From Methanobacteriota archaeon (lineage in GTDB: Archaea > Thermoplasmatota > SW-10-69-26 > JACQPN01), in contig JACQPN010000002.1 in assembly GCA_016207515.1 (NCBI GenBank), positions 12,350 through 76,349 on the forward strand: a stretch of DNA of 64,000 nt. The letters run 5' to 3'. A program made the translations under genes and the position numbers. This document shows, piece after piece, positions 1-64,000 of the stretch. Every line of letters starts with the position of its first letter. The stretch's first letter is position 1. The notes below the pieces were generated by a model. That model worked only from the letters and a program-made list of their open reading frames with translations. It ran no database searches and had not been told where the DNA came from.

Positions 1-2
1 GG

Positions 3-791
3 TCAGCGCATCCCCTTGACGGTCCACGCCCGCGCGATGAGCGGAATTGTTCCGTCGGCTCTCGTGGGGAGCCGGTCGCGGATAAGTTCGCGGAGCTTCC
101 CGCGTCGCACCTCGTCTAGTCCCATGCAATAGCCGGGCGCAGGCGCCTGGCCTCCGAGAAAAGGCTTCCAGTAATCGTCGAAGTCCCGGAATACCGTGGG
201 TTGGTCGACGTGCGACGTCACGACGCCAAGCAGCCCAGCGCCTTCGAAGACGCTACGCAAGGCGCCGGGTTCGCAGATGGGGAATCGCACAGCCTCGTCG
301 AGCGTCCTTGCGTCCGCGTCGAGGTCGCAGGCGGCGTCCCAGAAATACCGCATGAGTTCCATCTTCCCCGCGTAGTCCCAGACGTAGGCCGCGACGGTGC
401 CGCCGGGCTTCACCACGCGCCGCATCTCGGAAACCGCCTTTCCTGGATCTGGGACGAAGTTCAACACGAGTCCAGAAACCGCGCCGTCCCACGAACCGTC
501 GGCGGGAAGGGCCCGCGCATCGCCGACTTTGAACTCGGCCCGCTGCTCGCCAGAGCCGAGGTGTCGCGTTGCGTGCTCCACATAGGCCTTCGAAGTGTCG
601 ATGCCGAGGACTTTCTCCGCGCCCGCTCTCAGGAGGGCTTCCGAGAGAGCTCCGGTGCCGCAACCTACGTCCATTACACGCCCACGACCCACGCCGGCCC
701 AGCCCAGGAATCTTGGCGCAAGGAGCCTGCTCCAGCGTCCGACGTACGGCTCGTAAGAATCGCCGCTCGTCCAGGGATCGGTCAAGTGCAC
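3..791 (-). CDS. class I SAM-dependent methyltransferase
   Basis: ORF 3..956 (minus) carries the Gly-rich SAM-binding motif VMDVGCGTG; stop TGA at 3-5; start placed at in-frame GTG (791) because the longer ORF would overlap spt5 by ~110 nt. Confidence 0.75.
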   Translation of the reverse strand: MHLTDPWTSGDSYEPYVGRWSRLLAPRFLGWAGVGRGRVMDVGCGTGALSEALLRAGAEKVLGIDTSKAYVEHATRHLGSGEQRAEFKVGDARALPADGSWDGAVSGLVLNFVPDPGKAVSEMRRVVKPGGTVAAYVWDYAGKMELMRYFWDAACDLDADARTLDEAVRFPICEPGALRSVFEGAGLLGVVTSHVDQPTVFRDFDDYWKPFLGGQAPAPGYCMGLDEVRRGKLRELIRDRLPTRADGTIPLIARAWTVKGMR

Positions 792-846
792 GGGCCGAAA
801 ACGTGAATCGGACGGATAAGCGTGATGGCGGCCGGTGGAACCCGCG

Positions 847-1341
847 CTACTTCGCTTCCTTCTTTTGCAAAACGCGCACGTTGTCCCCGCGCACCGTGAC
901 CGGGATAGGCACCATCGCTTCGAATAGCTCGACGGTGATCTCTTCCTTCCCTTCATCGATGCGCTGTACTCGCGCCTTCTCGCCCTTGAACGGCCCTTGG
1001 ACGAGTTCCACGATGTCGCCTTCCGCGATACCGGCGACCGACGGCTTCGGGGTGAGGAAATGCTCGATCTCCGTGAGCTTCGTCGCTCCTTCGATGAGGC
1101 CTCGGGCGTGCGGGACGCCTTTGATCATCTTCTCGAACCCCTCGCGGTCGTTGCATTCGACGAGGATGTAACCGCGTAGTTCTGCGGGAGCGAGGACCGC
1201 GAGGACAGGTATCCCTTGTTTGGTTGCTTTCGTCACGACCATCTGCGCGACCATCTTCTCCTGGTTGATGGTGGTCTTCAAAGCGTAGATGCCGGCTTGT
1301 TCGGCGGCGACGGTTGGGGAATCCTCGGGCATGTGAAGCAC
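847..1341 (-). CDS. spt5: transcription elongation factor Spt5 (NusG homolog, NGN + KOW domains)
   Basis: 164-aa protein with NGN-like N-terminus (GIYALKTT...ILVEC) and KOW motif ([18 protein letters not shown]). Confidence 0.88.
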
Positions 1342-1434
1342 CTAAGAAGGGATGAAGCGCGGTAGGAGGGATTTTGTATTTATAGGTTCGGGGCGCGTGG
1401 CAACGTCTTAAGCGCCCGCAACCATGGGCGGGTC

Positions 1435-2343
1435 ATGGCCCGCGGCATCGATTCGATCGCAATGGCGAATCTTGAGCAGCACGTTTCCACCGGATTGCCG
1501 ATGGTGAGGAGCGTCCTGGTCTCGTGCGGCGGTTCGCTCACGTATGAGAAGTACTTCGGCCATGGAAGGGCCGACGAACGCGTGAACGTCTGGAGCTGTA
1601 CCAAGAGCTTCGTCTCGATGCTCGTCGGGATCTTGATCAAGGACGGCGCCTTTCCGGCACTTTCAGATCCCGTGGCCAAGATCCTTCCGGATGTTGCCAA
1701 GAAGTCCCACAAGTCGTTTCGCGCGATCACTGTGCGCGACGTGCTTACCATGAGGATGGGTTACGACCTCGAGTTCGGCGACTACGACGTTCTCGGTACC
1801 ATCGGTTCACCGCCCACGACCGCTCCCGGGACCGCGTTTTGCTACAACGACGTCGGCCCGCACATCATCAGCATGATGATCTCCGAGGTCACGGGGAAGA
1901 CCGCCAGCGAATTCGCCGATGAGACGATATTCAAGGAATCGGGGATCGTCGATCCGCCGTGGACTCGCGCGCGCGACGGTCATAGCATCGGCGGCTATGG
2001 GCTTCTCCTCACGCCGCGCGAGATGTTGGGGTTCGGCGGGTTCGCCCTCGCGCGGGGACGCGCGAACGGGAAACAACTCGTCGACGACGCGTTCTTCGAG
2101 GAATCCATCTCGCCGCAAAGCGATGGCGGTTTTCCGGGCGGGAACAGATATGGTTACTTCTGGTGGGTGAGCGACCGTGGAGGGACGCGCACACACTACG
2201 CGTTAGGCTTCGGGGGCCAACTCATCTGTGTCGCACCCGAGAAACAACTCGTGGCCGTCGTCACGTGCACGGACGATTTGGGTGCGGACATCGGTCCAGT
2301 CCAGGACATCTATTTCGACCGCATCCTTCCCGCATGTGAATGA
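1435..2343 (+). CDS. serine hydrolase, beta-lactamase/penicillin-binding-protein-like family
   Basis: 302 aa; S-x-x-K active-site motif (SCTKSF) near N-terminus; TATA-like ttgtatttatagg ~50 nt upstream. Confidence 0.8.
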   Translation: MARGIDSIAMANLEQHVSTGLPMVRSVLVSCGGSLTYEKYFGHGRADERVNVWSCTKSFVSMLVGILIKDGAFPALSDPVAKILPDVAKKSHKSFRAITVRDVLTMRMGYDLEFGDYDVLGTIGSPPTTAPGTAFCYNDVGPHIISMMISEVTGKTASEFADETIFKESGIVDPPWTRARDGHSIGGYGLLLTPREMLGFGGFALARGRANGKQLVDDAFFEESISPQSDGGFPGGNRYGYFWWVSDRGGTRTHYALGFGGQLICVAPEKQLVAVVTCTDDLGADIGPVQDIYFDRILPACE

Positions 2344-2416
2344 CCCCTTCGCGGCACGCCCTGTTGGAATTTGCGGCCGCCGCCCATATATACGCGCGAT
2401 GCCCGTTCCCGGCCGC

Positions 2417-2866
2417 ATGGACCGCACGCGCGTCGGATTCGCCATCGTCGGAGTCGCGCCGCTCCTCTGGGTCGCCGTGAACGTGATGCGAGGCGCTTTC
2501 GAGACGCGTCTCATGCTGGCGCTCCTCATCGGCGCGGTCGGTGCCTTCGTTGCGGCTTGGCGCCATCCCGAGAGACCGACCGTGGCCGCCGCGGGCCTTG
2601 GCGCCGTGGCGCTTAGCATCCTCCTCTTCTACGATCGGGGGATTTTCCTGACCGGCATCGCCTCCGTCGCTGGAGGTCTAGTGGCCGTCGGCGCCGCCGT
2701 GACGGCGGTCGGGCTAGCGCGCTCCACGCGTAGGTTACGACTTGGCGGCGCCGTCGTGGCCGCGTTCGGCGCCCTCGTGTGGATTGCGACGGACGACCTC
2801 GCGTGGCAGCCTGGTAACGTCGCGGCGGCCATAGGATGGATCGTGGTGGCGGCTGAAGCGCGATGA
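2417..2866 (+). CDS. hypothetical integral membrane protein (4 predicted TM helices)
   Basis: Hydrophobic ORF in frame of 2228..2866; TATA-like catatatac at 2385-2393 sits ~28 nt upstream of ATG 2417, suggesting a leaderless start (ATG 2399 also possible). Confidence 0.5.
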   Translation: MDRTRVGFAIVGVAPLLWVAVNVMRGAFETRLMLALLIGAVGAFVAAWRHPERPTVAAAGLGAVALSILLFYDRGIFLTGIASVAGGLVAVGAAVTAVGLARSTRRLRLGGAVVAAFGALVWIATDDLAWQPGNVAAAIGWIVVAAEAR

Positions 2867-2978
2867 GCTTTTTCCAAGGCGATCCGCACCCGGGCCGTTC
2901 GACGAGTGCGCAGTGCAGCAGTTTCGTCAACGTCTTCCCAGAAACCCTTATTACTCCTGCCGCCTCCTGTAGACCGAG

Positions 2979-3221
2979 ATGAAGCGCCGTTTCACGGTCG
3001 TGATTGAAAAAGATCCGGGCGGCGGCTATGTGGCCTCCGTCGCGGAACTTCCTGGTTGCCATACCCAGGGCGACACGCTCAAAGAACTCCGCGCCAACGT
3101 GAAAGAGGCGATAGAATTGTATCTTGAGAACGAGGACCTCGATGCGAAATTCCCCGAATTCGTGGGGATCGAGCGCGTCGCCGTAGCCGGCATCGACCGG
3201 CGAGGACGAAGCGCACGCTAG
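2979..3221 (+). CDS. HicB-like antitoxin / UPF0150 family protein
   Basis: 80 aa; FTVVIEKDPGGGYVASVAELPGCHTQGDTLKEL...EAIELYLE matches the HicB/UPF0150 RNase H-like fold signature. Confidence 0.7.
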   Translation: MKRRFTVVIEKDPGGGYVASVAELPGCHTQGDTLKELRANVKEAIELYLENEDLDAKFPEFVGIERVAVAGIDRRGRSAR

Positions 3222-3454
3222 TGCGCGTCGAGGTCACGGTGTGAGTGGGTTACGACCTCTACCGGCTCGTAGGGTTCTCCGAGTTCTTTCGGCCCTCGGC
3301 TTCGTCGAAATTGGTCCGCCGGCAGCCACATCAACTTGAGGCCGCCCTGCGGCCGGATGGTAGTGGTAGCGCCGTAAACGCGACCGACGTCAAGGGTTGA
3401 TCCAGGTCTCCCAATGGTCATCCGTATCTGTTCACCGGCGTTCCGGTAACTAGA

Positions 3455-5107
3455 TCACGGACACTTCACAAATGGGAAAAGTTCTCTCGACGAAGCAGGC
3501 ATGCCGGGTTCGCCACATGCATCGTTTGAGGCCTCGCTAAGGCCCACCACGTTTCTAGCCCTTACATGGTGGTAGAATACGTTATCTGGCGTAAATGTAA
3601 GATCAAAGGAAATGGCTCCGGCGTTGCTATTGGTTGCTATCAGGCTCGTGTTGTACGTTGTTATGGAAGGCCCAACGCTCCCGATGAGGATCTCATTTCC
3701 GTCACCTCCGATTCGATAAATCCGGTAGCCCAGGAGACCCACGCCTCCCGTGGCATTTGGGGCCGCCCAGGATAGGGTGATTTGAGAAATGCTTGTCGAC
3801 GCCAAGGCTGGCCCTTGTCCAAATGCGACGGGCGTTGCCGTCAAGTTCCATGGTTCTGAGGGCCGAACTGGTGCGACACCGTGGACCGTGGTTCCTGGCC
3901 CTGTCCCCTCCAAAGTGACCGCTCGCACCTCATAGTAATTCGACTCGCCATCGCCCAAATCCTTGTCGCGGTAGGACAACGTGGTGCCGATATCCGCGAG
4001 AAGCGTCATCGCGTCCGGCGAGGAGCCTCGAAAGATGTGGTAGCCGGTGATTGCATGATTGTGACGGAGGGGCTCCTGCCAGGAGAGACTGACTTCCCCT
4101 CGACCAGAGCCTGTTTTCGCAGACAGATTTCCCACGGGATCCAAAGCCTGGTTTGCGGGATCGTACACAACGATATCCCTCAGGCGTTGGTACGCGTCGT
4201 TCCCACCAATTACATATGCGACGCCGTCGCCCCAAACCGCGCTCGTTAGGTCCACGGCGCGTGGCAAACGATCATTCGTCAAGCTGACGAGTCCGGTACT
4301 TGGATCGAACCGCAACACGTCCCACAAATGTGACCCTGTGCCATTCCCTCCGAAAACCAATGCCTCCGTTCCCGTCCACACGCCGCTAATGTGCCGGCGA
4401 CCAGAGGGAAGGTGGCTCGACAAACGTTCAACAGCGCCACTCGATGGTTCGAACCTGATGATTGTTGCCACGGGCCCAATCGCGTCTTGGCCGCCAAGCA
4501 TGTACGCGTATTGACCGTCCCAAACCGTTGCTCCGAAATCGTTCCCCTCGGGCAAGGTTGACGAGAGTGTGACGACCGTGCTGGTATCCGGGTCGTACCT
4601 CAGTATCGTAGGTTGCGGAACTCCGCCAACGTGGCCACCTAGGAGGTAGATGTATTGCCCATCCCAAAAAGCGCCCGCGCCGTAGGTCCGATTAGGAAGG
4701 CGAATGGGCACGAGAGTCAGAGAATCGGTCACTGGGTCGTACTGGAATATCTCGTCAAGAGGTCGGCCAAGCGTGGGCCCGTAGCCGCCAAGCACGAAGA
4801 TTTTTGAACCAGCGGTCACCACTGCAGGATACTCTATGCTGAATGGCAAATTGGTGGCCGTTGCACTCAAGCACCCGGGCGGCTCGAAATACCATATTCG
4901 CTGCATGATGCCACCGAAAACGTACGCGCGGCCGTCGAACCAAGCGGCCCCCGTTGCATCGTTCGGTAGCGGTAATTGGCATTCAGACAGAACCGTCGAG
5001 TCCGCTTTGCCGGTGGGCACAATCGCAAACGCGGCCTGGGCCACGACTATTACGACTATCCAAGTCGCTTGACGCATCCGTTTGGATTTCAAAGACGCCC
5101 CCTTCAC
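3455..5107 (-). CDS. secreted Kelch-repeat beta-propeller protein with two fibronectin type III-like domains
   Basis: 550 aa; N-terminal signal-like hydrophobic segment; repeated Kelch-like blades (..VFGG.., ..LLGG.., ..MLGG.., ..VIGG..) followed by two FN3-like segments. Confidence 0.78.
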   Translation of the reverse strand: MKGASLKSKRMRQATWIVVIVVAQAAFAIVPTGKADSTVLSECQLPLPNDATGAAWFDGRAYVFGGIMQRIWYFEPPGCLSATATNLPFSIEYPAVVTAGSKIFVLGGYGPTLGRPLDEIFQYDPVTDSLTLVPIRLPNRTYGAGAFWDGQYIYLLGGHVGGVPQPTILRYDPDTSTVVTLSSTLPEGNDFGATVWDGQYAYMLGGQDAIGPVATIIRFEPSSGAVERLSSHLPSGRRHISGVWTGTEALVFGGNGTGSHLWDVLRFDPSTGLVSLTNDRLPRAVDLTSAVWGDGVAYVIGGNDAYQRLRDIVVYDPANQALDPVGNLSAKTGSGRGEVSLSWQEPLRHNHAITGYHIFRGSSPDAMTLLADIGTTLSYRDKDLGDGESNYYEVRAVTLEGTGPGTTVHGVAPVRPSEPWNLTATPVAFGQGPALASTSISQITLSWAAPNATGGVGLLGYRIYRIGGDGNEILIGSVGPSITTYNTSLIATNSNAGAISFDLTFTPDNVFYHHVRARNVVGLSEASNDACGEPGMPASSRELFPFVKCP

Positions 5108-5265
5108 AGCCCCAGAAGGAGTCGGCGAGTAGGTAGATAAGCATTATGGCCCGGAATGGACGTCCATCGGACGCCTTACTATAGGCTTTCCGTGCGCGAC
5201 GTTCTCAGGGGAAGGCGCGTTCCGGTGCGGAACCGTCTTTGCCTAGGAGCTTCGTAAATCGTCTG

Positions 5266-6423
5266 ATGCCCCGCGTCGCCGTCGTCGGAGCCGGCCATTC
5301 AGTTTTCGGCGACCGTAACCTTACTCTCCGCCAGCTTTTCCACGAGGCCTTCACCGAACTCGCCTCCAATGTCGATCGCAACTTCGACGCGCGAGACATC
5401 GAGGAGGCATACATCGGTTCCCTCGGGTTCGGCGGCGGCCAACTGGGAAACCTCGGCCCCTTCGTCACCGAGACCTCCGTGTCGCCTTCTATTCCCTGTC
5501 GCCGCGTCGAGAACGCGTGTGCCTCCTCGGGCTATGCGTTTCGCGATGCCGTCCTTGCGGTGAAGTCCGGGGAACGCGACCTCGTCCTCGCGGGAGGTAT
5601 CGAACGGATGAACGACCTCTCGCCGATCCACAAGCGTTTCTGGCTCGGGGTCTCCGGCGACACCGAATGGGAACGCACGGCAGGCCTCACGTTCGCCGGA
5701 GTCTACGCGTTGATGGCCGAGCGCCACATGATCGAGTACGGGACGACACGGGAAGCGCTCGCGGCCGTCGCCGTGAAGAACCACGCGAACGGCGCCAGAA
5801 ACCCGAAAGCGCAGTTCAGGAAGGAGATAACGATGGAGAAAGCGCTCCAATCGGCGGAGGTCGCCTCGCCGCTCCATCTTTTCGACTGTTGCTCCACGAC
5901 GGACGGGGCGACCGCCGTCCTCGTCGCATCCGAGGAAGTGGCGCGCGAATTGACGGACACGCCCATTTGGGTCACGGGTTCCGGAGCGAGTTCGGATCAT
6001 CTGGCGCTCATGTCGCGTAAGTCCTTGACACGTCTCGACGCGACGGCCCGCGCAGCTCGAGACGCGTTCGCGCAGGCGGGGCACACGGAAAGCGATGTGG
6101 ACGTGGCCGAGGTCCATGACTGCTTCACAATCGCGGAAGTGATGGCCGTCGAGGACCTTGGCTTCGTCGCCAAAGGCGAAGGCGGGCGCTTCGCCCTCGA
6201 AGGCCGGGGAAGAATAGGCGGCCGGCCGACGATCAATCCAGGTGGCGGCCTCAAGGCGAAGGGCCATCCGCTCGGCGCGACCGGCACCGGCCAGGTGTAC
6301 GAGGTGTGGAAGCAGCTACGGGGCCAAGCGGGAGAACGGCAGGTGGAGAATGCCGAGGTCGGTCTTACGCACAACGTCGGCGGCTCCGGCGCGAGCGCCG
6401 CGGTCCATGTCCTGGAGCGCTGA
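5266..6423 (+). CDS. thiolase (acetyl-CoA C-acetyltransferase, archaeal type)
   Basis: N-terminal MPRVAVVGAGHSVFG, active-site Cys context (ENACASSG), C-terminal GHPLGATG and NVGGSGAS motifs typical of the thiolase fold. Confidence 0.9.
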   Translation: MPRVAVVGAGHSVFGDRNLTLRQLFHEAFTELASNVDRNFDARDIEEAYIGSLGFGGGQLGNLGPFVTETSVSPSIPCRRVENACASSGYAFRDAVLAVKSGERDLVLAGGIERMNDLSPIHKRFWLGVSGDTEWERTAGLTFAGVYALMAERHMIEYGTTREALAAVAVKNHANGARNPKAQFRKEITMEKALQSAEVASPLHLFDCCSTTDGATAVLVASEEVARELTDTPIWVTGSGASSDHLALMSRKSLTRLDATARAARDAFAQAGHTESDVDVAEVHDCFTIAEVMAVEDLGFVAKGEGGRFALEGRGRIGGRPTINPGGGLKAKGHPLGATGTGQVYEVWKQLRGQAGERQVENAEVGLTHNVGGSGASAAVHVLER

Positions 6424-6425
6424 AG

Positions 6426-7613
6426 ATGGCGGGGGTCGCGTCGTTCGGCATCGCGTATCCTTCCTTCGAGGTACACGTAGATGAGAAGAGGCGCGGCAAG
6501 ACGCGACGGTCCGCCTTGCGGCGGCTCGTGACCGCGTTCGACGAAGACGAGAACACGCTCGCCGTCGACGCGGTCCGCGCGGTGCTGGCCCACACGCGGC
6601 TCTCACCGCGCGAAATGGCCTGCGTGTTCGTGGCATCGACCGCTCGCAAGCCGCGCCCGAGCGCCTTCGGCGAAGCGTTCTCGGAGACCACCGTCCTCGA
6701 TGTCCTCGAACTCACCGGCGTTCCCGTCGTGAGGTTTCCGGACACGCCAATCGGCGCGGCCAAGACGCTGCTTGCGGCGGCGACTCGATCTGGGGACGAA
6801 GACAGACCGATGCTCGTCTTGGCGACCCATGACGCGTCTCGATCGCTTTCCGGCGGCGCTTTGGCGGCCGCGGCCATAGTCACACGGACGGGAACCTGCG
6901 ATCTTTCCCTGCCGACCGGTTTCAAGGGGAGATCGGTCTCTCGCGCACTCGGCGTGGTCGACATGGGGGCAGCGGGCTTCATCGCCGAACTCATGGATGC
7001 TGTCGCCGCGGTCCGAAGCGATCGGTTCACGCTCGCCCCTTCAGGCTCTAAGCGTCCCGTCTTGGGGGTCGGACGGGCCGCAGATGTGCCGGGTGCTTTC
7101 CGCTTCGAGCCCAAGACGACGCCGATCCCGCAGGAGTCCTTCGACCGGTTGCGGGCAATAGGTGTGGAGACCGGGCACATCCACGACAAACCCATGGGGG
7201 CTTTCGTGTCTCAGGCCACGTGGCTTGCCGGCTCCCGGGCCCGCTACCATTTGGAAGGCGCGGTGTGCGGTTCATGCAAGGCCGTGAACTTCCCGCCCAA
7301 CGAGACTTGCAACGAGTGCGGCGCCGGACAGATGGTGACGCTTCGCCTTTCGGGGCGCGGCACGACATACTCGCTCACGAGGATCGGCCGGGGCGGGGCG
7401 CCCGCCGAGTTCGCGATGCAGGAGGCGCTTTCCGGGCCGTATTGGGTGGCGATCGTGGAACTCGACGAAGGGCCGAAGGTCGTTTCACAACTTGCCTGCG
7501 GGTTTGGCGGCGAGCCCACGGTGGGGACAAGAGTCCAGGCGGCTTTCAGGCGCATCTACAAGCAGGACGGGTCTTCGCGATATGGCCTCAAGTTCGTGCC
7601 AAGCGTGCCTTGA
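6426..7613 (+). CDS. DUF35-type Zn-ribbon/OB-fold protein with a long condensing-enzyme-like N-terminal extension
   Basis: ATG 3 nt after thiolase stop; C-terminal CGSC...(FPP)...CNEC zinc ribbon followed by OB-fold-like segment; N-terminal ~260 aa resembles a thiolase-fold enzyme but no catalytic Cys is evident. Confidence 0.75.
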   Translation: MAGVASFGIAYPSFEVHVDEKRRGKTRRSALRRLVTAFDEDENTLAVDAVRAVLAHTRLSPREMACVFVASTARKPRPSAFGEAFSETTVLDVLELTGVPVVRFPDTPIGAAKTLLAAATRSGDEDRPMLVLATHDASRSLSGGALAAAAIVTRTGTCDLSLPTGFKGRSVSRALGVVDMGAAGFIAELMDAVAAVRSDRFTLAPSGSKRPVLGVGRAADVPGAFRFEPKTTPIPQESFDRLRAIGVETGHIHDKPMGAFVSQATWLAGSRARYHLEGAVCGSCKAVNFPPNETCNECGAGQMVTLRLSGRGTTYSLTRIGRGGAPAEFAMQEALSGPYWVAIVELDEGPKVVSQLACGFGGEPTVGTRVQAAFRRIYKQDGSSRYGLKFVPSVP

Positions 7614-7899
7614 GCGTTTTGTGCGTCAGGCCCATTGGTCCGACCAGGTCTAAAGCAGACGTTTTGAGAAAGGTCTTTCCACCGCGCGCCCCCTCGGCGC
7701 CTCCGTGGCGCAATGGCTATGGGCGGCCCTTCTCGTTTTCTTGATGGTCGCGCGGCCGGCTGGCCGGGCCCGAAAAGCGCGCGTACCGCCACGCAAGACG
7801 GTGAAGACCAAGCCGAGAAGGGCGAAGCGCGCCGCGTCCTCCCTCGTCCGGGGCGGGCATCGTGTCGTGGGCCCTAGGCGTGCCGGTGTCGCCCCACCG

Positions 7900-8403
7900 A
7901 TGAGCACCGACGACGATAGAGGGACGTCGGCGAAGCGCGGAACGCCACCAAGCGTCGAACGCAAGAATGCGGTGGACGAGGCGAAGCGGATCCGTGTGCC
8001 CGGACACCAGGCGGGCGAGGATGCCGCGGGTGAGCCGAGGCGGATCCGCGTGCCAGAAGCGATCCTTCGCAAGATGTACGTGGAGGGAAGCCTCGCGAAC
8101 GCCAGGCAATCCGTCGTCTTCAGTCTACGGAACCAGTTCTCGACGGCAACGATCGTTTCGTTCCCGCAGCTCTTGATCGATGGCGCGAGAGTCGCCGTTG
8201 CACGACTCTGCGTGAAGGTCGCGGCCAAATCGACGCTCGCGAAATCCGTCCGCGACTCGCAGCCGTTCGTCTTCGCCAAGAACGATGAGGCTGTCTTCTT
8301 GGTCGATACAAAGCGCCTCGCGGCGGGCGTACACTCCGTACAATTGACGGCGGACACGCGTGAGTGGGGGCGGCTTGTCGTGGAGTTCGAAGCGAGTATT
8401 TGA
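7900..8403 (+). CDS. hypothetical protein
   Basis: ORF 7705..8403; more protein-like than the overlapping antisense ORF 7650..8357 (Ser/Thr/Arg-rich); start uncertain (ATG 7900 chosen); contains an internal direct repeat (RIRVPGHQ / RIRVPEA). Confidence 0.4.
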   Translation: MSTDDDRGTSAKRGTPPSVERKNAVDEAKRIRVPGHQAGEDAAGEPRRIRVPEAILRKMYVEGSLANARQSVVFSLRNQFSTATIVSFPQLLIDGARVAVARLCVKVAAKSTLAKSVRDSQPFVFAKNDEAVFLVDTKRLAAGVHSVQLTADTREWGRLVVEFEASI

Positions 8404-8559
8404 CGGTCTGCGGCTGGCGACCGATAAGGGAGGGCGGATCCGAGGATGGCCGGGTTTACCAGTGCTTTTTCCTGAGCCCGCGCCCTCGAAGCGGTTTTCG
8501 TAGTAAGTAGACAATGCTCAAGACTCCCGGGATGCAGACAGGTACACGCGAGGGTTGCC

Positions 8560-8769
8560 TTGTATCCGCCACCACGGTGCGCCGTCTGCCGAAGGCCGAT
8601 CCTGGAGGGTAGAAGAACCGATTATTTCGGGGTAGGGACACCGCCGCCAAACGCGCGGCACGTCCACGTTCCCGACCAACACCCCCTCGCGCTCCTCCTT
8701 TGCCACGGTTGCGCTTCATTGGCTCGTTCGAGGGTAGAAACGGGACCGTCGTCGTTCGGCCTGGCGTGA
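8560..8769 (+). CDS. small zinc-ribbon protein (CxxC...CxxC), paralog 1
   Basis: 69 aa, TTG start; CAVC...CHGC; shares CxxCxxP[IV]LxGxxxDYF N-terminus with the ORF at 8979. Confidence 0.45.
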   Translation: MYPPPRCAVCRRPILEGRRTDYFGVGTPPPNARHVHVPDQHPLALLLCHGCASLARSRVETGPSSFGLA

Positions 8770-8978
8770 TCACGGGCTCCGTTTTGCCTCGCGTGATGAA
8801 GCCCCGGACTCATGGTTTCGGCGGCGCGCAATCGTACTAGGGGCCGATCCGGCGCATTCACACGCGGGTCGGCATCAGGGCGGCTCGCCCGCGAACACGG
8901 TGGCGACCTTTTCTTAAACATACCGGCAAACGTTAATCACCGCCCCTAGACGACCATCACCCGTCAGAAGGGCGAAGC

Positions 8979-9221
8979 GTGTCAGCGTCCCCAACGTGTC
9001 GAGAGTGCGGCAAGCCAGTGCTTGGCGGAAAGCACGCGGACTACTTCAGTCCCCCAGAGAACACGGGGTGGCTTGGAGAAGCGGAGACCACCGTCGATCA
9101 CGACCGGCGGATCCTGTTGGCCACCGACACTACGAAGCCGGATCCGAGGCTTTGCTTCGATTGCAAGGCCTTGCGGGAGCGTGCTCGCATCGCCGACTTG
9201 GGACGCTTGGCCCGTTCGTAG
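8979..9221 (+). CDS. small zinc-ribbon protein (CxxC...CxxC), paralog 2
   Basis: 80 aa, GTG start; CRECGKPVLGGKHADYF ... CFDC; paralogous to the ORF at 8560. Confidence 0.5.
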   Translation: MSASPTCRECGKPVLGGKHADYFSPPENTGWLGEAETTVDHDRRILLATDTTKPDPRLCFDCKALRERARIADLGRLARS

Positions 9222-9445
9222 ACGGCATCCCACACGGGCGGTTTGTGACCCTTCGCCCCTTCGTTCGATCATTGCTTTGTCGGCGGTCGCCGGCATCCGG
9301 CGCGCGCTGGCGCTCACCGTTTCCTGCCCGTCGACGCGGGCGAGAGGTCCGGCGGCATCGCGACGCGTCGTCTTGTCTTTAGCTTGGCAGCGGGCGCGCC
9401 GGCGCTATGTTCATTAACGATTAGCCGCTTGGCGAAGCGACGCCC

Positions 9446-10765
9446 ATGATCGACCTTTCGAAGCGCCGCTACTCGCTCGCGATAAGTCCCGCCGACGACG
9501 GCAAGGAGGCCGTGGTCGCCGGTTGGATCCACGAGTCGCGCGACCTCGGCGGCATCGCGTTCATCATCCTGCGCGACCGGGAGGGGACGCTCCAGGTCGT
9601 GCTTCCGAAGAAAAAGATCGAGAAGCAGCTGCTCGACCAACTGTTGGGCATCAACCGCGAATCGGTGATCGCGATCCGCGGGAGCGTGAAAGCCTCGCCT
9701 CAAGCGCGTAACGGTTATGAGATATTCCCGCTCGAAGTAGAGGTGCTTTCCCGGGCGGCGGCCCCACTGCCTCTTCCCGTGGCGGACAAGGTGCATGCCG
9801 AGATCGACACGCGTCTCGACAACCGGTACATGGACCTCAGAAAGCCCGAGGTCGCGGCGATCTTCCACGTTCGTAGCGCGATGCTCCGGTCGGCCCATGC
9901 GTTCTTCGCCGAACGCGGTTTCACGGAGATCCATACGCCGAAGATGATCTCCGCCGCTTCCGAGGGCGGGACCGATCTTTTCCCCGTCGCCTATTTCGAG
10001 AAACAGGCGTTCCTTGCCCAATCGCCGCAACTCTACAAGCAGATGATGATGGCGACGGGCCTCGACCGGGTCTACGAGATCGCGTGGTACTTCCGCGCGG
10101 AGGAGCACAACACGCGTCGCCACCTCAACGAATCGACCGCCATCGACGTGGAGATGGCCTACGTCTCTAGCGAAGAGGACGTGATGGGCCTTCTGGAACG
10201 GCTTATCCAACGGATCTGGACGGACATCACGAAGAACGAGACAGCGGCGCTCGCGGCCGTCGGGGCGAAGCCCGTGGTGCCAACGTTGCCGTTCCCGCGC
10301 GTCACCTACGACGAGGCCATTCGACTCGTCAACGAGGCGGGGTTGAAGCTCGAATGGGGCGAGGACCTCGGCACCGAGGGCGAGAAGAAGCTCGGCGATC
10401 TCATGCTCGCGAAGGGGCACGAGTTCTACTTCATAAAGCATTACCCGGCAGCGGCGAAACCTTTCTACGCCTACGTGGAGGACGGGTCGCAGCTGTCTCG
10501 TTCGTTCGACCTCGACCACAAGGGACTCGAAGTCACGAGTGGGGCCCAACGGCAGCACGATTCCGACAAACTCGTGAAGCGATTGGAGGAGAAGGGCCTG
10601 AATCCGAAGGATTTCGAGGCGTACTTGTCCGCATTCCGTTACGGCATGCCGCCGCACGGCGGGTTCGGGTTGGGGATCGAACGTCTGGTGATGGAACTTC
10701 TTGGGGTCGAGAACGTGCGGGAAGCGATACTGTTCCCGCGCGACAGGCAGAGATTGACCCCATAA
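9446..10765 (+). CDS. aspS: aspartate--tRNA ligase (archaeal/eukaryotic type)
   Basis: 439 aa; N-terminal OB anticodon-binding domain, class II motifs (FRAEE, GMPPHGGFGLGIERL). Confidence 0.95.
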   Translation: MIDLSKRRYSLAISPADDGKEAVVAGWIHESRDLGGIAFIILRDREGTLQVVLPKKKIEKQLLDQLLGINRESVIAIRGSVKASPQARNGYEIFPLEVEVLSRAAAPLPLPVADKVHAEIDTRLDNRYMDLRKPEVAAIFHVRSAMLRSAHAFFAERGFTEIHTPKMISAASEGGTDLFPVAYFEKQAFLAQSPQLYKQMMMATGLDRVYEIAWYFRAEEHNTRRHLNESTAIDVEMAYVSSEEDVMGLLERLIQRIWTDITKNETAALAAVGAKPVVPTLPFPRVTYDEAIRLVNEAGLKLEWGEDLGTEGEKKLGDLMLAKGHEFYFIKHYPAAAKPFYAYVEDGSQLSRSFDLDHKGLEVTSGAQRQHDSDKLVKRLEEKGLNPKDFEAYLSAFRYGMPPHGGFGLGIERLVMELLGVENVREAILFPRDRQRLTP

Positions 10766-10954
10766 GGGAGTTTTCGGCGTCGAATCCTGGCTTGAACGAC
10801 CCTCCATGATGAGAATCGACCACGTCTTGCGGGCGCCACCACGTTGGTCGCCTTCTGGGGGGCCCACGGGGCCTCAAGCGGCGGCTTTTTGTATTTGAGG
10901 GTTTCCCTAAACGCTCTTACGCGACGGGTTGCGAGATATGGTCGGTTGCCGCCA

Positions 10955-11485
10955 ATGCCGATCCAAAGGGATGCTACGCCTGTCGCAAGCACATTGTCGC
11001 CGCCGCAGCGGGAACTTCGGGCACGCGGGACGCTAGGTGAAGAGTTGCCTCTCGACTACTTCCGACTCTTTTCGGATAGCCTGGTCACGGACCTTCACAC
11101 TTTGGAGGACGATGCCGTCATCGAGGACCATCTGTTCACCGCGGGCAAACGCGCCGGCGACGTGTTCTCGCGCGTGGTCTCCAAGAACACCATCCACCTT
11201 CCGAAGAAACTGGCCGTCCTTTCCGAGGCCCTATACGATTTCAAGGTGGGGATAGCGAGTTTCAGGATCCAACCTGGCTACATCCGCTTTACGATAACGG
11301 AGTGCGTACACTGCGCTGGCGCGAAACCTTCTGGCCGGGCTTTGTGCCGTTTCGAGGCGGGCATCGTCGCCGGGGCGTTGGAGAGTTTCGTCGAGCGTGA
11401 GATCGACGGTGCTTCCGTCACCGAGACCAAGTGCTGGGGGCTCGGGGACGACCGGTGCGAGTTCACGGTCGCGATGCCTGTGTGA
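10955..11485 (+). CDS. V4R domain-containing protein
   Basis: C-terminal Cys-containing V4R-like segment (CVHCAGAK...CRFEAGIVAGALES...TETKCWGLGDDRCEF); start uncertain. Confidence 0.65.
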   Translation: MPIQRDATPVASTLSPPQRELRARGTLGEELPLDYFRLFSDSLVTDLHTLEDDAVIEDHLFTAGKRAGDVFSRVVSKNTIHLPKKLAVLSEALYDFKVGIASFRIQPGYIRFTITECVHCAGAKPSGRALCRFEAGIVAGALESFVEREIDGASVTETKCWGLGDDRCEFTVAMPV

Positions 11486-11814
11486 GTTTGCCGCGGACCG
11501 TGACACGCGTTGAGTTCCCCTGCCGTGCCAGGGCCGCCACGTCCGTTCCTTCTCGTCGAGGGTCCGGGTCCGCGATGTGAGCGGGGCGCCATGCGGTTTC
11601 TCGGCCGATTCTCCGTTTTTGTGGAACGCCTTTTGACAGACCTGAACCGGTCCTAATCACGGTTGAGGCTCTAAGAAACCGTCTGTCGGGAAACCGGCTT
11701 CCGACCGGCGGCGTGCCGAAAAAAGCGCCCGTATCTCGAATAGGGTCTGAGGAAATTGTATAAATAATCCAAAATCAACGGACCAGCACCGCACGACGCG
11801 GTGGAGGCTGAAAC

Positions 11815-12042
11815 ATGCGACCAAAACACAACCGATTGGAATCCGTCTTGGAGGCAAGCGAGGCACGGTTCGAATCGGGCGAACACCTGGAGGCGCCCGA
11901 AGCGCCGAAAGAGGCAGCGAACGTGGAACACAGGATCCGGTCCGTCGACTCGATCGCCCGCACGATGAGCATCATCAACAGGCACCCGATGCACGTGAAG
12001 GGTGGGTTCGCGGAAGGCACAGACGCCTGGAACAACGCGTAA
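11815..12042 (+). CDS. hypothetical small hydrophilic protein
   Basis: 75 aa; ATG ~50 nt downstream of TATA-like gtataaataatcc (11758-11770); its last codons lie inside the first copy of the tandem repeat. Confidence 0.35.
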   Translation: MRPKHNRLESVLEASEARFESGEHLEAPEAPKEAANVEHRIRSVDSIARTMSIINRHPMHVKGGFAEGTDAWNNA

Positions 12043-12264
12043 GGGGGACCGAGGGCCCGGGAGGGCACGAGGTCGCCCACTTTGGATGCACCCTTTGGCC
12101 CTGGCGCAAACAACTGTTTGCGCGGGGCCGCGCGCACGCCCGGCGTGCGCCGCGGTAAAGGGTGCTGGAGCAACGCGTAGGGGGGACCGAGGGCCCGGGA
12201 GGGCACGAGGTCGCCCACTTTGGATGCACCCTTTTGTAAAGGGTGCTGGAGCAACGCGTGGCGC
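12027..12264 (+). repeat. tandem direct repeat (two full ~70-bp copies plus a partial third) with GC-rich hairpins
   Basis: ctgga(a/g)caacgcgt(a)gggggaccgagggcccgggagggcacgaggtcgcccactttggatgcaccctt at ~12027 and ~12165, partial copy at 12245; palindromes gcgcaaaca-ac-tgtttgcgc and gcgcacg-cccgg-cgtgcgc between copies. Confidence 0.8.
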
Positions 12265-12585
12265 GAAAAAATCCCTGCGAAAACCAACGTCCGAGGCGAA
12301 GAAGGAGAGGCAAACGGGGGCGGGGCATTCTTTCCGCATCAGTGGAACGGGTCGCCCCGCGCGTCCGGCCGCCGGGCATGCACCGGATGCCGGGGCGCAC
12401 GGGGGTTTTCCATGGAGGCAGCGCAATCTTTTGAACGGCCCCGGGCAAATGCCAATGACGATGTTTCCAAACGTGCGCTAAAGCAGGGTTTAATACCCGT
12501 GGAGTCTCCATTATACGCCGCGGGAGCGGAGGACAACGGGAAGCCTTACGTTTTTCCGACCGCGCGGACATGAGGAAATGACTCG

Positions 12586-14109
12586 ATGGATGGGCTGAAG
12601 CTCGTCGTTAGGCTTTTCGACATCGACCTCGGCAAGTACCAGGTGATCCTCCACGAGAAGGACGCCGAGGAGCTCGGCATCCACTCGCAGGACCGCGTGA
12701 AGATATCGCGCTCCGACGAGACGATCACCGCGATAGTCGACACGACCGATTCCTTCATCGAACGCGGGCAGGTCGGGGTCTTTTTCGAGGTCCAGCAAAG
12801 GCTCGAACTGACGGAAGGCAACACGCTCAAGGTCGTCCCCGCCGACAAACCGGCGAGTGTCGCTTACATCAGGAAGAAGATGGAGGGGAAGGACCTCTCG
12901 CGCGAAGAGATAGACACGCTCATCCGCGATGTGGTCGACGGCAGCCTAACAGACATCGAACTCGCGGCCTACGTCACGAGCATCCAGATCCGTGACATGA
13001 ACCTGCGGGAGGTCGAGGACCTCACGAACGCGATGGTGAAGTACGGCGAGGTGATCGATTTCGAGGGCGCCGAGATCTTCGACAAGCACTCTATAGGTGG
13101 CGTGCCGGGGAACAAGATCTCGCTGCTCGTCGTCCCCATTGTGGCGGCGGCGGGGCTGCTCATCCCGAAGACCTCGTCGAGGGCGGTGACGGGTGCGGCG
13201 GGAACGGCCGACATCATGGAACTCTTTTGCAACGTGCGCCTCTCGGCCGAGGAGATCAAACGCATCACGCTCGAAGTCGGAGGTGTCCTCTCATGGGGCG
13301 GTGGCGTGAACCTCGCCCCTGCGGACGACATCATCATACGCGTCGAGCATCCCCTTTCGCTCGATCCCCGCTCGCAGCTCCTTGCGAGTGTCATGGCGAA
13401 GAAGAAGGCGGTCGGGGCGCGTAACGTCGTCATCGACCTTCCGATGGGCGAGGGCACGAAGATCGTCCAACAGGACGAGGCCCGTAAGATCGCCCGCGAC
13501 TTCATCGACCTCGGCGAGAGGCTTGGGATGAAGGTGGAATGCGCGATAACGTACGGTGGGCAACCGGTGGGAAAGGCCATCGGCCCTGCGCTCGAGGCGA
13601 ACGAGGCGTTGCTCGCGCTCAACAACGGCGACGCGCCGCAATCGCTCGTCGAGAAATCCGTCGGCATCGCCGGGATGCTCCTGGAGATGGGCGGCGTCAC
13701 GGCGCGCGGCAAGGGCCGCAGACTCGCCCAAGAGATCCTTGAAAGCGGGAAGGCGCTGCAGAAGTTCGACGAGATAGTCATAGCGCAGGGTGGCATGAAA
13801 CCGAAGGAGCAGGAGATCGGCCGTCACTCGGCCTCGATCCTCGCTCCAAACGGCGGTTACCTCACGGGCGTTGCGAACCGCCGGCTCGTCCACATCGCGA
13901 GGCTCGCCGGCGCCCCAAAAGACGGTGGCGCGGGCGTCGTCCTTCATAAGAAGCGCGGTGACAAGGTGGACACGGAGGAGCCGCTTCTGACGATCTATTC
14001 GAGTTCGGAGTACAACCTCAAGACGGCGCTCGCGGAGGCGAAGCGGGGCGTGCCGGTCACGATCGAAGGCATGGTTCTCCAACGCGTGCCGGACTTCCAG
14101 GAGTTTTGA
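12586..14109 (+). CDS. AMP phosphorylase (archaeal thymidine phosphorylase-family enzyme with N-terminal extension)
   Basis: 507 aa; nucleoside phosphorylase family II motifs (DKHSIGGVPGNKISL, SSRAVTGAAGTAD) plus the ~80-aa N-terminal domain typical of archaeal AMPpase. Confidence 0.88.
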   Translation: MDGLKLVVRLFDIDLGKYQVILHEKDAEELGIHSQDRVKISRSDETITAIVDTTDSFIERGQVGVFFEVQQRLELTEGNTLKVVPADKPASVAYIRKKMEGKDLSREEIDTLIRDVVDGSLTDIELAAYVTSIQIRDMNLREVEDLTNAMVKYGEVIDFEGAEIFDKHSIGGVPGNKISLLVVPIVAAAGLLIPKTSSRAVTGAAGTADIMELFCNVRLSAEEIKRITLEVGGVLSWGGGVNLAPADDIIIRVEHPLSLDPRSQLLASVMAKKKAVGARNVVIDLPMGEGTKIVQQDEARKIARDFIDLGERLGMKVECAITYGGQPVGKAIGPALEANEALLALNNGDAPQSLVEKSVGIAGMLLEMGGVTARGKGRRLAQEILESGKALQKFDEIVIAQGGMKPKEQEIGRHSASILAPNGGYLTGVANRRLVHIARLAGAPKDGGAGVVLHKKRGDKVDTEEPLLTIYSSSEYNLKTALAEAKRGVPVTIEGMVLQRVPDFQEF

Positions 14110-14151
14110 CCCAAGGCCGGGTGTCGCCGATCTAGTAGGCGCGCCTTGGCT

Positions 14152-15432
14152 TCACGCCGGCAGCCGCGCGTAGAATTCGATGATGACGAGCGCGGCGACG
14201 CCGACGGCCGCGGCGGCCGCTATGGGCAAGGCGACGCGCTCGGCCACTTTCTTGTTGGCGGAGCGGACGATTATGAACTTGTTCACGGTGCTCAACGTCA
14301 TCGCGGCCACGGCCGTGAGGGCGGCGACTTTGAGGGGGATCGTGCCGCTCGCGTAAAGGAGCGTAACGGATGCGACGACGGCGGCCGCGTGGATGAAGCC
14401 GCCGAGCGCGGTCGCGTAGACGCCGGATTCGCCCCGTCCCGAGGCGAAGAACGCAAAGCCCGCGAGAAGCGCGAAGAGGGCGCCGAACTTCACGGCCGGC
14501 CAGATGGCGAACGGGTTCTTGAGGGCGATAGTGGCCGCGTCGTCGACGTCGCGGTCATGTTTCAAGAACGACGCTCCTACACAGATGCACGCCATCGCCG
14601 CCGCCGGGATGAGCAGCACCTGCGCGAGGCGGAGACTCGGGTCGACGAAGGCGGCTATGGCTAGGTTGCGCCCAAACATCGCGGCCGTCGCAAGAAGTGT
14701 CCCTGCCGCCGCGTGGGCGACCAGGGAAGGGTTCGCGGCGGCTATCTGGCCGAGGGATGCGGCGGTGGCCTCGGAGTTGACGAGACCGCCGAGTAGGCCC
14801 GCGGCGACGATCCCGCGGCGCGCCCCGATCTGGCGCATACCGATGAACGATGCGAAGGAGAAGGCGGAGACGAAGACGACGATGAGGATTATCGTGCGCA
14901 GGTTCCAGATGCCCCACGGGTCCAGGGGGCCGTCGGGCGAGAGCGGGTAGAGGATGAAGGCGATGGTCACGAATTGGAGCGCGGCGCTTATCTCGTCGTC
15001 GGAGAGGTGGTGCGCTATGAGGTGGAGCCGGCGCTTCGTGAGAAGCAGCCCGGTCGTCATCACGGCTATTATCGTTCCTTCGAGGAGGAATCCGTAGCCG
15101 ACCATTACGCCGACGAGGTAGATCACAAAGATCGACATCGGGGTCGTGAAGCCGGTCTCGCCGAGGAGGTGGCGCACCACGAACATGCTGATGGCGAATA
15201 TGCCGGCCATCGCGAGCCCGAACGCGACGACGAGCCCCGTGTCGGAGGCGATGGCGAGTTGTTGCGTGAGTAGCCCCGCGACGGCGATGAGGGGGAAGGT
15301 GCGCACCCCCGCTATGACGAGCTTCTTGTCCGTGCGGTGCTCGCGTTCGAGCCCCACGAGAAGGCCTGCGCCGACGACGACGGCGAGCTTCACGAGGAAC
15401 TCGAAACTGACTTGAAACTCCAGGCCGGCCAC
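14152..15432 (-). CDS. MgtC/SapB family membrane protein with DUF4010-like C-terminal domain
   Basis: 426 aa, ~10 TM helices; N-terminal LVGLEREHR motif typical of MgtC. Confidence 0.8.
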   Translation of the reverse strand: MAGLEFQVSFEFLVKLAVVVGAGLLVGLEREHRTDKKLVIAGVRTFPLIAVAGLLTQQLAIASDTGLVVAFGLAMAGIFAISMFVVRHLLGETGFTTPMSIFVIYLVGVMVGYGFLLEGTIIAVMTTGLLLTKRRLHLIAHHLSDDEISAALQFVTIAFILYPLSPDGPLDPWGIWNLRTIILIVVFVSAFSFASFIGMRQIGARRGIVAAGLLGGLVNSEATAASLGQIAAANPSLVAHAAAGTLLATAAMFGRNLAIAAFVDPSLRLAQVLLIPAAAMACICVGASFLKHDRDVDDAATIALKNPFAIWPAVKFGALFALLAGFAFFASGRGESGVYATALGGFIHAAAVVASVTLLYASGTIPLKVAALTAVAAMTLSTVNKFIIVRSANKKVAERVALPIAAAAAVGVAALVIIEFYARLPA

Positions 15433-15686
15433 TTTGTCCTCGTCTCTCGAAGGTGGGCCCGTGGCTTAAAATGCGAGAGTCCGAGCACGCAAGATCGCGC
15501 GGTCTCGCCCGTTCTCCGTGGACGGTCTTCTTGCTTAGGCGCCGCACGCCGGTCCATGTGTCCGGACTTCCCGCGGCATGGAGGGTTCCTCGGCCCTTGC
15601 GAGTCCTTGCGGCCACCGGGCCTCCCCGCGTGGGCAGTAGCCTATATTACCCATTACCACATCTTCGCGCCGTCGGAGTGATGTGA

Positions 15687-15905
15687 CTGGCGAAACAGCC
15701 GGGGGAGAACTGCAAGAAGTGCGGGCATTGGGGCTCGTCGCCCGAGTTCGGTTTCGATGACCGGACAGGCTATTGCAACGCCCACGAGAAGCTCACCAGC
15801 GCCGATTACTGGTGCGACCTATTCATCTCAAAAGAGAAGTACCAGAAGCAGCAGGATGAGCTCTACGAGCAGATCGAGTCGGAAAGCGGGGAGTTCGAGG
15901 AATAG
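15687..15905 (+). CDS. putative small zinc-binding protein, no canonical start codon in frame
   Basis: Protein-like frame ...ENCKKCGHWGSSPEFGFDDRTGYCNAHEKLTSADYWCDLFISKEKYQKQQDELYEQIESESGEFEE*; the only nearby ATG (15681) is immediately followed in frame by TGA; not in the ORF track for that reason. Confidence 0.3.
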   Translation: MAKQPGENCKKCGHWGSSPEFGFDDRTGYCNAHEKLTSADYWCDLFISKEKYQKQQDELYEQIESESGEFEE

Positions 15906-15968
15906 TCGCGCTAGTACGTACTTATAGGTATATGCGCCCTTGATTCGATTCCGCTCCACTCGGTAGCA

Positions 15969-15977
15969 TTTTTATAC
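15969..15977 (+). promoter_or_regulatory. TATA-box-like element upstream of small membrane ORF
   Basis: tttttatac ~25 nt upstream of ATG 15999, consistent with a leaderless archaeal transcript. Confidence 0.4.
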
Positions 15978-15998
15978 ACCTCCGGCATCTTCCGGCCG

Positions 15999-16181
15999 AT
16001 GCGTTTCTCCATCTGGACGGCCGTGAGCCTCCTCCTGGTCGTCTTCGCCGTGGTCTTCTACGCGTACATGTACAGCATCACCGGCCGCTGGTTCGAGCAG
16101 GGTGTCTACGCGGTGACGGTGATCCCCCTGGGCTTTGGCCTCGCTGGCCTGTATCTCACGACGCGCGGGAACCCGCAGTAG
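15999..16181 (+). CDS. small membrane protein (2 TM)
   Basis: 60 aa, two hydrophobic helices; TATA-like box ~25 nt upstream. Confidence 0.5.
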   Translation: MRFSIWTAVSLLLVVFAVVFYAYMYSITGRWFEQGVYAVTVIPLGFGLAGLYLTTRGNPQ

Positions 16182-16416
16182 CCGTGCACCGGTCACGGGC
16201 CGCGTAGCGCTGCACTTCCGGCGCGATGGGCTTTTTCCCGGAACATCACGCTCTGCCCGCCAGACCGCTTCGTTCCATGCTGCCAAACCCGATCGGGCTG
16301 GCCGGGTCACCCTTTTCCCAGGGGGACGTCGCGTGCAGGTATGGGCCTTCTCGCCGTCTGATGGCATCGCGAATCCAGGCGTCGGGGTAATCTAGCGGGA
16401 GTGCGATCCACGTCCC

Positions 16417-17865
16417 GTGCCCACCGAGTGGACGGAGAAATACCGCCCAAAGACCCTTGCCGACGTGGCGGCCAACGCAAAAGCGCTCGCCGATATGAAG
16501 GCGTGGGCGGATAGCTGGGAAGCGGGCGTACCGGAGAAGCGCGCTCTCCTTCTTTCAGGCGACCCCGGGATAGGAAAGACCTCGGCCGCCCATGCGCTCG
16601 CCCACGACATGGGGTGGGGAGTGATCGAGTTGAACGCGTCCGATTCGCGTAACGAAGAGGCGATCCGGCGAGTCGCGGGCGCGGGTTCGAAGCACCGCGG
16701 GTTCGGTGCCGACGGTAGCTTCGTGAAGGACACGAACGCCGGCCGCACCCTCGTCATCCTCGACGAGGCGGACAACGTCTTCGGCCGCGAGGACCGGGGC
16801 GGCGTGAAGGCGATCGCGGAGACCATCCGCGAGACGGCGCAACCCATGATACTCATCTGCAACGACCAGTACGAGTTGCAGCGACGCGGCGCCTCCCTCG
16901 TCAACCAATGCAAGGTCGTGAAGTTCAGCCACGTGATGAAGAACGCGATCCCTCCAGTGCTTCGGAACATCCTGAAGGCCGAGGGGATGACGGCGGAACC
17001 GGAGGCGCTCATCAACATCGCGGAGCGTAGCGGCGGCGACCTTCGAAGCGCCATAAACGACCTTCAGGCGTTGACGGCGGGAAAGACCGAGTTGAAGGCC
17101 GCCGACGTCGAAGCAATCGGCTTCAGGGACGCCCGCGCATCCATCTTCGACGCCGTGCGCGAGATATTCAAGTCCGAGAAGATCGACTCCGTGCGCACGG
17201 TGCTTTTCGACCTCGACGAAACGCCCGACATGCTACTCCTCTGGCTCGACGAGAACCTTCCATTGGAATACAAGGACCCGGCGGATCTGGTCGAAGGCCT
17301 CGCGTGGCTCTCCCGCGCCGACACGTTCCTCGGGAGAACGGTGCGGACCGGGAACTACGGCCTGTGGCAGTACGCGAAGGAGACAGCGGCGTTCGGGGTC
17401 ACCGTCGCCAAACGCCGGCGCTACCCCGGCTTCACGCCCTACCGGTTCCCGACCTACCTCAAGAAGATGTCCACCGCCAGGGCGATACGGGAGACGAGAA
17501 AGTCCGCTTCGCGCAAAGTAGGCGAGGCGCTCCACGTGGGCCGGCGCGTCGCCCGAAACGACGTGTTCCCGTTCCTACGCACACTCTTCACGAATGTCCC
17601 GACGCTCGGGGGCAAGTTCGTCCACGACTTCGACGTGGAGGACCACGAGTTGGCGCTCATCATGGGGTCGGGCGTCGATTCGAACGAAGTGAAGGCGGTG
17701 CTTGAGGAAGCGAAGAAGATCAAAGCGCTTCCAACGGCGAAAGGAGCGCCTACGCCGGAGCCCGAACCCGTGGAAGAGCCCGAACCGGCCGAGGAAGCAC
17801 CCCCACAAGAAGAGGAGCCGGAAAAACCCGCCCCGAAGAGGCAGAAGAAACTCATGGAATTCTAG
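16417..17865 (+). CDS. rfcL: replication factor C large subunit
   Basis: 482 aa; AAA+ Walker A (GDPGIGKTS), Walker B (ILDEAD), acidic C-terminal tail ending KRQKKLMEF (PIP-box-like). Confidence 0.92.
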   Translation: MPTEWTEKYRPKTLADVAANAKALADMKAWADSWEAGVPEKRALLLSGDPGIGKTSAAHALAHDMGWGVIELNASDSRNEEAIRRVAGAGSKHRGFGADGSFVKDTNAGRTLVILDEADNVFGREDRGGVKAIAETIRETAQPMILICNDQYELQRRGASLVNQCKVVKFSHVMKNAIPPVLRNILKAEGMTAEPEALINIAERSGGDLRSAINDLQALTAGKTELKAADVEAIGFRDARASIFDAVREIFKSEKIDSVRTVLFDLDETPDMLLLWLDENLPLEYKDPADLVEGLAWLSRADTFLGRTVRTGNYGLWQYAKETAAFGVTVAKRRRYPGFTPYRFPTYLKKMSTARAIRETRKSASRKVGEALHVGRRVARNDVFPFLRTLFTNVPTLGGKFVHDFDVEDHELALIMGSGVDSNEVKAVLEEAKKIKALPTAKGAPTPEPEPVEEPEPAEEAPPQEEEPEKPAPKRQKKLMEF

Positions 17866-17921
17866 GTGCGCAACGCAAACGCTCTTCAACCACCGCTAGG
17901 CTATAGGAGGTTCGAGAACAC

Positions 17922-18107
17922 ATGGACAAACCCCAAGACCAGAGGGAGTACGTGATCTACACGTGCTACCCGATAGAAGAGTGCGGCTTCTCCGTGAGAA
18001 GCCACAACGAGGAGGAAGTGGTGGACATGGCGGTCATCCACGCCGAGAAAGGGCATAAGATGCGAGTCTCCAGGGCGGGCGTCAAAGGATTGATCAAGAA
18101 AGGGTAG
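17922..18107 (+). CDS. DUF1059-like small metal-binding protein, copy 1
   Basis: 61 aa; C..P...CGF.V.SH.EEEV......HAEKGH pattern. Confidence 0.65.
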   Translation: MDKPQDQREYVIYTCYPIEECGFSVRSHNEEEVVDMAVIHAEKGHKMRVSRAGVKGLIKKG

Positions 18108-18157
18108 GCGCCAGAGGATTCGAAGGCTTTTTTTGGGGCGAACGCTTGGGCCCACGC

Positions 18158-18340
18158 ATGGACGAGCCTACGCCAAAGAAATTCCACGTCTTCGTTTGCT
18201 TCCCGATCACCGATTGCGGCTTCACGGTGAAAAGCCACGACGAGGACGAAGTCATCGAGACGTACCTCCACCACGCCGAGAAGGTGCATGGAAAGAAGGC
18301 GTCGAAGGCGATGGCCAAGGGAATGATCAAGGTGGAGTGA
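18158..18340 (+). CDS. DUF1059-like small metal-binding protein, copy 2
   Basis: Paralog of 17922..18107 (FHVFVCFPITDCGFTVKSHDEDEVIETYLHHAEKVHG); ATG 18158 chosen (TTG 18146 possible). Confidence 0.65.
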   Translation: MDEPTPKKFHVFVCFPITDCGFTVKSHDEDEVIETYLHHAEKVHGKKASKAMAKGMIKVE

Positions 18341-18439
18341 GGCGGGCGGCGTTCGCCCCAAACGGGCGAAGACTTATCCGTCCGCGGCTAGCAGTCCTCT
18401 TTGCCGAGCCGCATGTTACAAATACGTCATACGACAAAT

Positions 18440-18760
18440 ATGTCTCATTCAATGTCTCGCCTGAAAGAGCCTCCCGCGTTGCCGAAGACGATCCGTGGGC
18501 CAGCCCCCACCCTGACGACACTACACGCGATCGAGATCATTCTCCGCAAGGCCGACAGTCGCGGGGAGGGTCCTTTGCCTTTGGCCGAGATAAAGCGACG
18601 GATGAAGGCCAAGAGCGTCAGGCATTCGACGATCCGCACGTGCGTGGACGAACTCCAGCGGCTGGGTCTCGTGCTGTACGCTCCACGAAGAGGCGTCATG
18701 TGGACCTACAACCCTGACCCCGCCTTCTGGGCGAAGAAAGGTTTCATCGAACTCCGGTGA
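18440..18760 (+). CDS. winged-helix DNA-binding protein, candidate antitoxin/regulator
   Basis: ORF 18401..18760; wHTH-like core (LAEIKRRM...HSTIRTCVDELQRLGLV); stop overlaps the next start (GTGA). Confidence 0.5.
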   Translation: MSHSMSRLKEPPALPKTIRGPAPTLTTLHAIEIILRKADSRGEGPLPLAEIKRRMKAKSVRHSTIRTCVDELQRLGLVLYAPRRGVMWTYNPDPAFWAKKGFIELR

Positions 18761-19080
18761 GCGTGCCGGGCGTGGCCGCGCGAATCGTCCGAGTCACGGT
18801 GGACTTGCGCATGATGCGTCGCGCCGGAGGACCGCAAGCGAGGGCGCTCAGGCGGCTCAAGCCGCGACTTGAGGCCACTCCATATCTTGGCGAGAGAATC
18901 CGTGACGACTTGATCCCGTCGAGATTCCGACACATGCGGCACGTCCACAGGCTTGCCTTACCGCAAGGGTGGCGGGCACTCTATTCTGTCTCAACGCAAG
19001 AAGGAAGGTCAGAGGTCGCCATTTTCTGGATCGGGTCCCACCCGGAATACGATCGTCTCCTCGGCTACAAACGAAGTTGA
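18757..19080 (+). CDS. RelE/ParE-superfamily toxin-like protein
   Basis: 107 aa; C-terminal GWRALYSVSTQEGRSEVAIFWIGSHPEYDRL follows the RelE/ParE pattern; translationally coupled to the upstream wHTH gene. Confidence 0.5.
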   Translation: MSVPGVAARIVRVTVDLRMMRRAGGPQARALRRLKPRLEATPYLGERIRDDLIPSRFRHMRHVHRLALPQGWRALYSVSTQEGRSEVAIFWIGSHPEYDRLLGYKRS

Positions 19081-19136
19081 ATGTTCGGAACCTGCCGACG
19101 CCATGTTCCAGGTCAGGTCGAAGCTACTGGCGGATC

Positions 19137-20240
19137 CTACCGCCTCGTCACTATCGTCAGTATGTCCTCGTCGTTCAACTCGTGGTCGAGTCCCACCGTC
19201 TGCTCCGCGAACTTGGCGCTCGTTCCCGTGACTATCGCGTAGCGGAACTTGCGCCGCCATTCGCGGTGTATCATGTCGCAGACGGTTCCGACGTCGCTAC
19301 CCGACTTCAGCACAAGCGCGTCCTTGAAGTCCGGTTCCTTTCCCGGCGGCTTCATGAAGACGCGTATGAAGCGGAGTTTGGCGTAGATGGCCTCTCTCAG
19401 TTCGTCGAGGCCGGTGCCTTTGGAGGCTGAGACCGGGACGGTGTGCCAGCCATGCCACTTCTTCTTCAGCGAGTTGAGTTCGCTCGCCGTTATTGCGTCC
19501 ACCTTGTTTATGGCGATGAACGACGGGACGTAGATGCGGTTGCCGCTCACGTAGTCGATGAGCTGCTCCACCGTCGCATCCTGACGGACGATGACATCGG
19601 CGTTGATCATGCCGAACTCCGACATGACGTCGCGCACAAGTTCCTCATTGAGGTGCGATAGTTTCACGGTGGCGTTGAGGCCGATGCCACCTTGTTTCTT
19701 GTGGACGATGCGGATGTTCGGGGGCTTCTCGTTCAATCGGATCCCTGCGTCGCGCAGTTCTTCGATGAGGACTTCCATGTTGTCTGGGCGCAAGGCATCC
19801 ATGATGAGCATGACGAGGTCGCAGTTTCGGACGACCGCGAGGACCTCGCGGCCGCGGCCCTTGCCGCGGGAAGCCCCTTTGATGAGTCCGGGTAGGTCGA
19901 GGACCTGGATCTTCGCTCCGCGGTACTCAAGTAGGCCCGGGATCACGTCGAGTGTCGTGAATTCATAGGCGGCCACCTCGGAATCCGCGTTCGTGAGTCG
20001 GTTGAGCACGGTGGATTTGCCCACACTTGGGAAACCGACGAGGGAAACGGTCGCGTGCCCGCTCTTCTTGACCGCATAGCCGCCGCCGCCTCCGCCGCCT
20101 TGGGACGCCCGGCGCACCTGCTCGTCGCGCATCGCGGAAAGTTTTGCCTTCAGCTTCCCGATGTGGTGGCTGGTCGCCTTGTTGTACTTGGTCTTGGAGA
20201 TCTCCTCCTCGACCGCCTTGATGTCGTCGTCGATTGTCAT
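19137..20240 (-). CDS. developmentally regulated GTP-binding protein (DRG/Obg-family GTPase with TGS domain)
   Basis: 367 aa; G1 GFPSVGKST, G3 DLPG, glycine-rich loop, C-terminal TGS-like domain. Confidence 0.92.
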   Translation of the reverse strand: MTIDDDIKAVEEEISKTKYNKATSHHIGKLKAKLSAMRDEQVRRASQGGGGGGGYAVKKSGHATVSLVGFPSVGKSTVLNRLTNADSEVAAYEFTTLDVIPGLLEYRGAKIQVLDLPGLIKGASRGKGRGREVLAVVRNCDLVMLIMDALRPDNMEVLIEELRDAGIRLNEKPPNIRIVHKKQGGIGLNATVKLSHLNEELVRDVMSEFGMINADVIVRQDATVEQLIDYVSGNRIYVPSFIAINKVDAITASELNSLKKKWHGWHTVPVSASKGTGLDELREAIYAKLRFIRVFMKPPGKEPDFKDALVLKSGSDVGTVCDMIHREWRRKFRYAIVTGTSAKFAEQTVGLDHELNDEDILTIVTRR

Positions 20241-20559
20241 CTGGTTCTGGGCACGCTGTTAAGGGCAGGTTTGCTAAATAAGAATCGAACGAAGGCCCGG
20301 TGTTTCGCGTCGCATGGGCGAAGGGAAGGGGGCGAGTCGTCACCCGTCGTCGGCCGGCGGCGGCCATGGGCAGAGGCCTTGAACGGACCCCATGTCCAGG
20401 CAGTCGGCGGGCCGTCTTGTCATCGGGACGGCGGGAAATCCTTCTCCCGACCTGTGACCTGTGAACGTTCCAATCTTCTCCGGTTGATTGTTCGCGACAA
20501 TGTATAAATAACCTGAAACCCAATAGTTGTAGTAATAATCAATTGAAAGGTTGATACTT

Positions 20560-20796
20560 ATGGACAATGGGCCGGGCACTTCAGTACCTTCGGACGACGC
20601 GGAACCCCTGAAGGAAGTCAAAGTCAAGATTCCGCTCGAATACCACGTGAAACTACACTCGATGAAGGTGCTCACGGGTCAACAGATCAGTGACACGATA
20701 ACCGACGCGCTGAGATCCTATTTCTTGAAACGCGACGGGCCGCAGAAACTTGAGCACGCGGAGCCGTCGGAGCTGCTTGACGGCGTCACTGGGTAA
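20560..20796 (+). CDS. small hypothetical protein, possible ribbon-helix-helix regulator
   Basis: ORF 20551..20796; TATA-like tgtataaataacc at ~20500; beta-strand then helix pattern (VKVKIPLEYHVKLHSMKVLTGQQISDTITDALRSYF). Confidence 0.4.
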   Translation: MDNGPGTSVPSDDAEPLKEVKVKIPLEYHVKLHSMKVLTGQQISDTITDALRSYFLKRDGPQKLEHAEPSELLDGVTG

Positions 20797-20868
20797 GCGG
20801 TACAAGTCTTCCGGTCATTCCGTCGCGGACTCCGTTTTTTCGCCCGTTATTCTCGTAGCTTCCGCGCC

Positions 20869-21885
20869 CTAGGGAGGCCCGGACTCCGGCCAAGGCGCCG
20901 AGCGGAACAGGCTCGTCTTCTGGACGCACAGATTCGCCTTGTCCCCTCCCGTCTGGTTCGCCCCGAAGTGGTGGTTCCAGAAGTTCATGCGCCCGTCGAG
21001 GGTCCGCGAACAGAAGGTGCTCTCCCCGAAGACCCCGTACTCGGCGTTCTTCACGAGGTTGTTCGTGTTCACCCTCACGCCGTCGGAGAAGAGCTCCGCC
21101 CGCACGCCGATGCGGTTCATGTAGAACGTGTTGTTGATCACGCTCGCGTTCGTCGCCCCCGAGTCGAGGAACGCTCCGATGTCGCTTCCCGACACGTTGT
21201 TGCGGTAGATGACGCTAGAGCCCGCCGATGCGAGGTGGATGCCCCATGTCCGGCTTCCGTTGATGCGGTTGGCCTCGATGACTATCGATGCGGGCGGCGG
21301 GAAACCCCCCACGCGGACACCGGTCGCATAACCGCTGATGTTGTTGCCGGAGACGATGAACGTCCCGGGCGTGCTCACGATGTCGATCCCGCGCAGGTCG
21401 ACGGTGCAGCCGGGGCACACGAACGCGTTATCGTTGATAGTGACGTTCGTCGCGTTCGCGTAGACGAGGAGCCCCTGTGTCATCGCGTTGTTGCCGACGA
21501 TCCGGTTCTCTTGGACGACGAAATGCTCGCGGGTCCCGTAGAATTGGATGGCCGCGGCGAACCGGCATCCCGTGGCCGGCGTGTCGAGCGGGTAACCGTC
21601 CGTTATCGTCCACAACGCGACGATGTACGGCAGATCCTCTGTGCCGTCACCGGCAACGATGCCGTACTTCTCCAAGCGTTCGAGCGGCGTCTTCGAGGAG
21701 AGGTCTTCGTACACGCAAATGGGCGCATGCGTCGAGATCGTCACGCCGAGGGGCGCCGCCTCCGCGTGGGGACCCGCGCCCCCGACGAGTAGTATCGTCA
21801 CAATGCCGAGAAGCGTCGGAACGGCCGTCTCTCGCACGCGATACGCATGCGTCGCGGACGGTTCAACGTTCGCGCGGCAGAGCAT
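20869..21885 (-). CDS. secreted right-handed parallel beta-helix repeat protein (NosD/pectin-lyase-fold like)
   Basis: 338 aa; N-terminal signal-like segment; repeated N-x-[IV]-x-G-N/N-N-x-x-G motifs typical of beta-helix repeats. Confidence 0.78.
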   Translation of the reverse strand: MLCRANVEPSATHAYRVRETAVPTLLGIVTILLVGGAGPHAEAAPLGVTISTHAPICVYEDLSSKTPLERLEKYGIVAGDGTEDLPYIVALWTITDGYPLDTPATGCRFAAAIQFYGTREHFVVQENRIVGNNAMTQGLLVYANATNVTINDNAFVCPGCTVDLRGIDIVSTPGTFIVSGNNISGYATGVRVGGFPPPASIVIEANRINGSRTWGIHLASAGSSVIYRNNVSGSDIGAFLDSGATNASVINNTFYMNRIGVRAELFSDGVRVNTNNLVKNAEYGVFGESTFCSRTLDGRMNFWNHHFGANQTGGDKANLCVQKTSLFRSAPWPESGPP

Positions 21886-22002
21886 ATCCTCTCTCTAAAG
21901 GAACGGCGTCCGTCGTACCAAGGGACAGCAGACGCGCCCGGTCCAGTACGGTAGCCGGGTCCTATGGAACACCGGCGCCTATCGAACGCCCAGGCCGCTT
22001 TC

Positions 22003-25000
22003 TCACGTCATGTCGTAGTGCGTAGTGCCGGCGCCTTCCGGCGAAACGTAGAACGCCTTGACCACGTTCTGCCCTGCTTGCGGCCGCAGGGGAAGCGTCG
22101 GTGGACTGAGGTTGCTTCCCACTATCCACCCGTTGAGCGAGATCAAGTGCCACCCGGGCAAGTACAGGCCTGCGCCGGCACCGGTATCCACGTCAAAGCC
22201 CACCGTGAACGTCGCGCGGCCGCCAGCGTCGGTCGTAAGGTCGAGTTTCAAGTCGGTGCGGGCCGTGAGCGGTGGCATGCCCGTCTCGACCACCGGGACG
22301 GTCCTGACGGCCCCAGTATAGGATACGTCGAACACGAGCGCCTCGCCTTCGACGGGCACTCCGTCGATGAAGACGACGCTCACGTTGCCCGTGACGGGCT
22401 TCGTGGGGTCGTTGAAACTGTCCGAGCGTCCCTCATCGTACGTCTCGAAGGGCGGCACCGGGACGATGCCGACCGTCGACGCCACGACGCCGACCTCCGC
22501 GTCCTGATCGAGGATTATCGTGTACGTCTTCTGCAAAGCGATCCGCAAGGGGTCCACTTCGACGGAGCGCGTCGCGAGGCCCATTTGGTAGCGCGCGACG
22601 ACGAACGTGCCGCCGGGGTTTATCGTGAGCCTTACTTCCAGCATGTCGTTGGCGCCCCACTCCCCGATGCCGAACGAGGCGTTCGCCCAACCGTCCGCCG
22701 TCACTGCGATCTCCGAATCGCCCGTCGAAAGCGTCGCTCCGGTCGAAAGGTCAACGTAGGCGAGCGCATACACGCTCGAGGTGAGGTTGAACGGCCTATC
22801 GCCGGGCGAGTGCACGAGGCGAAGCTCCACATCAAAGTTCGTCCCGCCGTAGACGCGGATCGTCTTTGAAACGGTCGAGGTCGCCCCACCCGTATCCGTG
22901 ACCCGGAGGCTCACCACGTAACTCGCCGACAGGGTGTAGGCGTGGCTCGGGCTCTGAGCCGTAGAGTTCGACCCGTCGCCGAAGTCCCACAGGTACTGGA
23001 GCGGCAGGTTCTCGGGGTCCGTCGAGGCGTCGATGAACTGGACGGCGACGTTCTCCACGGGTTGGACCGTCGCTACCGTGAAGTCGGCGGTCGGGAGCCC
23101 GTTGGCGACCGATACCGCGTGGACGATGACCGTCGAACCGCCGTCGTTGTCCGTGGCGGTCAGCGTGACATTGTAGGTGCCGATCGCGGAGAACGAGTAG
23201 TTGACGTCCGGCCCCGACGCGGTCCCGTTCGCGTCCCCGAAGTCCCAATCGAGGGTCACGACACTTCCATCGACGTCGAGTGCGGTCGAGTGGAACTCGA
23301 CCACCTGGGCCGCGATGGGAGAACCGGGGTTGAAGTTGAAATCCGCGCTCGGCGGCGCGTTGACCCGTATCGTCGTGTTCGTCGTCGACGAGCCGCCCGA
23401 ATTGTCGGTGACCGACAAGGTGACCGTGAACTGGCCGGCCGACGCAAACGAGTGGTTGACGATCGCGCCGCTGTCCGTCGTCGGCGTGTCGCTGAAGGCC
23501 CAAAGGCGCGCGACGATGCTGCCGTCCGGATCGGTGGAGGTGTCGGTGAAGAAGACCGTCTCGCCGATCTGCGGCACAGTCGGCCCGTACGTGAAGCTCG
23601 CGACCGGTAGCCGGTTTCGCACCGTGATGCTCGCGGAGGCGGAGGCGGACGCGCCCAGGTCGTCGGTCACCGTGAGGGTCACGACGTACACGCCCGGGTT
23701 CACGTAGGCGTGCGTGGTGTTGCGGATCGTGGAGTTGCTGGCGTCCCCGAAGTTCCAAAACCACGATACGATGGTCCCGTCGGGGTCAGAGCCCGTCGCG
23801 TTCATGTAGACGGTCTCGAAGGTGAGGACGTTGGCGGAGTTCGCCGTCCATTGCGCCGACGGCGGCCTGTTCACGGCGACTATCTTCGTCACGGAGCCCG
23901 TCGCACCGTCGTCATCGGTGACCGTGAGTGTGACCGAGTAGGCTCCCGAGCCGGGAAACGTATGGGACGGGTTCGCGTCGGTGCTTGTCGGGAGCGTGTC
24001 ACCGAAGTTCCAGAGATAAGAGACTACGACGCCGTCCGGATCCGAGGCTAGCTCCGTGAAGTTGACAGGTTCGCCGCGCCTTGCGACCGCGGGCGACCAT
24101 GAGAAGTCCGACACGGGGCCCCGGTTGAGGACCTGCAAGTTCACAAGGGCCGTGTTCGAGTAGCCGTCATCGTCGGTCACGGTGAGGCTGACGGTGTAGT
24201 TGCCGGAGTTCGCGTACGAATGCGTGGGGTTCGATGCGGCGGAGCCGTTCCCGTCGCCGAAGTCCCAAAGGAGCGACACGATGACGCCGTCTGCGTCCGT
24301 GGACGTGTCGTTGAACTGGATCGTCTGGCTAGTGAAGGGCACTGTGGGCGTGCGGGTGAAGCTTGCAAGCGGTGCCTGGTTGCCGACGTACATGCGCGTC
24401 TGCGTCGTGTTCGTTGCGCCATCGTCGTCGGTCACCGTGACGCTCACCGTGTAGTTGCCGTCGTCTGCGAACGAGTGGATCGGGGCTTGTACGGCGGACG
24501 TGTTCCCGTCGCCGAAATCCCAGAACCGGGTGACGATCGTCCCATCCATGTCGGTGGACGTATCGGAGAATTGGACCGGGCTCAGGTCGACTGGGAACGG
24601 AGGCGTGAAGGCAAACGACGCGACTGGAGCCCGGTTCAGGATAGTGATGTTCAGGGTCGTGGAATTGGAGAGAAGCGTGTTGTCCGTGTCGGTGAGGGTG
24701 ACTGTGTAGACGCCGTCGTCGACGTACTGGTGTTTGACCGTTATTCCGAGGGTCCCGCTGAGGTCCGTGTGCGTCGCGTGAACGATGGTGACCGGCTCGT
24801 TGTAGGCTGGGTCGTTGGCGCCGGGGTTCTGGAGATTGGCGTTGAGGTGCCCGTCGCCGAAATCGAAGCGGGAAAGGACGATGACGCCGTCGTCGGTGGA
24901 AAGGTCCGTGAACCTGATGTTGGTGAAAGTGTAGACGCCGAAGAACGGGGAGGCCTGGAGGAGCATCGTGGGCGGAGGGAATGATACGCATGTCTGCGGG

Positions 25001-26154
25001 TCGTTCTCGTCCACACAAAGGGGGCCTCCGAGGAGCGTCTGGTTGTGGCCAGCACCGGCACCCTGGGGGGAAACGATCTGGCGCGCGTATCCGTCGAGTG
25101 AGAGCCGCGCTTCGCGGGGGCCCACCTTGAAATAGGTCAGGACGCCGACGAAATCGGACACCGCGAATACGTTGTCCACTTTTCCCCACGATTCATACCA
25201 AACGCTGAGGTCGAAGTTGTTCTCGTCGAAGCTGATCGTGACGTTTCCGGTGGTCTCATTGTTGAACTGTCGCGTTTCCTGCGTCGTCGGCGTGAACTGG
25301 ATAAGCCCGATGGGCTGGTCCATGTAAGTGTAAGAATCGAGCGGCTTGCCATCCACTACGACCGCCGAGACGGGGATGTTCTTCGTGACATCGCCGCCGA
25401 TTGTCCTCTCTGTCTGGAGCCTCGCGAACCCGCCGGGGTTGAGTTCCACACCCGTCACTTTCTGGCTGTCGACGATGACGAAGGCGATCTTCGTGGTCTC
25501 CTCGTCCAAAGCACCCTTCGCGTCGGCCAACGAGTCGAGCGACTGCTTCGCATGTGCCTTGTTGTTCGTCGAGACTTGCTTCAGGTCCGACTCCGCGAAC
25601 ATCGCACTGTGCATGGTCCCGTCGAGATGGAGTTCCGCGCGCGTGGTGCCCGCGTTCGAGACACCATACTTGCCTTCGAAGTGGCGTAGCGTGATCACGT
25701 CCATCGGCGTGAGTTTCAGTTCGCGGTCCCCGACGAAGAGGCGCGCGTTGTCGCCGCTTTTGGTCCCGACCTTGAAGATCAGTTTATCGACTTTGCCCGT
25801 CCCCCAGAAATCGGATTCGATCTTCGCGCCGTTCAATTCCGCGAAAAGCACGGAGACGCCGCCATACGCGTCTCCGCCTGGACCTTGCGCCGTGTAGACG
25901 CGAAGGTCCGTCGGGACGCTCGAGACGTCGATCCCTGTCTCGCCGCCGGCGAACTGCGAGTAGGTGGCGGTGAACTGGGAAAAGAGCAGGCTGCCGATGA
26001 CGACCATGATGGCCAAAAGTTGCTTTATCAGCAAACTGGCCGCCTCCGCCCGTTCCCTCTTTCCAATCCTGCCCGCTCCTTCGACCTGCCGCTTAAGAGT
26101 GCCATGGGGACGGTCGATAGATAACCGGTTCTGCGTCACTCCAGTTGGGAACAA
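22003..26154 (-). CDS. giant cell-surface protein with ~8 tandem PKD domains
   Basis: 1383-aa ORF; ~8 repeats of the PKD signature W[DN]FGDG...H.[YF]...G; N-terminal hydrophobic signal-like segment (true start probably near 26007). Confidence 0.85.
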   Translation of the reverse strand: MFPTGVTQNRLSIDRPHGTLKRQVEGAGRIGKRERAEAASLLIKQLLAIMVVIGSLLFSQFTATYSQFAGGETGIDVSSVPTDLRVYTAQGPGGDAYGGVSVLFAELNGAKIESDFWGTGKVDKLIFKVGTKSGDNARLFVGDRELKLTPMDVITLRHFEGKYGVSNAGTTRAELHLDGTMHSAMFAESDLKQVSTNNKAHAKQSLDSLADAKGALDEETTKIAFVIVDSQKVTGVELNPGGFARLQTERTIGGDVTKNIPVSAVVVDGKPLDSYTYMDQPIGLIQFTPTTQETRQFNNETTGNVTISFDENNFDLSVWYESWGKVDNVFAVSDFVGVLTYFKVGPREARLSLDGYARQIVSPQGAGAGHNQTLLGGPLCVDENDPQTCVSFPPPTMLLQASPFFGVYTFTNIRFTDLSTDDGVIVLSRFDFGDGHLNANLQNPGANDPAYNEPVTIVHATHTDLSGTLGITVKHQYVDDGVYTVTLTDTDNTLLSNSTTLNITILNRAPVASFAFTPPFPVDLSPVQFSDTSTDMDGTIVTRFWDFGDGNTSAVQAPIHSFADDGNYTVSVTVTDDDGATNTTQTRMYVGNQAPLASFTRTPTVPFTSQTIQFNDTSTDADGVIVSLLWDFGDGNGSAASNPTHSYANSGNYTVSLTVTDDDGYSNTALVNLQVLNRGPVSDFSWSPAVARRGEPVNFTELASDPDGVVVSYLWNFGDTLPTSTDANPSHTFPGSGAYSVTLTVTDDDGATGSVTKIVAVNRPPSAQWTANSANVLTFETVYMNATGSDPDGTIVSWFWNFGDASNSTIRNTTHAYVNPGVYVVTLTVTDDLGASASASASITVRNRLPVASFTYGPTVPQIGETVFFTDTSTDPDGSIVARLWAFSDTPTTDSGAIVNHSFASAGQFTVTLSVTDNSGGSSTTNTTIRVNAPPSADFNFNPGSPIAAQVVEFHSTALDVDGSVVTLDWDFGDANGTASGPDVNYSFSAIGTYNVTLTATDNDGGSTVIVHAVSVANGLPTADFTVATVQPVENVAVQFIDASTDPENLPLQYLWDFGDGSNSTAQSPSHAYTLSASYVVSLRVTDTGGATSTVSKTIRVYGGTNFDVELRLVHSPGDRPFNLTSSVYALAYVDLSTGATLSTGDSEIAVTADGWANASFGIGEWGANDMLEVRLTINPGGTFVVARYQMGLATRSVEVDPLRIALQKTYTIILDQDAEVGVVASTVGIVPVPPFETYDEGRSDSFNDPTKPVTGNVSVVFIDGVPVEGEALVFDVSYTGAVRTVPVVETGMPPLTARTDLKLDLTTDAGGRATFTVGFDVDTGAGAGLYLPGWHLISLNGWIVGSNLSPPTLPLRPQAGQNVVKAFYVSPEGAGTTHYDMT

Positions 26155-26274
26155 GCGAGCGTCCCTGGCCGGTCCGGCCGGGCGCGGGGAACACCCGGGA
26201 CGCGGGCTTGGGTTAATACGTACCGACGAGACGTTGGCGCATCACGCGTGGGATGCGCGGCCGAGCCCCCATTG

Positions 26275-27021
26275 CTACGGTCGCATCTTCTTGGCCGCCG
26301 AAGTCTGGCGCACCCTTTCGTAGAGAAGGACGGCAGCCGCGTTCGAAACGTTCAGGGATCCGACGTGGCCGCTCATCGGGATGTAGACGGTGAGATCGCA
26401 GAGTTCCTCCGAAAGCCGTCCCATGCCGCTGCCTTCGCTTCCGAGAACCAGCGCGAGGGGCCCGGTAAGGCGCTCTTCGAAGTAGGGTCTCTTCCCGTGG
26501 ACGGCCACACCCGCGATCCAGACTTCGTGGCGTTTCAGTTGGCGTAACGCGGTCGGCACGGATGATGTTGTAGATACAAGTACGTACTCGGTGGCGCCGG
26601 CGCTCGATTTCACGACCGTGGGCGTAAGCCCCGCGGCGCCGCGTTCGGGGATGATCACCCCGTGGGCGCCCGCGCCCTCGGCGCTTCGGATGACGGCGCC
26701 GAGGTTGTGGGGGTCTTCGACACCGTCGAGGACGACGATGAGCGGGTCCTCGCCGCGTTGCTTTGCCCGCGCAAGGATGTCCTCGATGGAGACGGTGCCT
26801 CGCGGCTCGCAGTAGGCGAGGACCCCTTGGTGGACGCCGCCGAACTCCTCATCCAGTTTGCGGCGGCTCGCGGGTATGACGTCTATTCCCCGCTCTGCGG
26901 CGAGGCCGAGGATCTCCTCGCTTCCCCGAGTCTCGCGAGCGAGCAGTATCCGTCGGATGGAGCGGCCACTTTTCAACGCCTCCTTCACCGGGTTCACGCC
27001 CGCCACGATCTCGAGGGACAT
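26275..27021 (-). CDS. SpoU/TrmH-family RNA 2'-O-methyltransferase (RlmB-like)
   Basis: 248 aa; SPOUT motifs (VVLDGVEDPHNLGAVIRSAEGAG, LVLGSEGSGM, SLNVSNAAAVLLYE). Confidence 0.9.
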   Translation of the reverse strand: MSLEIVAGVNPVKEALKSGRSIRRILLARETRGSEEILGLAAERGIDVIPASRRKLDEEFGGVHQGVLAYCEPRGTVSIEDILARAKQRGEDPLIVVLDGVEDPHNLGAVIRSAEGAGAHGVIIPERGAAGLTPTVVKSSAGATEYVLVSTTSSVPTALRQLKRHEVWIAGVAVHGKRPYFEERLTGPLALVLGSEGSGMGRLSEELCDLTVYIPMSGHVGSLNVSNAAAVLLYERVRQTSAAKKMRP

Positions 27022-27144
27022 GCTTTCGTCGCATGTCGGTCGGGCGGAAAAAGACGCCCGTCGGACGATGTTGCGGCAAAGCGTCGCGCTGGCATTCTAA
27101 AATAACATTTGCTACAAACGTGGCATCTCTTCGAATCTGCCGAA

Positions 27145-27158
27145 AACAATATATTGTT
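27145..27158 (+). promoter_or_regulatory. perfect 14-bp palindrome overlapping the putative TATA region of the PadR gene
   Basis: aacaatatattgtt ~27 nt upstream of ATG 27185; second inverted repeat accttg-N5-caaggt spans the start codon. Confidence 0.45.
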
Positions 27159-27184
27159 CGTCGGTATACCTTGCTATCCAAGGT

Positions 27185-27598
27185 ATGGCCGATCTGACTG
27201 CTAACGCGGAGCCCGCCGGCTCCGCTAAGCGCCGCGGCGTCTCCGACTCCACGAGCGCCGACCTCGAGCGCTGGATGCGCGAACTAAGGAAAGGCTCGAC
27301 GAGGCTTGCCCTCCTCGCGGTCCTCTCCGAGAAGGAGACGTACGGGTACGGGATACTCACAGAGCTTCGCAAGAAAGGAGCCGTCGCGTGGGGCTCCACC
27401 GAAGCCACCGTCTATCCGCTGCTGCACGACCTCGAGTCCGCGGGTTTTCTGTCCAGCCGCTGGGTCGCCACCGACACCGGCGTCCCGCCGAGGAAGTACT
27501 ACAAACTCACCGCGACCGGAGTGGAGCTTCTCCAAGCACTACGAGGCGCCTGGAGACAGTACAAGGACGAGATGGACACCCTAGTGGGAGGCCCTTAG
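27185..27598 (+). CDS. PadR-family transcriptional regulator
   Basis: 137 aa; wHTH with LALLAVLSEKETYGYGILTEL...GSTEATVYPLLHDLESAGFL...RKYYKLTATG. Confidence 0.9.
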   Translation: MADLTANAEPAGSAKRRGVSDSTSADLERWMRELRKGSTRLALLAVLSEKETYGYGILTELRKKGAVAWGSTEATVYPLLHDLESAGFLSSRWVATDTGVPPRKYYKLTATGVELLQALRGAWRQYKDEMDTLVGGP

Positions 27599-28324
27599 AT
27601 GGAAATAGACCAAGCCGCAAAGAGACTGCTCGAGGACTACGCCGACTCCGTCGCGAGGCGCTCTGGGCTACCTGACCGCGAGCGATTGGACGCAAGACTC
27701 GAACTCTACTCGCACCTCTTCGACGTCGCCTCCACGCGTGTCTCGGCCGAAGGCGGCTCGATAATAACGCAAGACCACGCTAGACTCGCGATCCACTCGT
27801 TAGGGACCCCGGATGAAGTGGACGCCGCCTTCTTCGCCCCGAAACGGGCGAAACTCGAAAGGGCCCCGTTCACGCCCCGCGCGATCGCGTACCTCATCGA
27901 CTTCGTCATCGTCGCCATCGCGACCGGACTCGTCGTCCGACCGCTCGTGAGCATCATCCTCGACCCCGTAGGTTACTCGTGCTCGATCGACCCCTTCCAG
28001 TTCCGCTGCAGCGCCGGTACGCCGATCCTCGGGGCGTTCCGGGGCGCCGACGAGCTCTTCGGCATACTCTACTTCGCGCTCATCTTCGCGGCCTTCGAGG
28101 CGACCCGGGGACAGACGCCCGGAAAGATCGTCATGCAACTGCGCACCGCAACGGAGCACGGCGGCCCCGTTGGCTGGAAGGCGGCGTTCATCAGGAACTT
28201 CACGAAAGGGTTCCCGCCGCTCGTCCTCGCGGACACGCTCCTCGGTCACTTCGCGTTCGGTGACAAGAAGGAGCGCGTCTCCGACAGGTACGCCGGGACC
28301 GTCGTCGTAAGGGAGGTGCGGTGA
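27599..28324 (+). CDS. RDD-family membrane protein with N-terminal soluble domain (PadR-associated)
   Basis: ATG directly follows PadR stop; C-terminal TM region with RxD...D pattern (RAIAYLIDFVIV...RNFTKGF...DRYAGTVV). Confidence 0.7.
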   Translation: MEIDQAAKRLLEDYADSVARRSGLPDRERLDARLELYSHLFDVASTRVSAEGGSIITQDHARLAIHSLGTPDEVDAAFFAPKRAKLERAPFTPRAIAYLIDFVIVAIATGLVVRPLVSIILDPVGYSCSIDPFQFRCSAGTPILGAFRGADELFGILYFALIFAAFEATRGQTPGKIVMQLRTATEHGGPVGWKAAFIRNFTKGFPPLVLADTLLGHFAFGDKKERVSDRYAGTVVVREVR

Positions 28325-28448
28325 TGACGCGCGGAATTGTCACCGACATGGCGTTGGCCATTTTTCTCTCGGGATGCGTGGGACCGGCGCCGCCACAAGA
28401 CGGCGCGGCAAGCGGCCGAGGCGGACCCGAAGCCCGCGCGGCAATGCC

Positions 28449-28799
28449 ATGACGGCGCGAAACCGTTCTCGCATCGTCGCCGGTGCTTTGCTCGTCTTTC
28501 TCATCGCCGGTTTCGCCGGGCTCTACTACGCTGACCTCGCGATGGAGCGTTGGCGGCCTTGGCAAAACGATCGGGACTCCGAACACGTCCCGCCGGGGTG
28601 GACGTGGCCGGTGCTCATTGGCCTTGGCCTCGTTCTCGGCTTGGCCGTGGTCCTCATCATGGGAATCGTCGCCTTGGTGATGGTGCTTGCGTTCTTTTCT
28701 CCGTTTCTTCTCCTAATCGGCGTCGTTTGGCTCCTCACCCGGGATGGGCGGCGTCAGCCGCGGCCCGCGGATCATGGCTGGAGCAGCAAGCTGCCGTAG
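28449..28799 (+). CDS. hypothetical membrane protein (3 TM)
   Basis: ORF 28374..28799; start placed at ATG 28449 before the first hydrophobic helix. Confidence 0.45.
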   Translation: MTARNRSRIVAGALLVFLIAGFAGLYYADLAMERWRPWQNDRDSEHVPPGWTWPVLIGLGLVLGLAVVLIMGIVALVMVLAFFSPFLLLIGVVWLLTRDGRRQPRPADHGWSSKLP

Positions 28800-28892
28800 G
28801 ACCTTGCGAAGAAGGATGCCGCGCGTTCGGCGAGAACAGGGCCTTGGATCACGGTTCTCTAATCGGACCGCCCCAGGAGGAAATCGCGCCTT

Positions 28893-30878
28893 CTACTTCC
28901 CACCGTTCTTGTCCACACTCGGGCCCCCGAGCGATAGCCCGCCCGTCTGCCTGACGTACATGATCTTCGAAAGGCGCGCGGTGCCGCCTGCCGAGCCGTC
29001 CACGTATGCCATGTGGATGAGGCCGTCCTTGTCGGCCTGTATCTGGAAGAAGTCGAGGAGGTTACGTGCGTTTCCGCACGCACTCCCGCGCATGCAGACA
29101 GGCCCGTACTGGATGAGTTCGGGGCTTGCCGCGGATTCGACCCACGTCGCGTCGTCGTCCAACCCGTTCTCGGTGATCGCGAGAATCGTGTACCACTCGC
29201 CGAGCACTTTCTCCGGGTGTCCGACGAAGGCCGTACCATAGAAGGAGAGCGCGACCTTGCCGGCAGCCCCAGCGGTGAGCCACGGGAGAAGGTAGGTCCC
29301 CGGGTTGTTGTTCACTTTCTGCGGCGGCGACCACGTGGCGCCCTTGTCCGACGAGTGGGATATCCAGATGCTCAGGCCGCCGTTCGAATCCGTCTCGTCG
29401 CTCCACGCCGTGTAGACGTTACCGCCCGCGTCGGCCGTTACGACGGTGAAGATGTGGCAGGGGAAGCAAAACGACGTGTTCGTCTCGCCGTTACGCTTCG
29501 CGACGTTATGCCACACGAACGTCTTTCCCATGTCCGTCGACGTCGCAACCCCGGGGCCGTCGTCGTTGCATCCTGCAAGATAGAGCGTGCCGTCGGGGGC
29601 CCGTGCCAGATTGCCTCTGAAACAATCGTCTTCGGGGATGATGGTCCGGCCGGAGAACGTCTTTCCCCCGTCGAAAGAGTGTGTCACCGTCGCTCCGTCG
29701 CGTCCGTTGAAGCCGAGCCACACGTGGTCCGCCCCGTCGACGACGAGCCATTGGCGATCCGCCGAGTAGGGCGCTCCGATCGGGAGGCCGGGCGCGGCGA
29801 CTGGCAGCGCGGGCGGGGAAACGGGGTAGAACGAGGCCGGGTTCGGCTGCGCCGGGTACTGCGCTCCACCGGGGTTCGTGAACCAAGTCTTTCCGCCGTC
29901 GTGGCTTGAGGAAACGGTCTCGCCGCTTCCCCCTTGCTGGTCAGAGAAATAGATGGTGTCCTCGCCGGTGACCGCTACGTCGGAGTCGCCGCCGCCAACC
30001 GTGTATATGCTACCGGGATCGGAGAGCGCGCCCATCTGGTCGCTTCGGACATCGTGGTGGATCTTGATCCGCGTGAAACTCATGCCGCCATCCATCGACT
30101 GCCACAACGATTCTTGGGGACCCGTGGGCGCGGCGACGTAGATCGTGCCCTTGGGGCTCACCGCGATCGAAGGCTCGCCGGTGCGTTTTTCGGCATCGAC
30201 AAGGACCGGCGTCCCGAATTGGAGAGGCGCCTGTGTCCCGACCGGGACGGGAGAGCCCAAGATGGGCAGGGTGACGTTTCGTAGCGTGAGGCGCGCGGCG
30301 AAATCCACGGGGACGGCGTCGCCGATCCGTGAGATGGCGCTCACGCGGAGGCGCCAGTCACGCACTTCGGAACGATCCCCGTAAAGTGTCGCCCAGCATT
30401 CGCCGGCCCGTGCATTCCGGCCGATCGACGGCGCGCCGCACCAGGTCGTCCCGGACTCGTTGAGGACCCGGAAGCCTAGCGTCGCGGCACCGTCCATCCA
30501 CGTGAGGTTTCCTTGGACGATGGTCACGTCCGGGGGAAGGGTGAAGTCGAGGTCGACGTAGTTCAACGGGTCATCCGGTAGCCTTGGTTTCGAAACGCTC
30601 GAAGGGATCGGGACGGGAAGCGGGACCGGGGTCGGCCCAGTGTCCGGCCGCCAGATCGCGGCCGGTGGCGTCACCTTGCCGCTCCAGACGAGTACGACGG
30701 AGTCGCCGACGACCGAGATCTGTGCCCCGACGGCCTCGACGACGGGGGCGAGGTTCACGGGTAGCGACGTGTCCGTGGGCGTCATGGAACTTGTCGGCGA
30801 GACGCAGCCCGCGAGGCTCACGCCAAGAAGCGGCAAAACGATCGCAAGCGTGGACAGTCCCCGGACGTTCTTCCCCAT
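28893..30878 (-). CDS. secreted lipoprotein with BNR/Asp-box repeats (sialidase-like beta-propeller)
   Basis: Signal peptide plus lipobox (LAGC); four Asp-boxes (SHDGGKTW, SFDGGKTF, STDMGKTF, SSDKGATW); start at ATG 30878. Confidence 0.8.
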   Translation of the reverse strand: MGKNVRGLSTLAIVLPLLGVSLAGCVSPTSSMTPTDTSLPVNLAPVVEAVGAQISVVGDSVVLVWSGKVTPPAAIWRPDTGPTPVPLPVPIPSSVSKPRLPDDPLNYVDLDFTLPPDVTIVQGNLTWMDGAATLGFRVLNESGTTWCGAPSIGRNARAGECWATLYGDRSEVRDWRLRVSAISRIGDAVPVDFAARLTLRNVTLPILGSPVPVGTQAPLQFGTPVLVDAEKRTGEPSIAVSPKGTIYVAAPTGPQESLWQSMDGGMSFTRIKIHHDVRSDQMGALSDPGSIYTVGGGDSDVAVTGEDTIYFSDQQGGSGETVSSSHDGGKTWFTNPGGAQYPAQPNPASFYPVSPPALPVAAPGLPIGAPYSADRQWLVVDGADHVWLGFNGRDGATVTHSFDGGKTFSGRTIIPEDDCFRGNLARAPDGTLYLAGCNDDGPGVATSTDMGKTFVWHNVAKRNGETNTSFCFPCHIFTVVTADAGGNVYTAWSDETDSNGGLSIWISHSSDKGATWSPPQKVNNNPGTYLLPWLTAGAAGKVALSFYGTAFVGHPEKVLGEWYTILAITENGLDDDATWVESAASPELIQYGPVCMRGSACGNARNLLDFFQIQADKDGLIHMAYVDGSAGGTARLSKIMYVRQTGGLSLGGPSVDKNGGK

Positions 30879-31040
30879 GGTACGCCTCTTCAAGAGAAGA
30901 GCCGTTGGAGCCTTATCATTGTTCATGTATGAGGGTTGGTCAATCGAAGGCAAGAAAGGGCCTGGGCGCAGAGAATCCGTTGCTGTGACGTGATCCTCTG
31001 GCAATCGGGGCGTGCTCTACCCGACGATCTCCGGCCTTCT

Positions 31041-32495
31041 TCAAAAGAGCGTCTTTTGCAACCTGTGCTTCTCCCCAGGTATCTCCACGGGGTACTCGCC
31101 CGTGAGACATCCGAGGCACAAGTCGCCATTGTCCATGCCGATGGACCTTACGAGACCTTCGACCGAAAGGTAGGCAAGCGAGTCGGCTCCGATGAACGCC
31201 GCTATCTCTTTTTCGCTCCTCGACGCGGCGATGAGTTGTTCGCGGGTCGGCATGTCGACGCCGAGATAGCAAGGCGACTTTATCGGAGGCGAGCCGATCC
31301 TAAGATGCACTTCCTTCGCACCCGCCTCACGTAAGAGCGTGACGATGCGTCGCGTCGTCGTGCCGCGCACGATCGAATCATCGACGAGCACGACGCGTTT
31401 TCCTTTGATGACAGAAGGCACGGGGTTGAGCTTCAACTTCACGCCGATGTCGCGCGCCTGCTGTTCCGGCATGATGAAGGTGCGGTGGATGTAACGGTTC
31501 TTCATCAGGCCCTCCATGAACGGGATGCCGCTCTTGCGGGCGAACCCCAGCGCGTGCGTGCGGCCGGAGTCCGGGACGGGAACGACCACGTCGGCCCGTG
31601 CCGGGGCCTCCTCTGCGAGGATCTCGCCCAAGCGGATGCGCACGTCGTGGACGTTCTTCCCGTCCATGACGCTGTCCGCGCGGGCGAAGTAGACGAACTC
31701 GAACTGGCAATGGGCCGTCGATTCGGCGGCTGTCCCGGGAAACGCCTTCAACCCCTCCTCCGAGATCTCCACGATCTCGCCCGGTTCCATGTCCCGCAGG
31801 AACTTCGCGGAGACAACGTCGAGTGCGACACTCTCGGAAGCTGCGACGAATCCGCCATCGGGAAGCTCCCCGATGCAAAGCGGCCGTATCGCGTGAGGGT
31901 CGCGCACCGCATAGACGCGGTCCTTGAACAGGATGATGAACGAGTAAGCACCCGAGAGCCGCTTCATGACGCTTCGGATCGCCCGAACGACGTTCCCCGT
32001 CTCCGACAATTCGTTCGCGATCATGCGGACCGCGACCTCCGAGTCGCTCGAAGTCTGGAACGCCCAACCTTTGGCTTTCAGTTCCTCGCGCAGTTTTTTC
32101 GAATTCGCGATGTCGCCGTTGTGGCCGAGCGCCAGTTCCCCGTGCGAGGTCGTGACCGTGAACGGTTGCGCGTTCTCCAACGCCGATGCCCCCGTGGTCG
32201 AATAACGGACGTGGCCGATCCCTACGTTCCCGTCGAGCGTTTGGAGCACTTCCGGAGTGAAGACGTTCTCGACGAGGCCCATCCCGCGGAAGGTCTGCGT
32301 GCGCCCGGGTCGTACGCCGGGCCCGCCGTTGGTCCTCTCCTCGCCGGCGGAGGACCCGTTGTGCACCGCGATGCCCGACGATTCCTGGCCACGGTGCTGA
32401 AGAGACCGTAGACCATAGAAGATGAGGAGCGAAACGGAGCCCGACTTCGAAGCGATTCCGAAGATGCCGCACTTGTCCTTGGCTTCGCCTGGCAC
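31041..32495 (-). CDS. purF: amidophosphoribosyltransferase
   Basis: 484 aa; N-terminal CGIFGI glutaminase nucleophile after a short propeptide, PRTase motif VVLVDDSIVRGTT. Confidence 0.92.
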   Translation of the reverse strand: MPGEAKDKCGIFGIASKSGSVSLLIFYGLRSLQHRGQESSGIAVHNGSSAGEERTNGGPGVRPGRTQTFRGMGLVENVFTPEVLQTLDGNVGIGHVRYSTTGASALENAQPFTVTTSHGELALGHNGDIANSKKLREELKAKGWAFQTSSDSEVAVRMIANELSETGNVVRAIRSVMKRLSGAYSFIILFKDRVYAVRDPHAIRPLCIGELPDGGFVAASESVALDVVSAKFLRDMEPGEIVEISEEGLKAFPGTAAESTAHCQFEFVYFARADSVMDGKNVHDVRIRLGEILAEEAPARADVVVPVPDSGRTHALGFARKSGIPFMEGLMKNRYIHRTFIMPEQQARDIGVKLKLNPVPSVIKGKRVVLVDDSIVRGTTTRRIVTLLREAGAKEVHLRIGSPPIKSPCYLGVDMPTREQLIAASRSEKEIAAFIGADSLAYLSVEGLVRSIGMDNGDLCLGCLTGEYPVEIPGEKHRLQKTLF

Positions 32496-32645
32496 TGGGT
32501 CCCATTATTCTGAAGGACGCCGCCTTTATACGGGTTTCGTAGGCGGGTCGCGGGTCGTGGGACCGACGCCCTCGAAGGCGGCCTGAGAAGCGCTGCCGGA
32601 CGCCTTTTCCGGGGGAAGGGTTCAAGTATCCACAGGGATACAGGC

Positions 32646-33494
32646 GTGAACCAAATGACCGACCGCGTTCTCTTCGCCGTAGCGGCAATGGCCATCGTCC
32701 TTTCGGGCACCGTGAGCGCCGGCACCGAAAAGGCGCCCGAGCTCGTGGACGCTGCCATGGACACGGCCCGGCCCGACGAATCGCAATCCACGGACATCAT
32801 CGCGGGCTGGATCGAGAAGGAGGAAGAGGCGTCGTTCACGACCGTCATCAAGGTCCAGACGCTCGACTTGAACCTCGCGGCTGTGACCGGTTTCTCATTC
32901 GCGTTCAAGTACCGCGGCCTCGACTACGCGACGTCGGCCTTCCTCATCCCGGGCTCGCCCCCCGACTTCTCCTACGGTCACTGGGACGAGGATGCGGGCT
33001 TCACCTACGATTCGAACGCGACCACAGGCACGGTCACCGCCGGGTCCCCCGGCTACGTACGCGTCGTGTTCAAGAAGGACCACTTCACGTCGGAGCCCCA
33101 CGGCAACGCCGCTGCGGTCGCCTACAAGGACCCGCCGACCATCGAGAAGATCGCGGTGACGACGATCGACGGCAAGGCCTTCACGCCTCTCATCCTGCTC
33201 TTCCTCGTGAACGTCGACCCCTTTAGCGTCGCGCCGGCCCTTAGCTCGCCTCCGCCGGCGCTTTACAATTCAGACTCCGCCACCGCCACGAAGAACTACG
33301 TGATGACGCTCGGGGTCCCCGACGCGCCCGTCGTCGAGCCCTTGCTGGCCATCGAGCCGTTGAACGCGTCTGGCCATACCGAGCCGCTCTCCGATGATGC
33401 GACGGCGCCGCCGGTCGCCAATACGCCGGGCCCAGAGGCCTGGATGCTCGCGGCGGCGCTATCGGCGGCCATTGTCATAAGGCGTCGCCGGTAG
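32646..33494 (+). CDS. secreted protein with C-terminal membrane anchor (PGF-CTERM-like sorting signal)
   Basis: N-terminal signal peptide; C-terminus TPGPEAWMLAAALSAAIVIRRRR (Pro-Gly motif, hydrophobic helix, Arg cluster). Confidence 0.6.
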   Translation: MNQMTDRVLFAVAAMAIVLSGTVSAGTEKAPELVDAAMDTARPDESQSTDIIAGWIEKEEEASFTTVIKVQTLDLNLAAVTGFSFAFKYRGLDYATSAFLIPGSPPDFSYGHWDEDAGFTYDSNATTGTVTAGSPGYVRVVFKKDHFTSEPHGNAAAVAYKDPPTIEKIAVTTIDGKAFTPLILLFLVNVDPFSVAPALSSPPPALYNSDSATATKNYVMTLGVPDAPVVEPLLAIEPLNASGHTEPLSDDATAPPVANTPGPEAWMLAAALSAAIVIRRRR

Positions 33495-33581
33495 AGCAGG
33501 CCGTCGTCCTTTCCTCGGCGGCCCCGCGCTCACTTTCGAACATCCCCCCTTAGCCTTAAGACGGGCCTTTAGGTTCCCATC

Positions 33582-34061
33582 TTGATGGCCATGGCCCTCA
33601 AGAAACCCGTCGGTGTGAACGTGATGCTTGGAGTCGAGAACGTCGAGAAGACCGCGCACTTCTGGGAAGAGAACTTCGGGGCGAAGATCCGCGACCAGAT
33701 GAAGGCCCCAGATGGGACCTGGGTCCACGCGGGAACGAAGTTCGGCGAGTCCTACATCATGTGGGCCACGATCTCGCAGCCCGGAAGCATGAAGAAGGAG
33801 GACTGGCAGGCGTGGTCGGCAAAGCCTCGTTACAACGGCGTCAACGTCTACGTGAACGTGAAGAACGTGACGAAAGTCTGGGAGACGGCGAAGGCGAATG
33901 GAGCAGAGATCCGCGAACCCCTCACGGACCAGTTCTGGGGAGATCGGAACTTCACGTGCGTCGACAACAACGGCATCCTGGTGACCTTTGCCGAGAAGGT
34001 GAAGAACGTGACCGCGAAGCAGATGGCGAAGGCGCTCAAGGAATCGGGCCGCCCGCAGTAA
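33582..34061 (+). CDS. VOC-family (glyoxalase/bleomycin-resistance fold) protein
   Basis: 159 aa; beta-alpha-beta-beta-beta module pattern, conserved H/E metal-ligand positions. Confidence 0.7.
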   Translation: MMAMALKKPVGVNVMLGVENVEKTAHFWEENFGAKIRDQMKAPDGTWVHAGTKFGESYIMWATISQPGSMKKEDWQAWSAKPRYNGVNVYVNVKNVTKVWETAKANGAEIREPLTDQFWGDRNFTCVDNNGILVTFAEKVKNVTAKQMAKALKESGRPQ

Positions 34062-34209
34062 GCGTTTGGTAATACTGGTCCAACCCTCCGCTCATGGCGT
34101 AATCGCGGGACATCGTCGATTGCGCCCTGAGGCCGGCGGTGAGCGTCCGCGCGCCGCATGTCTTCGCACGGCTGGTTCTGCAGGTTCTCGAGGCCCGGTG
34201 TCGTCTGGT

Positions 34210-34635
34210 TCATGCCTGTTTCTTGCGACCCTTGGTCGGACTGAACGAGATGACCTTGATGCCGAGCTTTCTTGCGGCCTGCAACTGCCTGTCATCAGCG
34301 GAGACAAGGGTTCCTCCGGTGGAGACGGCTGCCTCTAGGTACTCCGCGTCGTAGTACGTCACGCCGGTGGCGGCATCCCAGACGCGATCGTCGTCGGTGT
34401 TCAACGGAATCAGGTCGATTCCGAGGAAGACGGCGCGGTGAAGCTCCTTGGCCTCGGCGACCTTCAGGTCGCGACACTCTTTCTGTATGACCCGTCCGAG
34501 CTCGCTGTATGCGATGTGTGGAGCTTGAAGCGCCATGCCTTTCGCCGAGGTTTCGCTAAGCCAGGCCCGAAACTCCTCCGATCCCGCCTCATCGAGGAAC
34601 GATTTTGCCAAAGCGCTGGCATCCAAGACGAACAT
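34210..34635 (-). CDS. vapC: PIN-domain toxin VapC
   Basis: ORF 34210..34707; start MFVLDASALAKSFLDE (PIN acidic residues D5, E/D ~40, D ~100). Confidence 0.8.
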   Translation of the reverse strand: MFVLDASALAKSFLDEAGSEEFRAWLSETSAKGMALQAPHIAYSELGRVIQKECRDLKVAEAKELHRAVFLGIDLIPLNTDDDRVWDAATGVTYYDAEYLEAAVSTGGTLVSADDRQLQAARKLGIKVISFSPTKGRKKQA

Positions 34636-34636
34636 C

Positions 34637-34846
34637 CTAGTGCTCCTCGCGAGCTTCCCGTACGACGTCAGCCACGGGACGACTTGCGGGCCGCCGGTAC
34701 TTCGCAAGGGTGGCGTTGCGACGATCGATTCGGAGTCTTTCTGCGAGCTTCGTGAGGTCCTCCTTCACGGTCTCGGCGATCTTGACTCCCGCCTCGTCGA
34801 GCTCGTGCTGTAGCGCATCTGGAATACGCACGCTGATTACACCCAT
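34637..34846 (-). CDS. vapB: ribbon-helix-helix antitoxin VapB (CopG-like)
   Basis: 69 aa, MGVISVRIPDALQHELDE...; stop 1 nt from vapC start. Confidence 0.75.
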   Translation of the reverse strand: MGVISVRIPDALQHELDEAGVKIAETVKEDLTKLAERLRIDRRNATLAKYRRPASRPVADVVREAREEH

Positions 34847-35005
34847 GTGTTTACATGGTTGTAAGACAAGATAAAGTTTACTGCTGGTTCTTACGGCCCA
34901 GGAGGGAAGTTGGTTGCACGGCGTGGGCGCCTTCGCGACCGACGTGCGAACCCGCCGACACCGCCGGTTAGTTATTTATACTTCGTCAGCGCACGTATAC
35001 ATTGT

Positions 35006-35209
35006 ATGCCAGAAGACACGATGCTTCGCGTCCCAGTGGCGGTTCGCGAGCGCCTGCGACGCTACGGCGTGAAGGGCCAGACGTACGCCAACATCCTGAC
35101 GAACCTGATGGACGAGTTTGACCATCGAGAGTTCGTGAAGGAACAAATCGCTTTGTTGGATGAGGCGATCGAGGAGAAGCCGCGCCTAGTTAACCTTCGA
35201 GACCTCTGA
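35006..35209 (+). CDS. antitoxin (RelB/ParD-like) of RelE module
   Basis: ORF 34910..35209, start placed at ATG 35006 (MPEDTMLRVPVAVRERLRRYG...); stop overlaps the toxin start (ATGA). Confidence 0.6.
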   Translation: MPEDTMLRVPVAVRERLRRYGVKGQTYANILTNLMDEFDHREFVKEQIALLDEAIEEKPRLVNLRDL

Positions 35210-35475
35210 TGCCTTACCGGGTGATCCTCGGGCGGCGCGCCGAAAAGAACCTTCGCGCGCTACGTGCCGATGAACGGGCGCGAGTCAAGGACGCTCTCCT
35301 CGTGCTGGAGGAAGACCCGATCCACCCCAGGCCCGGGGCGGACATCAAGCGGCTCAAGGGCACAAGACGCCTCTACCGCGTGCGCGTAGGCCCGTGGAGA
35401 GCCATCTATGGCATTCACGATGGCGACGTAATTATCACGGACTTCTTCAGGAAGAAGCGCGGATACGACATCTGA
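35209..35475 (+). CDS. relE: RelE/ParE-family toxin
   Basis: 88 aa; YRVRVGPWRAIYGIHDGDVIITDFFRKKRGY matches the RelE core. Confidence 0.8.
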   Translation: MPYRVILGRRAEKNLRALRADERARVKDALLVLEEDPIHPRPGADIKRLKGTRRLYRVRVGPWRAIYGIHDGDVIITDFFRKKRGYDI

Positions 35476-35617
35476 TCTGTCCATGCAGACGATGCAGATC
35501 GTCTTGGGGCGGACGGCCGCGCACCCTTGAACGCGAGACGGTTTCCAGCGTCGAAAACCCGATCTGCAGCGAGAGAATCCGCAAGTTCTATCGTCCGTCT
35601 CGGGGTAAGCGGGAAAC

Positions 35618-36847
35618 ATGGATCGTTCCAGCGGCCGCGTCCAAGTCGGCCTCGCGTTCCTCATCGTGTTCGTCGCGGGCTGCCTCGGCCCGCCGCCGAC
35701 GGGCGATGACGACGACGATGGACGGGACGAAGACCCTTCAACGGACCGACCGGGCGTGGGCGACAACGACGCTTCCGAGCATTTTGCGTCCGATGATGAC
35801 GGGTCTAACGAGGAGGGCGGCGACGACGACCCCGACGCCGCGTTCGAACGCGTCGAATGGAACCGCCGCATCAATGCGTCGTTTGCTCCGGTCGACTGCC
35901 CGAGGCCGCCCCGGCGCGAGTACAATGACACGTACTACAAGGGCCCGCTCATCGACACGCACATGCACATCCCGCACCTTCCCGATTCCCCGATCGGCGA
36001 GCCCGTGCCCGACGAGAAGATGCACCCCATCGCCGGTGTCAACGTCCGCATGGGCGAGATCGCGTGCCTCCTCAAGTGGGAGGGGACCAAGAGCGCCGTA
36101 TCGTTCTTCCCGGTATTCCCTCACATCGACTGGCAATCCCTCGAAGTCGTGAACCGGACGATGTCGCTCTATCCCGACCTCTTCATCCCGTTCATCATGG
36201 CGCCAGCCGCGAACGACGACCCACCGACCGTTGACGAGGGGCCACTTCGCGGAATGCTTGAGGTACATCCAGGGCTCTTCCGCGGCTATGGGGAAATCGG
36301 TCTCTACTCCCGCTCCGAAGGCGGACGCGACTTGAGGCCGGACGACCCCATCCTCAAACGCGTCTATCTCGTCCTCCGCGAACACAAGCTCGTCGCCTAC
36401 CTCCATCCCGGCGACGGCCACGCAGCCTCACTCGACGCGGTCCTCACGGAGAACCCGGACCTCAACCTCATCGTCCACGGAGACCAGATCGCGCCCGCTA
36501 TCGGCGCGTTGATGGACGCACACGACAACGTGTTCTTCACCGCGAACGACCTCTACGGCGACCAGTACCTGCTTCACCAGCGCGAGAACGCGACGACGTT
36601 CCTCGAAAAGACGAAGGACTTCGGCCCAATGCTTAGAAAGGATTGGGACGACTGGAAAGCGATCATCGAAGCGCATCCCGACCAGTTCATGTGGGGCACG
36701 GATCGGGGCGGCGTCGCGGTGTGGACGTACGACCACGCGGTCGGCGACCGGCTCTCGGATTACGGGCGCGCTTTCATCGGAGGACTCGATCCGGCCGTGC
36801 AGGAGAGGTTCGCTTTCAAGAACGCCGAGAGGCTGTTTTCGCGGTAG
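35618..36847 (+). CDS. secreted lipoprotein, amidohydrolase-superfamily (TIM-barrel metal-dependent hydrolase) domain
   Basis: Signal peptide plus lipobox (FVAGC), acidic low-complexity linker, then metal-binding His motifs (DTHMHIPH, HPGDGH, IVHGDQ). Confidence 0.7.
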   Translation: MDRSSGRVQVGLAFLIVFVAGCLGPPPTGDDDDDGRDEDPSTDRPGVGDNDASEHFASDDDGSNEEGGDDDPDAAFERVEWNRRINASFAPVDCPRPPRREYNDTYYKGPLIDTHMHIPHLPDSPIGEPVPDEKMHPIAGVNVRMGEIACLLKWEGTKSAVSFFPVFPHIDWQSLEVVNRTMSLYPDLFIPFIMAPAANDDPPTVDEGPLRGMLEVHPGLFRGYGEIGLYSRSEGGRDLRPDDPILKRVYLVLREHKLVAYLHPGDGHAASLDAVLTENPDLNLIVHGDQIAPAIGALMDAHDNVFFTANDLYGDQYLLHQRENATTFLEKTKDFGPMLRKDWDDWKAIIEAHPDQFMWGTDRGGVAVWTYDHAVGDRLSDYGRAFIGGLDPAVQERFAFKNAERLFSR

Positions 36848-37038
36848 CCGTGCGACGAGCCGCCGCGGGTCTTGGGGCGCCGAGCGCCAACCCTCTTGGC
36901 GACGCATGCCCGAGGGCAAACGAATGGACGCGCTTCAACGCCTGTGCTATAAATACCTCTCCGTGCATCGAAACGAGTGACGTCCAACTCGCCGCCTGAC
37001 AACCGGTGCGGGGCGACGCATCGTGCCAAGCGGAGTAG

Positions 37039-38187
37039 TTGAATTTGGACCTCGCCTGGAACCCGCTCGGCGCCATCGGCATCGTGGTGGGCGTCCTCGC
37101 TTGCGCCATGGCGGCGCTCGTGTGGAAGGCGCGGGCCGACCGGGCCCAAAACCGCTGGCTCGCGGCCTACCTCTTCGGCAACGGCTTGTACTTCGTCGCC
37201 TACAACGGCCTCCGACTCTTCGCGACCGATCCCCGTGACGCCTACGCGCTCATGGCCTCAGGTTGGTCGGTGAATCTGCTGTCCGTCGGAGGATACTTTG
37301 CCTTCCTCTCTACGTTGGATTCCCCTCTCGTCTCTTGGATGCGAAGGTACCGGATCGTGTGGGCCGTGATGGGCGGCTCTGCCCTGGTCGCGGCATATGT
37401 CGTCGTCCAGCCGGGTGCTTGGTTCCCGGGCGTGCAGCCACTCGGTGGTTTTTCGGGATGGGGCGCAGTCTCCTCCCCGCTTAGAAACCTCGTCCTCCTG
37501 GTCCTCACGGGCCTCTTTATCTTTTCCGCAGCGCCGGCGATCGACGCTTGGCGCCGAGCGAAGACGCCGCTCCTACGTCGCCAAGGTTGGATCTTTGGCG
37601 CCACGTTCGCGACGACATCGCTCGGTTGGGCGGCCTTCATAATATGGTACCTGGCCTCGGGAACGGGCACATTCACGCCGTTTGTCGTGGTCGTCAATTT
37701 CCTGTGGCAGGCCCTGCTTTCGCTTGCCCTCTCCCTTGGCCTTGCGTACGGGATCCTGAAGACCCAACTTTTCGACGTCGACATCAAGCTCAAGTGGACG
37801 TTGCGAAGCGGCACGCTCGCGGGCGCCTTCTTGGGCGTTTTCTTCGTGGCAAGCGAGGCAGCGCAATCGGTACTCTCCGCACAACTCGGTCCCATTGTCG
37901 GGCTCGTCGCAACGGGTGCTCTCGTGTTCGCGTTGGCACCGCTCCAGCGCGCCGCGGACAGGATCGCGGACAAGGCCATGCCGCGCGTTTCGGACGACGC
38001 CGAGTACAGGACGGTGAGAAAGCGCGAGGTGTACGCCGCGGCCGTCGAGAGTGCTCTCGAAGAGGGCGACATACGCCCGAAGGAGCGCGGGATGCTCGCG
38101 ACACTTGCGGACCAGCTTGGGCTAGGTCCGAAGGAGATGCACGAGATCGAGGTTGAGGCGCGTTCGGAAAGAGCGCGGGTGGCGTAG
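37039..38187 (+). CDS. array member A: polytopic membrane protein (~9 TM) with conserved C-terminal module
   Basis: 382 aa, TTG start; seven N-terminal TM helices, then conserved TM hairpin (FFVASEAAQ...ALVFALAPL) and cytoplasmic helical tail. Confidence 0.75.
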   Translation: MNLDLAWNPLGAIGIVVGVLACAMAALVWKARADRAQNRWLAAYLFGNGLYFVAYNGLRLFATDPRDAYALMASGWSVNLLSVGGYFAFLSTLDSPLVSWMRRYRIVWAVMGGSALVAAYVVVQPGAWFPGVQPLGGFSGWGAVSSPLRNLVLLVLTGLFIFSAAPAIDAWRRAKTPLLRRQGWIFGATFATTSLGWAAFIIWYLASGTGTFTPFVVVVNFLWQALLSLALSLGLAYGILKTQLFDVDIKLKWTLRSGTLAGAFLGVFFVASEAAQSVLSAQLGPIVGLVATGALVFALAPLQRAADRIADKAMPRVSDDAEYRTVRKREVYAAAVESALEEGDIRPKERGMLATLADQLGLGPKEMHEIEVEARSERARVA

Positions 38188-38316
38188 ATGCCCCTCTCGC
38201 CGGGTTTCCTCGTCACGCAGGCGACTACCCTCCTTCTCGTCGTGCTGGGCGCGTTCGTCCTGACCGTGCGACCGCGCACGCGTGCGCCGGCTTTCCCGGT
38301 CACGGAGGCGGCCTGA
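38188..38316 (+). CDS. array fragment B1: 42-aa ORF carrying only the family N-terminal TM motif
   Basis: ATG immediately after A stop; LLLVVLGAFVLTVRPRTRAP matches the N-terminal LG...L[RK]PRT motif of C-G; likely gene remnant or split gene. Confidence 0.35.
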   Translation: MPLSPGFLVTQATTLLLVVLGAFVLTVRPRTRAPAFPVTEAA

Positions 38317-38832
38317 GTGCACTTGCTCGACGCCGTGGGGCTCACCGACTCCGTTTCGGTGCTAGTGTTCACTCTCCTGGGCCTTTGGGTCCTTTCGCTT
38401 CGCTGGCGTTCGGCCACGAACATCACGTTCGCCGTCTGCGCGATCGCTTTCTCGGCGGGCATAGTCCCGGTCAATCTTTTCACCGCCCGGACTCACTTGG
38501 ATCCCCCCATATCCGCCGCCGCGGACGTCGTCGCGAAGCGCGCCGTCTCGATCACGCGCGACGGCGATCCCGTCCCGTGCCCCATCCCGACGCTGCCTTG
38601 CGACGCAGCGCCGCGCGGCGCGCCGATCCTGCCCGACGACACCCGATACTCGCTCGTCATCGGCGACTACGTCGCGCTCGGCGGCGACGGATACGACAGG
38701 CTCCCCGACCTCGGTGCGAGCGGCGCGCTCGAAGCGGACGTGCTCATTGAGCACCTCGAGCGCCTCGGCACGGTCGAGCCGCGCGTCGACGGCCGCGTGT
38801 GGCACGTCGCGCGACTTCAGGGGGTGCCCTGA
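38317..38832 (+). pseudogene. array fragment B2: family-like N-terminal TM segment fused in frame to a 5'-nucleotidase C-terminal-domain-like tail
   Basis: GTG after B1 stop; N-terminal TM (LVFTLLGLWVLSLRWRS), C-terminal YSLVIGDYVALGGDGYDRL...VDGRVWHV resembles the 5'-nucleotidase C-terminal domain; no conserved family C-terminal module. Confidence 0.35.
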
Positions 38833-40073
38833 TGCACTTGCTGGGCGAGGCCTGGTTCTCGTGGGTCTCCTTCGTGGTCGCCGATGTGATCCTCGTTGCG
38901 CTCGGCATTCTCGTGCTCCGGCTCAAGCCGCGGACGCCGGCGAGCTGGGCTCTTGGCGTCTTCGCGACCGCCTGGGGAGCCAACTTCATCGTGGCGCTCG
39001 CGCCGTTCTTCTTCGACATCGACCTTTCGAGGCCAGGGTATCTGGAGGGTCAAACCCTTCTTCGCGTCGTCCTGAGAGCCATCTCCGCCGGCGGCCTCGT
39101 GGCGATGATGCTGACCTTCCCGCGGGCCCTGCCGCGAGCCGAGCGCCGCGCCCTCGTCGGGCCCGCGATCTTTGGCGCGGTCTGGGCGTTTGTGCTCATC
39201 GCCCCGCGATGGGCGATCCCACCGTGGGCGCTCCTCGACGTGGGAACCGCGATTGTCGGGTACGGGTTCGTCTGGGCGTACCTGCTGCTTCTCACGTCCC
39301 GGTGGCGGCGCGCGACCGACGCGGGCGAACGGCACCAGATCGTGCTCACGTTCGTGGCGCTCGCGCTGGGCGTCAGTTTCCAAGCGGGACAATACGCGGG
39401 AGGCGCGAGCCAGCTCGCTTCGTCAGGCGTCCTGACGTTCGTGACCCAGCTTGCCCCACCCGTCTGGCTTGCGGTCGTCTGGCTCCGGGGGGCCCACGGG
39501 GCGCAAGCGCGCGTCGAGCGGAATCTCGCCATCCTCCCGCTCGCGCTCGCGTTCGTGGGATTCCTCGTGGGGAGGAGGAGCCCCTACGATCCCTCGGGCC
39601 TCCTCGCCCTTGGCACCGTCGCGATCCTCACCTATGCGATCGTGCGTCACCAAGTCCTCGGCATCGACGTCAAGCTCCGCTTCGCCATCAGCAAGTCCAC
39701 GGTCGCGGCCGTGTTCATCGCGGTTTTCTTCGTCGCGAGCGAAGCGGCGCAGCAGTTCTTCGGCGAAGCGTTCCAATCCAATTACGTGGGCATCCTGGCG
39801 GCGGGTGCTCTCGTGTTCGCGATCGCGCCGTTGTCGCGCCTCGCGGACCGGATCGCGGAGAAGGCGGTGCCGGTTCCCACGGCACCTCCGGAGCCCACGG
39901 GGCTACCTTTTCGCGAAAAGCTCTACCGGGATGCAGCGCGCTACGCGCTCCGAGACGGCACGATGACACGCATCGAGGAGTTGCATCTTGCCCAGCTTGC
40001 CGCCGAGCTCGGGCTGCGCGCGGATCGGGCGGTCGAACTGCGCCATGAGATCGAGGAGGAGATGAGGGCGTGA
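38832..40073 (+). CDS. array member C: polytopic membrane protein with conserved C-terminal module
   Basis: ATG overlapping B2 stop (ATGA); module ISKSTVAAVFIAVFFVASEAAQQFFGEAFQSNYVGILAAGALVFAIAPLSRLADRIAEKAVP plus tail YRDAARYALRDGTMTRIEELHLAQLAAELGL. Confidence 0.8.
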   Translation: MHLLGEAWFSWVSFVVADVILVALGILVLRLKPRTPASWALGVFATAWGANFIVALAPFFFDIDLSRPGYLEGQTLLRVVLRAISAGGLVAMMLTFPRALPRAERRALVGPAIFGAVWAFVLIAPRWAIPPWALLDVGTAIVGYGFVWAYLLLLTSRWRRATDAGERHQIVLTFVALALGVSFQAGQYAGGASQLASSGVLTFVTQLAPPVWLAVVWLRGAHGAQARVERNLAILPLALAFVGFLVGRRSPYDPSGLLALGTVAILTYAIVRHQVLGIDVKLRFAISKSTVAAVFIAVFFVASEAAQQFFGEAFQSNYVGILAAGALVFAIAPLSRLADRIAEKAVPVPTAPPEPTGLPFREKLYRDAARYALRDGTMTRIEELHLAQLAAELGLRADRAVELRHEIEEEMRA

Positions 40074-41356
40074 TCGTTTTCCACACGGAGTGGGACGCGA
40101 TCGTGAACGCGATTACGGCCGCGATCCTCGCGGGGTTCGGAGCCTGGATCTGGGCGCTTCGGCCGCGGACCCGACTCACCCGTATGCTCGCGCTCTTTGC
40201 CGTCGCGCACGGCGTTCTCTACACGTACATCAACTTGGTCGAGGTCCTCCCTGTGGGAGGCCCCGCTTGGATCGCGGATACGCTCCTCCGGGGCGCGCTC
40301 TTCGGGGCCGCCGCGTGGGGTCTGCTCGCGATGGGACGCGAAGTCCTGCGGCCTCTCGGCCCCGGGAGCGATCGTCTCTGGAAGGTCGCCGTCGCGACCG
40401 TCGGGATTCTCGCGGTCGTAATCACGGGCCCGGTGCTTTTTGGCCTCCCCGATTCCTCCCCTCTCGCCTGGGTCGCGATCGCCGCCGAGCTTTTCGGCCT
40501 CGCAACGTTCATTCTCGGATTCACCGCCCTTCCGGTCGTGTTTGTGTGGCTCTACCGGCAGCCCCTCGGGGAGGACGTTGAGCGGACGAGGCGCAACGCC
40601 ATCGTGATGAGCAACGCGCTCGTCCTCTGGCCGGCGCTCTATGGGATTGAGGCCGCGATCGGGGGCGGTATCGGCGGATACCTAGTTCTCATCGGTGTGG
40701 TCGCGCTCGGGCTCCTCTGGCTGGCCAACATCGGAGTCGATCCCCGGACAGCCCGCGAGGCTCGCGACGCGGCGCTTCTCGCCTTCGCCCTGCTCCTCAT
40801 CGGAACCGTCGACAGACTGATCCTCTCCGACGCGCTCGGCTACTCTCGCGCAGAGGGCCCGTTCTATGGAATCGCGCGCCTCCTGACGGTCGTCGCGCTC
40901 TCCTACGCCGTCCTGAAGCACTCCGTGCTCGGCTTCGACGTGAACCTACGCTTTGCAATCAGCAAGTCCACCATCGCCGCCGTCTTCGTCGCCGTCTTCT
41001 TCGTCGCGAGCGAAGCGGCGCAGCAGTTCTTCGGTGAAGCGTTCCAGTCGAGCTACGTGGGCATCCTGACGGCGGGTGCGCTCGTGTTCGCGATCGCGCC
41101 GTTGTCGCGGCTTGCGGACAGGATCGCTGAGAAGGCGGTGCCGATCGCGGAGGGCCGTCCCGCCGCCACGACGGCGAAGGAGGAAGCGTACAAACGCGCG
41201 TTGCGCATCGCGCTGCGGGACCGCAAGCTCACGCGCGAGGAGGACATCCACGTGCACGAGCTCGCGGAGCACCTCGGCATCGGCGCAGGCCGAGCGATGG
41301 CATTGCGTGTAGAGATTGAACGCGAATTGGCCGCATCGACCGGAGGCGGGACTTGA
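40070..41356 (+). CDS. array member D: polytopic membrane protein with conserved C-terminal module
   Basis: GTG overlapping C stop (GTGA); C-terminal module nearly identical to C and E2 at protein and DNA level. Confidence 0.8.
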   Translation: MIVFHTEWDAIVNAITAAILAGFGAWIWALRPRTRLTRMLALFAVAHGVLYTYINLVEVLPVGGPAWIADTLLRGALFGAAAWGLLAMGREVLRPLGPGSDRLWKVAVATVGILAVVITGPVLFGLPDSSPLAWVAIAAELFGLATFILGFTALPVVFVWLYRQPLGEDVERTRRNAIVMSNALVLWPALYGIEAAIGGGIGGYLVLIGVVALGLLWLANIGVDPRTAREARDAALLAFALLLIGTVDRLILSDALGYSRAEGPFYGIARLLTVVALSYAVLKHSVLGFDVNLRFAISKSTIAAVFVAVFFVASEAAQQFFGEAFQSSYVGILTAGALVFAIAPLSRLADRIAEKAVPIAEGRPAATTAKEEAYKRALRIALRDRKLTREEDIHVHELAEHLGIGAGRAMALRVEIERELAASTGGGT

Positions 41357-41595
41357 CGATTCCGCTCGGCCGGATCCTCAACCTCGCCGGGAGCTCGGTG
41401 ATTGTGCTGCTCGGGCTCGCCGTCGCATTCCTTGGCCGAGGACGAGGTCCAGACCTTGGAGTGACTCGGTTCTCCATCGGCATCGGCGGGCTCGCTCTCG
41501 CGAAGCGCCACATGCGCGACCTTGTGGCCACCTGGGCGGGAGAGGACGCAACTGGTCGCGAAGCGGCGCCCGACTTGGAGGCGCGGTCCCCGTGA
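41353..41595 (+). CDS. array fragment E1: 80-aa ORF with family N-terminal TM motif
   Basis: TTG overlapping D stop; LAGSSVIVLLGLAVAFLGRGRG matches the family N-terminus; ends at TGA overlapping the GTG of E2. Confidence 0.4.
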   Translation: MTIPLGRILNLAGSSVIVLLGLAVAFLGRGRGPDLGVTRFSIGIGGLALAKRHMRDLVATWAGEDATGREAAPDLEARSP

Positions 41596-42932
41596 ATCTG
41601 CTCTCCGGGGCCCTCGTGCCCGCCTACGCCGGGACCCTCACAAACCTGCTCCTCGCTGCGGCTCTCCTCAGGTGGGGCCCAAGGCGGGGGGCATCGGTCT
41701 GGTTCGTCGCTTTCCTGGTCGCGGACGGCGTTGGCCTGGCGCTCAACGCAATCGAGAACCACGTCTTCCAGACCTTCGACGCCACCACGTCGAGCGCGTC
41801 AGAGATCGAAGCGACACGGGCGCTACTCACGGGGCTCGATGTCGCCGTGGGCGTTCTGCTCGTCTCTGCCCTGTTCCTGATCGTTTTCGCAACGATCGAA
41901 TTCTTGGGGCGCGCCCCGCGATGGCTGGCACCGGCGGTCCTCGCGACCGCGAGCACGGCGGCGCTCTGGGGGATTCTCGACCCTCCCGCAGGATACTTCC
42001 TCCGCGAGGGCCGCCTCATACACGTCGTCGACTCCTCCTATTTCTTCCTCACAACGCTTCCTGCCTTCGCAAGCCAAGGCGTCGCGCTTCTCGTGCTCGC
42101 GCGGCGACCAGCCGGCGATCCCAGCTCACCCACGCGCCGCTCTCACCTCCTCCTTGGCATCGGTCTCCTCGTGTATCCTCTTCATCGTGGCGCCTATCTT
42201 GTGGTGGACTACTTCCTCGACCCGCTGTCTGTAGCGCGAGTAACTGCCTCCAATCGGTTCGTCCTGCTCGGCGAGCTGGCGACCGCCGTGTTCCTCCTCT
42301 TCGCCGCCTACCTTGCCATCATGCGGCTTGCACGCACACATCCCGAGCACGCGGGCCTCGTTCTCGCGGCCGGCGTGGGCCTCGGCTCCGGGATACTGCG
42401 TGCCCTGACGGATGCGCTCCCGTCCTACTTCTATTTCGGCGTCGCGAACCTCGTGCTGCCGCTCGTCGCTACGTACGCGCTGCTCCGGCACAACCTGTTC
42501 GGTCTCGATTTCAGGGTTCGGTGGGCGATCTCGAAGTCCACGATCGCGGCGGTCTTCATCGCCGTCTTCTTTGTGGCGAGCGAGGCGGCGCAGCAGTTCT
42601 TCGGCGAAGCGTTCCAATCCAATTACGTTGGCATCCTGGCGGCGGGTGCTCTTGTGTTCGCGATCGCACCGTTGTCGCGGCTTGCGGACCGGCTCGCTGA
42701 GAAGGCGGTGCCGGTGGCCGCCGGAACCGGGCCCGTCGAGGCGAGCGCGTCCGACACGCGCGGAGCCGACGCGTACCGACACGCGGTGCGCTTGGCGCTT
42801 CGCGACCGGCGCCTCACGCCCGGTGAAGAGGTCGCTTTGGCGCACGTCGCGCAGGGTCTCGGACTCACGCCTGTTGAGGCCATTCGGCTCCGCCACGAGG
42901 TCGAGGCGGAGACCGGGAAGGAGGTGCGCTAA
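41592..42932 (+). CDS. array member E2: polytopic membrane protein with conserved C-terminal module
   Basis: In-frame part of ORF 41316..42932 starting at GTG 41592; C-terminal module identical over long stretches to C and D. Confidence 0.75.
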   Translation: MNLLSGALVPAYAGTLTNLLLAAALLRWGPRRGASVWFVAFLVADGVGLALNAIENHVFQTFDATTSSASEIEATRALLTGLDVAVGVLLVSALFLIVFATIEFLGRAPRWLAPAVLATASTAALWGILDPPAGYFLREGRLIHVVDSSYFFLTTLPAFASQGVALLVLARRPAGDPSSPTRRSHLLLGIGLLVYPLHRGAYLVVDYFLDPLSVARVTASNRFVLLGELATAVFLLFAAYLAIMRLARTHPEHAGLVLAAGVGLGSGILRALTDALPSYFYFGVANLVLPLVATYALLRHNLFGLDFRVRWAISKSTIAAVFIAVFFVASEAAQQFFGEAFQSNYVGILAAGALVFAIAPLSRLADRLAEKAVPVAAGTGPVEASASDTRGADAYRHAVRLALRDRRLTPGEEVALAHVAQGLGLTPVEAIRLRHEVEAETGKEVR

Positions 42933-42990
42933 ACTGGCTCTCGACGCGCGGTTCGTAATCACCGCAGGAAGCGGCGCGCTATGGGGCCTC

Positions 42991-44166
42991 ATGGGTGTCG
43001 TGATCCTCGCACTCGGCAGGAGCCGACGGGAGAACGTGGCGCTGGGGGCCCTCGCCCTATCGTTTGGTGCGATGTTCGTGTCGAACAACCTCGCCTTCGA
43101 GCCCGGAGCTGACGCGCTCCCAGTCATGTGGGGCTCGGCCCTCTTGGCCGTTGTCGCCGGTCTCGCCGCCCTCGCCGTGGCATGGACGACAGAGGGCCTC
43201 CCACGCGCGCCGGTCGTCGTCGCGGGAGCCGTCGGGGCCGCTTGGCAGCTCCTCGTGCCGATGGGACCCGTGTACGCGGCGGTGAACGCGGCGCGCTTCC
43301 CGCAGCCCGTGGCGGCGGCGTTCTTCACGAACGTCGCGTCTCCGCTTTTCGTCATCGCGTTGGCGCTCCTCATCGGGCTCCTTGCCGCCTTCGCCCTCGC
43401 CCCGAGGAGACTCGCGATGGGTGATCCGCGCCGTCCGCCGCGAAGGCTTCTGATGTACGCGTTCGGCCTCTACCTCGCGTACTCGATGGGCGCCAACGTG
43501 GTCGCGTACGACTTGAGCGGCTATGTCGTACTCTTCCCACTCGTCGTCGCACTTGCGGTGGCGCTGCTCGTCGCTGGCGCCGCGCCGGGCGGGCTGCCCG
43601 AACGTGACGGGGCGCTCGTCATCCTCGCGGCGGGCCTCGCCGGCGCGATCTCCGAGACCTGGGGAGGGGCGACCACGTCGGGCCTTGGCGTCGGCATCCT
43701 CCGCATCGTCGGCGTTGCGGTCCTTGCGTACTCCGTGTTCCGCTACGACCTCCTCGGCGTGCCGCTCCCGCGTATCGCCGAACACCGCGGCAGCCTTGCG
43801 ATGGCCTCGCTGGCCTCGCTCTTCATCGTCGCGCAGATCGCGGAGAACTACCTCAGCGCGGAGTACGGCCTCTTGATGGGTGGCGTGGTGGCGGGCGCGC
43901 TCCTCTTCGCCGCGAACCCCATACAACGGGCGATGGAGAGGACGACCGCTCCGGTCGGGCCCCATCGTGCTCCGGCGACGGTCGAGCGCCGCGAGGAGAG
44001 CGAGCGTGCCTACAGGGTGGCGTTACGCCGCTTCCTCGTTGACGGGGATATCAGCGCGGAGGAGGAGATCGCCTTGGCCCACCTTGCGGATGAGGCGGGC
44101 GTGACGGTGCGGCGAACAATCGAACTCCGCCACGAGGTCGAGCGCGAGTTGGGGAGGCGGGGCTGA
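42991..44166 (+). CDS. array member F: polytopic membrane protein with conserved C-terminal module (start uncertain)
   Basis: First in-frame ATG after E2 stop is 42991; homology to G begins at CTG 42934 (LALDARFVITAGSGALWGL vs VLDLSAASLVRAGSGVLFL), so the start may be non-canonical or lost. Confidence 0.7.
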   Translation: MGVVILALGRSRRENVALGALALSFGAMFVSNNLAFEPGADALPVMWGSALLAVVAGLAALAVAWTTEGLPRAPVVVAGAVGAAWQLLVPMGPVYAAVNAARFPQPVAAAFFTNVASPLFVIALALLIGLLAAFALAPRRLAMGDPRRPPRRLLMYAFGLYLAYSMGANVVAYDLSGYVVLFPLVVALAVALLVAGAAPGGLPERDGALVILAAGLAGAISETWGGATTSGLGVGILRIVGVAVLAYSVFRYDLLGVPLPRIAEHRGSLAMASLASLFIVAQIAENYLSAEYGLLMGGVVAGALLFAANPIQRAMERTTAPVGPHRAPATVERREESERAYRVALRRFLVDGDISAEEEIALAHLADEAGVTVRRTIELRHEVERELGRRG

Positions 44167-45417
44167 TTGGTTCTCGACCTCAGCGCGGCTTCGCTCGTTC
44201 GCGCGGGAAGCGGTGTACTGTTTCTCCTTGTCGGGCTCGCGATGATCGGCCTCGGTCGTCGGAAGCGCGAGAACCTGGCCGTCGGTGTGGCGGCAGTCGC
44301 GTTCGGCCTTGCTTTCGTCGTCAACAACATCGATCCGTCAGGCTCGGTCGTCGCGCAGATCGTGCTTGCCCTGGTTTGCGCCGCCGCGCTCGCCGTGCCG
44401 GTGGCTTCCTCGAAAAGGGCCGCCGCGTTCACGGCATTTGTCGCGCTGTCGCTTGTCGGACTCCTCGCGCTATCGACGCCAGCCCAAGTCGTCGGCTTCG
44501 CGGGAGTTCCCATCCCACCTGAGGCTTGGACGGGTTATTACCAGTCCCTCTTCGGCTACCTCCCAATGGTGGCGGCGGTCCTTGGGTACGCTCTGATGCA
44601 GGCGCTGCGATGCAGTAGCGAGTCGGACGAGTGCAGCGCCCGGGCATCAGCGCTTCTTGTCGCCGGGTGGGGGATCTATCCTGCCTTCCTCACGGGCGGA
44701 CAGGTTGCCATCGTTGCGACGCTTCGGTTCGGGCTGACGCCTCCCGGGCTCGCGACCACGGGCGTCCTTGCCCTCGCCGTCGCGGTCATCGTGGCGATGC
44801 TCCTCTACTCGACGCGCCGCACGAAGAGAGCCCGTAATGTCGCGTGGCTTCTCCTGGCATGCGAACTGGCCGGGATGGTGGATCAGGGCTTGGGCGGGAC
44901 CTATGTCACTCCATGGGTCGGTGTCGCGCGCTCGATTGGTGCGGTGATGATTGCGGTGGCGGTCTTTCGCGAGGCGGCACTAGGTTTTGAACTCGGTCTT
45001 CCGACGATCCGCCGCGGAACGACGGCGACGGTGGTTCTCGCGGGCTTCTTCATCGTCGCCCAGATCGCGCAGAACTTCTTGAGTGATGAGTACGGGCTGG
45101 TGATGGGGGGCGTGGTCGCGGGAGCGCTGCTTTTCGCGGCGAACCCCATCCAGCGCGCGATCGAGAGGGACTGGGCCGACCGTGCGCAAGCCACCACATC
45201 AGCGGCGTTTCCCATGGCAAGGGGGGCGCCGGCCGCCGCGACGGCGAGCAAGGAGGAGGCGTACCGCAACGCGCTGCGTATCGCGCTACGTGACCGCGTC
45301 CTCACGGAAGACGAGGAAGTCCAACTCGCGCATCTTTCCGACGAATTGGGCCTCACGCATAGGCGGGCAAGAGAGATCCGAAACGAGGTGCAGCGCGAGG
45401 CCGGGGCGCGGGAGTAA
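44167..45417 (+). CDS. array member G: polytopic membrane protein with conserved C-terminal module
   Basis: TTG right after F stop; C-terminal module FFIVAQIAQNFLSDEYGLVMGGVVAGALLFAANPIQRAIER plus tail EEAYRNALRIALRDRVLTEDEEVQLAHLSDELGL. Confidence 0.8.
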   Translation: MVLDLSAASLVRAGSGVLFLLVGLAMIGLGRRKRENLAVGVAAVAFGLAFVVNNIDPSGSVVAQIVLALVCAAALAVPVASSKRAAAFTAFVALSLVGLLALSTPAQVVGFAGVPIPPEAWTGYYQSLFGYLPMVAAVLGYALMQALRCSSESDECSARASALLVAGWGIYPAFLTGGQVAIVATLRFGLTPPGLATTGVLALAVAVIVAMLLYSTRRTKRARNVAWLLLACELAGMVDQGLGGTYVTPWVGVARSIGAVMIAVAVFREAALGFELGLPTIRRGTTATVVLAGFFIVAQIAQNFLSDEYGLVMGGVVAGALLFAANPIQRAIERDWADRAQATTSAAFPMARGAPAAATASKEEAYRNALRIALRDRVLTEDEEVQLAHLSDELGLTHRRAREIRNEVQREAGARE

Positions 45418-45680
45418 CGACGTCCAATGCAAGGCACGTCCTCGGGGCCCCCTCTGGTCGGTCCTTTACCGCGCGGGAGGACAGGGGTCCCAACTCGCGT
45501 TGACCCTGCCATTACCGAAGACGTGTAACAGGTACGAATTGAACGGTACACCGTGCGGTGCGTGCGAACGGAACGGTCCCTCTAGCCGAGATTGCGACGC
45601 CTCACGCGAACGGCCGCGGCGAATCGCGCCCTCGTTATTTTCATATAGAAGAACCATTCTATAACGCTTCCGTGACGTAG

Positions 45681-46232
45681 ATGCCCACCAATCTTCCGGA
45701 CGACTGGCGAAAGAGGCGCAAGGAAGGCGACAAGGACCCCTTCTTCGAGATGTTCGGCGACATGGACGCTGAATTCGAGCGCATGCGCGTCTACATGAAC
45801 AAGATGATGGAGGACGCGATGAAATCGCCCGGAATGAAGCTGGGCGAGCCGTACGTCTACGGTTTCAGCCTCAAAGTAGGCCCCGACGGAAAGCCGCGCA
45901 TCCAGGAGTTCGGGAACACGAAGCCCTTGGCGACGGCACCGGAGGAGGCGGGCCGCGAACCGCTCACCGACGTCATCGAGGACGAAAAGACCGTCTCGGC
46001 CACGTTCGAGATCCCCGGCGTCGAAAAAGACGAGATCCAACTCCACGTCACGGAGGACAAGTTGACGATACGCGTGAACACGCCCAAGCGGAAGTACCAC
46101 AAGGAAGCGGACCTACCGGCGCGAGTGAAGCCCGAGACGACGGAGGCGACGTACAACAACGGAGTCCTCGACGTAGTGATCCAAAAGGCGGCGGAGAAGG
46201 CGCCGGCGGGAAAACGCGTGCAGATTAAGTGA
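45681..46232 (+). CDS. small heat shock protein (Hsp20/alpha-crystallin family)
   Basis: 183 aa; alpha-crystallin domain (TVSATFEIPGVEKDEIQLHVTEDKLTIRVN ... ATYNNGVLDVVIQK); TATA-like elements 20-40 nt upstream. Confidence 0.9.
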   Translation: MPTNLPDDWRKRRKEGDKDPFFEMFGDMDAEFERMRVYMNKMMEDAMKSPGMKLGEPYVYGFSLKVGPDGKPRIQEFGNTKPLATAPEEAGREPLTDVIEDEKTVSATFEIPGVEKDEIQLHVTEDKLTIRVNTPKRKYHKEADLPARVKPETTEATYNNGVLDVVIQKAAEKAPAGKRVQIK

Positions 46233-46293
46233 ATCACGCGCGTGGCCATTGTCGGTCAGAAGGTCGGTTTCTGTCCCCGACTCCTGTGTCGCC

Positions 46294-47175
46294 TTACTTG
46301 ATTTCGGCTGGCCTCAGGCTGTAGCATCGCCCCGGTCCCATGTCGTAGTGCACGAGTTGCGCCGCGCCGCCGCTTTCCCCAAGTATCGACCCGGACTCGA
46401 CCTGGTAGTTCGCAAACGCGGATAGGCCGATGAAGGGGGCCAGCGTGAGATCGAGCGCACCGGTGACGGCGCGCTTGGAAACGGTGAAGAGTCGGTACGA
46501 GACCTCCTCTCCCCCAGTGCTGTTCGCAACAGGGCCGCGGAAAGAGAACGTGAGGTCGCCGAAAGCCGCCCTTGCATCGATGGACTCGACGCCGGGCGCA
46601 GTTACCGAGGCTTGGGAGGTCGTTGTGACCTTGTCGACGGATAGATTTCGCGCGGCGTAGGCCTTGACGAGGTCGGCCGAGGCCACACCGTGGCGCAGGA
46701 ACACGCGGTAATTATTGATTTCGGGGACGCGGTACGAATCGGGTGGATCCGCGTAGACATAGACGAGCGATTCCTGGTGGTTCTTGATCTCTCCATCGGG
46801 GGTGAGCGCCCGCGAACACCGGGTGACGACGAGTGCGCCCTGGGCCGTCCCCGGCGCTCCGCCCGCGAAGGGGACTGGCTCGAAGCCGGGCGGGAGGAAC
46901 GCGGCGACGCGTTCGGCCTGGAAGGCGACGGCCGCCACCAGGAGCGTGCACCCTTCTCCAGTCATGTTCCAAACGACGGCTGGAGCGAGGCTAGCGTTGC
47001 CGTCCTCCATCTCGTCACCAGCGGTCGGCGTCCCCGGGTCTGTCGAAGTGTCGCCCGCCGTGCCATCGCCGCCGGGAGTTCCGTCACCGCGCGGGGATTC
47101 GGGCTCACCCAAGCATCCGGCGAATGGCGCCAGGAGCATGATCGTGCTGATAAAGAGACTGAAGACCCGGTCCAT
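46294..47175 (-). CDS. secreted lipoprotein, hypothetical
   Basis: ORF 46294..47199; signal peptide plus lipobox (LLAPFAGC), Gly/Thr/Asp-rich linker. Confidence 0.6.
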   Translation of the reverse strand: MDRVFSLFISTIMLLAPFAGCLGEPESPRGDGTPGGDGTAGDTSTDPGTPTAGDEMEDGNASLAPAVVWNMTGEGCTLLVAAVAFQAERVAAFLPPGFEPVPFAGGAPGTAQGALVVTRCSRALTPDGEIKNHQESLVYVYADPPDSYRVPEINNYRVFLRHGVASADLVKAYAARNLSVDKVTTTSQASVTAPGVESIDARAAFGDLTFSFRGPVANSTGGEEVSYRLFTVSKRAVTGALDLTLAPFIGLSAFANYQVESGSILGESGGAAQLVHYDMGPGRCYSLRPAEIK

Positions 47176-47244
47176 TTCTTGGTTTCCCTTGTGCCTCACG
47201 AAGACCGCCGAATCTTATCTCGTTTATGGCAAGCGAGTATCGGG

Positions 47245-48621
47245 TCAGGCCGTCGTCAACCGCGCGCCCGTGATGACGTGGCCATTCCCGTGTCTGGCGT
47301 TCCACACGGCAAAAGCGCCTTGACCTTCGGCAAGTGCCACGAGCCCCATGTAGTCGCCCGTCGTTCGAGTCGTGCCTTCGTGCGCGTCGAGCGTGATGCG
47401 CTCCGACATGTTGCCATTCGCCGCGATGGCTACGGCCCGAAGGGTGGCGCTTAGTGTGGTCCCTTCGCCCATCGGGAACCAGTAGGTGACGATTGCGCTC
47501 CCGTCGCGCGTGGCCGCGAGAGCGGGCGATGTCCGGGCGGCGGCCTGCGTCGACTCGATTTCGATGGCTACGCTCCATGTTCGCCCGCCGTCGTCCGACC
47601 AGCGCAGCGTCACGATCTGCGGCACGTCGGGCTGTCCGTTCGTTTCGCCCGTCATCGGGTAGGCCATGTAGATTCGCTCGCCGGTCGGCCCCGGCCCGAT
47701 GGTCTTTGCGAGGACCGGGAATTTCGTCGTGCTGTCGATCGACGTGTTCGTCGTCCATGATGCGCCCCTGTCCGTGGAGACGGCTAAATGGATCTTAGCA
47801 TCGTCCGTCTCTCGGTACGAAACGACGCATGATCCGTCGTCGAGCACGAGCGGGAACGCCCCGGAGGAGACGCCCCGGTAGATTTCGCTCGGCGGCGACC
47901 ATGTCCGGCCGCCGTCTGTGGAACTCGCCGCATAGGTCTGCGTACAACCCTCGAAGCAAGCGGACGTCCGTTGCTCGTTGCGGTTCCACGCCATGAGGAC
48001 GGTACCGTCCGCGCCCGAGGCTAGCCATTGTTTGTCGAATTCGATGCGGCCTGCACCGTAGGCGGGCGAAACCGCGTCCGAGCCTTGCTGCAGGATGCTC
48101 GCCTCGGGGAAGCTTTGACCACCGTCCGAAGAGCGCCAAAGCGCGATCGAGGCTGCGGTCGAGGCGATGCCCCGCCCGTCCACGGATTCAAAATTGAAAA
48201 CGAGGGCGGTGTACAGGACGGTCCCATCGGCTAGGATGAGGACGGCCGGATCGTCCGCGTGGTCGTATGCGACGAGAGGATGGGTCGGCGGTGCGTCGCG
48301 TCCCATGGGAAGCCGCATCGTCGCCCAAGTGGCGCCACCGTCCTTGCTCACGTGCGCGAGCGGCCACGAGTACGGCTTGCCTTGCGCGTCGAACCCCTGG
48401 TCCATGCTGGCAGCGACGATCGTTTTCCCGTCCCGGGGGTCGGCCGCGACCGCGGGTTCCCAACGCGTGCCCTTGTCGATGACGACGGCGCACGGCGAGG
48501 GGCAGGAGAGGACAGGGCGGTGGTCTGGTTCCGGCTGCTGTTTCCGTGTTTGCTCGGCGCATCCGCTCACGACGACCAGTATGAGGACCACGAGTGTGAT
48601 CGGGGCACGCGGGCTCTGCAT
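47245..48621 (-). CDS. secreted lipoprotein with BNR/Asp-box repeats (sialidase-like beta-propeller), paralog of 28893..30878
   Basis: ORF 47245..48804; start ATG 48621 before signal/lipobox (VVVSGC); Asp-boxes SKDGGATW, SSDGGQSF, STDGGRTW, STDRGASW, SDDGGRTW. Confidence 0.8.
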   Translation of the reverse strand: MQSPRAPITLVVLILVVVSGCAEQTRKQQPEPDHRPVLSCPSPCAVVIDKGTRWEPAVAADPRDGKTIVAASMDQGFDAQGKPYSWPLAHVSKDGGATWATMRLPMGRDAPPTHPLVAYDHADDPAVLILADGTVLYTALVFNFESVDGRGIASTAASIALWRSSDGGQSFPEASILQQGSDAVSPAYGAGRIEFDKQWLASGADGTVLMAWNRNEQRTSACFEGCTQTYAASSTDGGRTWSPPSEIYRGVSSGAFPLVLDDGSCVVSYRETDDAKIHLAVSTDRGASWTTNTSIDSTTKFPVLAKTIGPGPTGERIYMAYPMTGETNGQPDVPQIVTLRWSDDGGRTWSVAIEIESTQAAARTSPALAATRDGSAIVTYWFPMGEGTTLSATLRAVAIAANGNMSERITLDAHEGTTRTTGDYMGLVALAEGQGAFAVWNARHGNGHVITGARLTTA

Positions 48622-48925
48622 CAATCCGGGGAGGCGTAGACAGCCCCCCTCCTTATCGGTTCCGCCAACGACGGTCACAACAGGCCCGCCGGGATAGGGG
48701 CCACCGACGATTGCCACCCTCTTCCACGAGCCGGTCGCGCGGGGCGAGCGCGAGACGCGACGAAGGTCACCCGCCCCGAGACCTCTCGACCTCGTTCCCA
48801 GCACCGCAGTGGTCGACAGCTCACAAGCGCTTCCTCTCGATTGCCCGGCTTCGCCTCGCAGCGTGTGAACTCCGGCGGTAGCGCTTTAACGGATTGTTCT
48901 ACTACTGAGCTCAAGGATCCGGGGG

Positions 48926-49282
48926 ATGGTCGTGACCGAACATCGAATCTTCTCCATGCCGTTTGCGCAAGTGTATCCGCTTTACATCCAGAAGGCCGAA
49001 CGCAAGGGACGCACGAAAGCGGAAGTCGACGAGATCATCGGCTGGCTTACGGGCTACACGTCGAAGGGCCTTCAGCGACAGCTTGACGCCCAAGCGGACT
49101 TCCGGACATTCTTCGCGGAAGCGCCGAAGATGAATCCGAACGCGTCCCGGATCAAGGGCGTGGTCTGTGGCGTGCGCGTCGAGATGATCAAAGATCCTCT
49201 TATGCGAAAGATCCGATGCCTGGACAAACTGGTCGACGAACTCGCCCGCGGCAAGGCCATGGACAAGATCCTGCGAAAGTAG
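48926..49282 (+). CDS. DUF2200-family protein
   Basis: 118 aa; [37 protein letters not shown] matches the DUF2200 signature. Confidence 0.7.
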
Positions 49283-49589
49283 TTCGAGGCGTCCACGGGT
49301 TGCCGGTAGATGCGACGGGGCTTCGGCCGGTCTCTTGGCGGAGTAGTGCATTTCCACGCGGTCGGGCACGAGGTTTCGGTAAACCTGCCCGCCATTCGAG
49401 TGCCCCGCTCGCGCGTCCCGGCTCGCCATCCAAGGTGCGTGCGGTCAGTCGCCAAGCACTCGAGCGGCATGCGCAAGCAAGGCAAGACCACCAAACGCTT
49501 AAATAGAAGAGCTGCTTTACTGCGCCTTACTCGCGAGGCTTCCTATCTTAGGAAACCCCGCGTACCAAGAAGAATTTGGTGATTCAAAC

Positions 49590-51218
49590 ATGATGGCAGG
49601 AGGACAGCAGGTAATTATCCTAAAGGAAGGCACCCGCCGCGATCGCGGAAAGGGCGCACAGTCGAACAACATCCTCGCAGCTAAGGCTGTTGCAGAAGCG
49701 GTCCGCTCGACACTTGGGCCCAAGGGCATGGACAAGATGCTCGTCGATTCGATGGGCGACGTCGTCATCACGAACGACGGAGCGACGATCCTCAAAGAGA
49801 TCGACGTCGAGCACCCCACGGCGAAGATGATCGTGGAGGTCTCAAAGACCCAGGACGAGCAGTGCGGCGACGGCACGACCACAGCGGTCGTCCTCGCTGG
49901 TGAACTCCTCAAGCAGGCAGAAGACCTCATCGAGGACGTCCACCCGACGCTCATCACGGCCGGCTACAGGCTCGCAGCCGACAAGGCCATCAAGGTCTTG
50001 AACGACATCGCGAAGCCCGTGACGCTCTCCGACACCGCCACCCTAGTGCGCATCGCCCGCACCTCGATGGCGTCGAAGTCGACGAGCACCTACTCCGAGC
50101 ACCTCTCGACGATCGTCGTTGACGCGGTCACCGCGGTCGCAGAGAAGACCGGCAGCGAATGGAAGGTCGACAAGGACAACATCAAGATCGAGAAGAAACA
50201 CGGTGGCTCCATCGAAGACACCGAGCTCATCGAGGGCATAGTCCTCGACAAGGAGAGGGCCAACAGCAGGATGCCCTCGACCGTCGCGAGCCCGAAGATC
50301 GCCCTCATAAACGCCGCCCTCGAGATCAAGAAGACCGAGGTCGACGCGAAGATCGAGATAACGGACCCGAACCAGCTCCAGGCGTTCCTCGACGAGGAAG
50401 AGCACACCATCAAGAAGCTCGTCGACTCCGTCGTCGCGAGCAAGGCCAACGTCGTCTTCTGCCAGAAAGGTATAGACGACCTGGCGCTTCATTACCTCGC
50501 GAAGGCCGGCATCTACGCCGTCAAGTCCGTCAGCGAGAAGGACATGAAGAAGCTCGCAAGAGCGACTGGCGCGAAGATCGTCAACAACCTCAAGGACCTC
50601 ACCTCGAAGGACCTCGGCACCGCCGGGAACGTCGAGGAAAGGAAGATCGCCGATGAGGAGATGACCTTCGTGACGGGCTGCAAGGGTGCGAAGGCCGTGA
50701 CCATCCTGGTCCGCGGCGGCACCGAGCACGTCATCGACGAAGTCGAGAGGAACCTCGACGACGCCATCGGTGTCGTGCGCTCGGCCGTCGAGGACGGAAA
50801 GATCGTCGCCGGTGCAGGTGCCCCGGAGATCGAGGTCGCCCTCGCGCTTCGGAAGTACGCAAGCTCGGTCGGGGGCCGCGAACAGCTCGCCATCGAGCGC
50901 TTCGCATCCGCACTCGAGATAATCCCGAGGACACTCGCGGAGAACGCCGGTCTTGACGCGATAAACGCGCTCGTGGACCTTCGTCAGGCCCACGAGAAGA
51001 AGCAGACCTACGCCGGTCTCGATTTAGACACGGGCAAGGTCGTCGACGCGTGGAAGGCCAACATCCTTGAGCCTCTCCGTGTCAAGACCCAGGCCATCCA
51101 GTCCGCAACCGAGGTCGCGACGATGATCCTAAGGATCGACGACGTGATCGCGGCCAAGGCGTTCACCCCCCCGCCCCCGGGCGCGGGCGGCGAACACGGC
51201 GGGATGGGCGATTACTGA
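49590..51218 (+). CDS. ths: thermosome subunit (group II chaperonin)
   Basis: 542 aa; [34 protein letters not shown]-terminal GGM-like tail. Confidence 0.95.
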
Positions 51219-51822
51219 GCATCGACCCAGGTTCCAAAACCAGGCGGGTTCCGGATGAGGGGCCCGCCATTATTCTTTTTTCTCCCATGATTGATGCCTG
51301 TGAGTGCCCTGAGTGTAGGTCGTGCGGGGGGCGCCCTGAAATAGCCCTGACGTCAATTCATTGTGATTCGCATTCAGAGCCGTTCGTCCGCTTTTCAGGT
51401 CAAGTCCTTCACTTTTGCAAGCCGTGCTTTGCGAATCATCTGACGGCCGTGCAATCACGCTCGTCGATTTGTTGTGCCAACGATTTGGTGCACCTCTCGT
51501 CGCACCGATTCGTCAACGCGAGCGGCGTTGAATATTTTCTCCGCTGACGCTGGTCCGTCTTCGAAAACGTGGCGGAACCCGCTGAAGGATTCGGGTTTTC
51601 CACCTTGGTGGTATGGGAACCTGGGGTGCGGAGTATCGGCATAGAATAGTAACAAGCACGAGGCCCGATCCGTCGCCGTTATTATGTGAAGGTCACCGGC
51701 ATTTCCAGAGCCGAAGGACGGCCATGACGTTTCAAGGGGTGAGGGGTGCAAACGATTTGGTGCCAAAAGGCGCCGTTACAAGCCTTTATGGCTCCCGTCC
51801 AGGTTCAGGTCTCGGTGACCGA

Positions 51823-52149
51823 ATGAACCACTACGTTTTGCTAATGACGCTCGTTGTAGTATGCGCTGGATTTTTGTCGGGGTGCGTGAGCCCAATCAGG
51901 GCTGGTGACCAATTGCCGCTTGGCGGAGGAATGAGTGCCGCGACAATTCCGCAGCCAAATTGTGGCGGCGCTCGATTTGCGGTTGTGGAAACCTTCGAGT
52001 TGGATCATCCAGGGTATCCAATTGAGAGTGTTAACAGTACGCTCAATGGAATGGCCGACAGGGGCTTCGTCCTGATAGCGATGACCGAGGTCGCGGGGGG
52101 GGATGGCTCAGGTCACCATTACTCCATGGTTTTCCAGTGTGCAAGATAG
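51823..52149 (+). CDS. hypothetical small lipoprotein
   Basis: In frame of ORF 51613..52149; MNHYVLLMTLVVVCAGFLSGC signal/lipobox; lies in lower-G+C segment. Confidence 0.35.
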   Translation: MNHYVLLMTLVVVCAGFLSGCVSPIRAGDQLPLGGGMSAATIPQPNCGGARFAVVETFELDHPGYPIESVNSTLNGMADRGFVLIAMTEVAGGDGSGHHYSMVFQCAR

Positions 52150-52300
52150 GCTGCGAGGAACGGCATCTTGCAAGGCCCCAACGGCAACTGGGGTCCTCCA
52201 GCGACACCTTAGCCCCACCGACGCCGTCCAACTCGTCTACCAACTCTACGGCCTCACGGAAGATGAAATCAAGGTCGTAGAGGCCGCCTCATCGCGATGA
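52103..52300 (+). pseudogene. remnant: 3' end of a restriction-modification-type DNA methyltransferase gene
   Basis: C-terminal peptide ...PTDAVQLVYQLYGLTEDEIKVVEAA* resembles the conserved C-terminus (LVYELYGLTEEEI.IVE) of N6-adenine MTases of type IIG RM / BREX PglX type; no upstream catalytic domain present. Confidence 0.4.
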
Positions 52301-52801
52301 GCGGTTCCTGATCGGCGCCCCGCCCACCGTGTACCGTTCGGCATCTCTCGTCTTCGTGACCTTCTTGAGGGTGAACTTCCCGAGGTTGGGAGTGTACGCC
52401 ATCCTGAAGCTCACGTCGAAGAGATGAAACAAGGGTTCTCGACCGATCAACGGGAGCGATGGAAAGCCGGGTTGGTTCAATGGGATTTGGAAGGGCGCTT
52501 CGAATGACTCGCGTCGCCCCGTTTGTTCGAGGGTCACGGTGAGGCGTGCGACACCTATTTCGAAGCTGTTCGCGACCGACATGGCCCGATCGACGGGTAG
52601 TTTTTCCACGTCAATGCCGAGGAGGCCCTCCGCCATTTCTCGGGGGATCATGGAAAAATCCGCTCCCGAATCAAGGAGGAGGTCGGTGAGGAACCTACGA
52701 TTGCCAAGCGCGAGGCGGCATGCCATGACCGGTCTCTGAATGACTCCACCTCGGCCGATGGGGTACGCCTTGAAGGCGTACGAAAAATTCACATCGGCCA
52801 A
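52289..52801 (-). CDS. retropepsin-like aspartic protease (clan AA)
   Basis: 170 aa; DSGAD catalytic motif (LLLDSGADFSMIP). Confidence 0.7.
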   Translation of the reverse strand: MADVNFSYAFKAYPIGRGGVIQRPVMACRLALGNRRFLTDLLLDSGADFSMIPREMAEGLLGIDVEKLPVDRAMSVANSFEIGVARLTVTLEQTGRRESFEAPFQIPLNQPGFPSLPLIGREPLFHLFDVSFRMAYTPNLGKFTLKKVTKTRDAERYTVGGAPIRNRSSR

Positions 52802-52804
52802 AGG

Positions 52805-53014
52805 TTACACCGTGATGTAGCCTTCAGGGACCATCACGACGTAGGGTTCCTTGCCTGGCGCTTTTTCTTGAGTCGCCCGAATGACGTCCTGGAGACTCTT
52901 GTCGACGGCGATAATCTCCTGGTCGACTACGGACACCCACTTTCCAACGAATTGACGGAGGTTCTGTTTCGCGAACCATTCGCTGTTCTTTTCGAGGGAA
53001 CTCTCGTCTTCCAT
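52805..53014 (-). CDS. small DUF5678-like protein paired with the retropepsin-like protease
   Basis: 69 aa; FVGKWVSVVDQEIIAVDKSLQDVI; directly upstream of and co-oriented with the protease. Confidence 0.5.
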   Translation of the reverse strand: MEDESSLEKNSEWFAKQNLRQFVGKWVSVVDQEIIAVDKSLQDVIRATQEKAPGKEPYVVMVPEGYITV

Positions 53015-53188
53015 CGGTGCGTCTCCTGGTGGTGCCCATGGCGGCGACCGTTATATAAGTCTGTTCCCGGAGCCGTTAAACGTTTCCGCGAAGCGCCTTC
53101 CGGGGGCGTCGCGTGCAAGAGAAGGAAAAAAATCGGCGGGTCCGCACGGGAACCCGCCACCAAACTTTTTCTGGCGCCCTTTTCGGTC

Positions 53189-53485
53189 TTAGACGCCGCC
53201 CCGTTTCGTGGTCGTGCGCGCTTCGATGAAGTCGCCGACCCAGACGCCGGCGATGAACAGTATCGTGAGGATCACGATGCTGACTATCGTTCCAGCGACG
53301 TCGTTCGCGAAACCTAGCGGGCTCGTGGAGGTCGTGTAACCGAGCACCGCGAACAGGACGCCGACGACGGCCCCGATGAGGAGGCCCATCTTCAGCATGT
53401 TCGTCTTGTTCTGCGTTCCCGGTGTCCACCAACCGTAGATGAGGCCGCCTAAGAATATCAGGAGGCCCCATGGGAGGTCTGCCAT
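53189..53485 (-). CDS. small membrane protein (3 TM)
   Basis: 98 aa, three hydrophobic helices. Confidence 0.5.
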   Translation of the reverse strand: MADLPWGLLIFLGGLIYGWWTPGTQNKTNMLKMGLLIGAVVGVLFAVLGYTTSTSPLGFANDVAGTIVSIVILTILFIAGVWVGDFIEARTTTKRGGV

Positions 53486-53709
53486 CAGATCACCACAGGC
53501 CGTTCGGCTCCCATGTGTAATAACGTTGGCCCTCCATACGGCGAAAGGCTGCAGCCCCTCCCGGCTTGATGCCGTTCACGATGACTTCAATCCGGTGATG
53601 CGACGGTCGGCCTTCGTCGATTGTCGTGTTCGGTTTCTTTGTAACGAGTGGTTGGATGCCTCGTCGCCCCTGTCTCCGTCGCGTTCTCCCTCGATGGCCA
53701 GGCAGGCCG

Positions 53710-54537
53710 TCACGACGAAAACGCGACGCCCGTTCCTTCGAACGCCTCCCTGAGTTTTTCCGCCATCTTGCGATACGTGGAACCATCCGTGACGAGCGCC
53801 GCCGTATTCTCGAACTTCGTGCCCCGCGTGCGCGCCGTGAGGACGGGAACCACATTCGGGAGATAATTCCAACCCGAGAAGCAGACCCGCCTCACGCCGG
53901 CCTCCACCATCGCATGTGCAATGTCCGTCTCATCCAACCCGCCGGTCAGCGGATAGGCCGGCATCAGGTTCGCGTAAGTCTCGACACCTGCGTCGGCAAG
54001 GAAGCGAAGCGCCTTGAGTCGCCCCTCGATCGGCGGGGCCCGGGGCTCGATCACGGCGCGTGCCTCGTCGTCAAGTGTCGGCACGCTGAGCCCGACCGCG
54101 ATGTCCGAGAACCTCCGGAAGAGATCGGTGTCGCGACGTACGAGAGGGCTACGTGTGAGTACGCGGAGGGGCCAGTGGTTGCGAAGGAGGATTTCGAGGC
54201 AGCGCCGTGTCATGCGCGCTTCGCTTTCAATCGGCTGGTAGGGGTCCGTCGCGGACGATAGGAAGACCTGGTCCTTGTCGAGCGTCTTGAGTTCTCGCGC
54301 AAGGACGGTCGGCAGGTTGCGTTTCACCACGACGTAGGAACCCCATTTCGGTCGCTCGAGGTGTGCCACGTCCGGCACGTAGCAGTAAGTGCACGCGTGA
54401 GAGCACCCCAGGTACGGGTTCAACGCCCAATGGTCGTACGGGTGGGGCATCCGGTTGAGGGCGCGCTTCACTTCCACCTCGCGCACCTCCGTCGAGCCGA
54501 ATTCGGCCGGCGTGACGAGTTCGTCCCGCGCCATCAT
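53710..54537 (-). CDS. radical SAM domain protein (spore-photoproduct-lyase/DNA-photolyase-like family)
   Basis: ORF 53710..54651; CxxxCxxC cluster (CSHACTYC); start uncertain (ATG 54537 chosen). Confidence 0.75.
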   Translation of the reverse strand: MMARDELVTPAEFGSTEVREVEVKRALNRMPHPYDHWALNPYLGCSHACTYCYVPDVAHLERPKWGSYVVVKRNLPTVLARELKTLDKDQVFLSSATDPYQPIESEARMTRRCLEILLRNHWPLRVLTRSPLVRRDTDLFRRFSDIAVGLSVPTLDDEARAVIEPRAPPIEGRLKALRFLADAGVETYANLMPAYPLTGGLDETDIAHAMVEAGVRRVCFSGWNYLPNVVPVLTARTRGTKFENTAALVTDGSTYRKMAEKLREAFEGTGVAFSS

Positions 54538-54998
54538 GGCCTGGCAGAACGCCTCGATGGAAGTCTGGGAAGGCCGATGGGCGCGTCCGAGCACGCTGTG
54601 AAGGGAATCATCCACTACGCGAAGTCCAGCGGAGGCGGGCACACGGGACACGAAGTCACTGGGGAAGAAGTGTCCACGCTTGGGGTGCCCGAAGCTGCAT
54701 CAAAGGGGGCAGGAGGGCGGCGGCCGTTTGGCGAACTGGGCCGCCGCCCATCCGTTCAAAGTTACGCTGTTGCCGATCCCCCCGAGGAGGTTTTCTGAAT
54801 CTTCGCCACGGCAGATGTGACCAAGGCACGCCCCGTCGGATGAAGAGGCGAAGCGCGTGGACCTGCTGCCGCAGGGGAAAGGCTACCTTTCAAGAGCGCG
54901 CCACCCACGCCGAAGGGCGCCCCTGATGCCTTCTGAGGCCCAGCAAAGGTTAATAAGGGGTTCAGGATTAACCGGGCATGCCCGCCGCGGTGCTCCTT

Positions 54999-55304
54999 AT
55001 GGCCGAGTCCACACCATCTCAAAGTGATTTCACGCGGTTCGAGAAGGCGCGCGTCATTGGTGCCCGTGCACTACAGATCGCGCTCGGCGCTCCGACGCTG
55101 CTTGATACGACCGACTTTGACCCCGTCAGACTCTCGCACATGGAATTCAACGAGGGCATCATCCCGATAACGGTCGTCCGCCAGCCGCGCGTCAGCAAGT
55201 TCCGGCGGCCGGTGCGGGTCGCCCGCACGGGGATCGCGGCCGACCTCGACCTCGTCGAGGAAGATGAGCCGGCGCAGGATTGGCCCGAGGCCGGGGAACA
55301 TTAG
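54999..55304 (+). CDS. rpoK: DNA-directed RNA polymerase subunit K (Rpo6/omega homolog)
   Basis: FEKARVIGARALQIALGAP core motif; acidic C-terminal extension. Confidence 0.8.
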   Translation: MAESTPSQSDFTRFEKARVIGARALQIALGAPTLLDTTDFDPVRLSHMEFNEGIIPITVVRQPRVSKFRRPVRVARTGIAADLDLVEEDEPAQDWPEAGEH

Positions 55305-55461
55305 AGAGGCGGCGCCAAGGGCGATTCGGGACCACGGTGACCATTCCCGACAGGAATTCCCTGTTGAACAAGCGCCGCGAGTGAAAGTCGACCCCGTCCC
55401 GTTTTCAAGGCCCATGTTTTCCGCAAGGCACATATCCAGCTAAAGCGGCTAGCGCGTCCCG

Positions 55462-55827
55462 ATGCGTCTGAACCTGAAGCCGTACAGGATCTACGTCTCG
55501 GGGTTCATGGCGATCGTCGGCTCGCCGGTCCTTATCATCGGTTTTCCCGCGTATTTCTGGTTCGTCGACAAGAGCCCCGATCCCCAGAACCTTAAGCTCT
55601 TCTTCGGGGGCATCGGGCTCATGGTGGGCGTCCTCGTCCTTGTCATGTACGGCCCGAACTTCCACGCCCTTTGGAGGAAACGGCTGCGTTTCCGGGAGTT
55701 GACCTCGGGCGCCAAGAAATCTGATTTCCTGCGTAACATCCAGGAGTTGGACGAGATCGCAAGGACCTTGGGCGGGAGTTACCCCAGGCGTTTGCGTGAG
55801 ATGCGCGAGGGCCAGAAGAGGAAATAG
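55462..55827 (+). CDS. small membrane protein (2 TM) with basic C-terminal tail
   Basis: 121 aa, two hydrophobic helices. Confidence 0.5.
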   Translation: MRLNLKPYRIYVSGFMAIVGSPVLIIGFPAYFWFVDKSPDPQNLKLFFGGIGLMVGVLVLVMYGPNFHALWRKRLRFRELTSGAKKSDFLRNIQELDEIARTLGGSYPRRLREMREGQKRK

Positions 55828-55861
55828 GTCAACGGACAAGCGAGCGGTTGGTTGGTTCGAG

Positions 55862-55955
55862 TGGCCGGGTGTTCGGTGCGGGTGCGCGGTGTTCGGTTCG
55901 AGTGAGGGGCGCTTCGGTTCGAGCGAGCGGACGTTCGGCGCGAACCAGCGCGAAT
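55862..55955 (+). repeat. five degenerate ~14-nt direct repeats with ~20-bp periodicity upstream of mcm
   Basis: ggttcgagtg / gttcggtgcgggtg / gttcggttcgagtg / cttcggttcgagcg / gttcggcgcgaac. Confidence 0.5.
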
Positions 55956-56143
55956 CCGCCGAAACTATCGGCGACCCCCGAATCCAAGGCCTAAATGGCG
56001 CGTTGCCACATCAATAGTGCAACGCGTCCTGACACCCCATGGTTTCCACTCCAATAACGGGTAACGACTTTCTCCTTACGGAGTGAGCCGGCCACAAGTT
56101 TGCGTTGCTCGTGCAGGTTCATCAGGAAGCGCACCCTACTCCC

Positions 56144-58306
56144 ATGCCCCGACGACGAAACGAGGAGGTGACCGATACGCCCGAAGCGAGGACCCAATTC
56201 AGTGAATCGCAGCTCACGCAAAGCTGGGAACGCTTCCTGCGAAAGTACGCCAAAGCGCTCATCAACGAAGCGGTCCAGGAATACCCGCAGAAAAGGAGCA
56301 TCACCGTCCGCTTCCTCGACATCGACCGTCACGACCACGAACTCGCCGAGTACCTGATAAAACACCCCTACCACGCCATCCGAGCGGCCGAGGCGGCGCT
56401 CAAGGCGATGGACGCGCCGTGGCTCACAGAAGAGCGGCCCAGCCTCCGTTTCCGCTTCGAAGGCCTCCCCGACAGTTACAAGATAGGCATCCGGAGCCTC
56501 AGGGCGGAGGACCTCGGGAAAGTAGTGGCGCTCGAAGGCATCATCAAGAGAACGACGGAGGTCAGGCCGAGGCTCGAAGACGCGATCTTCGAATGCCTTC
56601 GATGCAAGGCCAACATCAAGGTGTCGCAAGACGAGCATCTGACCTTCAAGGAGCCTTACGAGTGCTTCGAGGAACAAGGCGGGTGCGGCAGGTCGCCCGG
56701 CTTCAAGCTCATACAGGAGTCGTCACGTTTCATCGACCAGCAGCGCATCGAAGTGCAAGAGGGCTTCGACAAGCTGCGAGGCGGCGACCAGCCCCAGAAG
56801 ATAAACGTCTATTGCGAAGAGGATCTCGTGGGCCGCTTCTCGCCCGGCGACAGGGTCGTGGCCAACGGCATCTTGAGAAGCAGCCAACGGAAAGTCGGCG
56901 GAGCGAAGTCCACCGTGTTCGACCTCCACGTCGAAGGCATCAGCATCGAGCGCTCCCGCGAGGAGTACGAGGACGTGAAGATCTCCCCCGAGGACGAGGT
57001 GGCGATCGAACGGTTGGCCCAGGACCCGGAGCTTTACACCAAGATGATCGACAGCATGGCCCCCTCCATCTACGGCATGAGAGAAGAGAAGGAGGCGCTC
57101 GTCTTGCAACTGTACGGCGGGGTCGCGAAGAAACTGCCCGACGGGAACCGTTTGAGGGGCGACATCCACATCCTTCTTGTAGGCGACCCCGGTGTCGCAA
57201 AGTCGCAGCTTCTCCGGTACGCCTCGTCGCTTGCGCCGCGTGGCATCTACACGTCCGGAAAATCAAGCAGTGCGGCAGGGCTCACCGCGGCGGCGGTGCG
57301 CGACGAACAGGACGGGCGATGGGCGCTTGAGGCCGGGGCGCTGGTGCTTGCCGACGGCGGCATAGCGTGCATCGACGAGATGGACAAGATGGAGGAGACC
57401 GACACTTCCTCGATGCACGAGGCCATGGAGCAGCAGACGATCAGTGTCGCCAAGGCCGGGATAACCGCGCAGCTCCAATCGCGGTGTTCCATCCTCGGGG
57501 CGGCAAACCCCAAGCTCGGGCGCTTCGACCCGTTCAAGAACATCGCGGAACAGATCGACATGGATCCTCCGCTTCTTTCGAGGTTCGATGTCATCTTCCC
57601 GCTCACGGACAAGCCCGAACCGAAACGCGACACGGCGCTCGCAGCGCACGTCTTGTCGACGCACCGCGCCGGTGAGATAGTGGAGTACAGGAAGGGAAAG
57701 CCCGAAGGTGCCTACAGCGAAGCGGACGAGGAGCGTGCATTGTTAAGGGCAAAACCGCCGATCGAACGCGGTTTCCTTAGGAAATACGTCGCCCACGCGA
57801 AGAAAAGTTGTTTTCCGGTCATGCAGGAGGAGGCGCTCGAACGGATCCGTGACTACTACGTGAACCTCCGTCGCCAAGCGGGTGCGGAGGCCGGCGAGCG
57901 CGGCCCCGTGCCGATGACGCCTCGCCAGCTGGAGGCCATCGTGCGTCTTGCCGAATCCTCGGCGCGCGTGCGTCTTTCAAACGAGGTCCGGATCCAGGAC
58001 GTGGACAGGGCCATCGGTATCGTAGAGTATTATCTGCGCAAGGTCTCCGGCGGGACCGGTGTGATGGACATCGACGTCATAGCGACCGGTATCAGCCACG
58101 ACCAGCGGGAACGCATCAACATCGTGACAGAGATCATCCGTAGCCTCGAAGTCGGGCGAGACGGTGCTCCCTTCACGGAAGTGATCGCCGAGGCGGAAAG
58201 GCGTGGGATCCCCGTGGACAAGGCGCGAGAGACCGTTCTTCGGCTCAAGGAGCAGGGACGCATCTACGAGCCAAGAAGCGACCACTTCAGGCTAACGCAC
58301 GGTTGA
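56144..58306 (+). CDS. mcm: MCM replicative helicase
   Basis: N-terminal Zn-finger (CLRC...C...C), Walker A (GDPGVAKSQ), Walker B (CIDEMDKM), arginine finger region, C-terminal wH. Confidence 0.95.
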   Translation: MPRRRNEEVTDTPEARTQFSESQLTQSWERFLRKYAKALINEAVQEYPQKRSITVRFLDIDRHDHELAEYLIKHPYHAIRAAEAALKAMDAPWLTEERPSLRFRFEGLPDSYKIGIRSLRAEDLGKVVALEGIIKRTTEVRPRLEDAIFECLRCKANIKVSQDEHLTFKEPYECFEEQGGCGRSPGFKLIQESSRFIDQQRIEVQEGFDKLRGGDQPQKINVYCEEDLVGRFSPGDRVVANGILRSSQRKVGGAKSTVFDLHVEGISIERSREEYEDVKISPEDEVAIERLAQDPELYTKMIDSMAPSIYGMREEKEALVLQLYGGVAKKLPDGNRLRGDIHILLVGDPGVAKSQLLRYASSLAPRGIYTSGKSSSAAGLTAAAVRDEQDGRWALEAGALVLADGGIACIDEMDKMEETDTSSMHEAMEQQTISVAKAGITAQLQSRCSILGAANPKLGRFDPFKNIAEQIDMDPPLLSRFDVIFPLTDKPEPKRDTALAAHVLSTHRAGEIVEYRKGKPEGAYSEADEERALLRAKPPIERGFLRKYVAHAKKSCFPVMQEEALERIRDYYVNLRRQAGAEAGERGPVPMTPRQLEAIVRLAESSARVRLSNEVRIQDVDRAIGIVEYYLRKVSGGTGVMDIDVIATGISHDQRERINIVTEIIRSLEVGRDGAPFTEVIAEAERRGIPVDKARETVLRLKEQGRIYEPRSDHFRLTHG

Positions 58307-58399
58307 TGCGCCTCTGGCGCTTGGCGCGAAGCCATCTTCTACTGGCTCAACCTATAAATACAACGACGGCTAACCGGGCTCGCTCAGGTTCGTGATAGA

Positions 58400-58804
58400 T
58401 TGTCTTACGTTGATCTCTTGAAGCGCGGGCGAAGCCAGGTGCCGGACAAGGTGAAAGGCGACATTCGGTTCGAGATGCCGAAGGCGGAGACGCTCGATGA
58501 AGGGAAGGCAACGGTGATCTCCAACTTCAAGCAGATCTGCGATTCGCTCCGGCGTGACCCGGACCACGTCTTGAAGTGGCTTCAACGCGAGTTGGGCGCA
58601 CCGTGCGTGAATTCAGGAGGCCGCGCGATCATCCAAAGGAAGCTCGGTCGCAACGCCGTGAACGAGAAGATGGAGGAGTACTTGCGCGAGTACGTTCTCT
58701 GCAACGAGTGCGGAAAACCCGACACGCATTTCGAGAAGGACCACCGCGTCCATATCCTCCGCTGCGAGGCGTGCGGCGGGCACCGCCCCTTGAAATCGGG
58801 GTAG
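58400..58804 (+). CDS. translation initiation factor 2 subunit beta (aIF2-beta)
   Basis: 134 aa, TTG start; C-terminal C2-C2 zinc ribbon (CNECGKPDT...CEACGG). Confidence 0.85.
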   Translation: MSYVDLLKRGRSQVPDKVKGDIRFEMPKAETLDEGKATVISNFKQICDSLRRDPDHVLKWLQRELGAPCVNSGGRAIIQRKLGRNAVNEKMEEYLREYVLCNECGKPDTHFEKDHRVHILRCEACGGHRPLKSG

Positions 58805-58807
58805 CGG

Positions 58808-59104
58808 ATGTTCCGGGCAAAGGTCTACAAGCAAGGCAACGAAGTGCTCGTCGCCGCCTCGGACGACGACATCGTCGGGAAAGTCTTTCGCGAAGGGCGG
58901 CTCCACATCAAGGTGAGCGCCGAGTTCTACGGCACCGAGACCGTCGAGGCGGATTTCCTCCTAGGCCAACTTCAGGCGTGCACGATCGCGAACCTCGTCG
59001 GAAGACGGGTCGTCGGGTTGGCGCTCGAATACGGTTTCATCGATGCCGCGAACGTCATCTACATCGACGGCGTGCCCCATGCCCAGATGGCAGTGATGAG
59101 GTGA
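58808..59104 (+). CDS. DUF424-family protein
   Basis: 98 aa; KVYKQGNEVLVAASDDDIVGKVFREG ... IANLVGRRVVGLALEYGFIDAANVIYIDGVPHAQ. Confidence 0.7.
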   Translation: MFRAKVYKQGNEVLVAASDDDIVGKVFREGRLHIKVSAEFYGTETVEADFLLGQLQACTIANLVGRRVVGLALEYGFIDAANVIYIDGVPHAQMAVMR

Positions 59105-59108
59105 CTCG

Positions 59109-60137
59109 ATGTTCTGCGTGAAGTGCGGGAAGGAGGCGGAACTCTTCGACGCGCTCTGCGCGTCCTGCTTCATCGATGAACAGGACCTTCTCAAGGTCCC
59201 CGACCACGTGGACCTCGAGATATGCGCGCACTGCCACAGCAGGAAACGCGGATCCCGTTGGCTCGAGCCGAAAGGCGAGCTCAACCCCGCCCTTGAAGGC
59301 GCGGTGAAGGATTCGTTGACGCTGCACGCCGATGCCAAGTCGACGCTGCGCTTCCACGTGAAGGAGGAGGACCCCCGTAATTTCCTCTTCACAATCCGTG
59401 TCGAAGGCACCCTCCGGGGGATACCGTTCGCCCGGTCCGCGACGACGAAGGGCCGGCTCAAGTACGGCACGTGCACGAGCTGCAGCCGACGCTTCGGCGG
59501 TTACTATGAGGCGATCGTGCAGCTTCGCCGCGAGGACAACCCGTTGACGAGACCCGAGATGGAGACGCTCGTCGACCAAGCGTCCACCGTCGTCGAGCGC
59601 CTACGCGAGGAGGGCGACCCGAACGCGTTCATCCTGAAAAGCGAGGAAGAGCACGGCGGCCTCAACCTCTACATGGGGACCACGAACGCGGGCCGGATAG
59701 TCTCGAAAGCCATCCAGGCGCGTTACAAGGCGCGTCTAACCGAATCGCCCGAACTCGTGGGCCGTCGCGAAGGCCGCGACCTCTATCGTGTGACCTTCGG
59801 CGTGAAACTGCCCGCTTGGGGGGTCGGCAGCGTCCTTGTCATCGACGACAATGTCCTTCTTGTGCGTGGGTTGACCGTGAGGTCCGCCCGTATGCTGAAC
59901 CTCGACACCGGCGAACAGATATCGATGGACCGGTCGAAACTCGGCCGCGTGCATCTACTTGACCGATCCGCGACGAAGGAAGCGGTCGTCGTCTCCGAGA
60001 GCGAACGTGAGTTCCAGGTCCTCGATCCCGACTCGATGCGGACCGTCGATCTCAAGAAACCCCCCGGGTTCCCCAGGGGCCGCAAGACCGTGAAGGTCGT
60101 CCGCCTCGAAGAGCGGCTCCTGCTTCTTCCGGAATGA
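59109..60137 (+). CDS. NMD3-family protein (archaeal homolog of the 60S export adaptor)
   Basis: 342 aa; N-terminal Cys clusters (CVKCG...CASC, CAHCHS, CTSCSRRFGGYYEAIVQLR). Confidence 0.85.
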   Translation: MFCVKCGKEAELFDALCASCFIDEQDLLKVPDHVDLEICAHCHSRKRGSRWLEPKGELNPALEGAVKDSLTLHADAKSTLRFHVKEEDPRNFLFTIRVEGTLRGIPFARSATTKGRLKYGTCTSCSRRFGGYYEAIVQLRREDNPLTRPEMETLVDQASTVVERLREEGDPNAFILKSEEEHGGLNLYMGTTNAGRIVSKAIQARYKARLTESPELVGRREGRDLYRVTFGVKLPAWGVGSVLVIDDNVLLVRGLTVRSARMLNLDTGEQISMDRSKLGRVHLLDRSATKEAVVVSESEREFQVLDPDSMRTVDLKKPPGFPRGRKTVKVVRLEERLLLLPE

Positions 60138-60195
60138 AGGCCGCCCATGGATCCCCAAGGCAAAAGCTAAACGAGGCGTCCCGGATTCCCGCCCG

Positions 60196-60810
60196 ATGGA
60201 AAAAGCGGACGTCCTCGTGGCCCTCGTCGGCGTCATCGTCTTGGCGGCGGCAGGCGCCGGGATAGCCTTCTTCCAGGTCGTGCCCCAGCCCACGGAATTC
60301 CGCATAACCTGGGCATCGTCGCAGGTCGCCTTCGCTCCCCAATCTGGCACCTCTACCGGCGAGACGCCGGCACAATTCACTTTCAACGTGAACGCGACGA
60401 ACGTCACGAGGATCGATTTTACCGTGAGCGTCACTGGAGCGGGCCCACGCACCGCCGACGACACGGTGAGCGTCGAGGTGACGGGCCCGATGAACCGGAG
60501 GTTCACGACCACGGCGCAACTCACCGGGCAACAGACGTCGACGGTCGAGCTCCGGCTTGACGGCGAGTTACGCGCCCCGCCGTCGACGACGGGGCCGGTG
60601 TACTCGTTCACTCAAGGCGACGCCGAGCGCCAGGTCTTCGCGTCCTTCTCGGACACGAACGCCACCGGCGCATGGACCGTCCGCGTCACGGCGACGACCA
60701 CGGCGGCCGTCCCGAATTTCCACACGGAAGGCCACTCGATCGCGGTCTCCGGCGCGCTCATGAGGTTCGACGCGACGGTCACAAGCGCGGGCCCGACGAG
60801 GACCCGGTGA
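60196..60810 (+). CDS. hypothetical secreted/membrane-anchored protein (Thr-rich)
   Basis: 204 aa; N-terminal TM/signal segment (LVALVGVIVLAAAGAGIAFF), Thr/Val-rich beta-type body. Confidence 0.5.
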   Translation: MEKADVLVALVGVIVLAAAGAGIAFFQVVPQPTEFRITWASSQVAFAPQSGTSTGETPAQFTFNVNATNVTRIDFTVSVTGAGPRTADDTVSVEVTGPMNRRFTTTAQLTGQQTSTVELRLDGELRAPPSTTGPVYSFTQGDAERQVFASFSDTNATGAWTVRVTATTTAAVPNFHTEGHSIAVSGALMRFDATVTSAGPTRTR

Positions 60811-60877
60811 TGCGTCGCCCGGTTCGCTGCGCTGACCCGCCGTGACCTTCAAGTAGCCGCCCACGTCTTCGTCGCCG

Positions 60878-61978
60878 TTGAACGCGACGGCCCCGGAGTT
60901 CCATAATCTCAGGGAGGTGGAGGCCCTCGCACGGTCCATGCTCTCGCAGACCGCGTACGATTACGTCATCGGTGGAAGCGGCGACGAAAGGAGCGTGCGC
61001 GAGAACGAGGCCGGTTACGCGCGGTTGAGGCTCGTCCATCGGGTCCTACGGGACGTTTCCCGCCGCGATTGTTCGACCCGGGTCCTCGGCCAGCGCATCT
61101 CACTGCCCGCGATGGTCGCCCCCACGGCCTTCCACAAGTTGATGCATGCTGAAGGCGAGGAGGCAAGTGCTCGCGGGGCGGCGGCCGCCGGAACCGTTTT
61201 CATCGCCAGCACTCTTTCGAACACATCGCTTGAGGCCATTGCGTCCGCCGCGGCGGGGCCCAAATGGTTCCAACTCTACGTCTACCGTGATAAAAAACTG
61301 ACAGAGTCGCTCGTCTCGCGCGCTGCGTCCTCCGGGTACAAGGCGCTGGTGCTCACGGTGGACACGCCGACGTGGGGAAGAAGAGAGCGGGACCTGCGAA
61401 ACCGCTTCACGCTTCCACAGGGCCTGCAGCTTGCGAACTTCACCGGAATCCCCGCTGGACGTCTCTCGGCCGCCAAGGAGGGAAAGAGCGGTCTCGCCGC
61501 GTACCTTGACGAGCAGAGGAAACCGGACCTCACATGGGCGGACGTCGAGTGGCTTAAGGACGTATCGGGGCTCCCGATCGTCCTCAAGGGCATCGTGCAT
61601 CCCGACGACGCGAAGGCGGCGGTCGAACATGGAGCGGCCGCGATCATCGTCTCCAACCACGGTGGGCGCCAACTCGACGCCGGGGTGGCCACGATCGACC
61701 TGCTCCCCGGGGTCGTCGCCGCCGTCGATGGGAGGTGCGAGGTCTACGTCGATGGCGGCGTGAGGCGGGGCACGGACGTGTTGATCGCGCTAGCACTCGG
61801 CGCAGATGCGGTGCTCATCGGGCGACCGATCCTTTGGAGCCTCGCGATCGCCGGCGAGGCGGGCGTCGAGCGCGCGTTGAGGCTTCTACGCGACGAGTTC
61901 GACTCGGCGATGGCGCTTGCGGGATTCAAGTCGCCAGACGAGGTCACGAAGGATGCGGTCCGCGCTTCGCCGCTCTGA
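60878..61978 (+). CDS. FMN-dependent alpha-hydroxy acid dehydrogenase/oxidase (lactate/glycolate oxidase family)
   Basis: 366 aa, TTG start; motifs AYDY, LTVDTPTWGRRERDLRN, IVSNHGGRQLD, C-terminal TIM-barrel FMN-binding region. Confidence 0.85.
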   Translation: MNATAPEFHNLREVEALARSMLSQTAYDYVIGGSGDERSVRENEAGYARLRLVHRVLRDVSRRDCSTRVLGQRISLPAMVAPTAFHKLMHAEGEEASARGAAAAGTVFIASTLSNTSLEAIASAAAGPKWFQLYVYRDKKLTESLVSRAASSGYKALVLTVDTPTWGRRERDLRNRFTLPQGLQLANFTGIPAGRLSAAKEGKSGLAAYLDEQRKPDLTWADVEWLKDVSGLPIVLKGIVHPDDAKAAVEHGAAAIIVSNHGGRQLDAGVATIDLLPGVVAAVDGRCEVYVDGGVRRGTDVLIALALGADAVLIGRPILWSLAIAGEAGVERALRLLRDEFDSAMALAGFKSPDEVTKDAVRASPL

Positions 61979-61989
61979 CGAGGCCTACG

Positions 61990-62880
61990 TCAGAGTTCAA
62001 CGGAGATCCGGTAGACCTTTTCCGGGTTTTCCTTGTGTATTTTCCAGAGTGCGTCGGTCGCGAAGATCCCCTTTTCGACGAGTTCATTAGAGCGGCGCGG
62101 CACGGTCTTCGGTCCCAATACCGCGCCCGTCGCGGTCCCAGGAAGGATCTTTCCATCTTCCATCCGCGGTTCGTCCGTGTAATCCGTCTCCATCATGAAG
62201 CGCGTCCCCTGGCGGGCCGCTTCTTCCGCCTGTCCCTTCCCCACGATGACGCTTGGGAAAAGGCCGTGGTTCAGCTTCTCGTCGACGATCGCGGGCGAGT
62301 AATGTTTCACCATCCGCTCCACCGGGAATCCGACTTCCCTTCCGATGCGGGCAAGATCTGCGAAGACTTCGGGCGTCGCCGACTCGGTGTGAAGTATCGG
62401 CGCCACGCCAAGGTCGCGGCACAGTTCCAATTCGAGACGCATGAGGTCGTTGCTTACCCGCCCGACATCCTCGCTCACGGGGTAGTGAGGGCGCCCCGCC
62501 TCCCCCATCGCGACCGCCTTCCCTTCGCGGACGAGCTCGGCGGCGCGGCGTATGGCGGCCTCCATCACGATGCGTGACTCCTCAAGGCTCATCCCCGTCT
62601 TCATCATCTCGGTGAGTTCCGCCGGATGTGGGCAGAGTGCTACGAAGACGGTCACGCCCTCGACGCTTCGGGCGATCTCCGCGAGGCGAAGTGTGACATC
62701 GAGCGCCTCGTGTTGCTTTTCGACGGTGTTTGCGACCGTGCGCCCGTAGGGTTTGTGAACGAGCATCATGTGCGTCCCCCCGGCGCGGACGAACTCTTTC
62801 ACGGCCTCCGCTTTCCGACCGTCGGGGTCAAGGTGGAAGTGGTTGTCGAAGACGGGGTAGGCCGGCCGGGGCGGACGCAT
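61990..62880 (-). CDS. TatD-family metal-dependent hydrolase
   Basis: ORF 61990..62916; FDNHFHLDP N-terminal metal-binding motif; start placed at ATG 62880. Confidence 0.7.
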   Translation of the reverse strand: MRPPRPAYPVFDNHFHLDPDGRKAEAVKEFVRAGGTHMMLVHKPYGRTVANTVEKQHEALDVTLRLAEIARSVEGVTVFVALCPHPAELTEMMKTGMSLEESRIVMEAAIRRAAELVREGKAVAMGEAGRPHYPVSEDVGRVSNDLMRLELELCRDLGVAPILHTESATPEVFADLARIGREVGFPVERMVKHYSPAIVDEKLNHGLFPSVIVGKGQAEEAARQGTRFMMETDYTDEPRMEDGKILPGTATGAVLGPKTVPRRSNELVEKGIFATDALWKIHKENPEKVYRISVEL

Positions 62881-63189
62881 TGCCCAGCAACCGCCGAACG
62901 GGATTAAACGTTGCATGAATCATTGTTCGGTTTTTCCCCACCAGGACCGGTGGTTTTACGTTCCTAATTTCGATGCATGCGTAGTCGGTTAAGCCCATGT
63001 CTCCCTTATGAACTCACTCCTGTGGGGCGCGCATTGCACCTGGAGGCCTCCGGCGAGCGCGATCGCTTCAAGGCCGCACAATGTGCCGGCGCCTCCTGAG
63101 AAAGCCGGCGGTTCACAACGTTTGACGCAAATCCTCCTTATAAGCAAGGTTTCCTTAACCGACAACGGATGAATTTCGATGGGGTGTTC

Positions 63190-64000
63190 ATGAGGGCCGT
63201 CCCGGCTTGTCTCGTGGTCCTTGGGGTCACGCTAGGCGGTTGCGTCCAGAGTATTGACGGATCCCGAGACACGGTAGTTTTTCCGTGGTGGGTGGCCCCG
63301 GCCAATGTGACGATCGAACTTCGGATGTCAGACCATTTCGTTCCGTACGGAGGAGACCTGACGACCACGGTCGTGGTCACTAACCACGGTCCCGGGGCAG
63401 TTGAATACCCATGGAGTTGCGGCGGCGCACCGTTCCTGTGGTTCGAGGTCATGAATGGTTCCCGCGTGATCGATGGAGAAGACCTGGTTGCATGTACCGT
63501 CCCGGCAAAGTCGCCCCTACGGGTTCTTGCACCGGGAGCATCCGCAGAACATACGCGGCGGTTCGAGGGCCGCTGGTTTGGGGCGGTGCCCGAAAACCTT
63601 GCGCCCGGGGGTGAATATCGCGTCGTGGGAAGGTTCGGCTACTGGCCCGTTCTGACTTACGATCCGAATGTCGCGGCCACGGTACGTGAGGCGAACTCGA
63701 CCTTCGTGTGGGAGGGATGGAATGCAACGAAGCACACTCCGCAATTCCGGTTCTGGCTTGATTCCAACGAGACCGAGTTCTTCCCAGGCACGTCGGTTGC
63801 GATTGTGGCGCATCTTCAGAACACTTGGGACAAGGCCATTCTCGTGAATACGGCCTGCGATAATCCGTGGGTCGTCTTCAAACTCCACCGTGGAATCGTT
63901 CAATTGGGTGCAATGGAGTCTGGTCTAAGATGCCTCGCTCGGACTCCGGTCGTCGTTGAACCGGGGGCCTTTCTCGAACATTCATTTAGTTGGAACGGGA
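63190..64000 (+). CDS. secreted lipoprotein with two repeated beta-sandwich-like domains (3' partial, runs off window)
   Basis: Not in ORF track (no stop inside window); hand translation from ATG 63190 gives MRAVPACLVVLGVTLGGC... open to position 64000; internal repeat V.VTNHG...YPWSCGG / IVAHLQN...NTACDNPW. Confidence 0.6.
   Translation, partial: MRAVPACLVVLGVTLGGCVQSIDGSRDTVVFPWWVAPANVTIELRMSDHFVPYGGDLTTTVVVTNHGPGAVEYPWSCGGAPFLWFEVMNGSRVIDGEDLVACTVPAKSPLRVLAPGASAEHTRRFEGRWFGAVPENLAPGGEYRVVGRFGYWPVLTYDPNVAATVREANSTFVWEGWNATKHTPQFRFWLDSNETEFFPGTSVAIVAHLQNTWDKAILVNTACDNPWVVFKLHRGIVQLGAMESGLRCLARTPVVVEPGAFLEHSFSWNG

Follow-up and report, generated by a model that had tools for sequence, protein, structure and literature searches.

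Two neighbouring toxin-antitoxin gene pairs of the VapBC and RelE kinds in an uncultured Thermoplasmatota-like euryarchaeon

In the catalogue of Makarova, Wolf and Koonin (2009, PMC2701414), PIN-RHH and RHH-RelE (RHH, ribbon-helix-helix) are two of the three commonest kinds of type II toxin-antitoxin (TA) pair. The closest described systems to the locus considered here are the archaeal VapBC pairs, represented by the Pyrobaculum aerophilum PIN proteins PAE0151 and PAE2754 and by Sulfolobus-type VapB, and the archaeal aRelE-aRelB pair, in which the DNA-binding fold of aRelB is listed as unknown in a review (PMC4803016). We analysed a 64-kb stretch of DNA, here called the window, in which an original prediction had placed a vapB-vapC pair at 34846-34210 on the minus strand and an antitoxin-RelE pair at 35006-35475 on the plus strand. 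A check of the sequence found all four open reading frames at these positions (Table 1). Both pairs are new members of the commonest known TA kinds, and the locus very probably consists of two independent, intact type II TA cassettes that came to lie side by side on a chromosome. The host is an uncultured Thermoplasmatota-like euryarchaeon.

Table 1. Genes and candidate regulatory elements of the two cassettes, in window coordinates.
Feature	Position	Strand	Size	Description
vapC	34635-34210	-	141 aa	GenBank MBI4392310.1, PIN-domain toxin
vapB-like antitoxin	34846-34637	-	69 aa	GenBank MBI4392311.1, 'hypothetical protein'
Antitoxin of RelE-type toxin	35006-35209	+	67 aa	GenBank MBI4392312.1, 'hypothetical protein'
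relE-like toxin	35209-35475	+	88 aa	GenBank MBI4392313.1
Candidate archaeal BRE/TATA of vapB, GTAAAC-TTTATC	34870-34881	-		24-35 nt before ATG
Inverted repeat TTACACCCATGT / ACATGGTTGTAA over vapB start codon	34837-34864	-		Candidate operator or promoter-proximal element
Candidate TATA box of antitoxin-relE operon, TTATTTATACT	34972-34982	+		24-34 nt before ATG 35006
Promoter-proximal box GTCAGCGCACGTATACATTGTATGC over antitoxin start codon	34985-35009	+		Candidate operator

In each pair the antitoxin gene lies upstream and the toxin gene downstream and, as had been predicted, their stop and start codons overlap or nearly abut: a 1-nt gap separates the vapB stop from the vapC ATG (TAG-G-ATG), and the TGA of the second antitoxin overlaps the relE ATG by 1 nt (TGATG). 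The two modules had been described as standing back to back; instead, they are arranged head to head and transcribed divergently from a 159-bp spacer (34847-35005). Independent gene calls on metagenome contigs with identical sequence agree with this layout, except for the start of the RelE-partner antitoxin, which they place at the second ATG (35021, 62 aa). This later start was rejected in favour of 35006 because the N-terminal MP(E/D)xQTM is kept in homologues and the GenBank call is also 67 aa long. In the GenBank record (Euryarchaeota MAG) both toxins are already named, as 'VapC family toxin' and 'RelE/ParE family', and both antitoxins are 'hypothetical'. An Rfam search of the locus returned no non-coding RNA at E<=1. 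Ratios of dN/dS were 0.07-0.10 for vapB, 0.14-0.20 for vapC, 0.10-0.33 for the RelE-partner antitoxin and 0.07-0.15 for the relE-like gene, so that all four genes (0.07-0.33) are under purifying selection. Because the toxins pass Pfam thresholds, the cassettes recur in other contigs and dN/dS lies in this range, both pairs are real and intact and are not chance reading frames.

Profile searches for PIN, RHH and RelE/ParE domains, which the original prediction had proposed as a check, gave PIN and ParE_toxin matches above cut-off but RHH matches only below it. The PIN domain of VapC (PF01850) scored 29.0 bits against a Pfam gathering score of 23.6, over residues 3-122 of 141. Four residues, D5, E45, D96 and D114, do not vary among 12 relatives (49-100% identity); from their positions in the PIN profile and from established knowledge, we take them to be the canonical PIN acidic quartet. 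A profile built from 12 relatives matched PAE0151 (E=2.1e-6) and PAE2754 (E=2.2e-4), and the closest solved relatives of VapC are archaeal VapC-type PIN proteins. The close families are small, with 12 VapC clusters and 9 VapB clusters found by a word-index search. With a PIN domain above the curated cut-off, an invariant acidic quartet and a conserved two-gene cassette, the predicted VapBC module was borne out.

The relE-like toxin matched ParE_toxin (PF05016) at 33.9 bits against a Pfam cut-off of 23, over residues 5-84 of 88. It missed the cut-off of the NCBIfam RelE/StbE subfamily (TIGR02385), with 13.7 bits against 27.9, and is therefore filed as an archaeal aRelE-like superfamily member, outside RelE/StbE proper. 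The same miss would suit an 88-aa toxin that is ParE-like and poisons DNA gyrase, as opposed to cleaving mRNA on the ribosome in the manner of RelE; the matched family, moreover, carries the name ParE_toxin and covers both activities, and the GenBank name is no more specific than the family pair. However, when the family profile was compared with solved structures it found RelE-type proteins and no ParE: aRelE of Pyrococcus horikoshii (1WMI, E=5.4e-10), RelE3 of Methanocaldococcus jannaschii (3BPQ, E=1.2e-6) and, at E about 0.01, ribosome-bound E. coli RelE. In addition, 7 relatives all retain R41, L49, R57, R64 and R84, which align to the functionally important residues R40, L48, R58, R65 and R85 of aRelE, the roles of which were reportedly described by Takagi et al. 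in 2005. We consider a gyrase poison very unlikely, and read the protein as a RelE-type toxin.

Neither antitoxin reached a curated family threshold in Pfam or NCBIfam. The 69-aa VapB-like protein had no match in Pfam, but aligned over its full length to the NCBIfam model for Sulfolobus-type VapB (NF050799; E=2.6e-5, 24.7 bits against a cut-off of 60), and all 10 members of the VapB-like family matched the same model (best E=1.6e-7). Its AlphaFold2 (AF2) model, with a mean pLDDT of 68.6, has an extended N-terminus followed by helices at residues 10-18, 25-50 and 58-68; a Foldseek search with this model found no relative among solved structures. In 7/7 homologous loci, 5 of them distinct, vapC is preceded by a 69-aa homologue of this antitoxin.

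The RelE-partner antitoxin matched none of the RelB family models in Pfam and NCBIfam at E<=1. The window protein itself gave sub-threshold scores with RHH_10 (16.8 bits against 27) and DUF7557 (13.4 bits against 25). All 4/4 close homologues gave weak RHH_10 (Pfam) matches, the best at E=5.9e-4, and DUF7557 was matched by 16/20 aligned antitoxin sequences (best E=1.6e-9), the 20 being the window antitoxin and 19 of the 23 representative clusters of the wider family. A single-sequence AF2 model (pLDDT 57.6) again has an extended N-terminus, here followed by helices at residues 11-19, 27-37 and 41-57. From these profile matches and this model, the protein looks RHH-like and related to DUF7557, and the pairing hints that Pfam DUF7557 is a family of RHH antitoxins partnered with RelE-type toxins in archaea. 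In 6/6 homologous loci, relE is preceded by a homologue of 67/68 aa. Since the only matches are weak ones to RHH_10 and DUF7557, 'RelB' is here a functional label, given by position and pairing. Thus the proposed RelB/RelE-like module holds for its RelE-type toxin but not for its partner, which is not a RelB-family protein.

Sequence and profile searches of solved structures with both antitoxins returned designed repeat proteins and noise, with no credible relative. The one suggestive match in that search was to the N-terminal strand of M. tuberculosis MazE7 (E=0.25). With pLDDT values of 68.6 and 57.6, the two AF2 models are too uncertain to do more than suggest an RHH fold for the antitoxins. 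The antitoxin role assigned to the two small genes rests mainly on gene-pair conservation, in 7/7 and 6/6 loci, and both are best described as putative antitoxins.

We next turn to the setting of the cassettes, which the original prediction had read as an accessory or defence-island-like segment. The TA genes lie at the junction of a glyoxalase and an amidohydrolase gene, and the flanking segment is ordinary chromosome, with purF, glyoxalase, amidohydrolase, membrane proteins and a thermosome; archaeal genes of the window include those for aIF2-beta, Rpo6 and the thermosome. The third-position GC content (GC3) of the four TA genes is 0.69-0.76, against 0.806 +/- 0.036 for 40 other window genes, and homologous cassettes have a different genomic context on every contig. 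For these two reasons the cassettes look accessory, and the gene pairs are probably mobile. VapBC-type and RelE-type cassettes were never adjacent on the other contigs found. One VapBC homologue sits inside a ribosomal-protein operon.

The low GC3 and the movement of homologous cassettes between contexts, sometimes beside other TA pairs or AbiEii, would also fit a defence or genomic island marked by the two modules, which would then act mainly in abortive infection against viruses. However, PADLOC gave no match for the four TA proteins and, among four neighbours, a single weak one to a membrane protein (E=3e-4). Pfam searches of about 30 neighbours identified housekeeping, surface and membrane proteins and no integrase, transposase or defence gene; no tRNA gene was found in the 64-kb window, flanking direct repeats were short and at chance level, and IMG/VR viral contigs held no relatives of either toxin family. 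We therefore regard an antiviral island as highly unlikely. The cassettes themselves look accessory, but 'defence-island-like' is unsupported, because the neighbours are ordinary and there is no PADLOC match above noise, no integrase among the ~30 genes scanned and no tRNA.

Searches for the cassettes elsewhere gave no plasmid DNA match. Plasmid protein matches were distant (32-42% identity) and were to annotated TA toxins, one of them on a Thermococcus plasmid. With the 409-aa neighbour as query, no match came up in GTDB genomes, and PurF recovered only relatives at 48-51% identity there, in four bacteria and one Methanomicrobiales MAG, none of them a sister genome. The 409-aa neighbour was also without matches in JGI metagenomes, as was the antitoxin alignment.

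Chromosomal TA loci often decay, and the antitoxins of both pairs are too divergent for family assignment; one or both modules might accordingly be decayed or domesticated, with an inactive toxin or one turned housekeeping RNase or regulator. Against this, the catalytic residues of the toxins are invariant, purifying selection acts on all four genes, and the reading frames are intact and coupled. Moreover, toxin and antitoxin genes travel together from one unrelated context to another, as expected of active addiction modules. We give the decay or domestication of either module hardly any credence, and continue to treat both as intact TA cassettes.

The spacer between the two modules carries candidate promoters for both. 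The BRE/TATA candidate of vapB is kept as (C)GTAAACYTTWW in 6 cassettes in unrelated contexts. In archaea the TATA box has a usual spacing from the start site and, given the position of the vapB element, this spacing suggests that the vapB mRNA is leaderless or nearly so. The arms of the inverted repeat over the vapB start codon are 12 nt long and 92% complementary, and the repeat contains an ATGTA(A/T)AC box (ATGTAWAC, at -12 to -5) that is conserved in all 6 cassettes. For the antitoxin-relE operon, 5 cassettes share WWATACT at an unchanged distance from the start codon, preceded immediately by AAAR, which is purine-rich and resembles a BRE. The invariant pattern GT.A.CG..G.ATAC...GTATGC is common to these 5 antitoxin-relE cassettes, which lie in unrelated contexts, and its GTATAC/GTATGC half-sites are 9 nt apart. 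Between 34847 and 35009, the candidate operator boxes are ATGTAAAC and GTATAC...GTATGC. Instead of operators, the conserved promoter-proximal boxes may be parts of the basal promoter. A scan for bacterial sigma-70 promoters and terminators was uninformative, the host being an archaeon. Within the vapB coding sequence stands a 13-nt stretch that repeats the relB promoter box in inverted orientation; we do not take it for a signal, since chance alone would yield about 0.5 such pairs and the stretch codes for the invariant VISVRIP.

A GTA(A/T)AC-type box lies some 11 nt upstream of the start codon in both promoters, and both antitoxins look RHH-like, so one antitoxin might also bind the operator of the other across the 159-bp spacer common to both. 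That the two cassettes are co-regulated as a functional unit, and are not chance neighbours, is nevertheless unlikely in our estimation.

Together, these observations are consistent with the following model for each cassette, drawn largely from characterised families. Each would be a two-gene operon with a BRE/TATA promoter of its own in the 159-bp spacer, from which a leaderless mRNA is probably transcribed, and translation of the toxin would be coupled to that of the antitoxin. The small antitoxin would dimerise through its N-terminal RHH-like domain and bind the conserved box at its own promoter, thereby repressing its own operon, while its C-terminal helix or tail would wrap around the toxin and neutralise it. 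Degradation of the labile antitoxin would free VapC, predicted to be a Mg2+-dependent PIN endoribonuclease that cleaves tRNA or rRNA at a specific site; release of the RelE-like toxin would lead to mRNA cleavage in the ribosomal A site. Cleavage by VapC and by the RelE-like toxin would halt translation and growth, with a putative role such as addiction, stabilisation or stress response.

The significance of the locus beyond annotation is little. For MBI4392311.1 and MBI4392312.1, 'hypothetical protein' could give way to 'cognate antitoxin' of VapC and of the RelE/ParE toxin, respectively, and a DUF7557-related RelE partner would define a family not yet annotated as antitoxins. In addition, the variable contexts of the homologues illustrate cassette mobility in Thermoplasmatota-like archaea, and the conserved promoter boxes are testable operator candidates in a lineage without genetics.

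When compared with archaeal VapBC systems (PAE0151/PAE2754 and Sulfolobus-type VapB), the window pair is alike in its PIN domain with four acidic residues, in the small antitoxin gene directly upstream, predicted to be translationally coupled, and in the alignment of VapB to the Sulfolobus model NF050799 over its full length. It differs in degree: similarity of VapC to PAE0151 is remote, with E=2.1e-6 only as a profile, and VapB scores 24.7 bits where the Sulfolobus-type cut-off is 60. The second toxin resembles aRelE (1WMI) and RelE3 (3BPQ) in length (88-90 aa) and in aligning end to end, and conserves the positions aligned to R40, L48, R58, R65 and R85 of aRelE; as in aRelE-aRelB, the antitoxin gene lies upstream with a stop/start overlap. 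In contrast, no similarity of its antitoxin to aRelB or to other antitoxins of solved structure was detected, and this antitoxin looks RHH-like and DUF7557-related. Finally, although the RHH assignments in the window come from sub-threshold matches and low-confidence models, both cassettes share their two-gene architecture and toxin superfamilies with the PIN-RHH and RHH-RelE pairs described previously (PMC2701414).

The locus encodes a VapBC module and a RelE-type module, as originally predicted, with both toxin domains above family thresholds and both gene pairs kept in homologous loci. The predicted coordinates of the four short genes were exact, and in each pair the antitoxin gene comes first with a tight junction to the toxin gene. 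The pairs had been described as back to back, but they are actually head to head, transcribed divergently out of a 159-bp spacer (52.8% G+C). All four proteins exactly match GenBank MAG proteins labelled 'Euryarchaeota archaeon', among which the 141-aa and 88-aa proteins are already named VapC family toxin and RelE/ParE family toxin, and both antitoxins are 'hypothetical protein'. Thermoplasmatota MAGs and unbinned metagenome contigs supply the nearest relatives, and the window's DNA is archaeal: it encodes aIF2-beta, RNA polymerase subunit Rpo6/K, and a thermosome. Independent gene calls on metagenome contigs identical to the locus were the same, except that the RelE partner was called at 62 aa from a second ATG. 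We preferred the 67-aa form because its MP(E/D)xQTM N-terminus is kept in homologues, GenBank also has 67 aa, and a TATA-like box lies ~29 nt before its ATG.

Features of the two cassettes and their surroundings (window positions)
Feature	Position	Strand	Remarks
vapB-like ORF, 69 aa	34846-34637	minus	precedes vapC
vapC ORF, 141 aa	34635-34210	minus	starts 1 base past vapB stop (TAG-G-ATG)
RelE-partner ORF, 67 aa	35006-35209	plus	precedes relE-like ORF
relE-like ORF, 88 aa	35209-35475	plus	1 base common to partner's TGA and own ATG (TGATG)
Spacer between pairs	34847-35005
vapB (C)GTAAAC-YTTWW box	34870-34881	minus	24-35 nt before ATG, conserved
vapB ATGTA(A/T)AC box	-12 to -5	minus	conserved; within 12-nt inverted repeat
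Inverted repeat, 12 nt, across vapB start codon	34837-34864	minus	contains ATGTA(A/T)AC
RelE-operon AAAR (purine-rich) then WWATACT	34972-34982	plus	24-34 nt upstream, conserved
RelE-operon GT.A.CG..G.ATAC...GTATGC	34985-35009	plus	runs into start codon, conserved
relB promoter-proximal box	34986-34998		TCAGCGCACGTAT
Inverted copy of relB box	34824-34836		in vapB 5' coding region; 11/13 nt
Amidohydro_2 neighbour, 409 aa	35618-36847		lipobox-like N-terminus LIVFVAGC; acidic D/E-rich linker
Five paralogous polytopic membrane proteins in a row	37039-45417	plus	382, 424, 428, 538, 416 aa
Small DUF1059 proteins in tandem, 61 aa and 64 aa	17922-18107; 18146-18340		38 nt apart
PKD protein, 1383 aa	22003-26154	minus	at least 7-8 PKD repeats
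NosD/beta-helix protein	20869-21885		adjoins PKD protein

Profile searches bore out both toxin assignments. The minus-strand toxin passed the Pfam PIN threshold (29.0 bits; threshold, 23.6), and its closest solved structures were the Pyrobaculum PIN proteins PAE0151 and PAE2754 (E=2.1e-6 and E=2.2e-4, respectively, with the vapC family profile). Residues D5, E45, D96, and D114 were invariant among 12 relatives (49-100% identity); we take these to be the four acidic residues expected in an active PIN nuclease. The plus-strand toxin passed Pfam ParE_toxin (RelE/ParE fold; 33.9 bits; threshold, 23). Its family profile matched RelE-type structures only (Pyrococcus horikoshii aRelE, 1WMI, 5.4e-10; M. 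jannaschii RelE3, 1.2e-6; E. coli RelE, ~0.01) and no ParE structures. Invariant among seven relatives, R41, L49, R57, R64, and R84 align with aRelE R40, L48, R58, R65, and R85, which Takagi et al. reportedly found in 2005, by mutagenesis, to be important for translation inhibition. Because the 88-aa protein fell below the NCBIfam RelE/StbE subfamily cut-off, it is best called an aRelE-like superfamily member.

Neither antitoxin reached a curated family threshold, so the strongest support for both upstream small genes as predicted antitoxins is genetic: homologues of the 69-aa gene lie directly 5' of vapC in 7/7 homologous loci and those of the 67-aa gene directly 5' of relE in 6/6, the junctions, abutting or overlapping, are the same, and dN/dS values of 0.07-0.33 (all four genes, three homologues each) indicate purifying selection. 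The 69-aa protein aligned over its full length with NCBIfam NF050799 (Sulfolobus-type VapB; E=2.6e-5, 24.7 bits, cut-off 60), a model matched by 10/10 of its close-family members (best E=1.6e-7); it had no Pfam match. Its AlphaFold model (10-sequence alignment; mean pLDDT 68.6) shows an extended N-terminus and helices at 10-18, 25-50, and, C-terminally, 58-68, a predicted topology compatible with a ribbon-helix-helix domain plus toxin-binding tail; Foldseek returned no PDB matches for this model. The RelE partner, in turn, is not a RelB-family protein: no Pfam or NCBIfam RelB-family model matched it, and no similarity to aRelB was found. Instead, Pfam RHH_10 gave weak matches (4/4 close homologues, best E=5.9e-4), and DUF7557 matched (best E=1.6e-9) 16 of 20 aligned sequences, namely the window protein and 19 of the 23 representative clusters that were all an exhaustive phmmer search of 1.84 billion proteins returned at E<=1e-3. 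The window protein itself scored 13.4 bits against DUF7557 (cut-off, 25), and its single-sequence model was poor (pLDDT 57.6), with an extended N-terminus followed by helix-helix-helix.

Cassettes of both kinds in unrelated contexts have short upstream boxes in common. Judged by position, the distal boxes fit predicted archaeal BRE/TATA promoters firing at or beside the start codon, a placement that would make the mRNAs leaderless. We treat the promoter-proximal boxes as candidate autorepression operators; they could equally be basal promoter-proximal elements. It seems quite improbable that the two cassettes are cross-regulated by way of the similar GTAWAC-type boxes of their common spacer. 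About 90 bp of G+C-rich DNA lies between the two TATA-like boxes, so that interaction of the two promoters is not required. The inverted copy of the relB box within vapB encodes the invariant VISVRIP, with ~0.5 such box pairs expected by chance, and is probably a coincidence.

We found no hallmark of the suggested defence-island-like segment. PADLOC defence-system models did not match the four toxin-antitoxin (TA) genes (one neighbour matched weakly, E=3e-4), and there were no tRNA genes in the 64-kb window, no integrase among the window genes scanned, no flanking repeats beyond chance around the cassettes, and no further TA pairs among ten other small window proteins scanned. The flanks are ordinary chromosome, with PurF, a secreted protein, and a glyoxalase-fold protein upstream, and SpoU methylase, PadR, a PKD-repeat surface protein, DRG GTPase, Hsp20, and thermosome further out. 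What stands of the accessory segment is the cassettes themselves, which look acquired: their GC3 is 0.69-0.76 versus 0.806 +/- 0.036 (minimum 0.729) in 40 other genes, and the surroundings differ for every homologous cassette. VapBC homologues occur with thioesterase and HTH genes, with argininosuccinate lyase, with argininosuccinate synthase and AbiEii, after a metallo-beta-lactamase-fold gene, and in a ribosomal-protein operon; RelE cassettes neighbour an SRPBCC protein, an AbrB-PIN_3 pair, or EF-1alpha, or fall between DUF92 and DoxX. The two cassette types were adjacent in none of the other homologous loci examined, so the simplest explanation of their adjacency in the window is coincidence between two insertions. 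No close relatives that could serve as sister genomes for an empty-site comparison turned up in the searchable collections.

The ribosomal-protein operon, on contig L021 (GCA_964643795.1, CAZXUC010000049.1), carries its VapBC homologue (69 + 139 aa; 2503-3151) between Rpp29 (RNase P subunit) and S17. Fragments of PDDEXK_3 and a further gene pair (71 + 138 aa) share this interval, a striking toxin-cassette insertion site. On contigs L007 (4853-6889) and L008 (1554-3590), a RelE cassette homologue lies between an AbrB/MazE-PIN_3 pair and a 97 + 65-aa pair that has no annotation; the lineage therefore shows repeated TA clustering, with different partners.

Downstream, the neighbourhood leads into an amidohydrolase and a membrane-protein array, as predicted. 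The lipoprotein-like 409-aa protein barely passed Amidohydro_2 (27.9 bits; cut-off, 26.4), and peptide-pattern scans of GTDB genomes and JGI metagenomes found no relatives. The five membrane paralogues each have 7-10 TM-like segments and have in common a C-terminal domain of ~150 aa (33-66% identity); none matched a Pfam family above threshold, the sole matches, both weak, being TerB (E=1.3e-3) and PADLOC PDC-S48 (E=3e-4). Elsewhere in the window are the tandem DUF1059 proteins, and the 1383-aa PKD and NosD/beta-helix proteins look like a surface-protein cluster.

The locus is a correct, ordinary finding, of known kinds and half-annotated already in GenBank. Our analysis makes small additions: it assigns an antitoxin role to two 'hypothetical' proteins, links DUF7557 with RelE-type toxins, and proposes candidate promoter and operator boxes. 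PIN-RHH and RHH-RelE are two of the three most frequent type II toxin-antitoxin combinations (PMC2701414). The window locus matches these pairs in architecture and toxin chemistry, its toxins' closest characterised relatives are archaeal, and it differs only by its divergent antitoxins, which current family models miss.

Follow-up and report, generated by a model that had tools for sequence, protein, structure and literature searches.

A translationally coupled archaeal array of polytopic membrane proteins predicted to combine sensor-like seven-helix bundles with a single TerB-type repeat

Introduction

What is a tandem array of related membrane-protein genes doing in an archaeal chromosome? 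We address this question for a Methanobacteriota archaeon by computational analysis of 64,000 nucleotides of its genome (GCA_016207515.1 JACQPN010000002.1:12350-76349), referred to here as the window, of which positions 37039-45417 on the plus strand hold nine ORFs: A, C, D, E2, F and G are full-length paralogs, and B1, B2 and E1 are short N-terminal remnants. With a probability of about 0.5 we read the array as a repertoire of polytopic sensor-like 7TM proteins that lack a kinase, belong to one large uncharacterised family and share a common transducer module. Both building blocks are of known kinds; their combination and their evolutionary behaviour are new.

Results

Layout of the array

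The first-pass annotation had described nine tightly packed same-strand ORFs, and the coordinates agree with it: all nine lie on the plus strand and neighbours abut or overlap by no more than 4 nt (Table 1). Stop and start codons adjoin at A/B1 (TAG, ATG), B1/B2 (TGA, GTG) and F/G (TGA, TTG), and they overlap at B2/C (TGATG), C/D (GTGA), D/E1 (TTGA) and E1/E2 (GTGA). The TATA candidate is the sole obvious promoter-like element 5' of the array, and the family profile found zero additional copies in the remainder of the 64 kb window. For C and E2, proteins of 413 aa (HY556_00770) and 446 aa (HY556_00785), respectively, are annotated on the same contig; P0025 is likewise 446 aa long.

Table 1. 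Positions of the array genes, their parts and nearby features in the window
Feature	Position	Strand	Evidence or remark
Candidate archaeal TATA box TATAAATA	36949..36956	+	Read from sequence, ~85 nt upstream of A
Gene A, 382 aa, short A-type, ~9 TM helices	37039..38187	+	Family profile E 1.4e-81; hydropathy
B1, 42-aa N-terminal remnant, TM1 + RPRTR motif	38188..38316	+	Profile positions 6-37, E 5e-6
B2, 171-aa chimeric remnant	38317..38832	+	Profile positions 11-73, E 1e-9
Gene C, 413 aa from ATG 38832 (424 aa from GTG 38799)	38832..40073	+	Profile E 7e-127
Constant block of C (juxtamembrane loop + TM10-11)	39627..39899	+	Reference copy, 273-nt direct repeat family D1
Gene D, 428 aa	40070..41356	+	100% match to P0001; identical to NCBI HY556_00775
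Gene D, predicted 7TM bundle (aa 1-224)	40070..40741	+	AF2 model, per-region entropy
Gene D, predicted TM8-9 (aa 225-283)	40742..40918	+	
Constant block of D	40898..41170	+	82% nt identity to C copy
Gene D, predicted juxtamembrane loop + TM10-11 (aa 284-358)	40919..41143	+	
Gene D, predicted TerB-type tail (aa 365-425)	41162..41344	+	
E1, 80-aa N-terminal remnant	41353..41595	+	Profile positions 5-60, E 6.6e-5
Gene E2, 446 aa from GTG 41592	41592..42932	+	Profile E 2e-105
Constant block of E2	42468..42740	+	78% nt identity to C copy
Gene F, ~410 aa	~42934..44166	+	Profile E 2.6e-83
Gene G, 416 aa, last gene of the array	44167..45417	+	Profile E 4.2e-88
TA-type gene, PIN	34210..34707		
TA-type gene, ParE	35209..35475		
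Hsp20 gene	45681..46232		Directly 3' of the array

Two of the ORFs need comment. The start codon of F is uncertain because ATG, GTG and TTG are absent at the homologous start; candidates are CTG 42934, ATG 42991, which cuts into TM1, and TTG 42874, which extends the protein by 20 basic, unrelated residues. The remnant B2 joins the family N-terminus (its first ~64 aa, TM1-TM2) to the extreme C-terminus of a 5'-nucleotidase (its last ~65 aa): 24 of the 25 matches of this latter part to PDB sequences are 5'-nucleotidases, aligned on their last ~65 residues (best E 1.4e-3), and weak 5_nucleotid_C and UshA matches were seen too.

One large family of old subtypes

The homology of the array proteins is much too strong to be due to chance. 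Against the family profile, E-values run from 1e-81 to 1e-129 for the six full-length members; the short ORFs B1, B2 and E1 match N-terminal profile positions only. Pairwise identity among the paralogs is 18-28% in the N-terminal parts and 30-64% in the C-terminal 160 aa. The motif LG..V...RPR.R was recovered at the N-terminus, as expected, and so was the conserved module at the C-terminus. In a profile search 4,403 cluster representatives passed E<=1e-3, of which 1,495 also passed E<=1e-30, with lengths of 385-481 aa among the 150 representatives listed. Every homolog found is a 'hypothetical protein', including 64 close ones (Pfam domains 0/64), and Pfam and NCBIfam searches with the array proteins gave no model covering the family, in keeping with the earlier failure to name a known one. 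The majority of members come from Thermoplasmatota MAGs, and a single-copy bacterial branch occurs in Gemmatimonadetes and Woeseiaceae. The paralogs represent old subtypes that have orthologs elsewhere. For instance, D is 47% identical to L003_4 vs 40% to its array neighbour C, and A is of the bacterial-branch subtype, its best relatives being L003_9, L003_10 and the Gemmatimonadetes protein L007_1.

Membrane topology and the N-terminal bundle

Seven helices followed by a hairpin had been proposed for the full-length proteins. This fits the short A type alone, which lacks two linker TM helices; for C to G, AF2 and hydropathy predict ~11 membrane helices, namely seven, then two, then the conserved hairpin. 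In the AF2 model of gene D (pLDDT 91.2, pTM 0.79) the helices at 8-222 are seven of membrane length, and gene C has eleven hydrophobic segments with loops alternately rich and poor in K/R. By the positive-inside rule this alternation gives an N-out, C-in orientation. The predicted outer loops then measure 3-8 residues and form no ectodomain, and the cytoplasmic part after the last TM helix has only ~70 residues.

On sequence evidence the N-terminal bundle is probably a very divergent sensor domain of the HisKA_7TM type. The family member P0278 matches HisKA_7TM at 35.1 bits (gathering threshold 28.6; E 1.6e-8, aa 18-214), the alignment spanning profile positions 10-208 of 224, and the same region scores E 1.7e-10 with the family's own N-terminal HMM. 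Among the 177 members scanned, HisKA_7TM matched P0278 and, at E 0.01, one other, and HisKA_7TM (PF16927) did not match the six window proteins even at E<=1; the link is therefore transitive, running through the intermediate P0278. Weak scattered matches of members fell on sensor TM families only, namely 7TMR-DISM_7TM (5e-4 and 1.8e-3; 2/177 members, none of the 177 at threshold) and 6TM_PilS (3e-3). Foldseek against solved 7TM proteins gave none at E<=1e-3, with TM-scores of 0.2-0.3 that indicate a generic likeness. HisKA/HATPase_c or any other enzymatic output was absent from the window proteins and the 177 members in Pfam and NCBIfam searches.

A single TerB-type repeat as cytoplasmic tail

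Profile comparison identifies the tail as a single TerB-type repeat, ~60 aa long and predicted to form three helices, with the signature DGxLxxxE...LAxxLGL (fuller form A...DG-x-L-x3-E-x3-L-x3-A-x2-LG-L). In hhalign the tail profile aligned in the same register with DjlA 136-171 (P=1.5e-6) and TerB 113-148 (P=3e-5), and ten unrelated control proteins gave P >=0.26 and shuffled or reversed sequences >=0.07. TerB matches at E<=0.05, below threshold, were found in 33 of 114 members (best E 2.8e-5) and DUF533 matches in 13 of 114, the TerB alignments of the tails being confined to profile positions ~39-118. The gathering score of TerB (PF05099), 24.4 bits, was reached by no member seen individually (P0122, 22.9), and the best window protein, the E2 tail, scored 19.4 bits (E 1.3e-3). 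D384 and E391 (gene D numbering) and L395 are nearly invariant, and A, C and F have the DG dipeptide. A normal TerB domain has two repeats and ~120-150 aa. The full two-repeat domain was not found in the tail, which holds one repeat and aligns with the second one of TerB. The TerB superfamily comprises TerB, DUF533/YebE, the DjlA middle domain and Tic110 repeats. Like the proteins of this superfamily the tail adjoins the membrane on the cytoplasmic side; unlike them, it has one repeat, is fused to a polytopic sensor and stays below the Pfam threshold in the window proteins.

Variable bundle and homogenised constant block

Within the C-terminal part, conservation peaks in the juxtamembrane loop and the TM hairpin and not in the tail, with entropies of 1.21 (L9 loop), 1.28 (TM10) and 1.06 bits (TM11) vs 2.2-2.6 bits in the tail helices. 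The loop carries the almost invariant cytoplasmic motif LRHxxLGxDVKxRxxISKST, and the hairpin is rich in small residues (...FFVASEAAQQFF... / GIxAAGALVFAIAPLQR). A second class of hairpin is common to F and G: the L9-TM11 block of F is 64% identical to that of G and 26% to that of C.

This constant block is homogenised among adjacent paralogs by concerted evolution, in this genome including synonymous sites. Block identity is 91% for C/D and 84% for D/E2, as against 72% between D and its ortholog L003_4; elsewhere it is 84% for L003_3/L003_4 and 66% for the orthologs L003_4/L001_2, which nevertheless share 79% in the bundle. At identical residues 70-74% of codons are shared in the block vs 35-55% elsewhere, and for C vs D the values are 74% in the block and 35-36% in the tail and 7TM part. 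In the bundle, variability is higher in the outer than in the inner half of each of the seven helices (2.94 vs 2.39 bits), which suits the diversified sensory end proposed earlier. Faster evolution on the outward side is, however, common among membrane proteins, irrespective of function.

Other loci

The loci examined hold 1, 1, 1, 2, 2, 3, 4, at least 4, 5, 6 and at least 13 copies, and we found no neighbour gene common to their arrays, which argues against the array as the core of a multi-gene system, as had been suggested. Hsp20 was a neighbour at none of the other loci. By raw count, five of the six multi-copy arrays with context have TA or Fic genes no more than a few kb away: besides the PIN and ParE genes of the window these are, at L003, ParE and two PIN genes lying within the array itself, MazEF and VapBC near the L004 array, a VapB-like pair at L039 and Fic at L001. 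The L001 locus also encodes a membrane-tethered winged-helix protein that carries the family's hairpin.

Discussion

HisKA_7TM is a recognised sensor domain of archaeal histidine kinases (PMC5847659). With the HisKA_7TM of archaeal and bacterial kinases the array proteins have in common an N-out seven-helix bundle with very short loops and a basic R-x-R motif after TM1; they differ in lacking HisKA/HATPase, GGDEF or any enzymatic output, in having another 2-4 TM helices and a single TerB-type repeat after the bundle, and in their tandem arrays. Prokaryotic 7TM receptors of the 7TMR-DISM and 7TMR-HD types, reportedly described by Anantharaman and Aravind in 2003, follow the same concept, in which a 7TM receptor module is joined to an intracellular one, whereas the present family lacks the extracellular DISMED domain, has a non-enzymatic output and shows sub-threshold sequence similarity to them. 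In contrast to sensory rhodopsin II and its two-TM transducer HtrII, receptor and hairpin are here a single polypeptide and HAMP and MCP signalling domains are missing; the hairpin match is generic. Of the earlier picture of a variable end on a constant signalling end, the variable, sensor-related bundle holds, whereas the constant end turns out to have no enzymatic domain and to end in the TerB-type tail.

Could the array serve defence instead? As a membrane-surveillance, antiviral or immunity module in a variable defence island, it would use the TerB-like tail and the variable membrane domain to sense invasion or damage to the membrane. TerB domains are known from validated defence systems (Bunzi, Shango, Dionysus), for which a membrane-surveying role has been proposed (bioRxiv 10.1101/2022.05.11.491447; 10.1101/2025.09.30.679545); the six tails match the PADLOC candidate PDC-S48 locally (E 1e-6 to 3e-4), and the TA genes nearby, a raw count as above, are a further likeness. 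However, the PDC-S48 match comprises the TerB-like repeat alone (50-75 residues, positions ~200-290 of 411 or 512), effector domains (nuclease, pore former, NTPase) are absent from the proteins and none is conserved beside them, and IMG/VR viral contigs, phages and plasmids yielded no copy. Moreover, these are archaeal chromosomal arrays of old paralogs with orthologs across genomes and no rapid turnover. We therefore consider defence rather unlikely. The same age of the subtypes, together with the very short extracellular loops, speaks against a fast-diversifying surface-variation or immunity family, which had been another early suggestion, and since all copies stand in one translationally coupled block they would not be expressed one at a time.

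Three further readings were considered. It is improbable that the proteins are transporters or ion-conducting proteins in which the bundle sets substrate specificity and the buried Ser-Glu-x-x-Gln of TM10-11 is a translocation or coupling site. Such a role would agree with the 9-11 TM helices and with the nearly invariant polar S314, E315 and Q318 of TM10 (alignment numbering), which are also compatible with ion binding, and tandem paralog arrays are frequent among transporters; yet the 177 members gave no transporter-family match in Pfam and NCBIfam, no transporter came out as the best fold match, E315 is not conserved in the F/G hairpin class (AQIAEN and AQIAQN instead), and an inverted-repeat architecture was not seen. 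Less probable again is a membrane scaffold or co-chaperone-like adaptor whose TerB/Tic110/DjlA-like tail would recruit cytoplasmic chaperones or other proteins to a membrane part that is no more than an anchor: a mere anchor would need no 7-9-helix bundle with conserved subtypes, a J domain is absent and Hsp20 adjoins the array in the window only, even though DjlA, a co-chaperone, gives the tail its best profile match with its TerB-like region and Tic110 is the top PDB sequence match (E 0.029). That the three-helix tail is a helix-turn-helix DNA-binding domain under 7TM sensor control, as in a membrane-tethered transcription regulator, seems very improbable. The motif LAxxLGLxxxRAxxL does look HTH-like and weak sigma-70 region 4 matches exist (RpoH E 0.05 in PDB, hhalign P 0.004; Sigma70_r4 E 0.027 in one member), but TerB and DjlA match 100- to 3,000-fold better than RpoH, the putative recognition helix is Glu-rich (RAxELRxEVExE) and the conserved Asp/Glu pair D384/E391 (gene D) belongs to the TerB signature.

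A repertoire of kinase-less sensor-like proteins remains our preferred reading. Because an output enzyme and a partner gene are absent, it is from the architecture that we infer the repertoire function and, with it, sensing and signalling. Each paralog would contribute one fast-evolving N-out bundle that answers a different cue, and we propose a small or membrane-borne one because the outer loops are too short for a ligand-binding ectodomain. The conformational change of the bundle might be relayed via the common hairpin to the tail. As the tail is half of a two-repeat TerB domain, it probably forms a homo- or heteromeric dimer or else docks to a common partner, either cytoplasmic or in the membrane. 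Since the genes are predicted to be co-transcribed and translationally coupled, the whole repertoire would be displayed at once.

Thermoplasmata are nearly devoid of two-component systems, with 3 kinases in 11 genomes (PMC5847659). Set against this scarcity in Thermoplasmatota, the family might there constitute a kinase-independent receptor system, a possibility that we regard as quite unlikely, if less so than transport. Co-expressed paralogs would form hetero- or homo-oligomers by way of the TM hairpin that is homogenised within the genome, two half-TerB tails would together make up one complete TerB-like module, and the signal would pass to hairpin-sharing partners such as the membrane-tethered winged-helix protein of L001. 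If this were true, it would amount to a previously unknown pathway linking a 7TM receptor to transcription in archaea.

Organization of the array

Nine plus-strand open reading frames (ORFs), labelled A to G, abut or overlap one another along the array, the junctions being TAG/ATG, TGA/GTG, TGATG, GTGA, TTGA, GTGA and TGA/TTG (a slash separates abutting codons). Six long ORFs match a family profile built from 63 homologs with E-values of 1e-81 to 1e-129. The short ORFs B1, B2 and E1 match it solely within the first 37-73 positions (E 1e-9 to 7e-5) and are therefore N-terminal stumps of family genes. The junctions and profile matches bear out the claim of the first-pass annotation that nine packed same-strand ORFs include paralogous full-length members. 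Identity among the paralogs is 18-28% in the N-terminal parts and 30-64% over the last 160 residues, and the profile search found no further family copies in the 64 kb window outside the array. Translational coupling of the genes makes it probable that the whole set is produced together.

Gene F is exceptional in that no ATG, GTG or TTG occurs where the other paralogs start (window 42925-42995); this could mean that F uses a non-canonical start, that its start codon mutated recently or that the assembly is in error. A TATA-like candidate element, TATAAATA, lies 85 nt upstream of gene A, and scans of the surrounding DNA found no tRNA or Rfam elements near the array. Long antisense or out-of-frame ORFs of up to 444 aa also overlap the array. 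Their translations are Arg/Pro/Ala-rich and of low complexity, as is typical of wrong frames in GC-rich genes, and we treated them as non-coding.

Coordinates of the array, its neighbours and related features at other loci (L-numbers)
Feature	Locus	Position	Strand	Remarks
Array of nine ORFs	window	37039-45417	+
A	window		+	382 aa
B1	window	38188-38316	+	42 aa
B2	window	38317-38832	+	171 aa
C	window		+	413 or 424 aa
D	window		+	428 aa
E1	window	41353-41595	+	80 aa
E2	window		+	446 aa
F	window		+	~410 aa
F start candidate TTG	window	42874	+	adds 20 basic residues, 59-nt overlap with E2
F start candidate CTG	window	42934	+
F start candidate ATG	window	42991	+	most of TM1 lost
G	window		+	416 aa
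TATA-like candidate element	window	36949-36956	+
PIN-domain gene	window	34210-34707	-	just upstream of array
RHH-like/ParE pair	window	34910-35209, 35209-35475	+	just upstream of array
Hsp20 gene	window	45681-46232	+	after array
Secreted BNR/sialidase-like protein	window	47245-48804	-	1.8 kb downstream of array
Overlapping ORFs, among others	window	37242-38483	-	treated as non-coding
	window	42126-43373	-	treated as non-coding
	window	38714-40048	+	treated as non-coding
ORF with two tail pieces	L001	11329-11790	+	153 aa, after two-copy array
Winged-helix/hairpin protein	L001	15562-16149	-	195 aa
Possible N-terminal stump	L003	6713-6814
A-type member, full-length	L007	9302-10456	+	384 aa, single copy, Gemmatimonadetes MAG
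N-terminal stump	L038	3339-3521		60 aa

Size and distribution of the family

When 1.84 billion cluster representatives were searched exhaustively with the profile, 4,403 proteins matched at E<=1e-3 and 1,495 did so even at E<=1e-30, with lengths of 385-481 aa among the 150 matches listed. The close homologs are all hypothetical proteins without a Pfam domain, from Thermoplasmatota or 'Methanobacteriota' MAGs. Gene D corresponds exactly to HY556_00775 in a 'Euryarchaeota archaeon' MAG, whose 337,851-bp contig also encodes HY556_00770 (413 aa, the length of C), HY556_00785 (446 aa, the length of E2) and, elsewhere, a further family copy, HY556_01135. Neither Pfam nor NCBIfam matched the window proteins above threshold, in agreement with the earlier view that no known family could be assigned, and literature searches found no published description of the family. 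With the C-terminal module as query we recovered only fragments of the family itself, so there is no evidence of this module in other architectures.

A scan of GTDB genomes with degenerate patterns gave at least one locus, L007, which revealed a bacterial branch; here the family member adjoins typical bacterial genes (PadR-like, MacB-like). This branch comprises ~70 homologs of 369-398 aa, including some from Woeseiaceae, and resembles gene A. Hence the family is not restricted to archaea. A DNA-pattern scan of metagenomes added 12 loci, mainly on short contigs and with no new neighbour pattern, and searches of IMG/VR viral contigs, phage genomes and plasmids yielded no members.

Copy number varies widely: one each at L005, L006 and L007, two at L001, a divergent pair at L031, three at L040, four at L039, at least four plus a stump at L038, five at L004 and at least 13 at L003. 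No neighbour gene was conserved across the loci compared. Toxin-antitoxin (TA) or Fic genes lie near five of six multi-copy arrays with context, as a raw count, and adjoin or sit within the arrays at L001, L003, L004 and L039. A protein similar to the BNR/sialidase-like one of the window, BNR_2, is encoded downstream of the L001 array as well, which suggests local synteny between these two genomes.

The L001 genome also encodes, 4 kb from its two-copy array, a protein in which a linker connects an N-terminal winged-helix domain (HTH_34) to a TM hairpin at the C-terminus. This hairpin is homologous to TM10-11 of the family (hairpin HMM E 3e-10, reciprocal phmmer E 1e-7), and the protein might work with the receptors as a membrane-tethered partner. 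Its hairpin was not seen to co-vary with the receptor hairpins of its own genome (33-37% identity to these, up to 49% to others), and no counterpart was found in the window.

Topology and sequence variability

The AlphaFold2 model of D (63-sequence alignment; pLDDT 91.2, pTM 0.79) predicts eleven membrane-length helices followed by three short ones. Hydropathy of C likewise gives eleven hydrophobic segments, and the loops are K/R-poor and K/R-rich in turn, which puts the N-terminus on the outside and leaves the tail cytoplasmic. Two helices fewer, about nine, are present in gene A and in the bacterial branch. The seven-helix-plus-hairpin topology proposed earlier fits only this short type, C to G having about eleven helices. 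A Foldseek search of the PDB returned nothing at E<=1e-3.

Column entropy over 114 diverse members is lowest in the cytoplasmic loop after TM9 (1.21 bits), TM10 (1.28) and TM11 (1.06). The C-terminal module singled out by the first-pass annotation is thus conserved in its hairpin and the preceding loop, the tail being less so at 2.2-2.6 bits. In each of the seven N-terminal helices variability is higher towards the outside (on average 2.94 bits for the outer halves and 2.39 for the inner ones), and the predicted outer loops have just 3-8 residues.

Relation to sensor domains and TerB

When 177 members were scanned individually against Pfam, one homolog, P0278, exceeded the gathering threshold of HisKA_7TM (PF16927; 35.1 bits, E 1.6e-8, residues 18-214) and a second reached E 0.01; the remaining weak TM matches were to the sensor families 7TMR-DISM_7TM and 6TM_PilS. 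P0278 is an ordinary family member; it carries the hairpin and tail at its C-terminus, and the N-terminal HMM of the family matches its residues 8-226 (E 1.7e-10). As judged from these sequences, the link between the family and HisKA_7TM is transitive, not direct. Archaeal histidine kinases are known to use HisKA_7TM as a sensor domain, and two-component systems are very few in Thermoplasmata (PMC5847659).

For the tail, sub-threshold matches among 114 members were to TerB (33/114), DUF533 (13/114) and Tic110 (4/114). A PDB profile search with full-length and C-terminal profiles gave only marginal matches (Tic110, E 0.029; a TerB, E 0.14; RpoH). We then aligned the tail profile by hhalign with authentic sequences, obtaining P 1.5e-6 for DjlA 136-171, 3e-5 for TerB 113-148, 0.004 for RpoH region 4 and 0.022 for YebE; controls gave P >=0.26 (ten unrelated E. 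coli proteins) and >=0.07 (reversed or shuffled targets). The TerB-family alignments all share one register, A...DG-x-L-x3-E...LA..LGL, and the tail thus amounts to a single TerB-type repeat, roughly half of the usual TerB domain. The PADLOC candidate PDC-S48 is matched locally by all six tails, over the repeat only.

Concerted evolution and decay

D clusters with L003_4 and L001_2, A with L003_9, L003_10 and a bacterial protein, and F and G with L003_5 to L003_8 and L003_11. By this clustering the paralogs fall into old subtypes whose orthologs occur elsewhere, and gene order among arrays is conserved in part. The constant block (the juxtamembrane loop and hairpin, L9-TM11) follows the opposite pattern. 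Within the window it is 91% identical between C and D and 84% between D and E2, vs 72% between D and its ortholog L003_4. The paralogs L003_3 and L003_4 are 84% identical in the block vs 24% in the N-terminal seven-helix bundle, and the orthologs L003_4 and L001_2 66% vs 79%. The hairpin variant is genome-specific and common to the paralogs of each genome; the hairpins of F and G form a second class with 26% identity to C. Identical residues of C, D and E2 share their codon in 70-74% of cases in the block vs 35-55% in bundle and tail, and the block forms a 273-nt direct repeat of 78-82% identity. Homogenisation reaching synonymous sites, together with the direct repeat, points to gene conversion of the constant block in the window.

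Stumps with TM1 and the RPR motif recur directly upstream of full-length genes (B1, B2, E1 and the L038 stump), with a possible further case at L003. In every stump the start codon and a stop/start overlap are preserved. The stumps may be what deletions left behind, or they may be expressed as small proteins with one or two TM helices. B2 is a chimera in which a family N-terminus (TM1-TM2) is fused directly to the C-terminal ~65 residues of a 5'-nucleotidase (such enzymes make up 24 of 25 PDB matches), and is the scar of a past rearrangement that carried the 3' end of such a gene into the array. The ORF after the L001 array contains two tail pieces in different frames. We considered it as a stand-alone TerB protein, but a frameshifted C-terminal remnant of a third copy fits better; arrays therefore decay from the 3' side too.

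Discussion

The best-supported reading of the array is a repertoire of kinase-less, 7TM sensor-like proteins. In each, a diversified bundle, most variable in its outward half, is fused to a shared transducer, in which the juxtamembrane motif is followed by a small-residue-rich TM hairpin and one TerB repeat. The half TerB domain, the small-residue packing motifs in the TM11 consensus and the identity of the hairpin among neighbours make dimerisation or hetero-oligomerisation, which would proceed via hairpin and tail, a reasonable mechanism. Other readings have less support, namely that the proteins act in membrane surveillance or defence, that they are transporters, that they form a chaperone-recruiting scaffold, or that they are tethered HTH regulators.

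As to classification, both building blocks belong to known superfamilies. For both HisKA_7TM kinases and TerB proteins, some defining features were sought in the family and are absent, so it is filed under neither; we assign it as a variant of prokaryotic 7TM receptors with an intracellular module. The architecture, the absent enzymatic output, the tandem arrays and the concerted evolution of the constant block are undescribed in the libraries and literature searched, and the family merits a Pfam or arCOG entry.

The family provides a clean natural case of a receptor domain diverging while its transducer block evolves in concert. It would also give a defined structural context to the widespread but poorly understood TerB repeat, one copy of which a receptor would tether to the membrane. 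If these proteins are indeed sensors, they constitute, with thousands of clusters at 50% identity, a large unannotated family of prokaryotic 7TM receptors whose output is non-enzymatic, expanded in an archaeal phylum nearly without classical two-component signalling, and would show how such organisms sense their surroundings.

Follow-up and report, generated by a model that had tools for sequence, protein, structure and literature searches.

Why should a tandem array of membrane-protein genes hold members far too short for their family, together with one member whose homology begins at a CTG? The question is raised by a stretch of 64,000 nucleotides from a Methanobacteriota archaeon (GCA_016207515.1 JACQPN010000002.1:12350-76349), the whole of which is referred to below as the window and which belongs to a Thermoplasmatota/"Euryarchaeota" MAG (locus tags HY556_007xx). 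A first-pass annotation had named pseudogenisation, sequencing frameshifts, and genuine split genes or recoding as possible explanations, and the coordinates it gave for B1, E1 and F are all borne out by the sequence. The short ORFs and the start of F are probably the products of birth-and-death decay within one operon-like tandem array, which has the following features:

36946 to 36954, plus strand: TATA-like box CTATAAATA; no other AT-rich promoter-like element lies upstream of the array.
37039 to 38187, plus strand: A, a full-length A-type member of 382 aa from TTG 37039, with an alternative start at TTG 37045.
38188 to 38316, plus strand: B1, a 42-aa stub whose first ~35 aa (TM1 and the RPRTR motif) are a B-type N-terminus, with TGA a few codons on.
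38317 to 38832, plus strand: B2 (HY556_00765), a 171-aa chimeric ORF whose stop overlaps the ATG of C (TGATG).
38832 to 40073, plus strand: C (HY556_00770), a complete member of 413 aa with its own N-terminal motif.
40070 to 41356, plus strand: D (HY556_00775), a complete member of 428 aa in GTGA overlap with C.
41353 to 41595, plus strand: E1 (HY556_00780), an 80-aa degenerate stub in TTGA overlap with D and GTGA overlap with E2.
41592 to 42932, plus strand: E2 (HY556_00785), a complete member of 446 aa from GTG 41592, with its own N-terminal motif.
42919 to 42926, plus strand: SD-like motif AGGAGGTG, the strongest in the array; CTG 42934 follows at a spacing of 7 nt.
42934 to 44166, plus strand: F (HY556_00790), a full-length F/G-type member of 410 codons counted from CTG 42934.
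44167 to 45417, plus strand: G (HY556_00795), a full-length member and the closest paralog of F, with TTG 44167 directly after the TGA of F.

Six paralogs in the array are thus full length (A, C, D, E2, F and G; 382-446 aa), all on the plus strand. In this family, whose proteins measure ~370-450 aa, a 7TM-like N-terminal bundle is followed by two conserved TM helices (AISKST..FFVASEAAQ..GALVFA.APL) and a ~60-aa helical TerB-like tail, the last two elements forming the C-terminal module. The N-terminal motif, at the very start of the protein, runs from a short tail through TM1 and a basic cluster (RPRxR or GRRxR) to TM2. An N-terminal HMM of the family, run against 10,083 ORFs, matches the six paralogs at E = 3e-10 to 5e-21 (A, 9e-15; C, 3e-16), and the corresponding C-terminal HMM matches them at E = 5e-53 to 3e-71 (A, 1e-58; C, 3e-71); an AF2 model of D has a pLDDT of 86. 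Pfam, NCBIfam and PADLOC have no model for the family, its C-terminal helices giving only TerB matches below threshold and weak matches to PDC-S48. The top match to the TerB domain (PF05099), that of E2, scores 20.2 bits against a cut-off of 24.4, and at the level of sequence the likeness to TerB is a resemblance only. The array family is one of uncharacterised Thermoplasmatota membrane proteins.

B1, B2 and E1 depart from this architecture in that the C-terminal HMM, with all filters off, finds no match in any of them; they are therefore fragments, and not members of the family in a functional sense. B1, whose ATG (38188) directly follows the TAG of A (38185-38187), matches the N-terminal HMM at E = 1e-6 and is omitted from the NCBI annotation. 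It is matched best by full-length genes of other MAGs, at their N-termini (L011 1467-2789, with 58% over 33 aa and E = 2e-8; L022; L023), and in both L022 and L023 the best homolog of A is followed immediately by the best homolog of B1, so that B1 occupies the place expected for a full B-type gene. In E1, a weak but in-register likeness to an F/G-type N-terminus (TM1, GRGRG and the start of TM2) covers residues ~2-45 (E = 0.03 with the F/G-subtype HMM; tblastn E = 1.5e-4 against a full-length L018 member at its N-terminus). The general N-terminal HMM gives nothing for E1 at E < 0.01 and no homology was detected for its 30-aa tail, and on these statistics its family membership looks marginal. 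The earlier description of B1 and E1 as encoding only the family N-terminal TM motif consequently stands for B1, and for E1 as regards the lack of a C-terminal module, the motif itself being recognizable in E1 only at this weaker level. Neither the tails of B1 and E1 nor that of a stub in L018 could be derived from the C-terminal tail of the family, since the C-terminal HMM with filters off gave no match. The L018 tail AVEREWIEGGAV does look like AMERDIVGARGVA, a visual and anecdotal resemblance.

The stubs have only ~10-20% of the length of a normal family member. They were also considered as recent duplicates of paralogs in the window and rejected as such after the first 60 codons had been compared as DNA and as protein: each is as far from every paralog as the paralogs are from one another, so the stubs are not recent copies, and N-termini of full-length genes in other MAGs match each of them better than the window paralogs do.

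The composition of B2 bears most directly on how such fragments arise. A family N-terminus (TM1, basic cluster and TM2; N-terminal HMM E = 1e-8) makes up its residues 1-57, and its residues 74-168 (nt 38536-38820) come from the very C-terminal end of a 5'-nucleotidase, aligning without gaps and at 55% identity with residues 439-533 of the 533-aa protein P0071, which itself matches Pfam 5_nucleotid_C at E = 1e-31. All PDB matches of B2 fall on 5'-nucleotidase C-termini. The likeness to 5'-nucleotidase/UshA proteins (PF02872 with PF00149) extends over the last 95 residues and includes GGDGY and the terminal DGR. In contrast to those enzymes, B2 has no metallophosphoesterase domain (no Metallophos match was found) and has lost the remainder of the substrate-binding domain (of the 158 profile positions in PF02872, ~132-155 alone are detectable), so that it is a fragment and not an enzyme. 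Judged from these alignments, B2 is demonstrably a deletion fusion of a family N-terminus in frame with the 3' end of a 5'-nucleotidase gene. A 5'-nucleotidase gene was sought elsewhere in the window and beside other arrays, and the weak tblastn matches obtained (window 27991, L019 and L031) proved unrelated. B2 is a singleton among 5.8 billion protein clusters.

That B2 is itself an N-terminal fragment fused to foreign sequence, and that C and E2 have complete N-terminal motifs, had gone unremarked in the first-pass annotation. Its suggestion of genuine split genes is at odds with this arrangement: B2, C and E2 each begin with an N-terminal motif of their own, and C and E2 are complete genes of normal length, so nothing is split.

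Comparison with other arrays gives the stubs no conserved orthologs. The E2 ortholog in L011, the nearest relative, shares 80% protein and 81% DNA identity with E2 in an alignment that begins at window position 41577. At the position of E1, L011 has a different ORF of 35 codons, of which only the last ~19 nt can be aligned; the idea that the E1 tail is homologous to this ORF (a stub plus an ancient sORF) was dropped, as the alignments are no better than those of shuffled sequences outside these ~19 nt. The possibility that B1 and E1 are conserved independent small genes, raised earlier, fails for E1 on this comparison, E1 also being a singleton among the 5.8 billion protein clusters. Relics of the same kind recur with different members affected: L018 carries a 57-aa A-type stub, whose GTG lies directly after the upstream TGA and which is in TGATG overlap with the next gene, L005 has a 33-aa ORF and L006 a 153-aa ORF. 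The array therefore resembles gene remnants in prokaryotic birth-and-death arrays in its tandem paralogs, its lineage-specific losses and the partial genes kept within it, in the degradation of different members in each genome (the window, L018, L005, L006 and L011), and in the fusion of B2 to a neighbouring gene. It differs from them in that each of the three remnants still has its frame open, with a start, an SD motif and exact stop/start junctions on both sides, and in that the family is uncharacterised.

On the preferred reading, B1, B2 and E1 would be the remains of three further paralogs from which large deletions took almost everything past the first one or two TM helices. For B2, a 5'-nucleotidase gene would formerly have stood upstream of C; the deletion would have fused the last ~95 codons of that gene, in frame, to the family N-terminus, and B2 would for this reason stop at the stop of the 5'-nucleotidase gene, which overlaps the ATG of C. 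The tails of B1 and E1 are too short to trace to the 3' end of a gene, so the in-frame internal deletion route is demonstrated for B2 only, and the order of the deletions is one that we infer from the present arrangement. The deletion products that survived would be those in which the stop/start geometry was left intact. Pseudogenisation, among the explanations first offered, is thus the one that gains from the stub lengths, from subtypes that are full length elsewhere, from the lack of conserved orthologs and from the B2 fusion.

The geometry in question is uniform along the array. Stop/start distances at the eight junctions are, in order, 0, 0, -1, -4, -4, -4, +1 and 0 nt. The TGA of B1 (38314-38316) is followed in the same frame by GTG 38317 of B2, and at E1 the start TTG 41353 sits in the TTGA overlap with the stop of D and the terminal GTGA (41592-41595) contains the GTG start of E2; of the two stops earlier said to overlap the next start, that of E1 does so, and that of B1 abuts it at a distance of 0. 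SD-like motifs precede 8/8 internal starts (8.6% of background positions), with GGAGG at -17 to -5 in six of the eight (2% of background positions), and the GGAGG ahead of the B2 start lies within the B1 tail. The TATA-like box upstream of A is probably the single promoter of an A-G operon, as the internal junctions contain no comparable element and no T-run terminator. Reinitiation is reported to operate in a window of about -8 to +6 nt, and coupling is lost in Haloferax at a gap of ~22 nt (PMC10666635). All eight junctions fall within the -8 to +6 nt distance defined there for co-directional coupled pairs. The array shares with described coupled overlapping pairs (Huber et al. 2019, PMC6728339; PMC10666635) the junction types ATGA/GTGA/TTGA (-4), TGATG (-1) and 0 to +1, an SD within the 3' end of the upstream gene and distances in the experimentally permissive range. 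The published pairs, however, consist of two functional genes, often for subunits of one complex, whereas some upstream genes here are relics of 42-80 codons, one downstream start is a CTG, and coupling is read from the sequence. Translational-coupling geometry has thus probably been preserved despite decay; it would support termination-reinitiation, such that ribosomes could still pass from gene to gene. A 92-nt untranslated gap with its own SD at the equivalent place in L048 indicates that coupling is not strictly needed by the family.

The remaining irregularity lies at the start of F. The TAA of E2 (42930-42932) is followed by A 42933 and CTG 42934, and there is no in-frame ATG, GTG or TTG between this stop and ATG 42991. 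As the first-pass annotation had it, homology between F and G begins at the CTG after the E2 stop and ATG 42991 is the first canonical in-frame start: the alignment runs from CTG 42934 in F and TTG 44167 in G, G having TTG where F has CTG, and the start predicted by the HMM is exactly CTG 42934, a position held by ATG, GTG or TTG in 48 of ~50 family members. It is possible, if doubtful, that F is translated from ATG 42991, or is already a silent pseudogene, CTG 42934 being a dead start codon in either case. ATG 42991 is the choice of both PGAP and the Logan gene caller (the NCBI model of F starts there and gives 391 aa), and in E. coli CUG initiates very poorly, at ~1-2% of AUG (Hecht et al., 10.1101/063800). 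Against this, ATG 42991 lacks an SD and, at 58 nt past the E2 stop, is beyond reinitiation range, and a start there removes TM1 of the conserved 7TM-like bundle; the 19 codons upstream of it are 50% identical to G (9 of 18 aligned columns) as compared with 39% overall, and the strongest SD of the array is placed for the CTG. F resembles cases of near-cognate CUG initiation (Hecht et al., 10.1101/063800) in having a CTG where homologs have ATG/GTG/TTG, behind a canonical SD at optimal spacing, and differs from them in that the known efficiency is that of E. coli and use of the CTG in F is deduced from conservation and SD placement only. F would accordingly be an intact gene in which the ancestral start, placed 1 nt past the E2 stop as is typical of the family, mutated to CTG. 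Most likely its translation still begins at CTG 42934, if less efficiently, with the strong SD and reinitiation after E2 as aids; failing that, F may be in an early stage of silencing. In a member from L017 homology also starts at a CTG right after a stop, preceded there by an ATG-initiated mini-ORF of 6 codons.

The stubs are still open and retain start codons, SD motifs and a coding-like GC3 > GC1 > GC2 pattern, suggesting that they may be maintained and not merely decaying. An extension of this point, which we regard as unlikely, is that they are now selected as bridging frames and not for their peptides, relaying ribosomes and holding the next SD in their tails. Each stub lies within -4 to 0 nt of its neighbours at both ends and has an SD-like motif for the next gene in its tail; the same architecture is seen in L018 (57 aa), L005 (33 aa) and L011 (35 aa) with unrelated peptides, so that the geometry recurs without the sequence, and coupling collapses beyond a gap of ~20 nt (PMC10666635). 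The same geometry, however, arises automatically from in-frame deletions, and chance survival of open frames of 35-80 codons in 67% GC DNA is ~0.16-0.45 by a base-composition estimate. The L048 array has its 92-nt gap and own SD instead, and the examples are few and were gathered post hoc. The fuller proposal, in which short relic ORFs are kept as relay frames for termination-reinitiation and a CTG 1 nt past a stop and behind a strong SD could work there as a start, we consider rather improbable.

A function for the products themselves is a poor prospect. B1, B2 and E1 could be imagined as small membrane proteins, each a neofunctionalised TM helix or hairpin that, for example, modulates the full-length paralogs, in keeping with their intact starts and SD motifs, the hydrophobic TM1 followed by a basic cluster, and the annotation of B2 and E1 as genes by NCBI. 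E1 and B2 are nevertheless singletons in their cluster set, the closest relative L011 lacks the E1 peptide, the stubs of other arrays come from different subtypes, and the C-terminal part of B2 is a fragment of an enzyme domain unable to fold alone.

An artefact of sequencing or assembly, in which collapsed or chimeric MAG repeats create the stops or frameshifts, is very improbable. It has in its favour a ~270-nt stretch that is common to the paralogs at 78-92% identity and at which short-read assemblies break. The stub junctions, on the other hand, fall in unique sequence and are spanned by independent Logan contigs (L003, 31358-39755; L001 and L002, 41005-42614; L004, 42599-49751) assembled from two runs, SRR12113385 and SRR12113390; at B1/B2, at E1 and at the start of F these contigs match the window with 100% identity. 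The runs, perhaps from the same site as the MAG, exclude random error but may share a fixed population-specific state. The sequencing frameshifts suggested by the first-pass annotation are further contradicted by the repaired frames, which would have two tandem N-terminal motifs, a duplication seen in no family member. Programmed recoding (TGA read-through from B1 to B2, which share a frame with one TGA between them, or a frameshift from E1 to E2) is scarcely credible, as the fusions, with two N-terminal motifs in tandem, would be unlike any of the ~77 members examined, no slippery heptamer is seen at 41585-41600, B2, C, D, E1 and F all have TGA as their ordinary stop, and C and E2 are complete on their own.

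For annotation, decay as the preferred reading means that a gene-remnant label is due to B1, B2 and E1, with B2 noted as a chimera with a 5'-nucleotidase fragment, and that either the annotated start of F is probably wrong or F is start-codon defective. Current understanding would change only if the relay or the CTG reading were confirmed experimentally, and the array offers a natural test case of whether translational coupling constrains gene decay in operons and of near-cognate CTG use after termination in archaea. For the family, the array records rapid, lineage-specific turnover among uncharacterised 7TM-like membrane proteins of the Thermoplasmatota.

The array stems from an uncultured archaeon filed under the name 'Euryarchaeota archaeon' (its relatives carry the labels Thermoplasmatota or Methanobacteriota) and lies on a contig of 337,851 bp, with locus tags HY556_00765 to HY556_00795. 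Between 37039 and 45417 nine ORFs succeed one another on the + strand with zero intergenic space:

ORF calls of the tandem membrane-protein gene array
37039-38187, + strand, A
38188-38316, + strand, B1
38317-38832, + strand, B2 (HY556_00765)
38832-40073, + strand, C
40070-41356, + strand, D
41353-41595, + strand, E1 (HY556_00780)
41592-42932, + strand, E2
CTG 42934 or ATG 42991 to 44166, + strand, F
44167-45417, + strand, G

Every coordinate in the first-pass annotation was correct on checking, including those of the B1/B2 junction; the junction had wrongly been read as an overlap, as the TGA of B1 directly precedes GTG 38317 without a change of frame. The start of G differs by pipeline (TTG 44167, 416 aa, in NCBI vs ATG 44242, 391 aa, from the Logan gene caller), and the family alignment and SD support TTG 44167 as the probable start. 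Both the window (45681-47199 and 47245-48804, via the matching Logan contig L004) and the related locus L006 (7690-8052 and 16993-18543) have DUF2200 and BNR/sialidase-like genes on the flanks of the array, hinting at a conserved genomic neighbourhood. Toxin-antitoxin modules (PIN/VapC or ParE, each with antitoxin) lie beside or among family genes in several unrelated MAGs (window 34210-35475; L005 1566-2065, 3413-4063 and 14046-14438; L048 120-757 and 5290-5921).

The full-length paralogs A, C, D, E2, F and G (382-446 aa; 24-31% identity to A in the alignment) share an N-terminal motif of TM1, a basic cluster and TM2, and a strongly conserved C-terminal module of two TM helices and, behind them, a helical tail of ~60 residues. 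Neither Pfam nor NCBIfam has a model for the family; on E2 the tail gives only a sub-threshold Pfam match to TerB, and AlphaFold models D with confidence (pLDDT 86). The C-terminal ~70 aa of A, D and G weakly match the candidate defence system PDC-S48 in PADLOC (E = 1e-6 to 3e-4). Homologs are nearly confined to Thermoplasmatota MAGs, mostly as tandem arrays, that at L005 holding at least 12 copies with toxin-antitoxin modules in between. Bacterial MAGs (Gemmatimonadota, Longimicrobiales, Woeseiaceae, Actinomycetes; loci L034, L035, L040, L041, L044, L045 and L047) also hold the C-terminal module, with different N-terminal regions. A ~270-nt stretch encoding AISKST..FFVASEAAQQFFGEAFQS..APLSRLADR is common to C, D and E2 at 78-92% nucleotide identity (39627-39899, 40898-41170 and 42468-42740), with gene conversion and strong purifying selection as the two candidate causes.

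Of the explanations first offered for the truncated members, pseudogenisation in a rapidly evolving array best accounts for the stubs B1, B2 and E1: they are remnants of deleted paralogs whose full-length counterparts persist in other MAGs. N- and C-terminal module HMMs, applied to every stop-to-stop ORF in the window and in 48 related loci, find in B1 the N-terminal motif alone (E = 1e-6) and in B2 the same motif as its sole family module (E = 1e-8). E1 gives no match to the general N-terminal HMM, aligns in register from residue 2 to an F/G-subtype HMM (E = 0.03) and by tblastn matches a full-length L018 gene at its N-terminus (E = 1.5e-4); judged by these scores it is the more degenerate. 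None of the three is a recently copied window paralog. Each has better matches at the N-termini of complete genes from other MAGs: B1 matches L011 1467-2789 (58% over 33 aa, E = 2e-8), L022 10700-11932 and L023, the first 60 aa of B2 match L021 563-1810 (E = 7e-9), and E1 matches F/G-type genes (L018 7941-9182, L015, L005). In L022 and L023 the best A homolog is directly followed by the best B1 homolog, so B1 sits where a complete 'B-type' gene once stood.

B2 is a chimera of ~57 family residues, a short linker and a 5'-nucleotidase C-terminal piece. The last ~95 codons of a 5'-nucleotidase gene lie within it (38536-38832): its residues 74-168 align gaplessly at 55% identity to residues 439-533 of a 533-aa 5'-nucleotidase (P0071; Pfam 5_nucleotid_C, E = 1e-31), and an independent PDB sequence search places them on the extreme C-terminus of 5'-nucleotidases; B2 thus ends at the nucleotidase gene's own stop codon, which overlaps the ATG of C (TGATG). 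This is direct evidence for an in-frame deletion that fused two neighbouring genes. No other 5'-nucleotidase gene occurs elsewhere in the window or beside the other arrays examined. B1 and E1 plausibly arose by the same route, which the C-terminal module search could not prove because their tails are too short.

The homology of F, reported to begin at CTG 42934, does so exactly by HMM prediction. The equivalent position is ATG, GTG or TTG in 48 of ~50 family members (TTG in G), and the CTG lies 1 nt past the TAA of E2 and 7 nt past AGGAGGTG, the best SD of the array. NCBI starts F at ATG 42991 (MBI4392321.1, 391 aa), which lies 58 nt past the E2 stop, has no SD and would remove TM1. Over the 19 codons from CTG to ATG, identity to G is 50%, vs 39% for the whole protein; either translation still covers these codons, or the T-to-C change happened recently. 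In E. coli, initiation at CUG reaches ~1-2% of that at AUG (10.1101/063800); we found no archaeal measurement. Taken together, the HMM start, SD, codon conservation and weak CUG initiation moderately favour the view that F is intact and starts, at reduced strength, from CTG; translation from ATG 42991, or silence, is possible at a lower probability. In a second family member (L017 2805-2930) homology likewise begins at a CTG right after an in-frame TAG (ATG GCC TCG GAG GGG CGG TAG CTG), and starting at GTG 2919, its earliest canonical start, would remove TM1. A nonsense mutation close to the N-terminus may explain this, or else a mini-ORF of 6 codons with reinitiation at the CTG.

The eight internal junctions measure 0, 0, -1, -4, -4, -4, +1 and 0 nt. 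Each of the eight internal starts is preceded at 5-10 nt by an SD-like motif (relaxed; 8.6% background), six of them by GGAGG (vs 2% of array positions), and the sole TATA-like element (36946-36954) lies ~90 nt upstream of A, with none at internal junctions. These features fit a single polycistronic unit with putatively coupled translation. Termination-reinitiation coupling, demonstrated in Haloferax and E. coli, works only across overlaps or tiny gaps, and in Haloferax a distance of ~22 nt all but abolishes it (PMC6728339; PMC10666635). Deletions that fall out of frame would interrupt the ribosome chain and hence be selected against, and the surviving relics would be the in-phase ones. That relics are actively maintained as bridging 'relay' ORFs is a stronger claim than mere survival, and an unlikely one. 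The closest available relative, L011, has an E2 ortholog (80% identical protein, 81% DNA) whose alignment begins just 15 nt before the GTG of E2. Upstream lies a different 35-codon ORF without the TM motif, overlapping the preceding gene (ATGA) and the E2 ortholog (GTGA), with nothing alignable to E1 beyond the last ~19 nt. This argues against E1 as a conserved small gene: between window and L011 a bridging ORF of equal geometry is conserved and the E1 peptide is not. In a set of 5.8 billion protein clusters E1 and B2 are both singletons, and B1 is not called by NCBI annotation. Other loci have comparable relics: a 57-aa A-type stub in L018 (GTG directly after TGA, then TGATG), a 33-aa ORF in L005 and, in L006, a homologous 153-aa ORF still with two pieces of C-terminal tail; L048 has a plain 92-nt gap. 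MAG binchicken_co125_887 holds the 80% identical E2 ortholog (L011 164-1468), its best match to D (40070-41356) is only ~47-51% identical (L008 5719-6912), and its gene order differs (E2 ortholog, then B-type gene); this points to divergence at uneven rates, a reshuffled array or the transfer of individual members.

The other explanations first offered are not supported. Split genes are contradicted by C and E2, each complete with the whole N-terminal motif in its usual position and the C-terminal module, so the stubs are not their missing halves; a B1-B2 or E1-E2 fusion would carry two tandem N-termini, a form found in none of ~77 family members examined. Against recoding, no slippery heptamer is seen at 41585-41600 and TGA is the ordinary stop of five array ORFs. 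Sequencing frameshifts find no support in the Logan assemblies of two different SRA runs, which match the window at 100% identity over 31358-39755, 41005-42614 and 42599-49751 and so across the B1/B2, E1/E2 and F-start sites, and are broken only within the ~270-nt C/D/E2 stretch.

The initial observation is real and beyond chance. It has an ordinary meaning: an archaeal gene array that evolves fast contains what is left of deleted paralogs, one such remnant being fused to a piece of a 5'-nucleotidase, and a mutated start codon. What stays mildly interesting is the stop/start coupling geometry kept consistently around the relics, together with the SD-backed CTG.

Follow-up and report, generated by a model that had tools for sequence, protein, structure and literature searches.

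Among the tandem membrane-protein genes of an archaeal genome, one short open reading frame raises the question of how a piece of a 5'-nucleotidase came to lie there, and what it is attached to. This reading frame, here called B2 (38317-38832, + strand), begins with GTG, codes for 171 amino acids and appears at NCBI as HY556_00765, a hypothetical protein encoded on a 337,851-bp contig of a MAG labelled 'Euryarchaeota archaeon'. It was studied within a stretch of 64 kb (referred to below as the window), whose positions are used throughout unless another contig is named. A preliminary description of this DNA had compared the tail of B2 to the C-terminal domain of 5'-nucleotidases, and the peptide quoted there is indeed present in the frame of the ORF. 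Our analysis leads to the view, to which we assign a probability of roughly 85%, that the remnant derives from a lipoprotein 5'-nucleotidase gene by a deletion that ran across two adjacent genes and fused it to a paralog of the array.

B2 belongs to a head-to-tail series on the + strand, composed of an amidohydrolase lipoprotein gene (35618-36847, PF04909), the array gene g1, a short ORF named frag1, B2 itself, the array genes g3-g7 and an Hsp20 gene (45681-46229, PF00011). The first full-length member, g1 (37039-38187; 380-382 aa, HY556_00760), is located 3' of the amidohydrolase gene. It is followed by frag1 (38188-38316), B2, g3 (38832-40073, 413 aa), g4 (40070-41356), g5 (ending at 42932, with a likely GTG start at 41592), g6 (ending at 44166) and g7 (44167-45417). 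The array genes g1 and g3-g7 code for paralogous membrane proteins of the multi-pass type, which share a conserved C-terminal core, and no Pfam or NCBIfam model matches this family. The genes g1, frag1, B2 and g3 are packed with 0-nt spacers or a 1-nt overlap. A Shine-Dalgarno-like GGAGG, read from the sequence (38304-38308, + strand), stands 8 nt 5' of the B2 GTG, and GGAGG-like elements likewise precede most array genes. At the other end of B2, a purine-rich GGGGG(TG) followed by TGATG (38820-38834, + strand) makes the B2 stop (38830-38832) overlap the g3 ATG (38832-38834), and the translation-initiation region of g3 thereby sits within the nucleotidase remnant. The GC content of B2 by codon position (0.73/0.50/0.86) resembles that of the adjacent genes.

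Several further features of this array and its surroundings were observed. The C-terminal ~50 residues of the array genes (37039-45417) carry a cytoplasmic tail motif, AYRxAxRxALRDRxLTxxEExxLAxLAxxLGL..., which is similar to a helical repeat found in Tic110 (PDB 4bm5, profile E=3e-4) and bears a weak likeness to TerB (2ou3, E=0.65). In g6, the family N-terminus (LALDARFVITAGSG...) follows the g5 stop with no ATG, GTG or TTG there (42930-43000), and the first canonical in-frame start of this gene, ATG 42991, would cost most of the first helix. At least two further family members, HY556_09515 and HY556_09520 (36-40% identical to g1), are neighbours on another contig of this MAG, 194 kb long; thus, there is more than one cluster of the family per genome. 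Just 5' of the amidohydrolase gene, two toxin-antitoxin-like pairs occupy positions 34210-35475, according to Pfam marks taken from the gene table of the Logan contig L005. The first, on the - strand, has a PIN-domain gene at 34210-34707 and its small partner at 34637-34846; the second has a ParE-like toxin gene (35209-35475, + strand) preceded by a small ORF that ends at 35209.

The first half of the question concerns the N-terminal part of B2. A family profile covering the N-terminal 95 residues of 12 full-length array-family members, stubs excluded, was run against the 927 six-frame ORFs of the window. It matched B2 residues 6-73 with E=2e-9 (33.5 bits), while the best unrelated ORF reached E=2. 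The segment 38317-38537 (+ strand, codons 1-74), which has two predicted transmembrane helices and a loop, is therefore an N-terminal stub of an array-family paralog, as had been proposed for the upstream part of the ORF. It carries the family N-terminal module of TM1, basic loop (R-x-R) and TM2, and is fused in frame to the nucleotidase remnant. Since residues 6-73 fit the family N-terminal profile, no unexplained filler sequence remains in B2. This ORF is a clean two-piece in-frame chimera, made of a paralog N-terminal stub and a nucleotidase tail.

Such stubs are not confined to B2. The 42-codon frag1 (38188-38316, + strand) is a second family N-terminal stub, located between g1 and B2; its residues 3-33 match the N-terminal profile with E=3e-7, and in blastp it is matched best by the N-terminus of gene f458 on the related contig L001. 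It begins right after the g1 stop and stands in the same frame as B2, with a single TGA between them. A third N-terminal stub, an 80-aa ORF (41353-41595, profile E=7e-4), takes up the space from g4 to the likely start of g5. Together, the frag1, B2 and 41353-41595 stubs make truncated N-termini a recurrent feature of this array. On a separate point, the last ~21 nt of frag1 and the start of B2 resemble the junction between nucleotidase end and g3 start in the relative L002, described below, at 16 of 21 nt. This likeness has a local score of 32, with shuffled sequences averaging 21 +/- 2.5 and reaching at most 34; it could be the trace of a second deleted nucleotidase copy, or only a conserved GGAGG-stop-start context, a similar form of which recurs at most array genes.

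The second half of the question concerns the tail. Curated models gave modest values for it: Pfam PF02872 matched the segment with E=0.1-0.24 and 11.9-13.1 bits, under its cut-off of 23.6 bits and only at model positions 132-155 of 158, and the NCBIfam UshA model matched with E=0.0025. The profile search that the preliminary description had proposed thus yields a match, although one that stays below threshold, and rejecting the nucleotidase origin for want of a significant profile hit, as was also suggested there, would wrongly discard the finding. A phmmer search against the PDB returned 31 matches, 28 of which are 5'-nucleotidases aligned at their last ~65 residues (best E=0.0015), including those of snake venom, human CD73, Thermus and E. 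coli UshA. The most informative result came from an exhaustive search of 1.84 billion representative proteins with the translated stretch 38500-38829, in which the 533-aa 5'-nucleotidase P0002 was found with E=1.4e-22 and 55% identity. The query aligned to residues 438-532 of P0002, its extreme C-terminus. Of some 40 further matches, most were to the C-termini of nucleotidases and a few to repeat proteins of low complexity. P0002 and the other tested matches bear PF02872 at E-values from 1e-13 to 1e-75 (1e-31 in P0002 itself), and several also carry the metallophosphatase domain PF00149.

In the reverse direction, tblastn of P0002 against the window produced a sole match at 38536-38820 (E=4e-25); no other nucleotidase part was found in any of the six frames of the 64 kb, and this includes the metallophosphatase N-domain, whose absence had been noted before. 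The segment 38538-38832 is thereby confirmed as homologous to the extreme C-terminus of 5'-nucleotidases of the UshA/CD73 type. Judged from these comparisons, the similarity lies far beyond chance once close relatives are used, while curated profiles support it only weakly. Of the boundaries given earlier, 38560-38832, the end stands, and the start has to be moved, as homology begins at 38538, 22 nt further 5'.

A different origin of the tail would be the C-terminal domain of an array member that was internally deleted, as in d165 on L001, and then diverged, with the GGDGY resemblance arising by chance. B2 residues 62-74 (PISAAADVVAKRAV) do look similar to the family motif PLSRLADRIAEKAV (PLxRxADRIAxKAV), MAFFT set the tail under the family C-terminus, tblastn of g3 reached E=0.018 in a 750-nt database, and a 19-nt repeat (D3) is present at 38517-38535. 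However, the family C-terminal profile scored B2 at -0.8 bits (E=52), as compared to 199-224 bits on six full-length members, and DNA local alignment scores fell within the shuffle null. On the same values, a derivation of residues 62-74 from the family motif was rejected, and B2 is without the family C-terminal core (FFVASEAAQ...GALVFA.AP..R) and the Tic110/TerB-like helical tail. With the nucleotidase homology being overwhelming, we regard the chance of a family origin for the tail as negligible.

An intact form of the nucleotidase gene became apparent in a close relative. A homolog search with P0002 recovered P0043, a protein of 538 aa that is 61% identical to P0002 and is encoded on L002, a 2.7 kb Logan contig (SRR33230358). 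P0043 has a lipoprotein signal (a signal peptide and the lipobox LASGC), PF00149 (22.5 bits against a cut-off of 21.5) and a complete PF02872 domain (E=1e-27). On this contig, the C-terminus of an array member is followed by the intact nucleotidase gene and then by a gene whose product begins MHLLREAWF..., which is the ortholog of g3. By blastn, L002 1533-2703 is collinear with window positions 38538-39705 at 84% identity over 1172 nt. The amino-acid identity is 80% over the 97 codons of the B2 tail against P0043, and 78% over 241 codons of g3 against its ortholog. The TGATG overlap of nucleotidase stop and g3 start is identical in L002 (GGGAGGCGTCCTGATG), where it ends an intact gene. The remnant (38538-38832, + strand; B2 codons 75-171 and the TGA stop) corresponds to P0043 codons 441-538 and is its positional ortholog. 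It retains the last third of the PF02872 domain, i.e., residues 441-497 out of an envelope that spans residues 326-497 in P0043, together with a C-terminal extension of ~40 residues. The synteny comparison with relatives that the preliminary description had proposed therefore bears out its view of a relic of a nucleotidase gene, as L002 retains an intact 5'-nucleotidase exactly where the tail sits, 5' of the g3 ortholog.

A more distant relative than L002 shows a related arrangement. P0002 is encoded on the 9.8 kb contig L001, directly after 7-8 array-family genes, some of which are truncated. In both relatives, the nucleotidase gene (L001 7999-9600 and L002 211-1827) abuts array genes, its start being separated from the preceding stop by 0-2 nt, and the array and the nucleotidase apparently share a transcript. 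L001 also contains decayed family members at 2981-3738 and 7838-7996; c87 and h52 are C-terminal tails only, and in d165 an internal deletion has joined the two N-terminal helices to the C-terminal core.

Beyond these contigs, the combination was not encountered. Within 10 kb of the family genes at 39 GTDB loci, which belong almost without exception to MAGs of the Thermoplasmatota type, there is no nucleotidase, and none of 80 JGI metagenome nucleotidase loci, all at no more than ~53% identity, has array genes nearby; neither scan yielded a further close relative. The association of nucleotidase and array is thus lineage-specific. DNA pattern scans of GTDB genomes and JGI metagenomes for the stretch coding for GDYVALGGDGYD gave zero matches. 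The homologs of P0002 include none from this MAG that would be a close intact ortholog, the scores dropping from 692 bits for P0043 to 475 bits for the next homolog. Orthologs of g1 (58-59% identity; L045 and L046) lie on contigs that are too short or non-syntenic and do not reveal the interval between g1 and the nucleotidase. Another Thermoplasmatota nucleotidase, P0076 (L003 and L004), was tried as a guide to synteny and proved uninformative, its context (ribosomal proteins, RecQ) being unrelated. In a word-indexed protein search with the whole ORF, the 90% cluster of B2 contained one member among 5.8 billion clusters, namely B2 itself. That search missed P0043 although the protein is in the database and 80% identical over 97 residues, so a negative result there is no evidence of absence for short segments.

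The same relatives bear on the mechanism put forward in the preliminary description, namely that a pre-existing stand-alone nucleotidase gene was split or overwritten when the paralog array inserted into it or expanded over it. Array sequence does flank the remnant on both sides, several stubs attest to turnover of the array, and the association is lineage-specific (found in 0 of the 39 GTDB and 0 of the 80 JGI loci). In L002, however, an intact nucleotidase already lies between two array genes, and in L001 it directly follows the family genes. Furthermore, the 5' half of the nucleotidase is absent from the window, and what borders the remnant on the left is an array gene cut short, not one that was inserted whole. 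Insertion or expansion of the array is consequently a very unlikely account of this locus, and this part of the earlier proposal is not upheld.

The point at which the two pieces meet can be placed precisely. Homology to L002 starts abruptly at 38538, at nucleotidase codon 441, and the 100 nt to the left of this position show random-level identity to L002, which sets the breakpoint at 38537/38538. In a repeat-rich array, such a junction might also be an assembly chimera of mis-joined reads. Near-identical stretches occur in g3, g4 and g5, and L005, a Logan contig (SRR12113385) produced by an independent assembler, ends exactly where such a stretch begins. The junction itself, though, lies outside the repeats, with the DNA similarity of 38470-38545 to all members within the shuffle null, and the reading frame is kept across it. 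L005 is moreover 100% identical to window positions 31358-39755 over 8398 nt, including both stubs and the junction, although both junction-carrying assemblies probably stem from the same reads. The identity of L005 and the position of the junction outside repeated sequence argue against a chimera specific to one assembler, and we consider an artefact highly improbable.

Built on the directly observed tail homology, orthologous position, breakpoint and two-piece composition, the deletion model would run as follows. The ancestor would have carried the nucleotidase gene within a tandem array of membrane-protein paralogs, directly 5' of g3. One illegitimate deletion would then have begun at about codon 74 of an array paralog lying upstream and ended at nucleotidase codon 440. 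A single event over two genes is suggested, as one junction cuts short both of them, the 5' four fifths of the nucleotidase are missing from the window, and the gene of the relative is intact between array genes. The size of the deletion would be ~2.4 kb if the truncated paralog, whose identity is likewise inferred, was the immediate neighbour; this estimate is indirect, since the L002 contig begins inside the gene 5' of the nucleotidase and so lacks the N-terminal part of that gene. The C-terminus of this L002 gene finds its best window match in g5, at 72%, as compared to 84% for orthologous DNA; a match at the level of paralogs only fits the loss of an L002-type upstream gene in the deletion. 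The event would have removed the signal peptide and lipobox, all of the metallophosphatase domain and the first two thirds of the domain that binds the substrate. It would have left an in-frame chimera of 74 codons of the paralog N-terminus and 97 of the 538 nucleotidase codons. That the tail is still there is probably due to the deletion being recent; a further possible reason is that the tail contains the ribosome-binding region and the stop and start overlap that g3 may use for coupling. Truncated members are common in these arrays, as exemplified by frag1 and the third stub of the window, and by c87, d165 and h52 in L001.

The remaining question is whether the fused product may still do anything. 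In enzymes of this family, two domains flank the active site, an N-terminal one that binds metal and a C-terminal one that binds the substrate. CD73 stacks the adenine between F417 and F500 and uses N390 and D506 to hold the ribose (PMC12586806). According to the alignment from the phmmer search against the PDB, the equivalents of F500 and D506 are kept in B2 as Y118 and D124, whereas those of N390 and F417 are deleted, with homology starting at ortholog residue 441. As all but the Y118 and D124 equivalents is missing, we infer that B2 cannot be a nucleotidase and is without that function.

Against the reading as a decaying remnant stands the openness of the ORF: the tail has no frameshift and no internal stop over its 97 codons, and its dN/dS against L002 is 0.40, no higher than the 0.43 of the functional neighbour g3, which gives no sign of relaxed constraint. 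When amino-acid changes in the tail were polarised with P0002 as outgroup, 7 proved to be derived in the window and 2 in L002 (p=0.09); those on the window branch include the loss of a conserved D-M-F after GGDG[YF]. These values fit a fairly recent deletion with incipient decay.

Part of the same evidence may be read in favour of a function, either as a chimera in which a two-helix anchor would display the nucleotidase tail outside the cell, or as a translated leader feeding ribosomes to the g3 start. The ORF is open and in frame, with its GGAGG 8 nt before the GTG and its TGATG overlap with g3, the GC content by codon position is gene-like, the dN/dS of the tail is not elevated, and the two retained residues, Y118 and D124, correspond to residues with defined roles in CD73. 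Nevertheless, just one third of the substrate-binding domain is left, the N390 and F417 equivalents and the whole catalytic domain are missing, and the chimera is unique to this population. In addition, 7 of the 9 polarisable changes, including the loss of the conserved D-M-F, lie on the window branch, and an in-frame junction has a one-in-three chance of arising anyway. A functional chimera or leader is therefore distinctly unlikely. That B2 is being kept open and translated, whether for the coupling of ribosomes to the overlapping g3 start or for a small new role at the cell surface, would be unlikely as well. If its translation were needed, deletions in the array would be filtered by the need to keep the head-to-tail packing of ORFs.

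The remnant can be set against known systems. Its closest counterpart is P0043, to which the last 97 codons are 84% identical in nucleotides and 80% in amino acids. The two have a subfamily-specific insert, C-P-x-P-x-L-P-C-D-A-A-P-R-G, in common, and both lead into g3 through the same TGATG. P0043 differs in having its full 538 residues, while the window holds codons 441-538 only, on a foreign N-terminus. The likeness to the UshA/CD73 5'-nucleotidases covers their last ~65 residues and includes the motif [FY]-x-A-x-G-G-D-G-[FY], which holds the adenine-stacking aromatic residue and the ribose-binding Asp (F500 and D506 of CD73; PMC12586806). In contrast to these enzymes, B2 is without the catalytic dimetal domain and the first two thirds of the substrate-binding domain, and its Pfam match stays under the gathering threshold; its tail is a derivative of the family and not a member in the functional sense. 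A third comparison is offered by the truncated paralogs (c87, d165, h52, frag1 and 41353-41595), which are likewise deletion products in tight arrays and form short open ORFs abutting their neighbours. Those, however, consist of family sequence only, and B2 is the sole case in which a family gene is joined to a non-family gene. As an object, B2 is of a well-known kind, a truncated gene remnant in a chimeric ORF, and it will not surprise a specialist.

For annotation, HY556_00765 is better described as a chimeric remnant, composed of a paralog N-terminal stub and a 5'-nucleotidase C-terminal fragment, than as a hypothetical protein. The case also holds a lesson of method, since a sub-threshold match to a curated profile was real, and could be proved only via lineage-specific relatives and synteny. 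As regards the organisms themselves, in this narrow lineage a lipoprotein nucleotidase gene resides inside an operon-like array, and the population represented by the window has probably lost this extracellular nucleotidase. The locus thereby documents the turnover of such arrays in Thermoplasmatota-like archaea, in which illegitimate deletions would leave behind short stubs that are still open.
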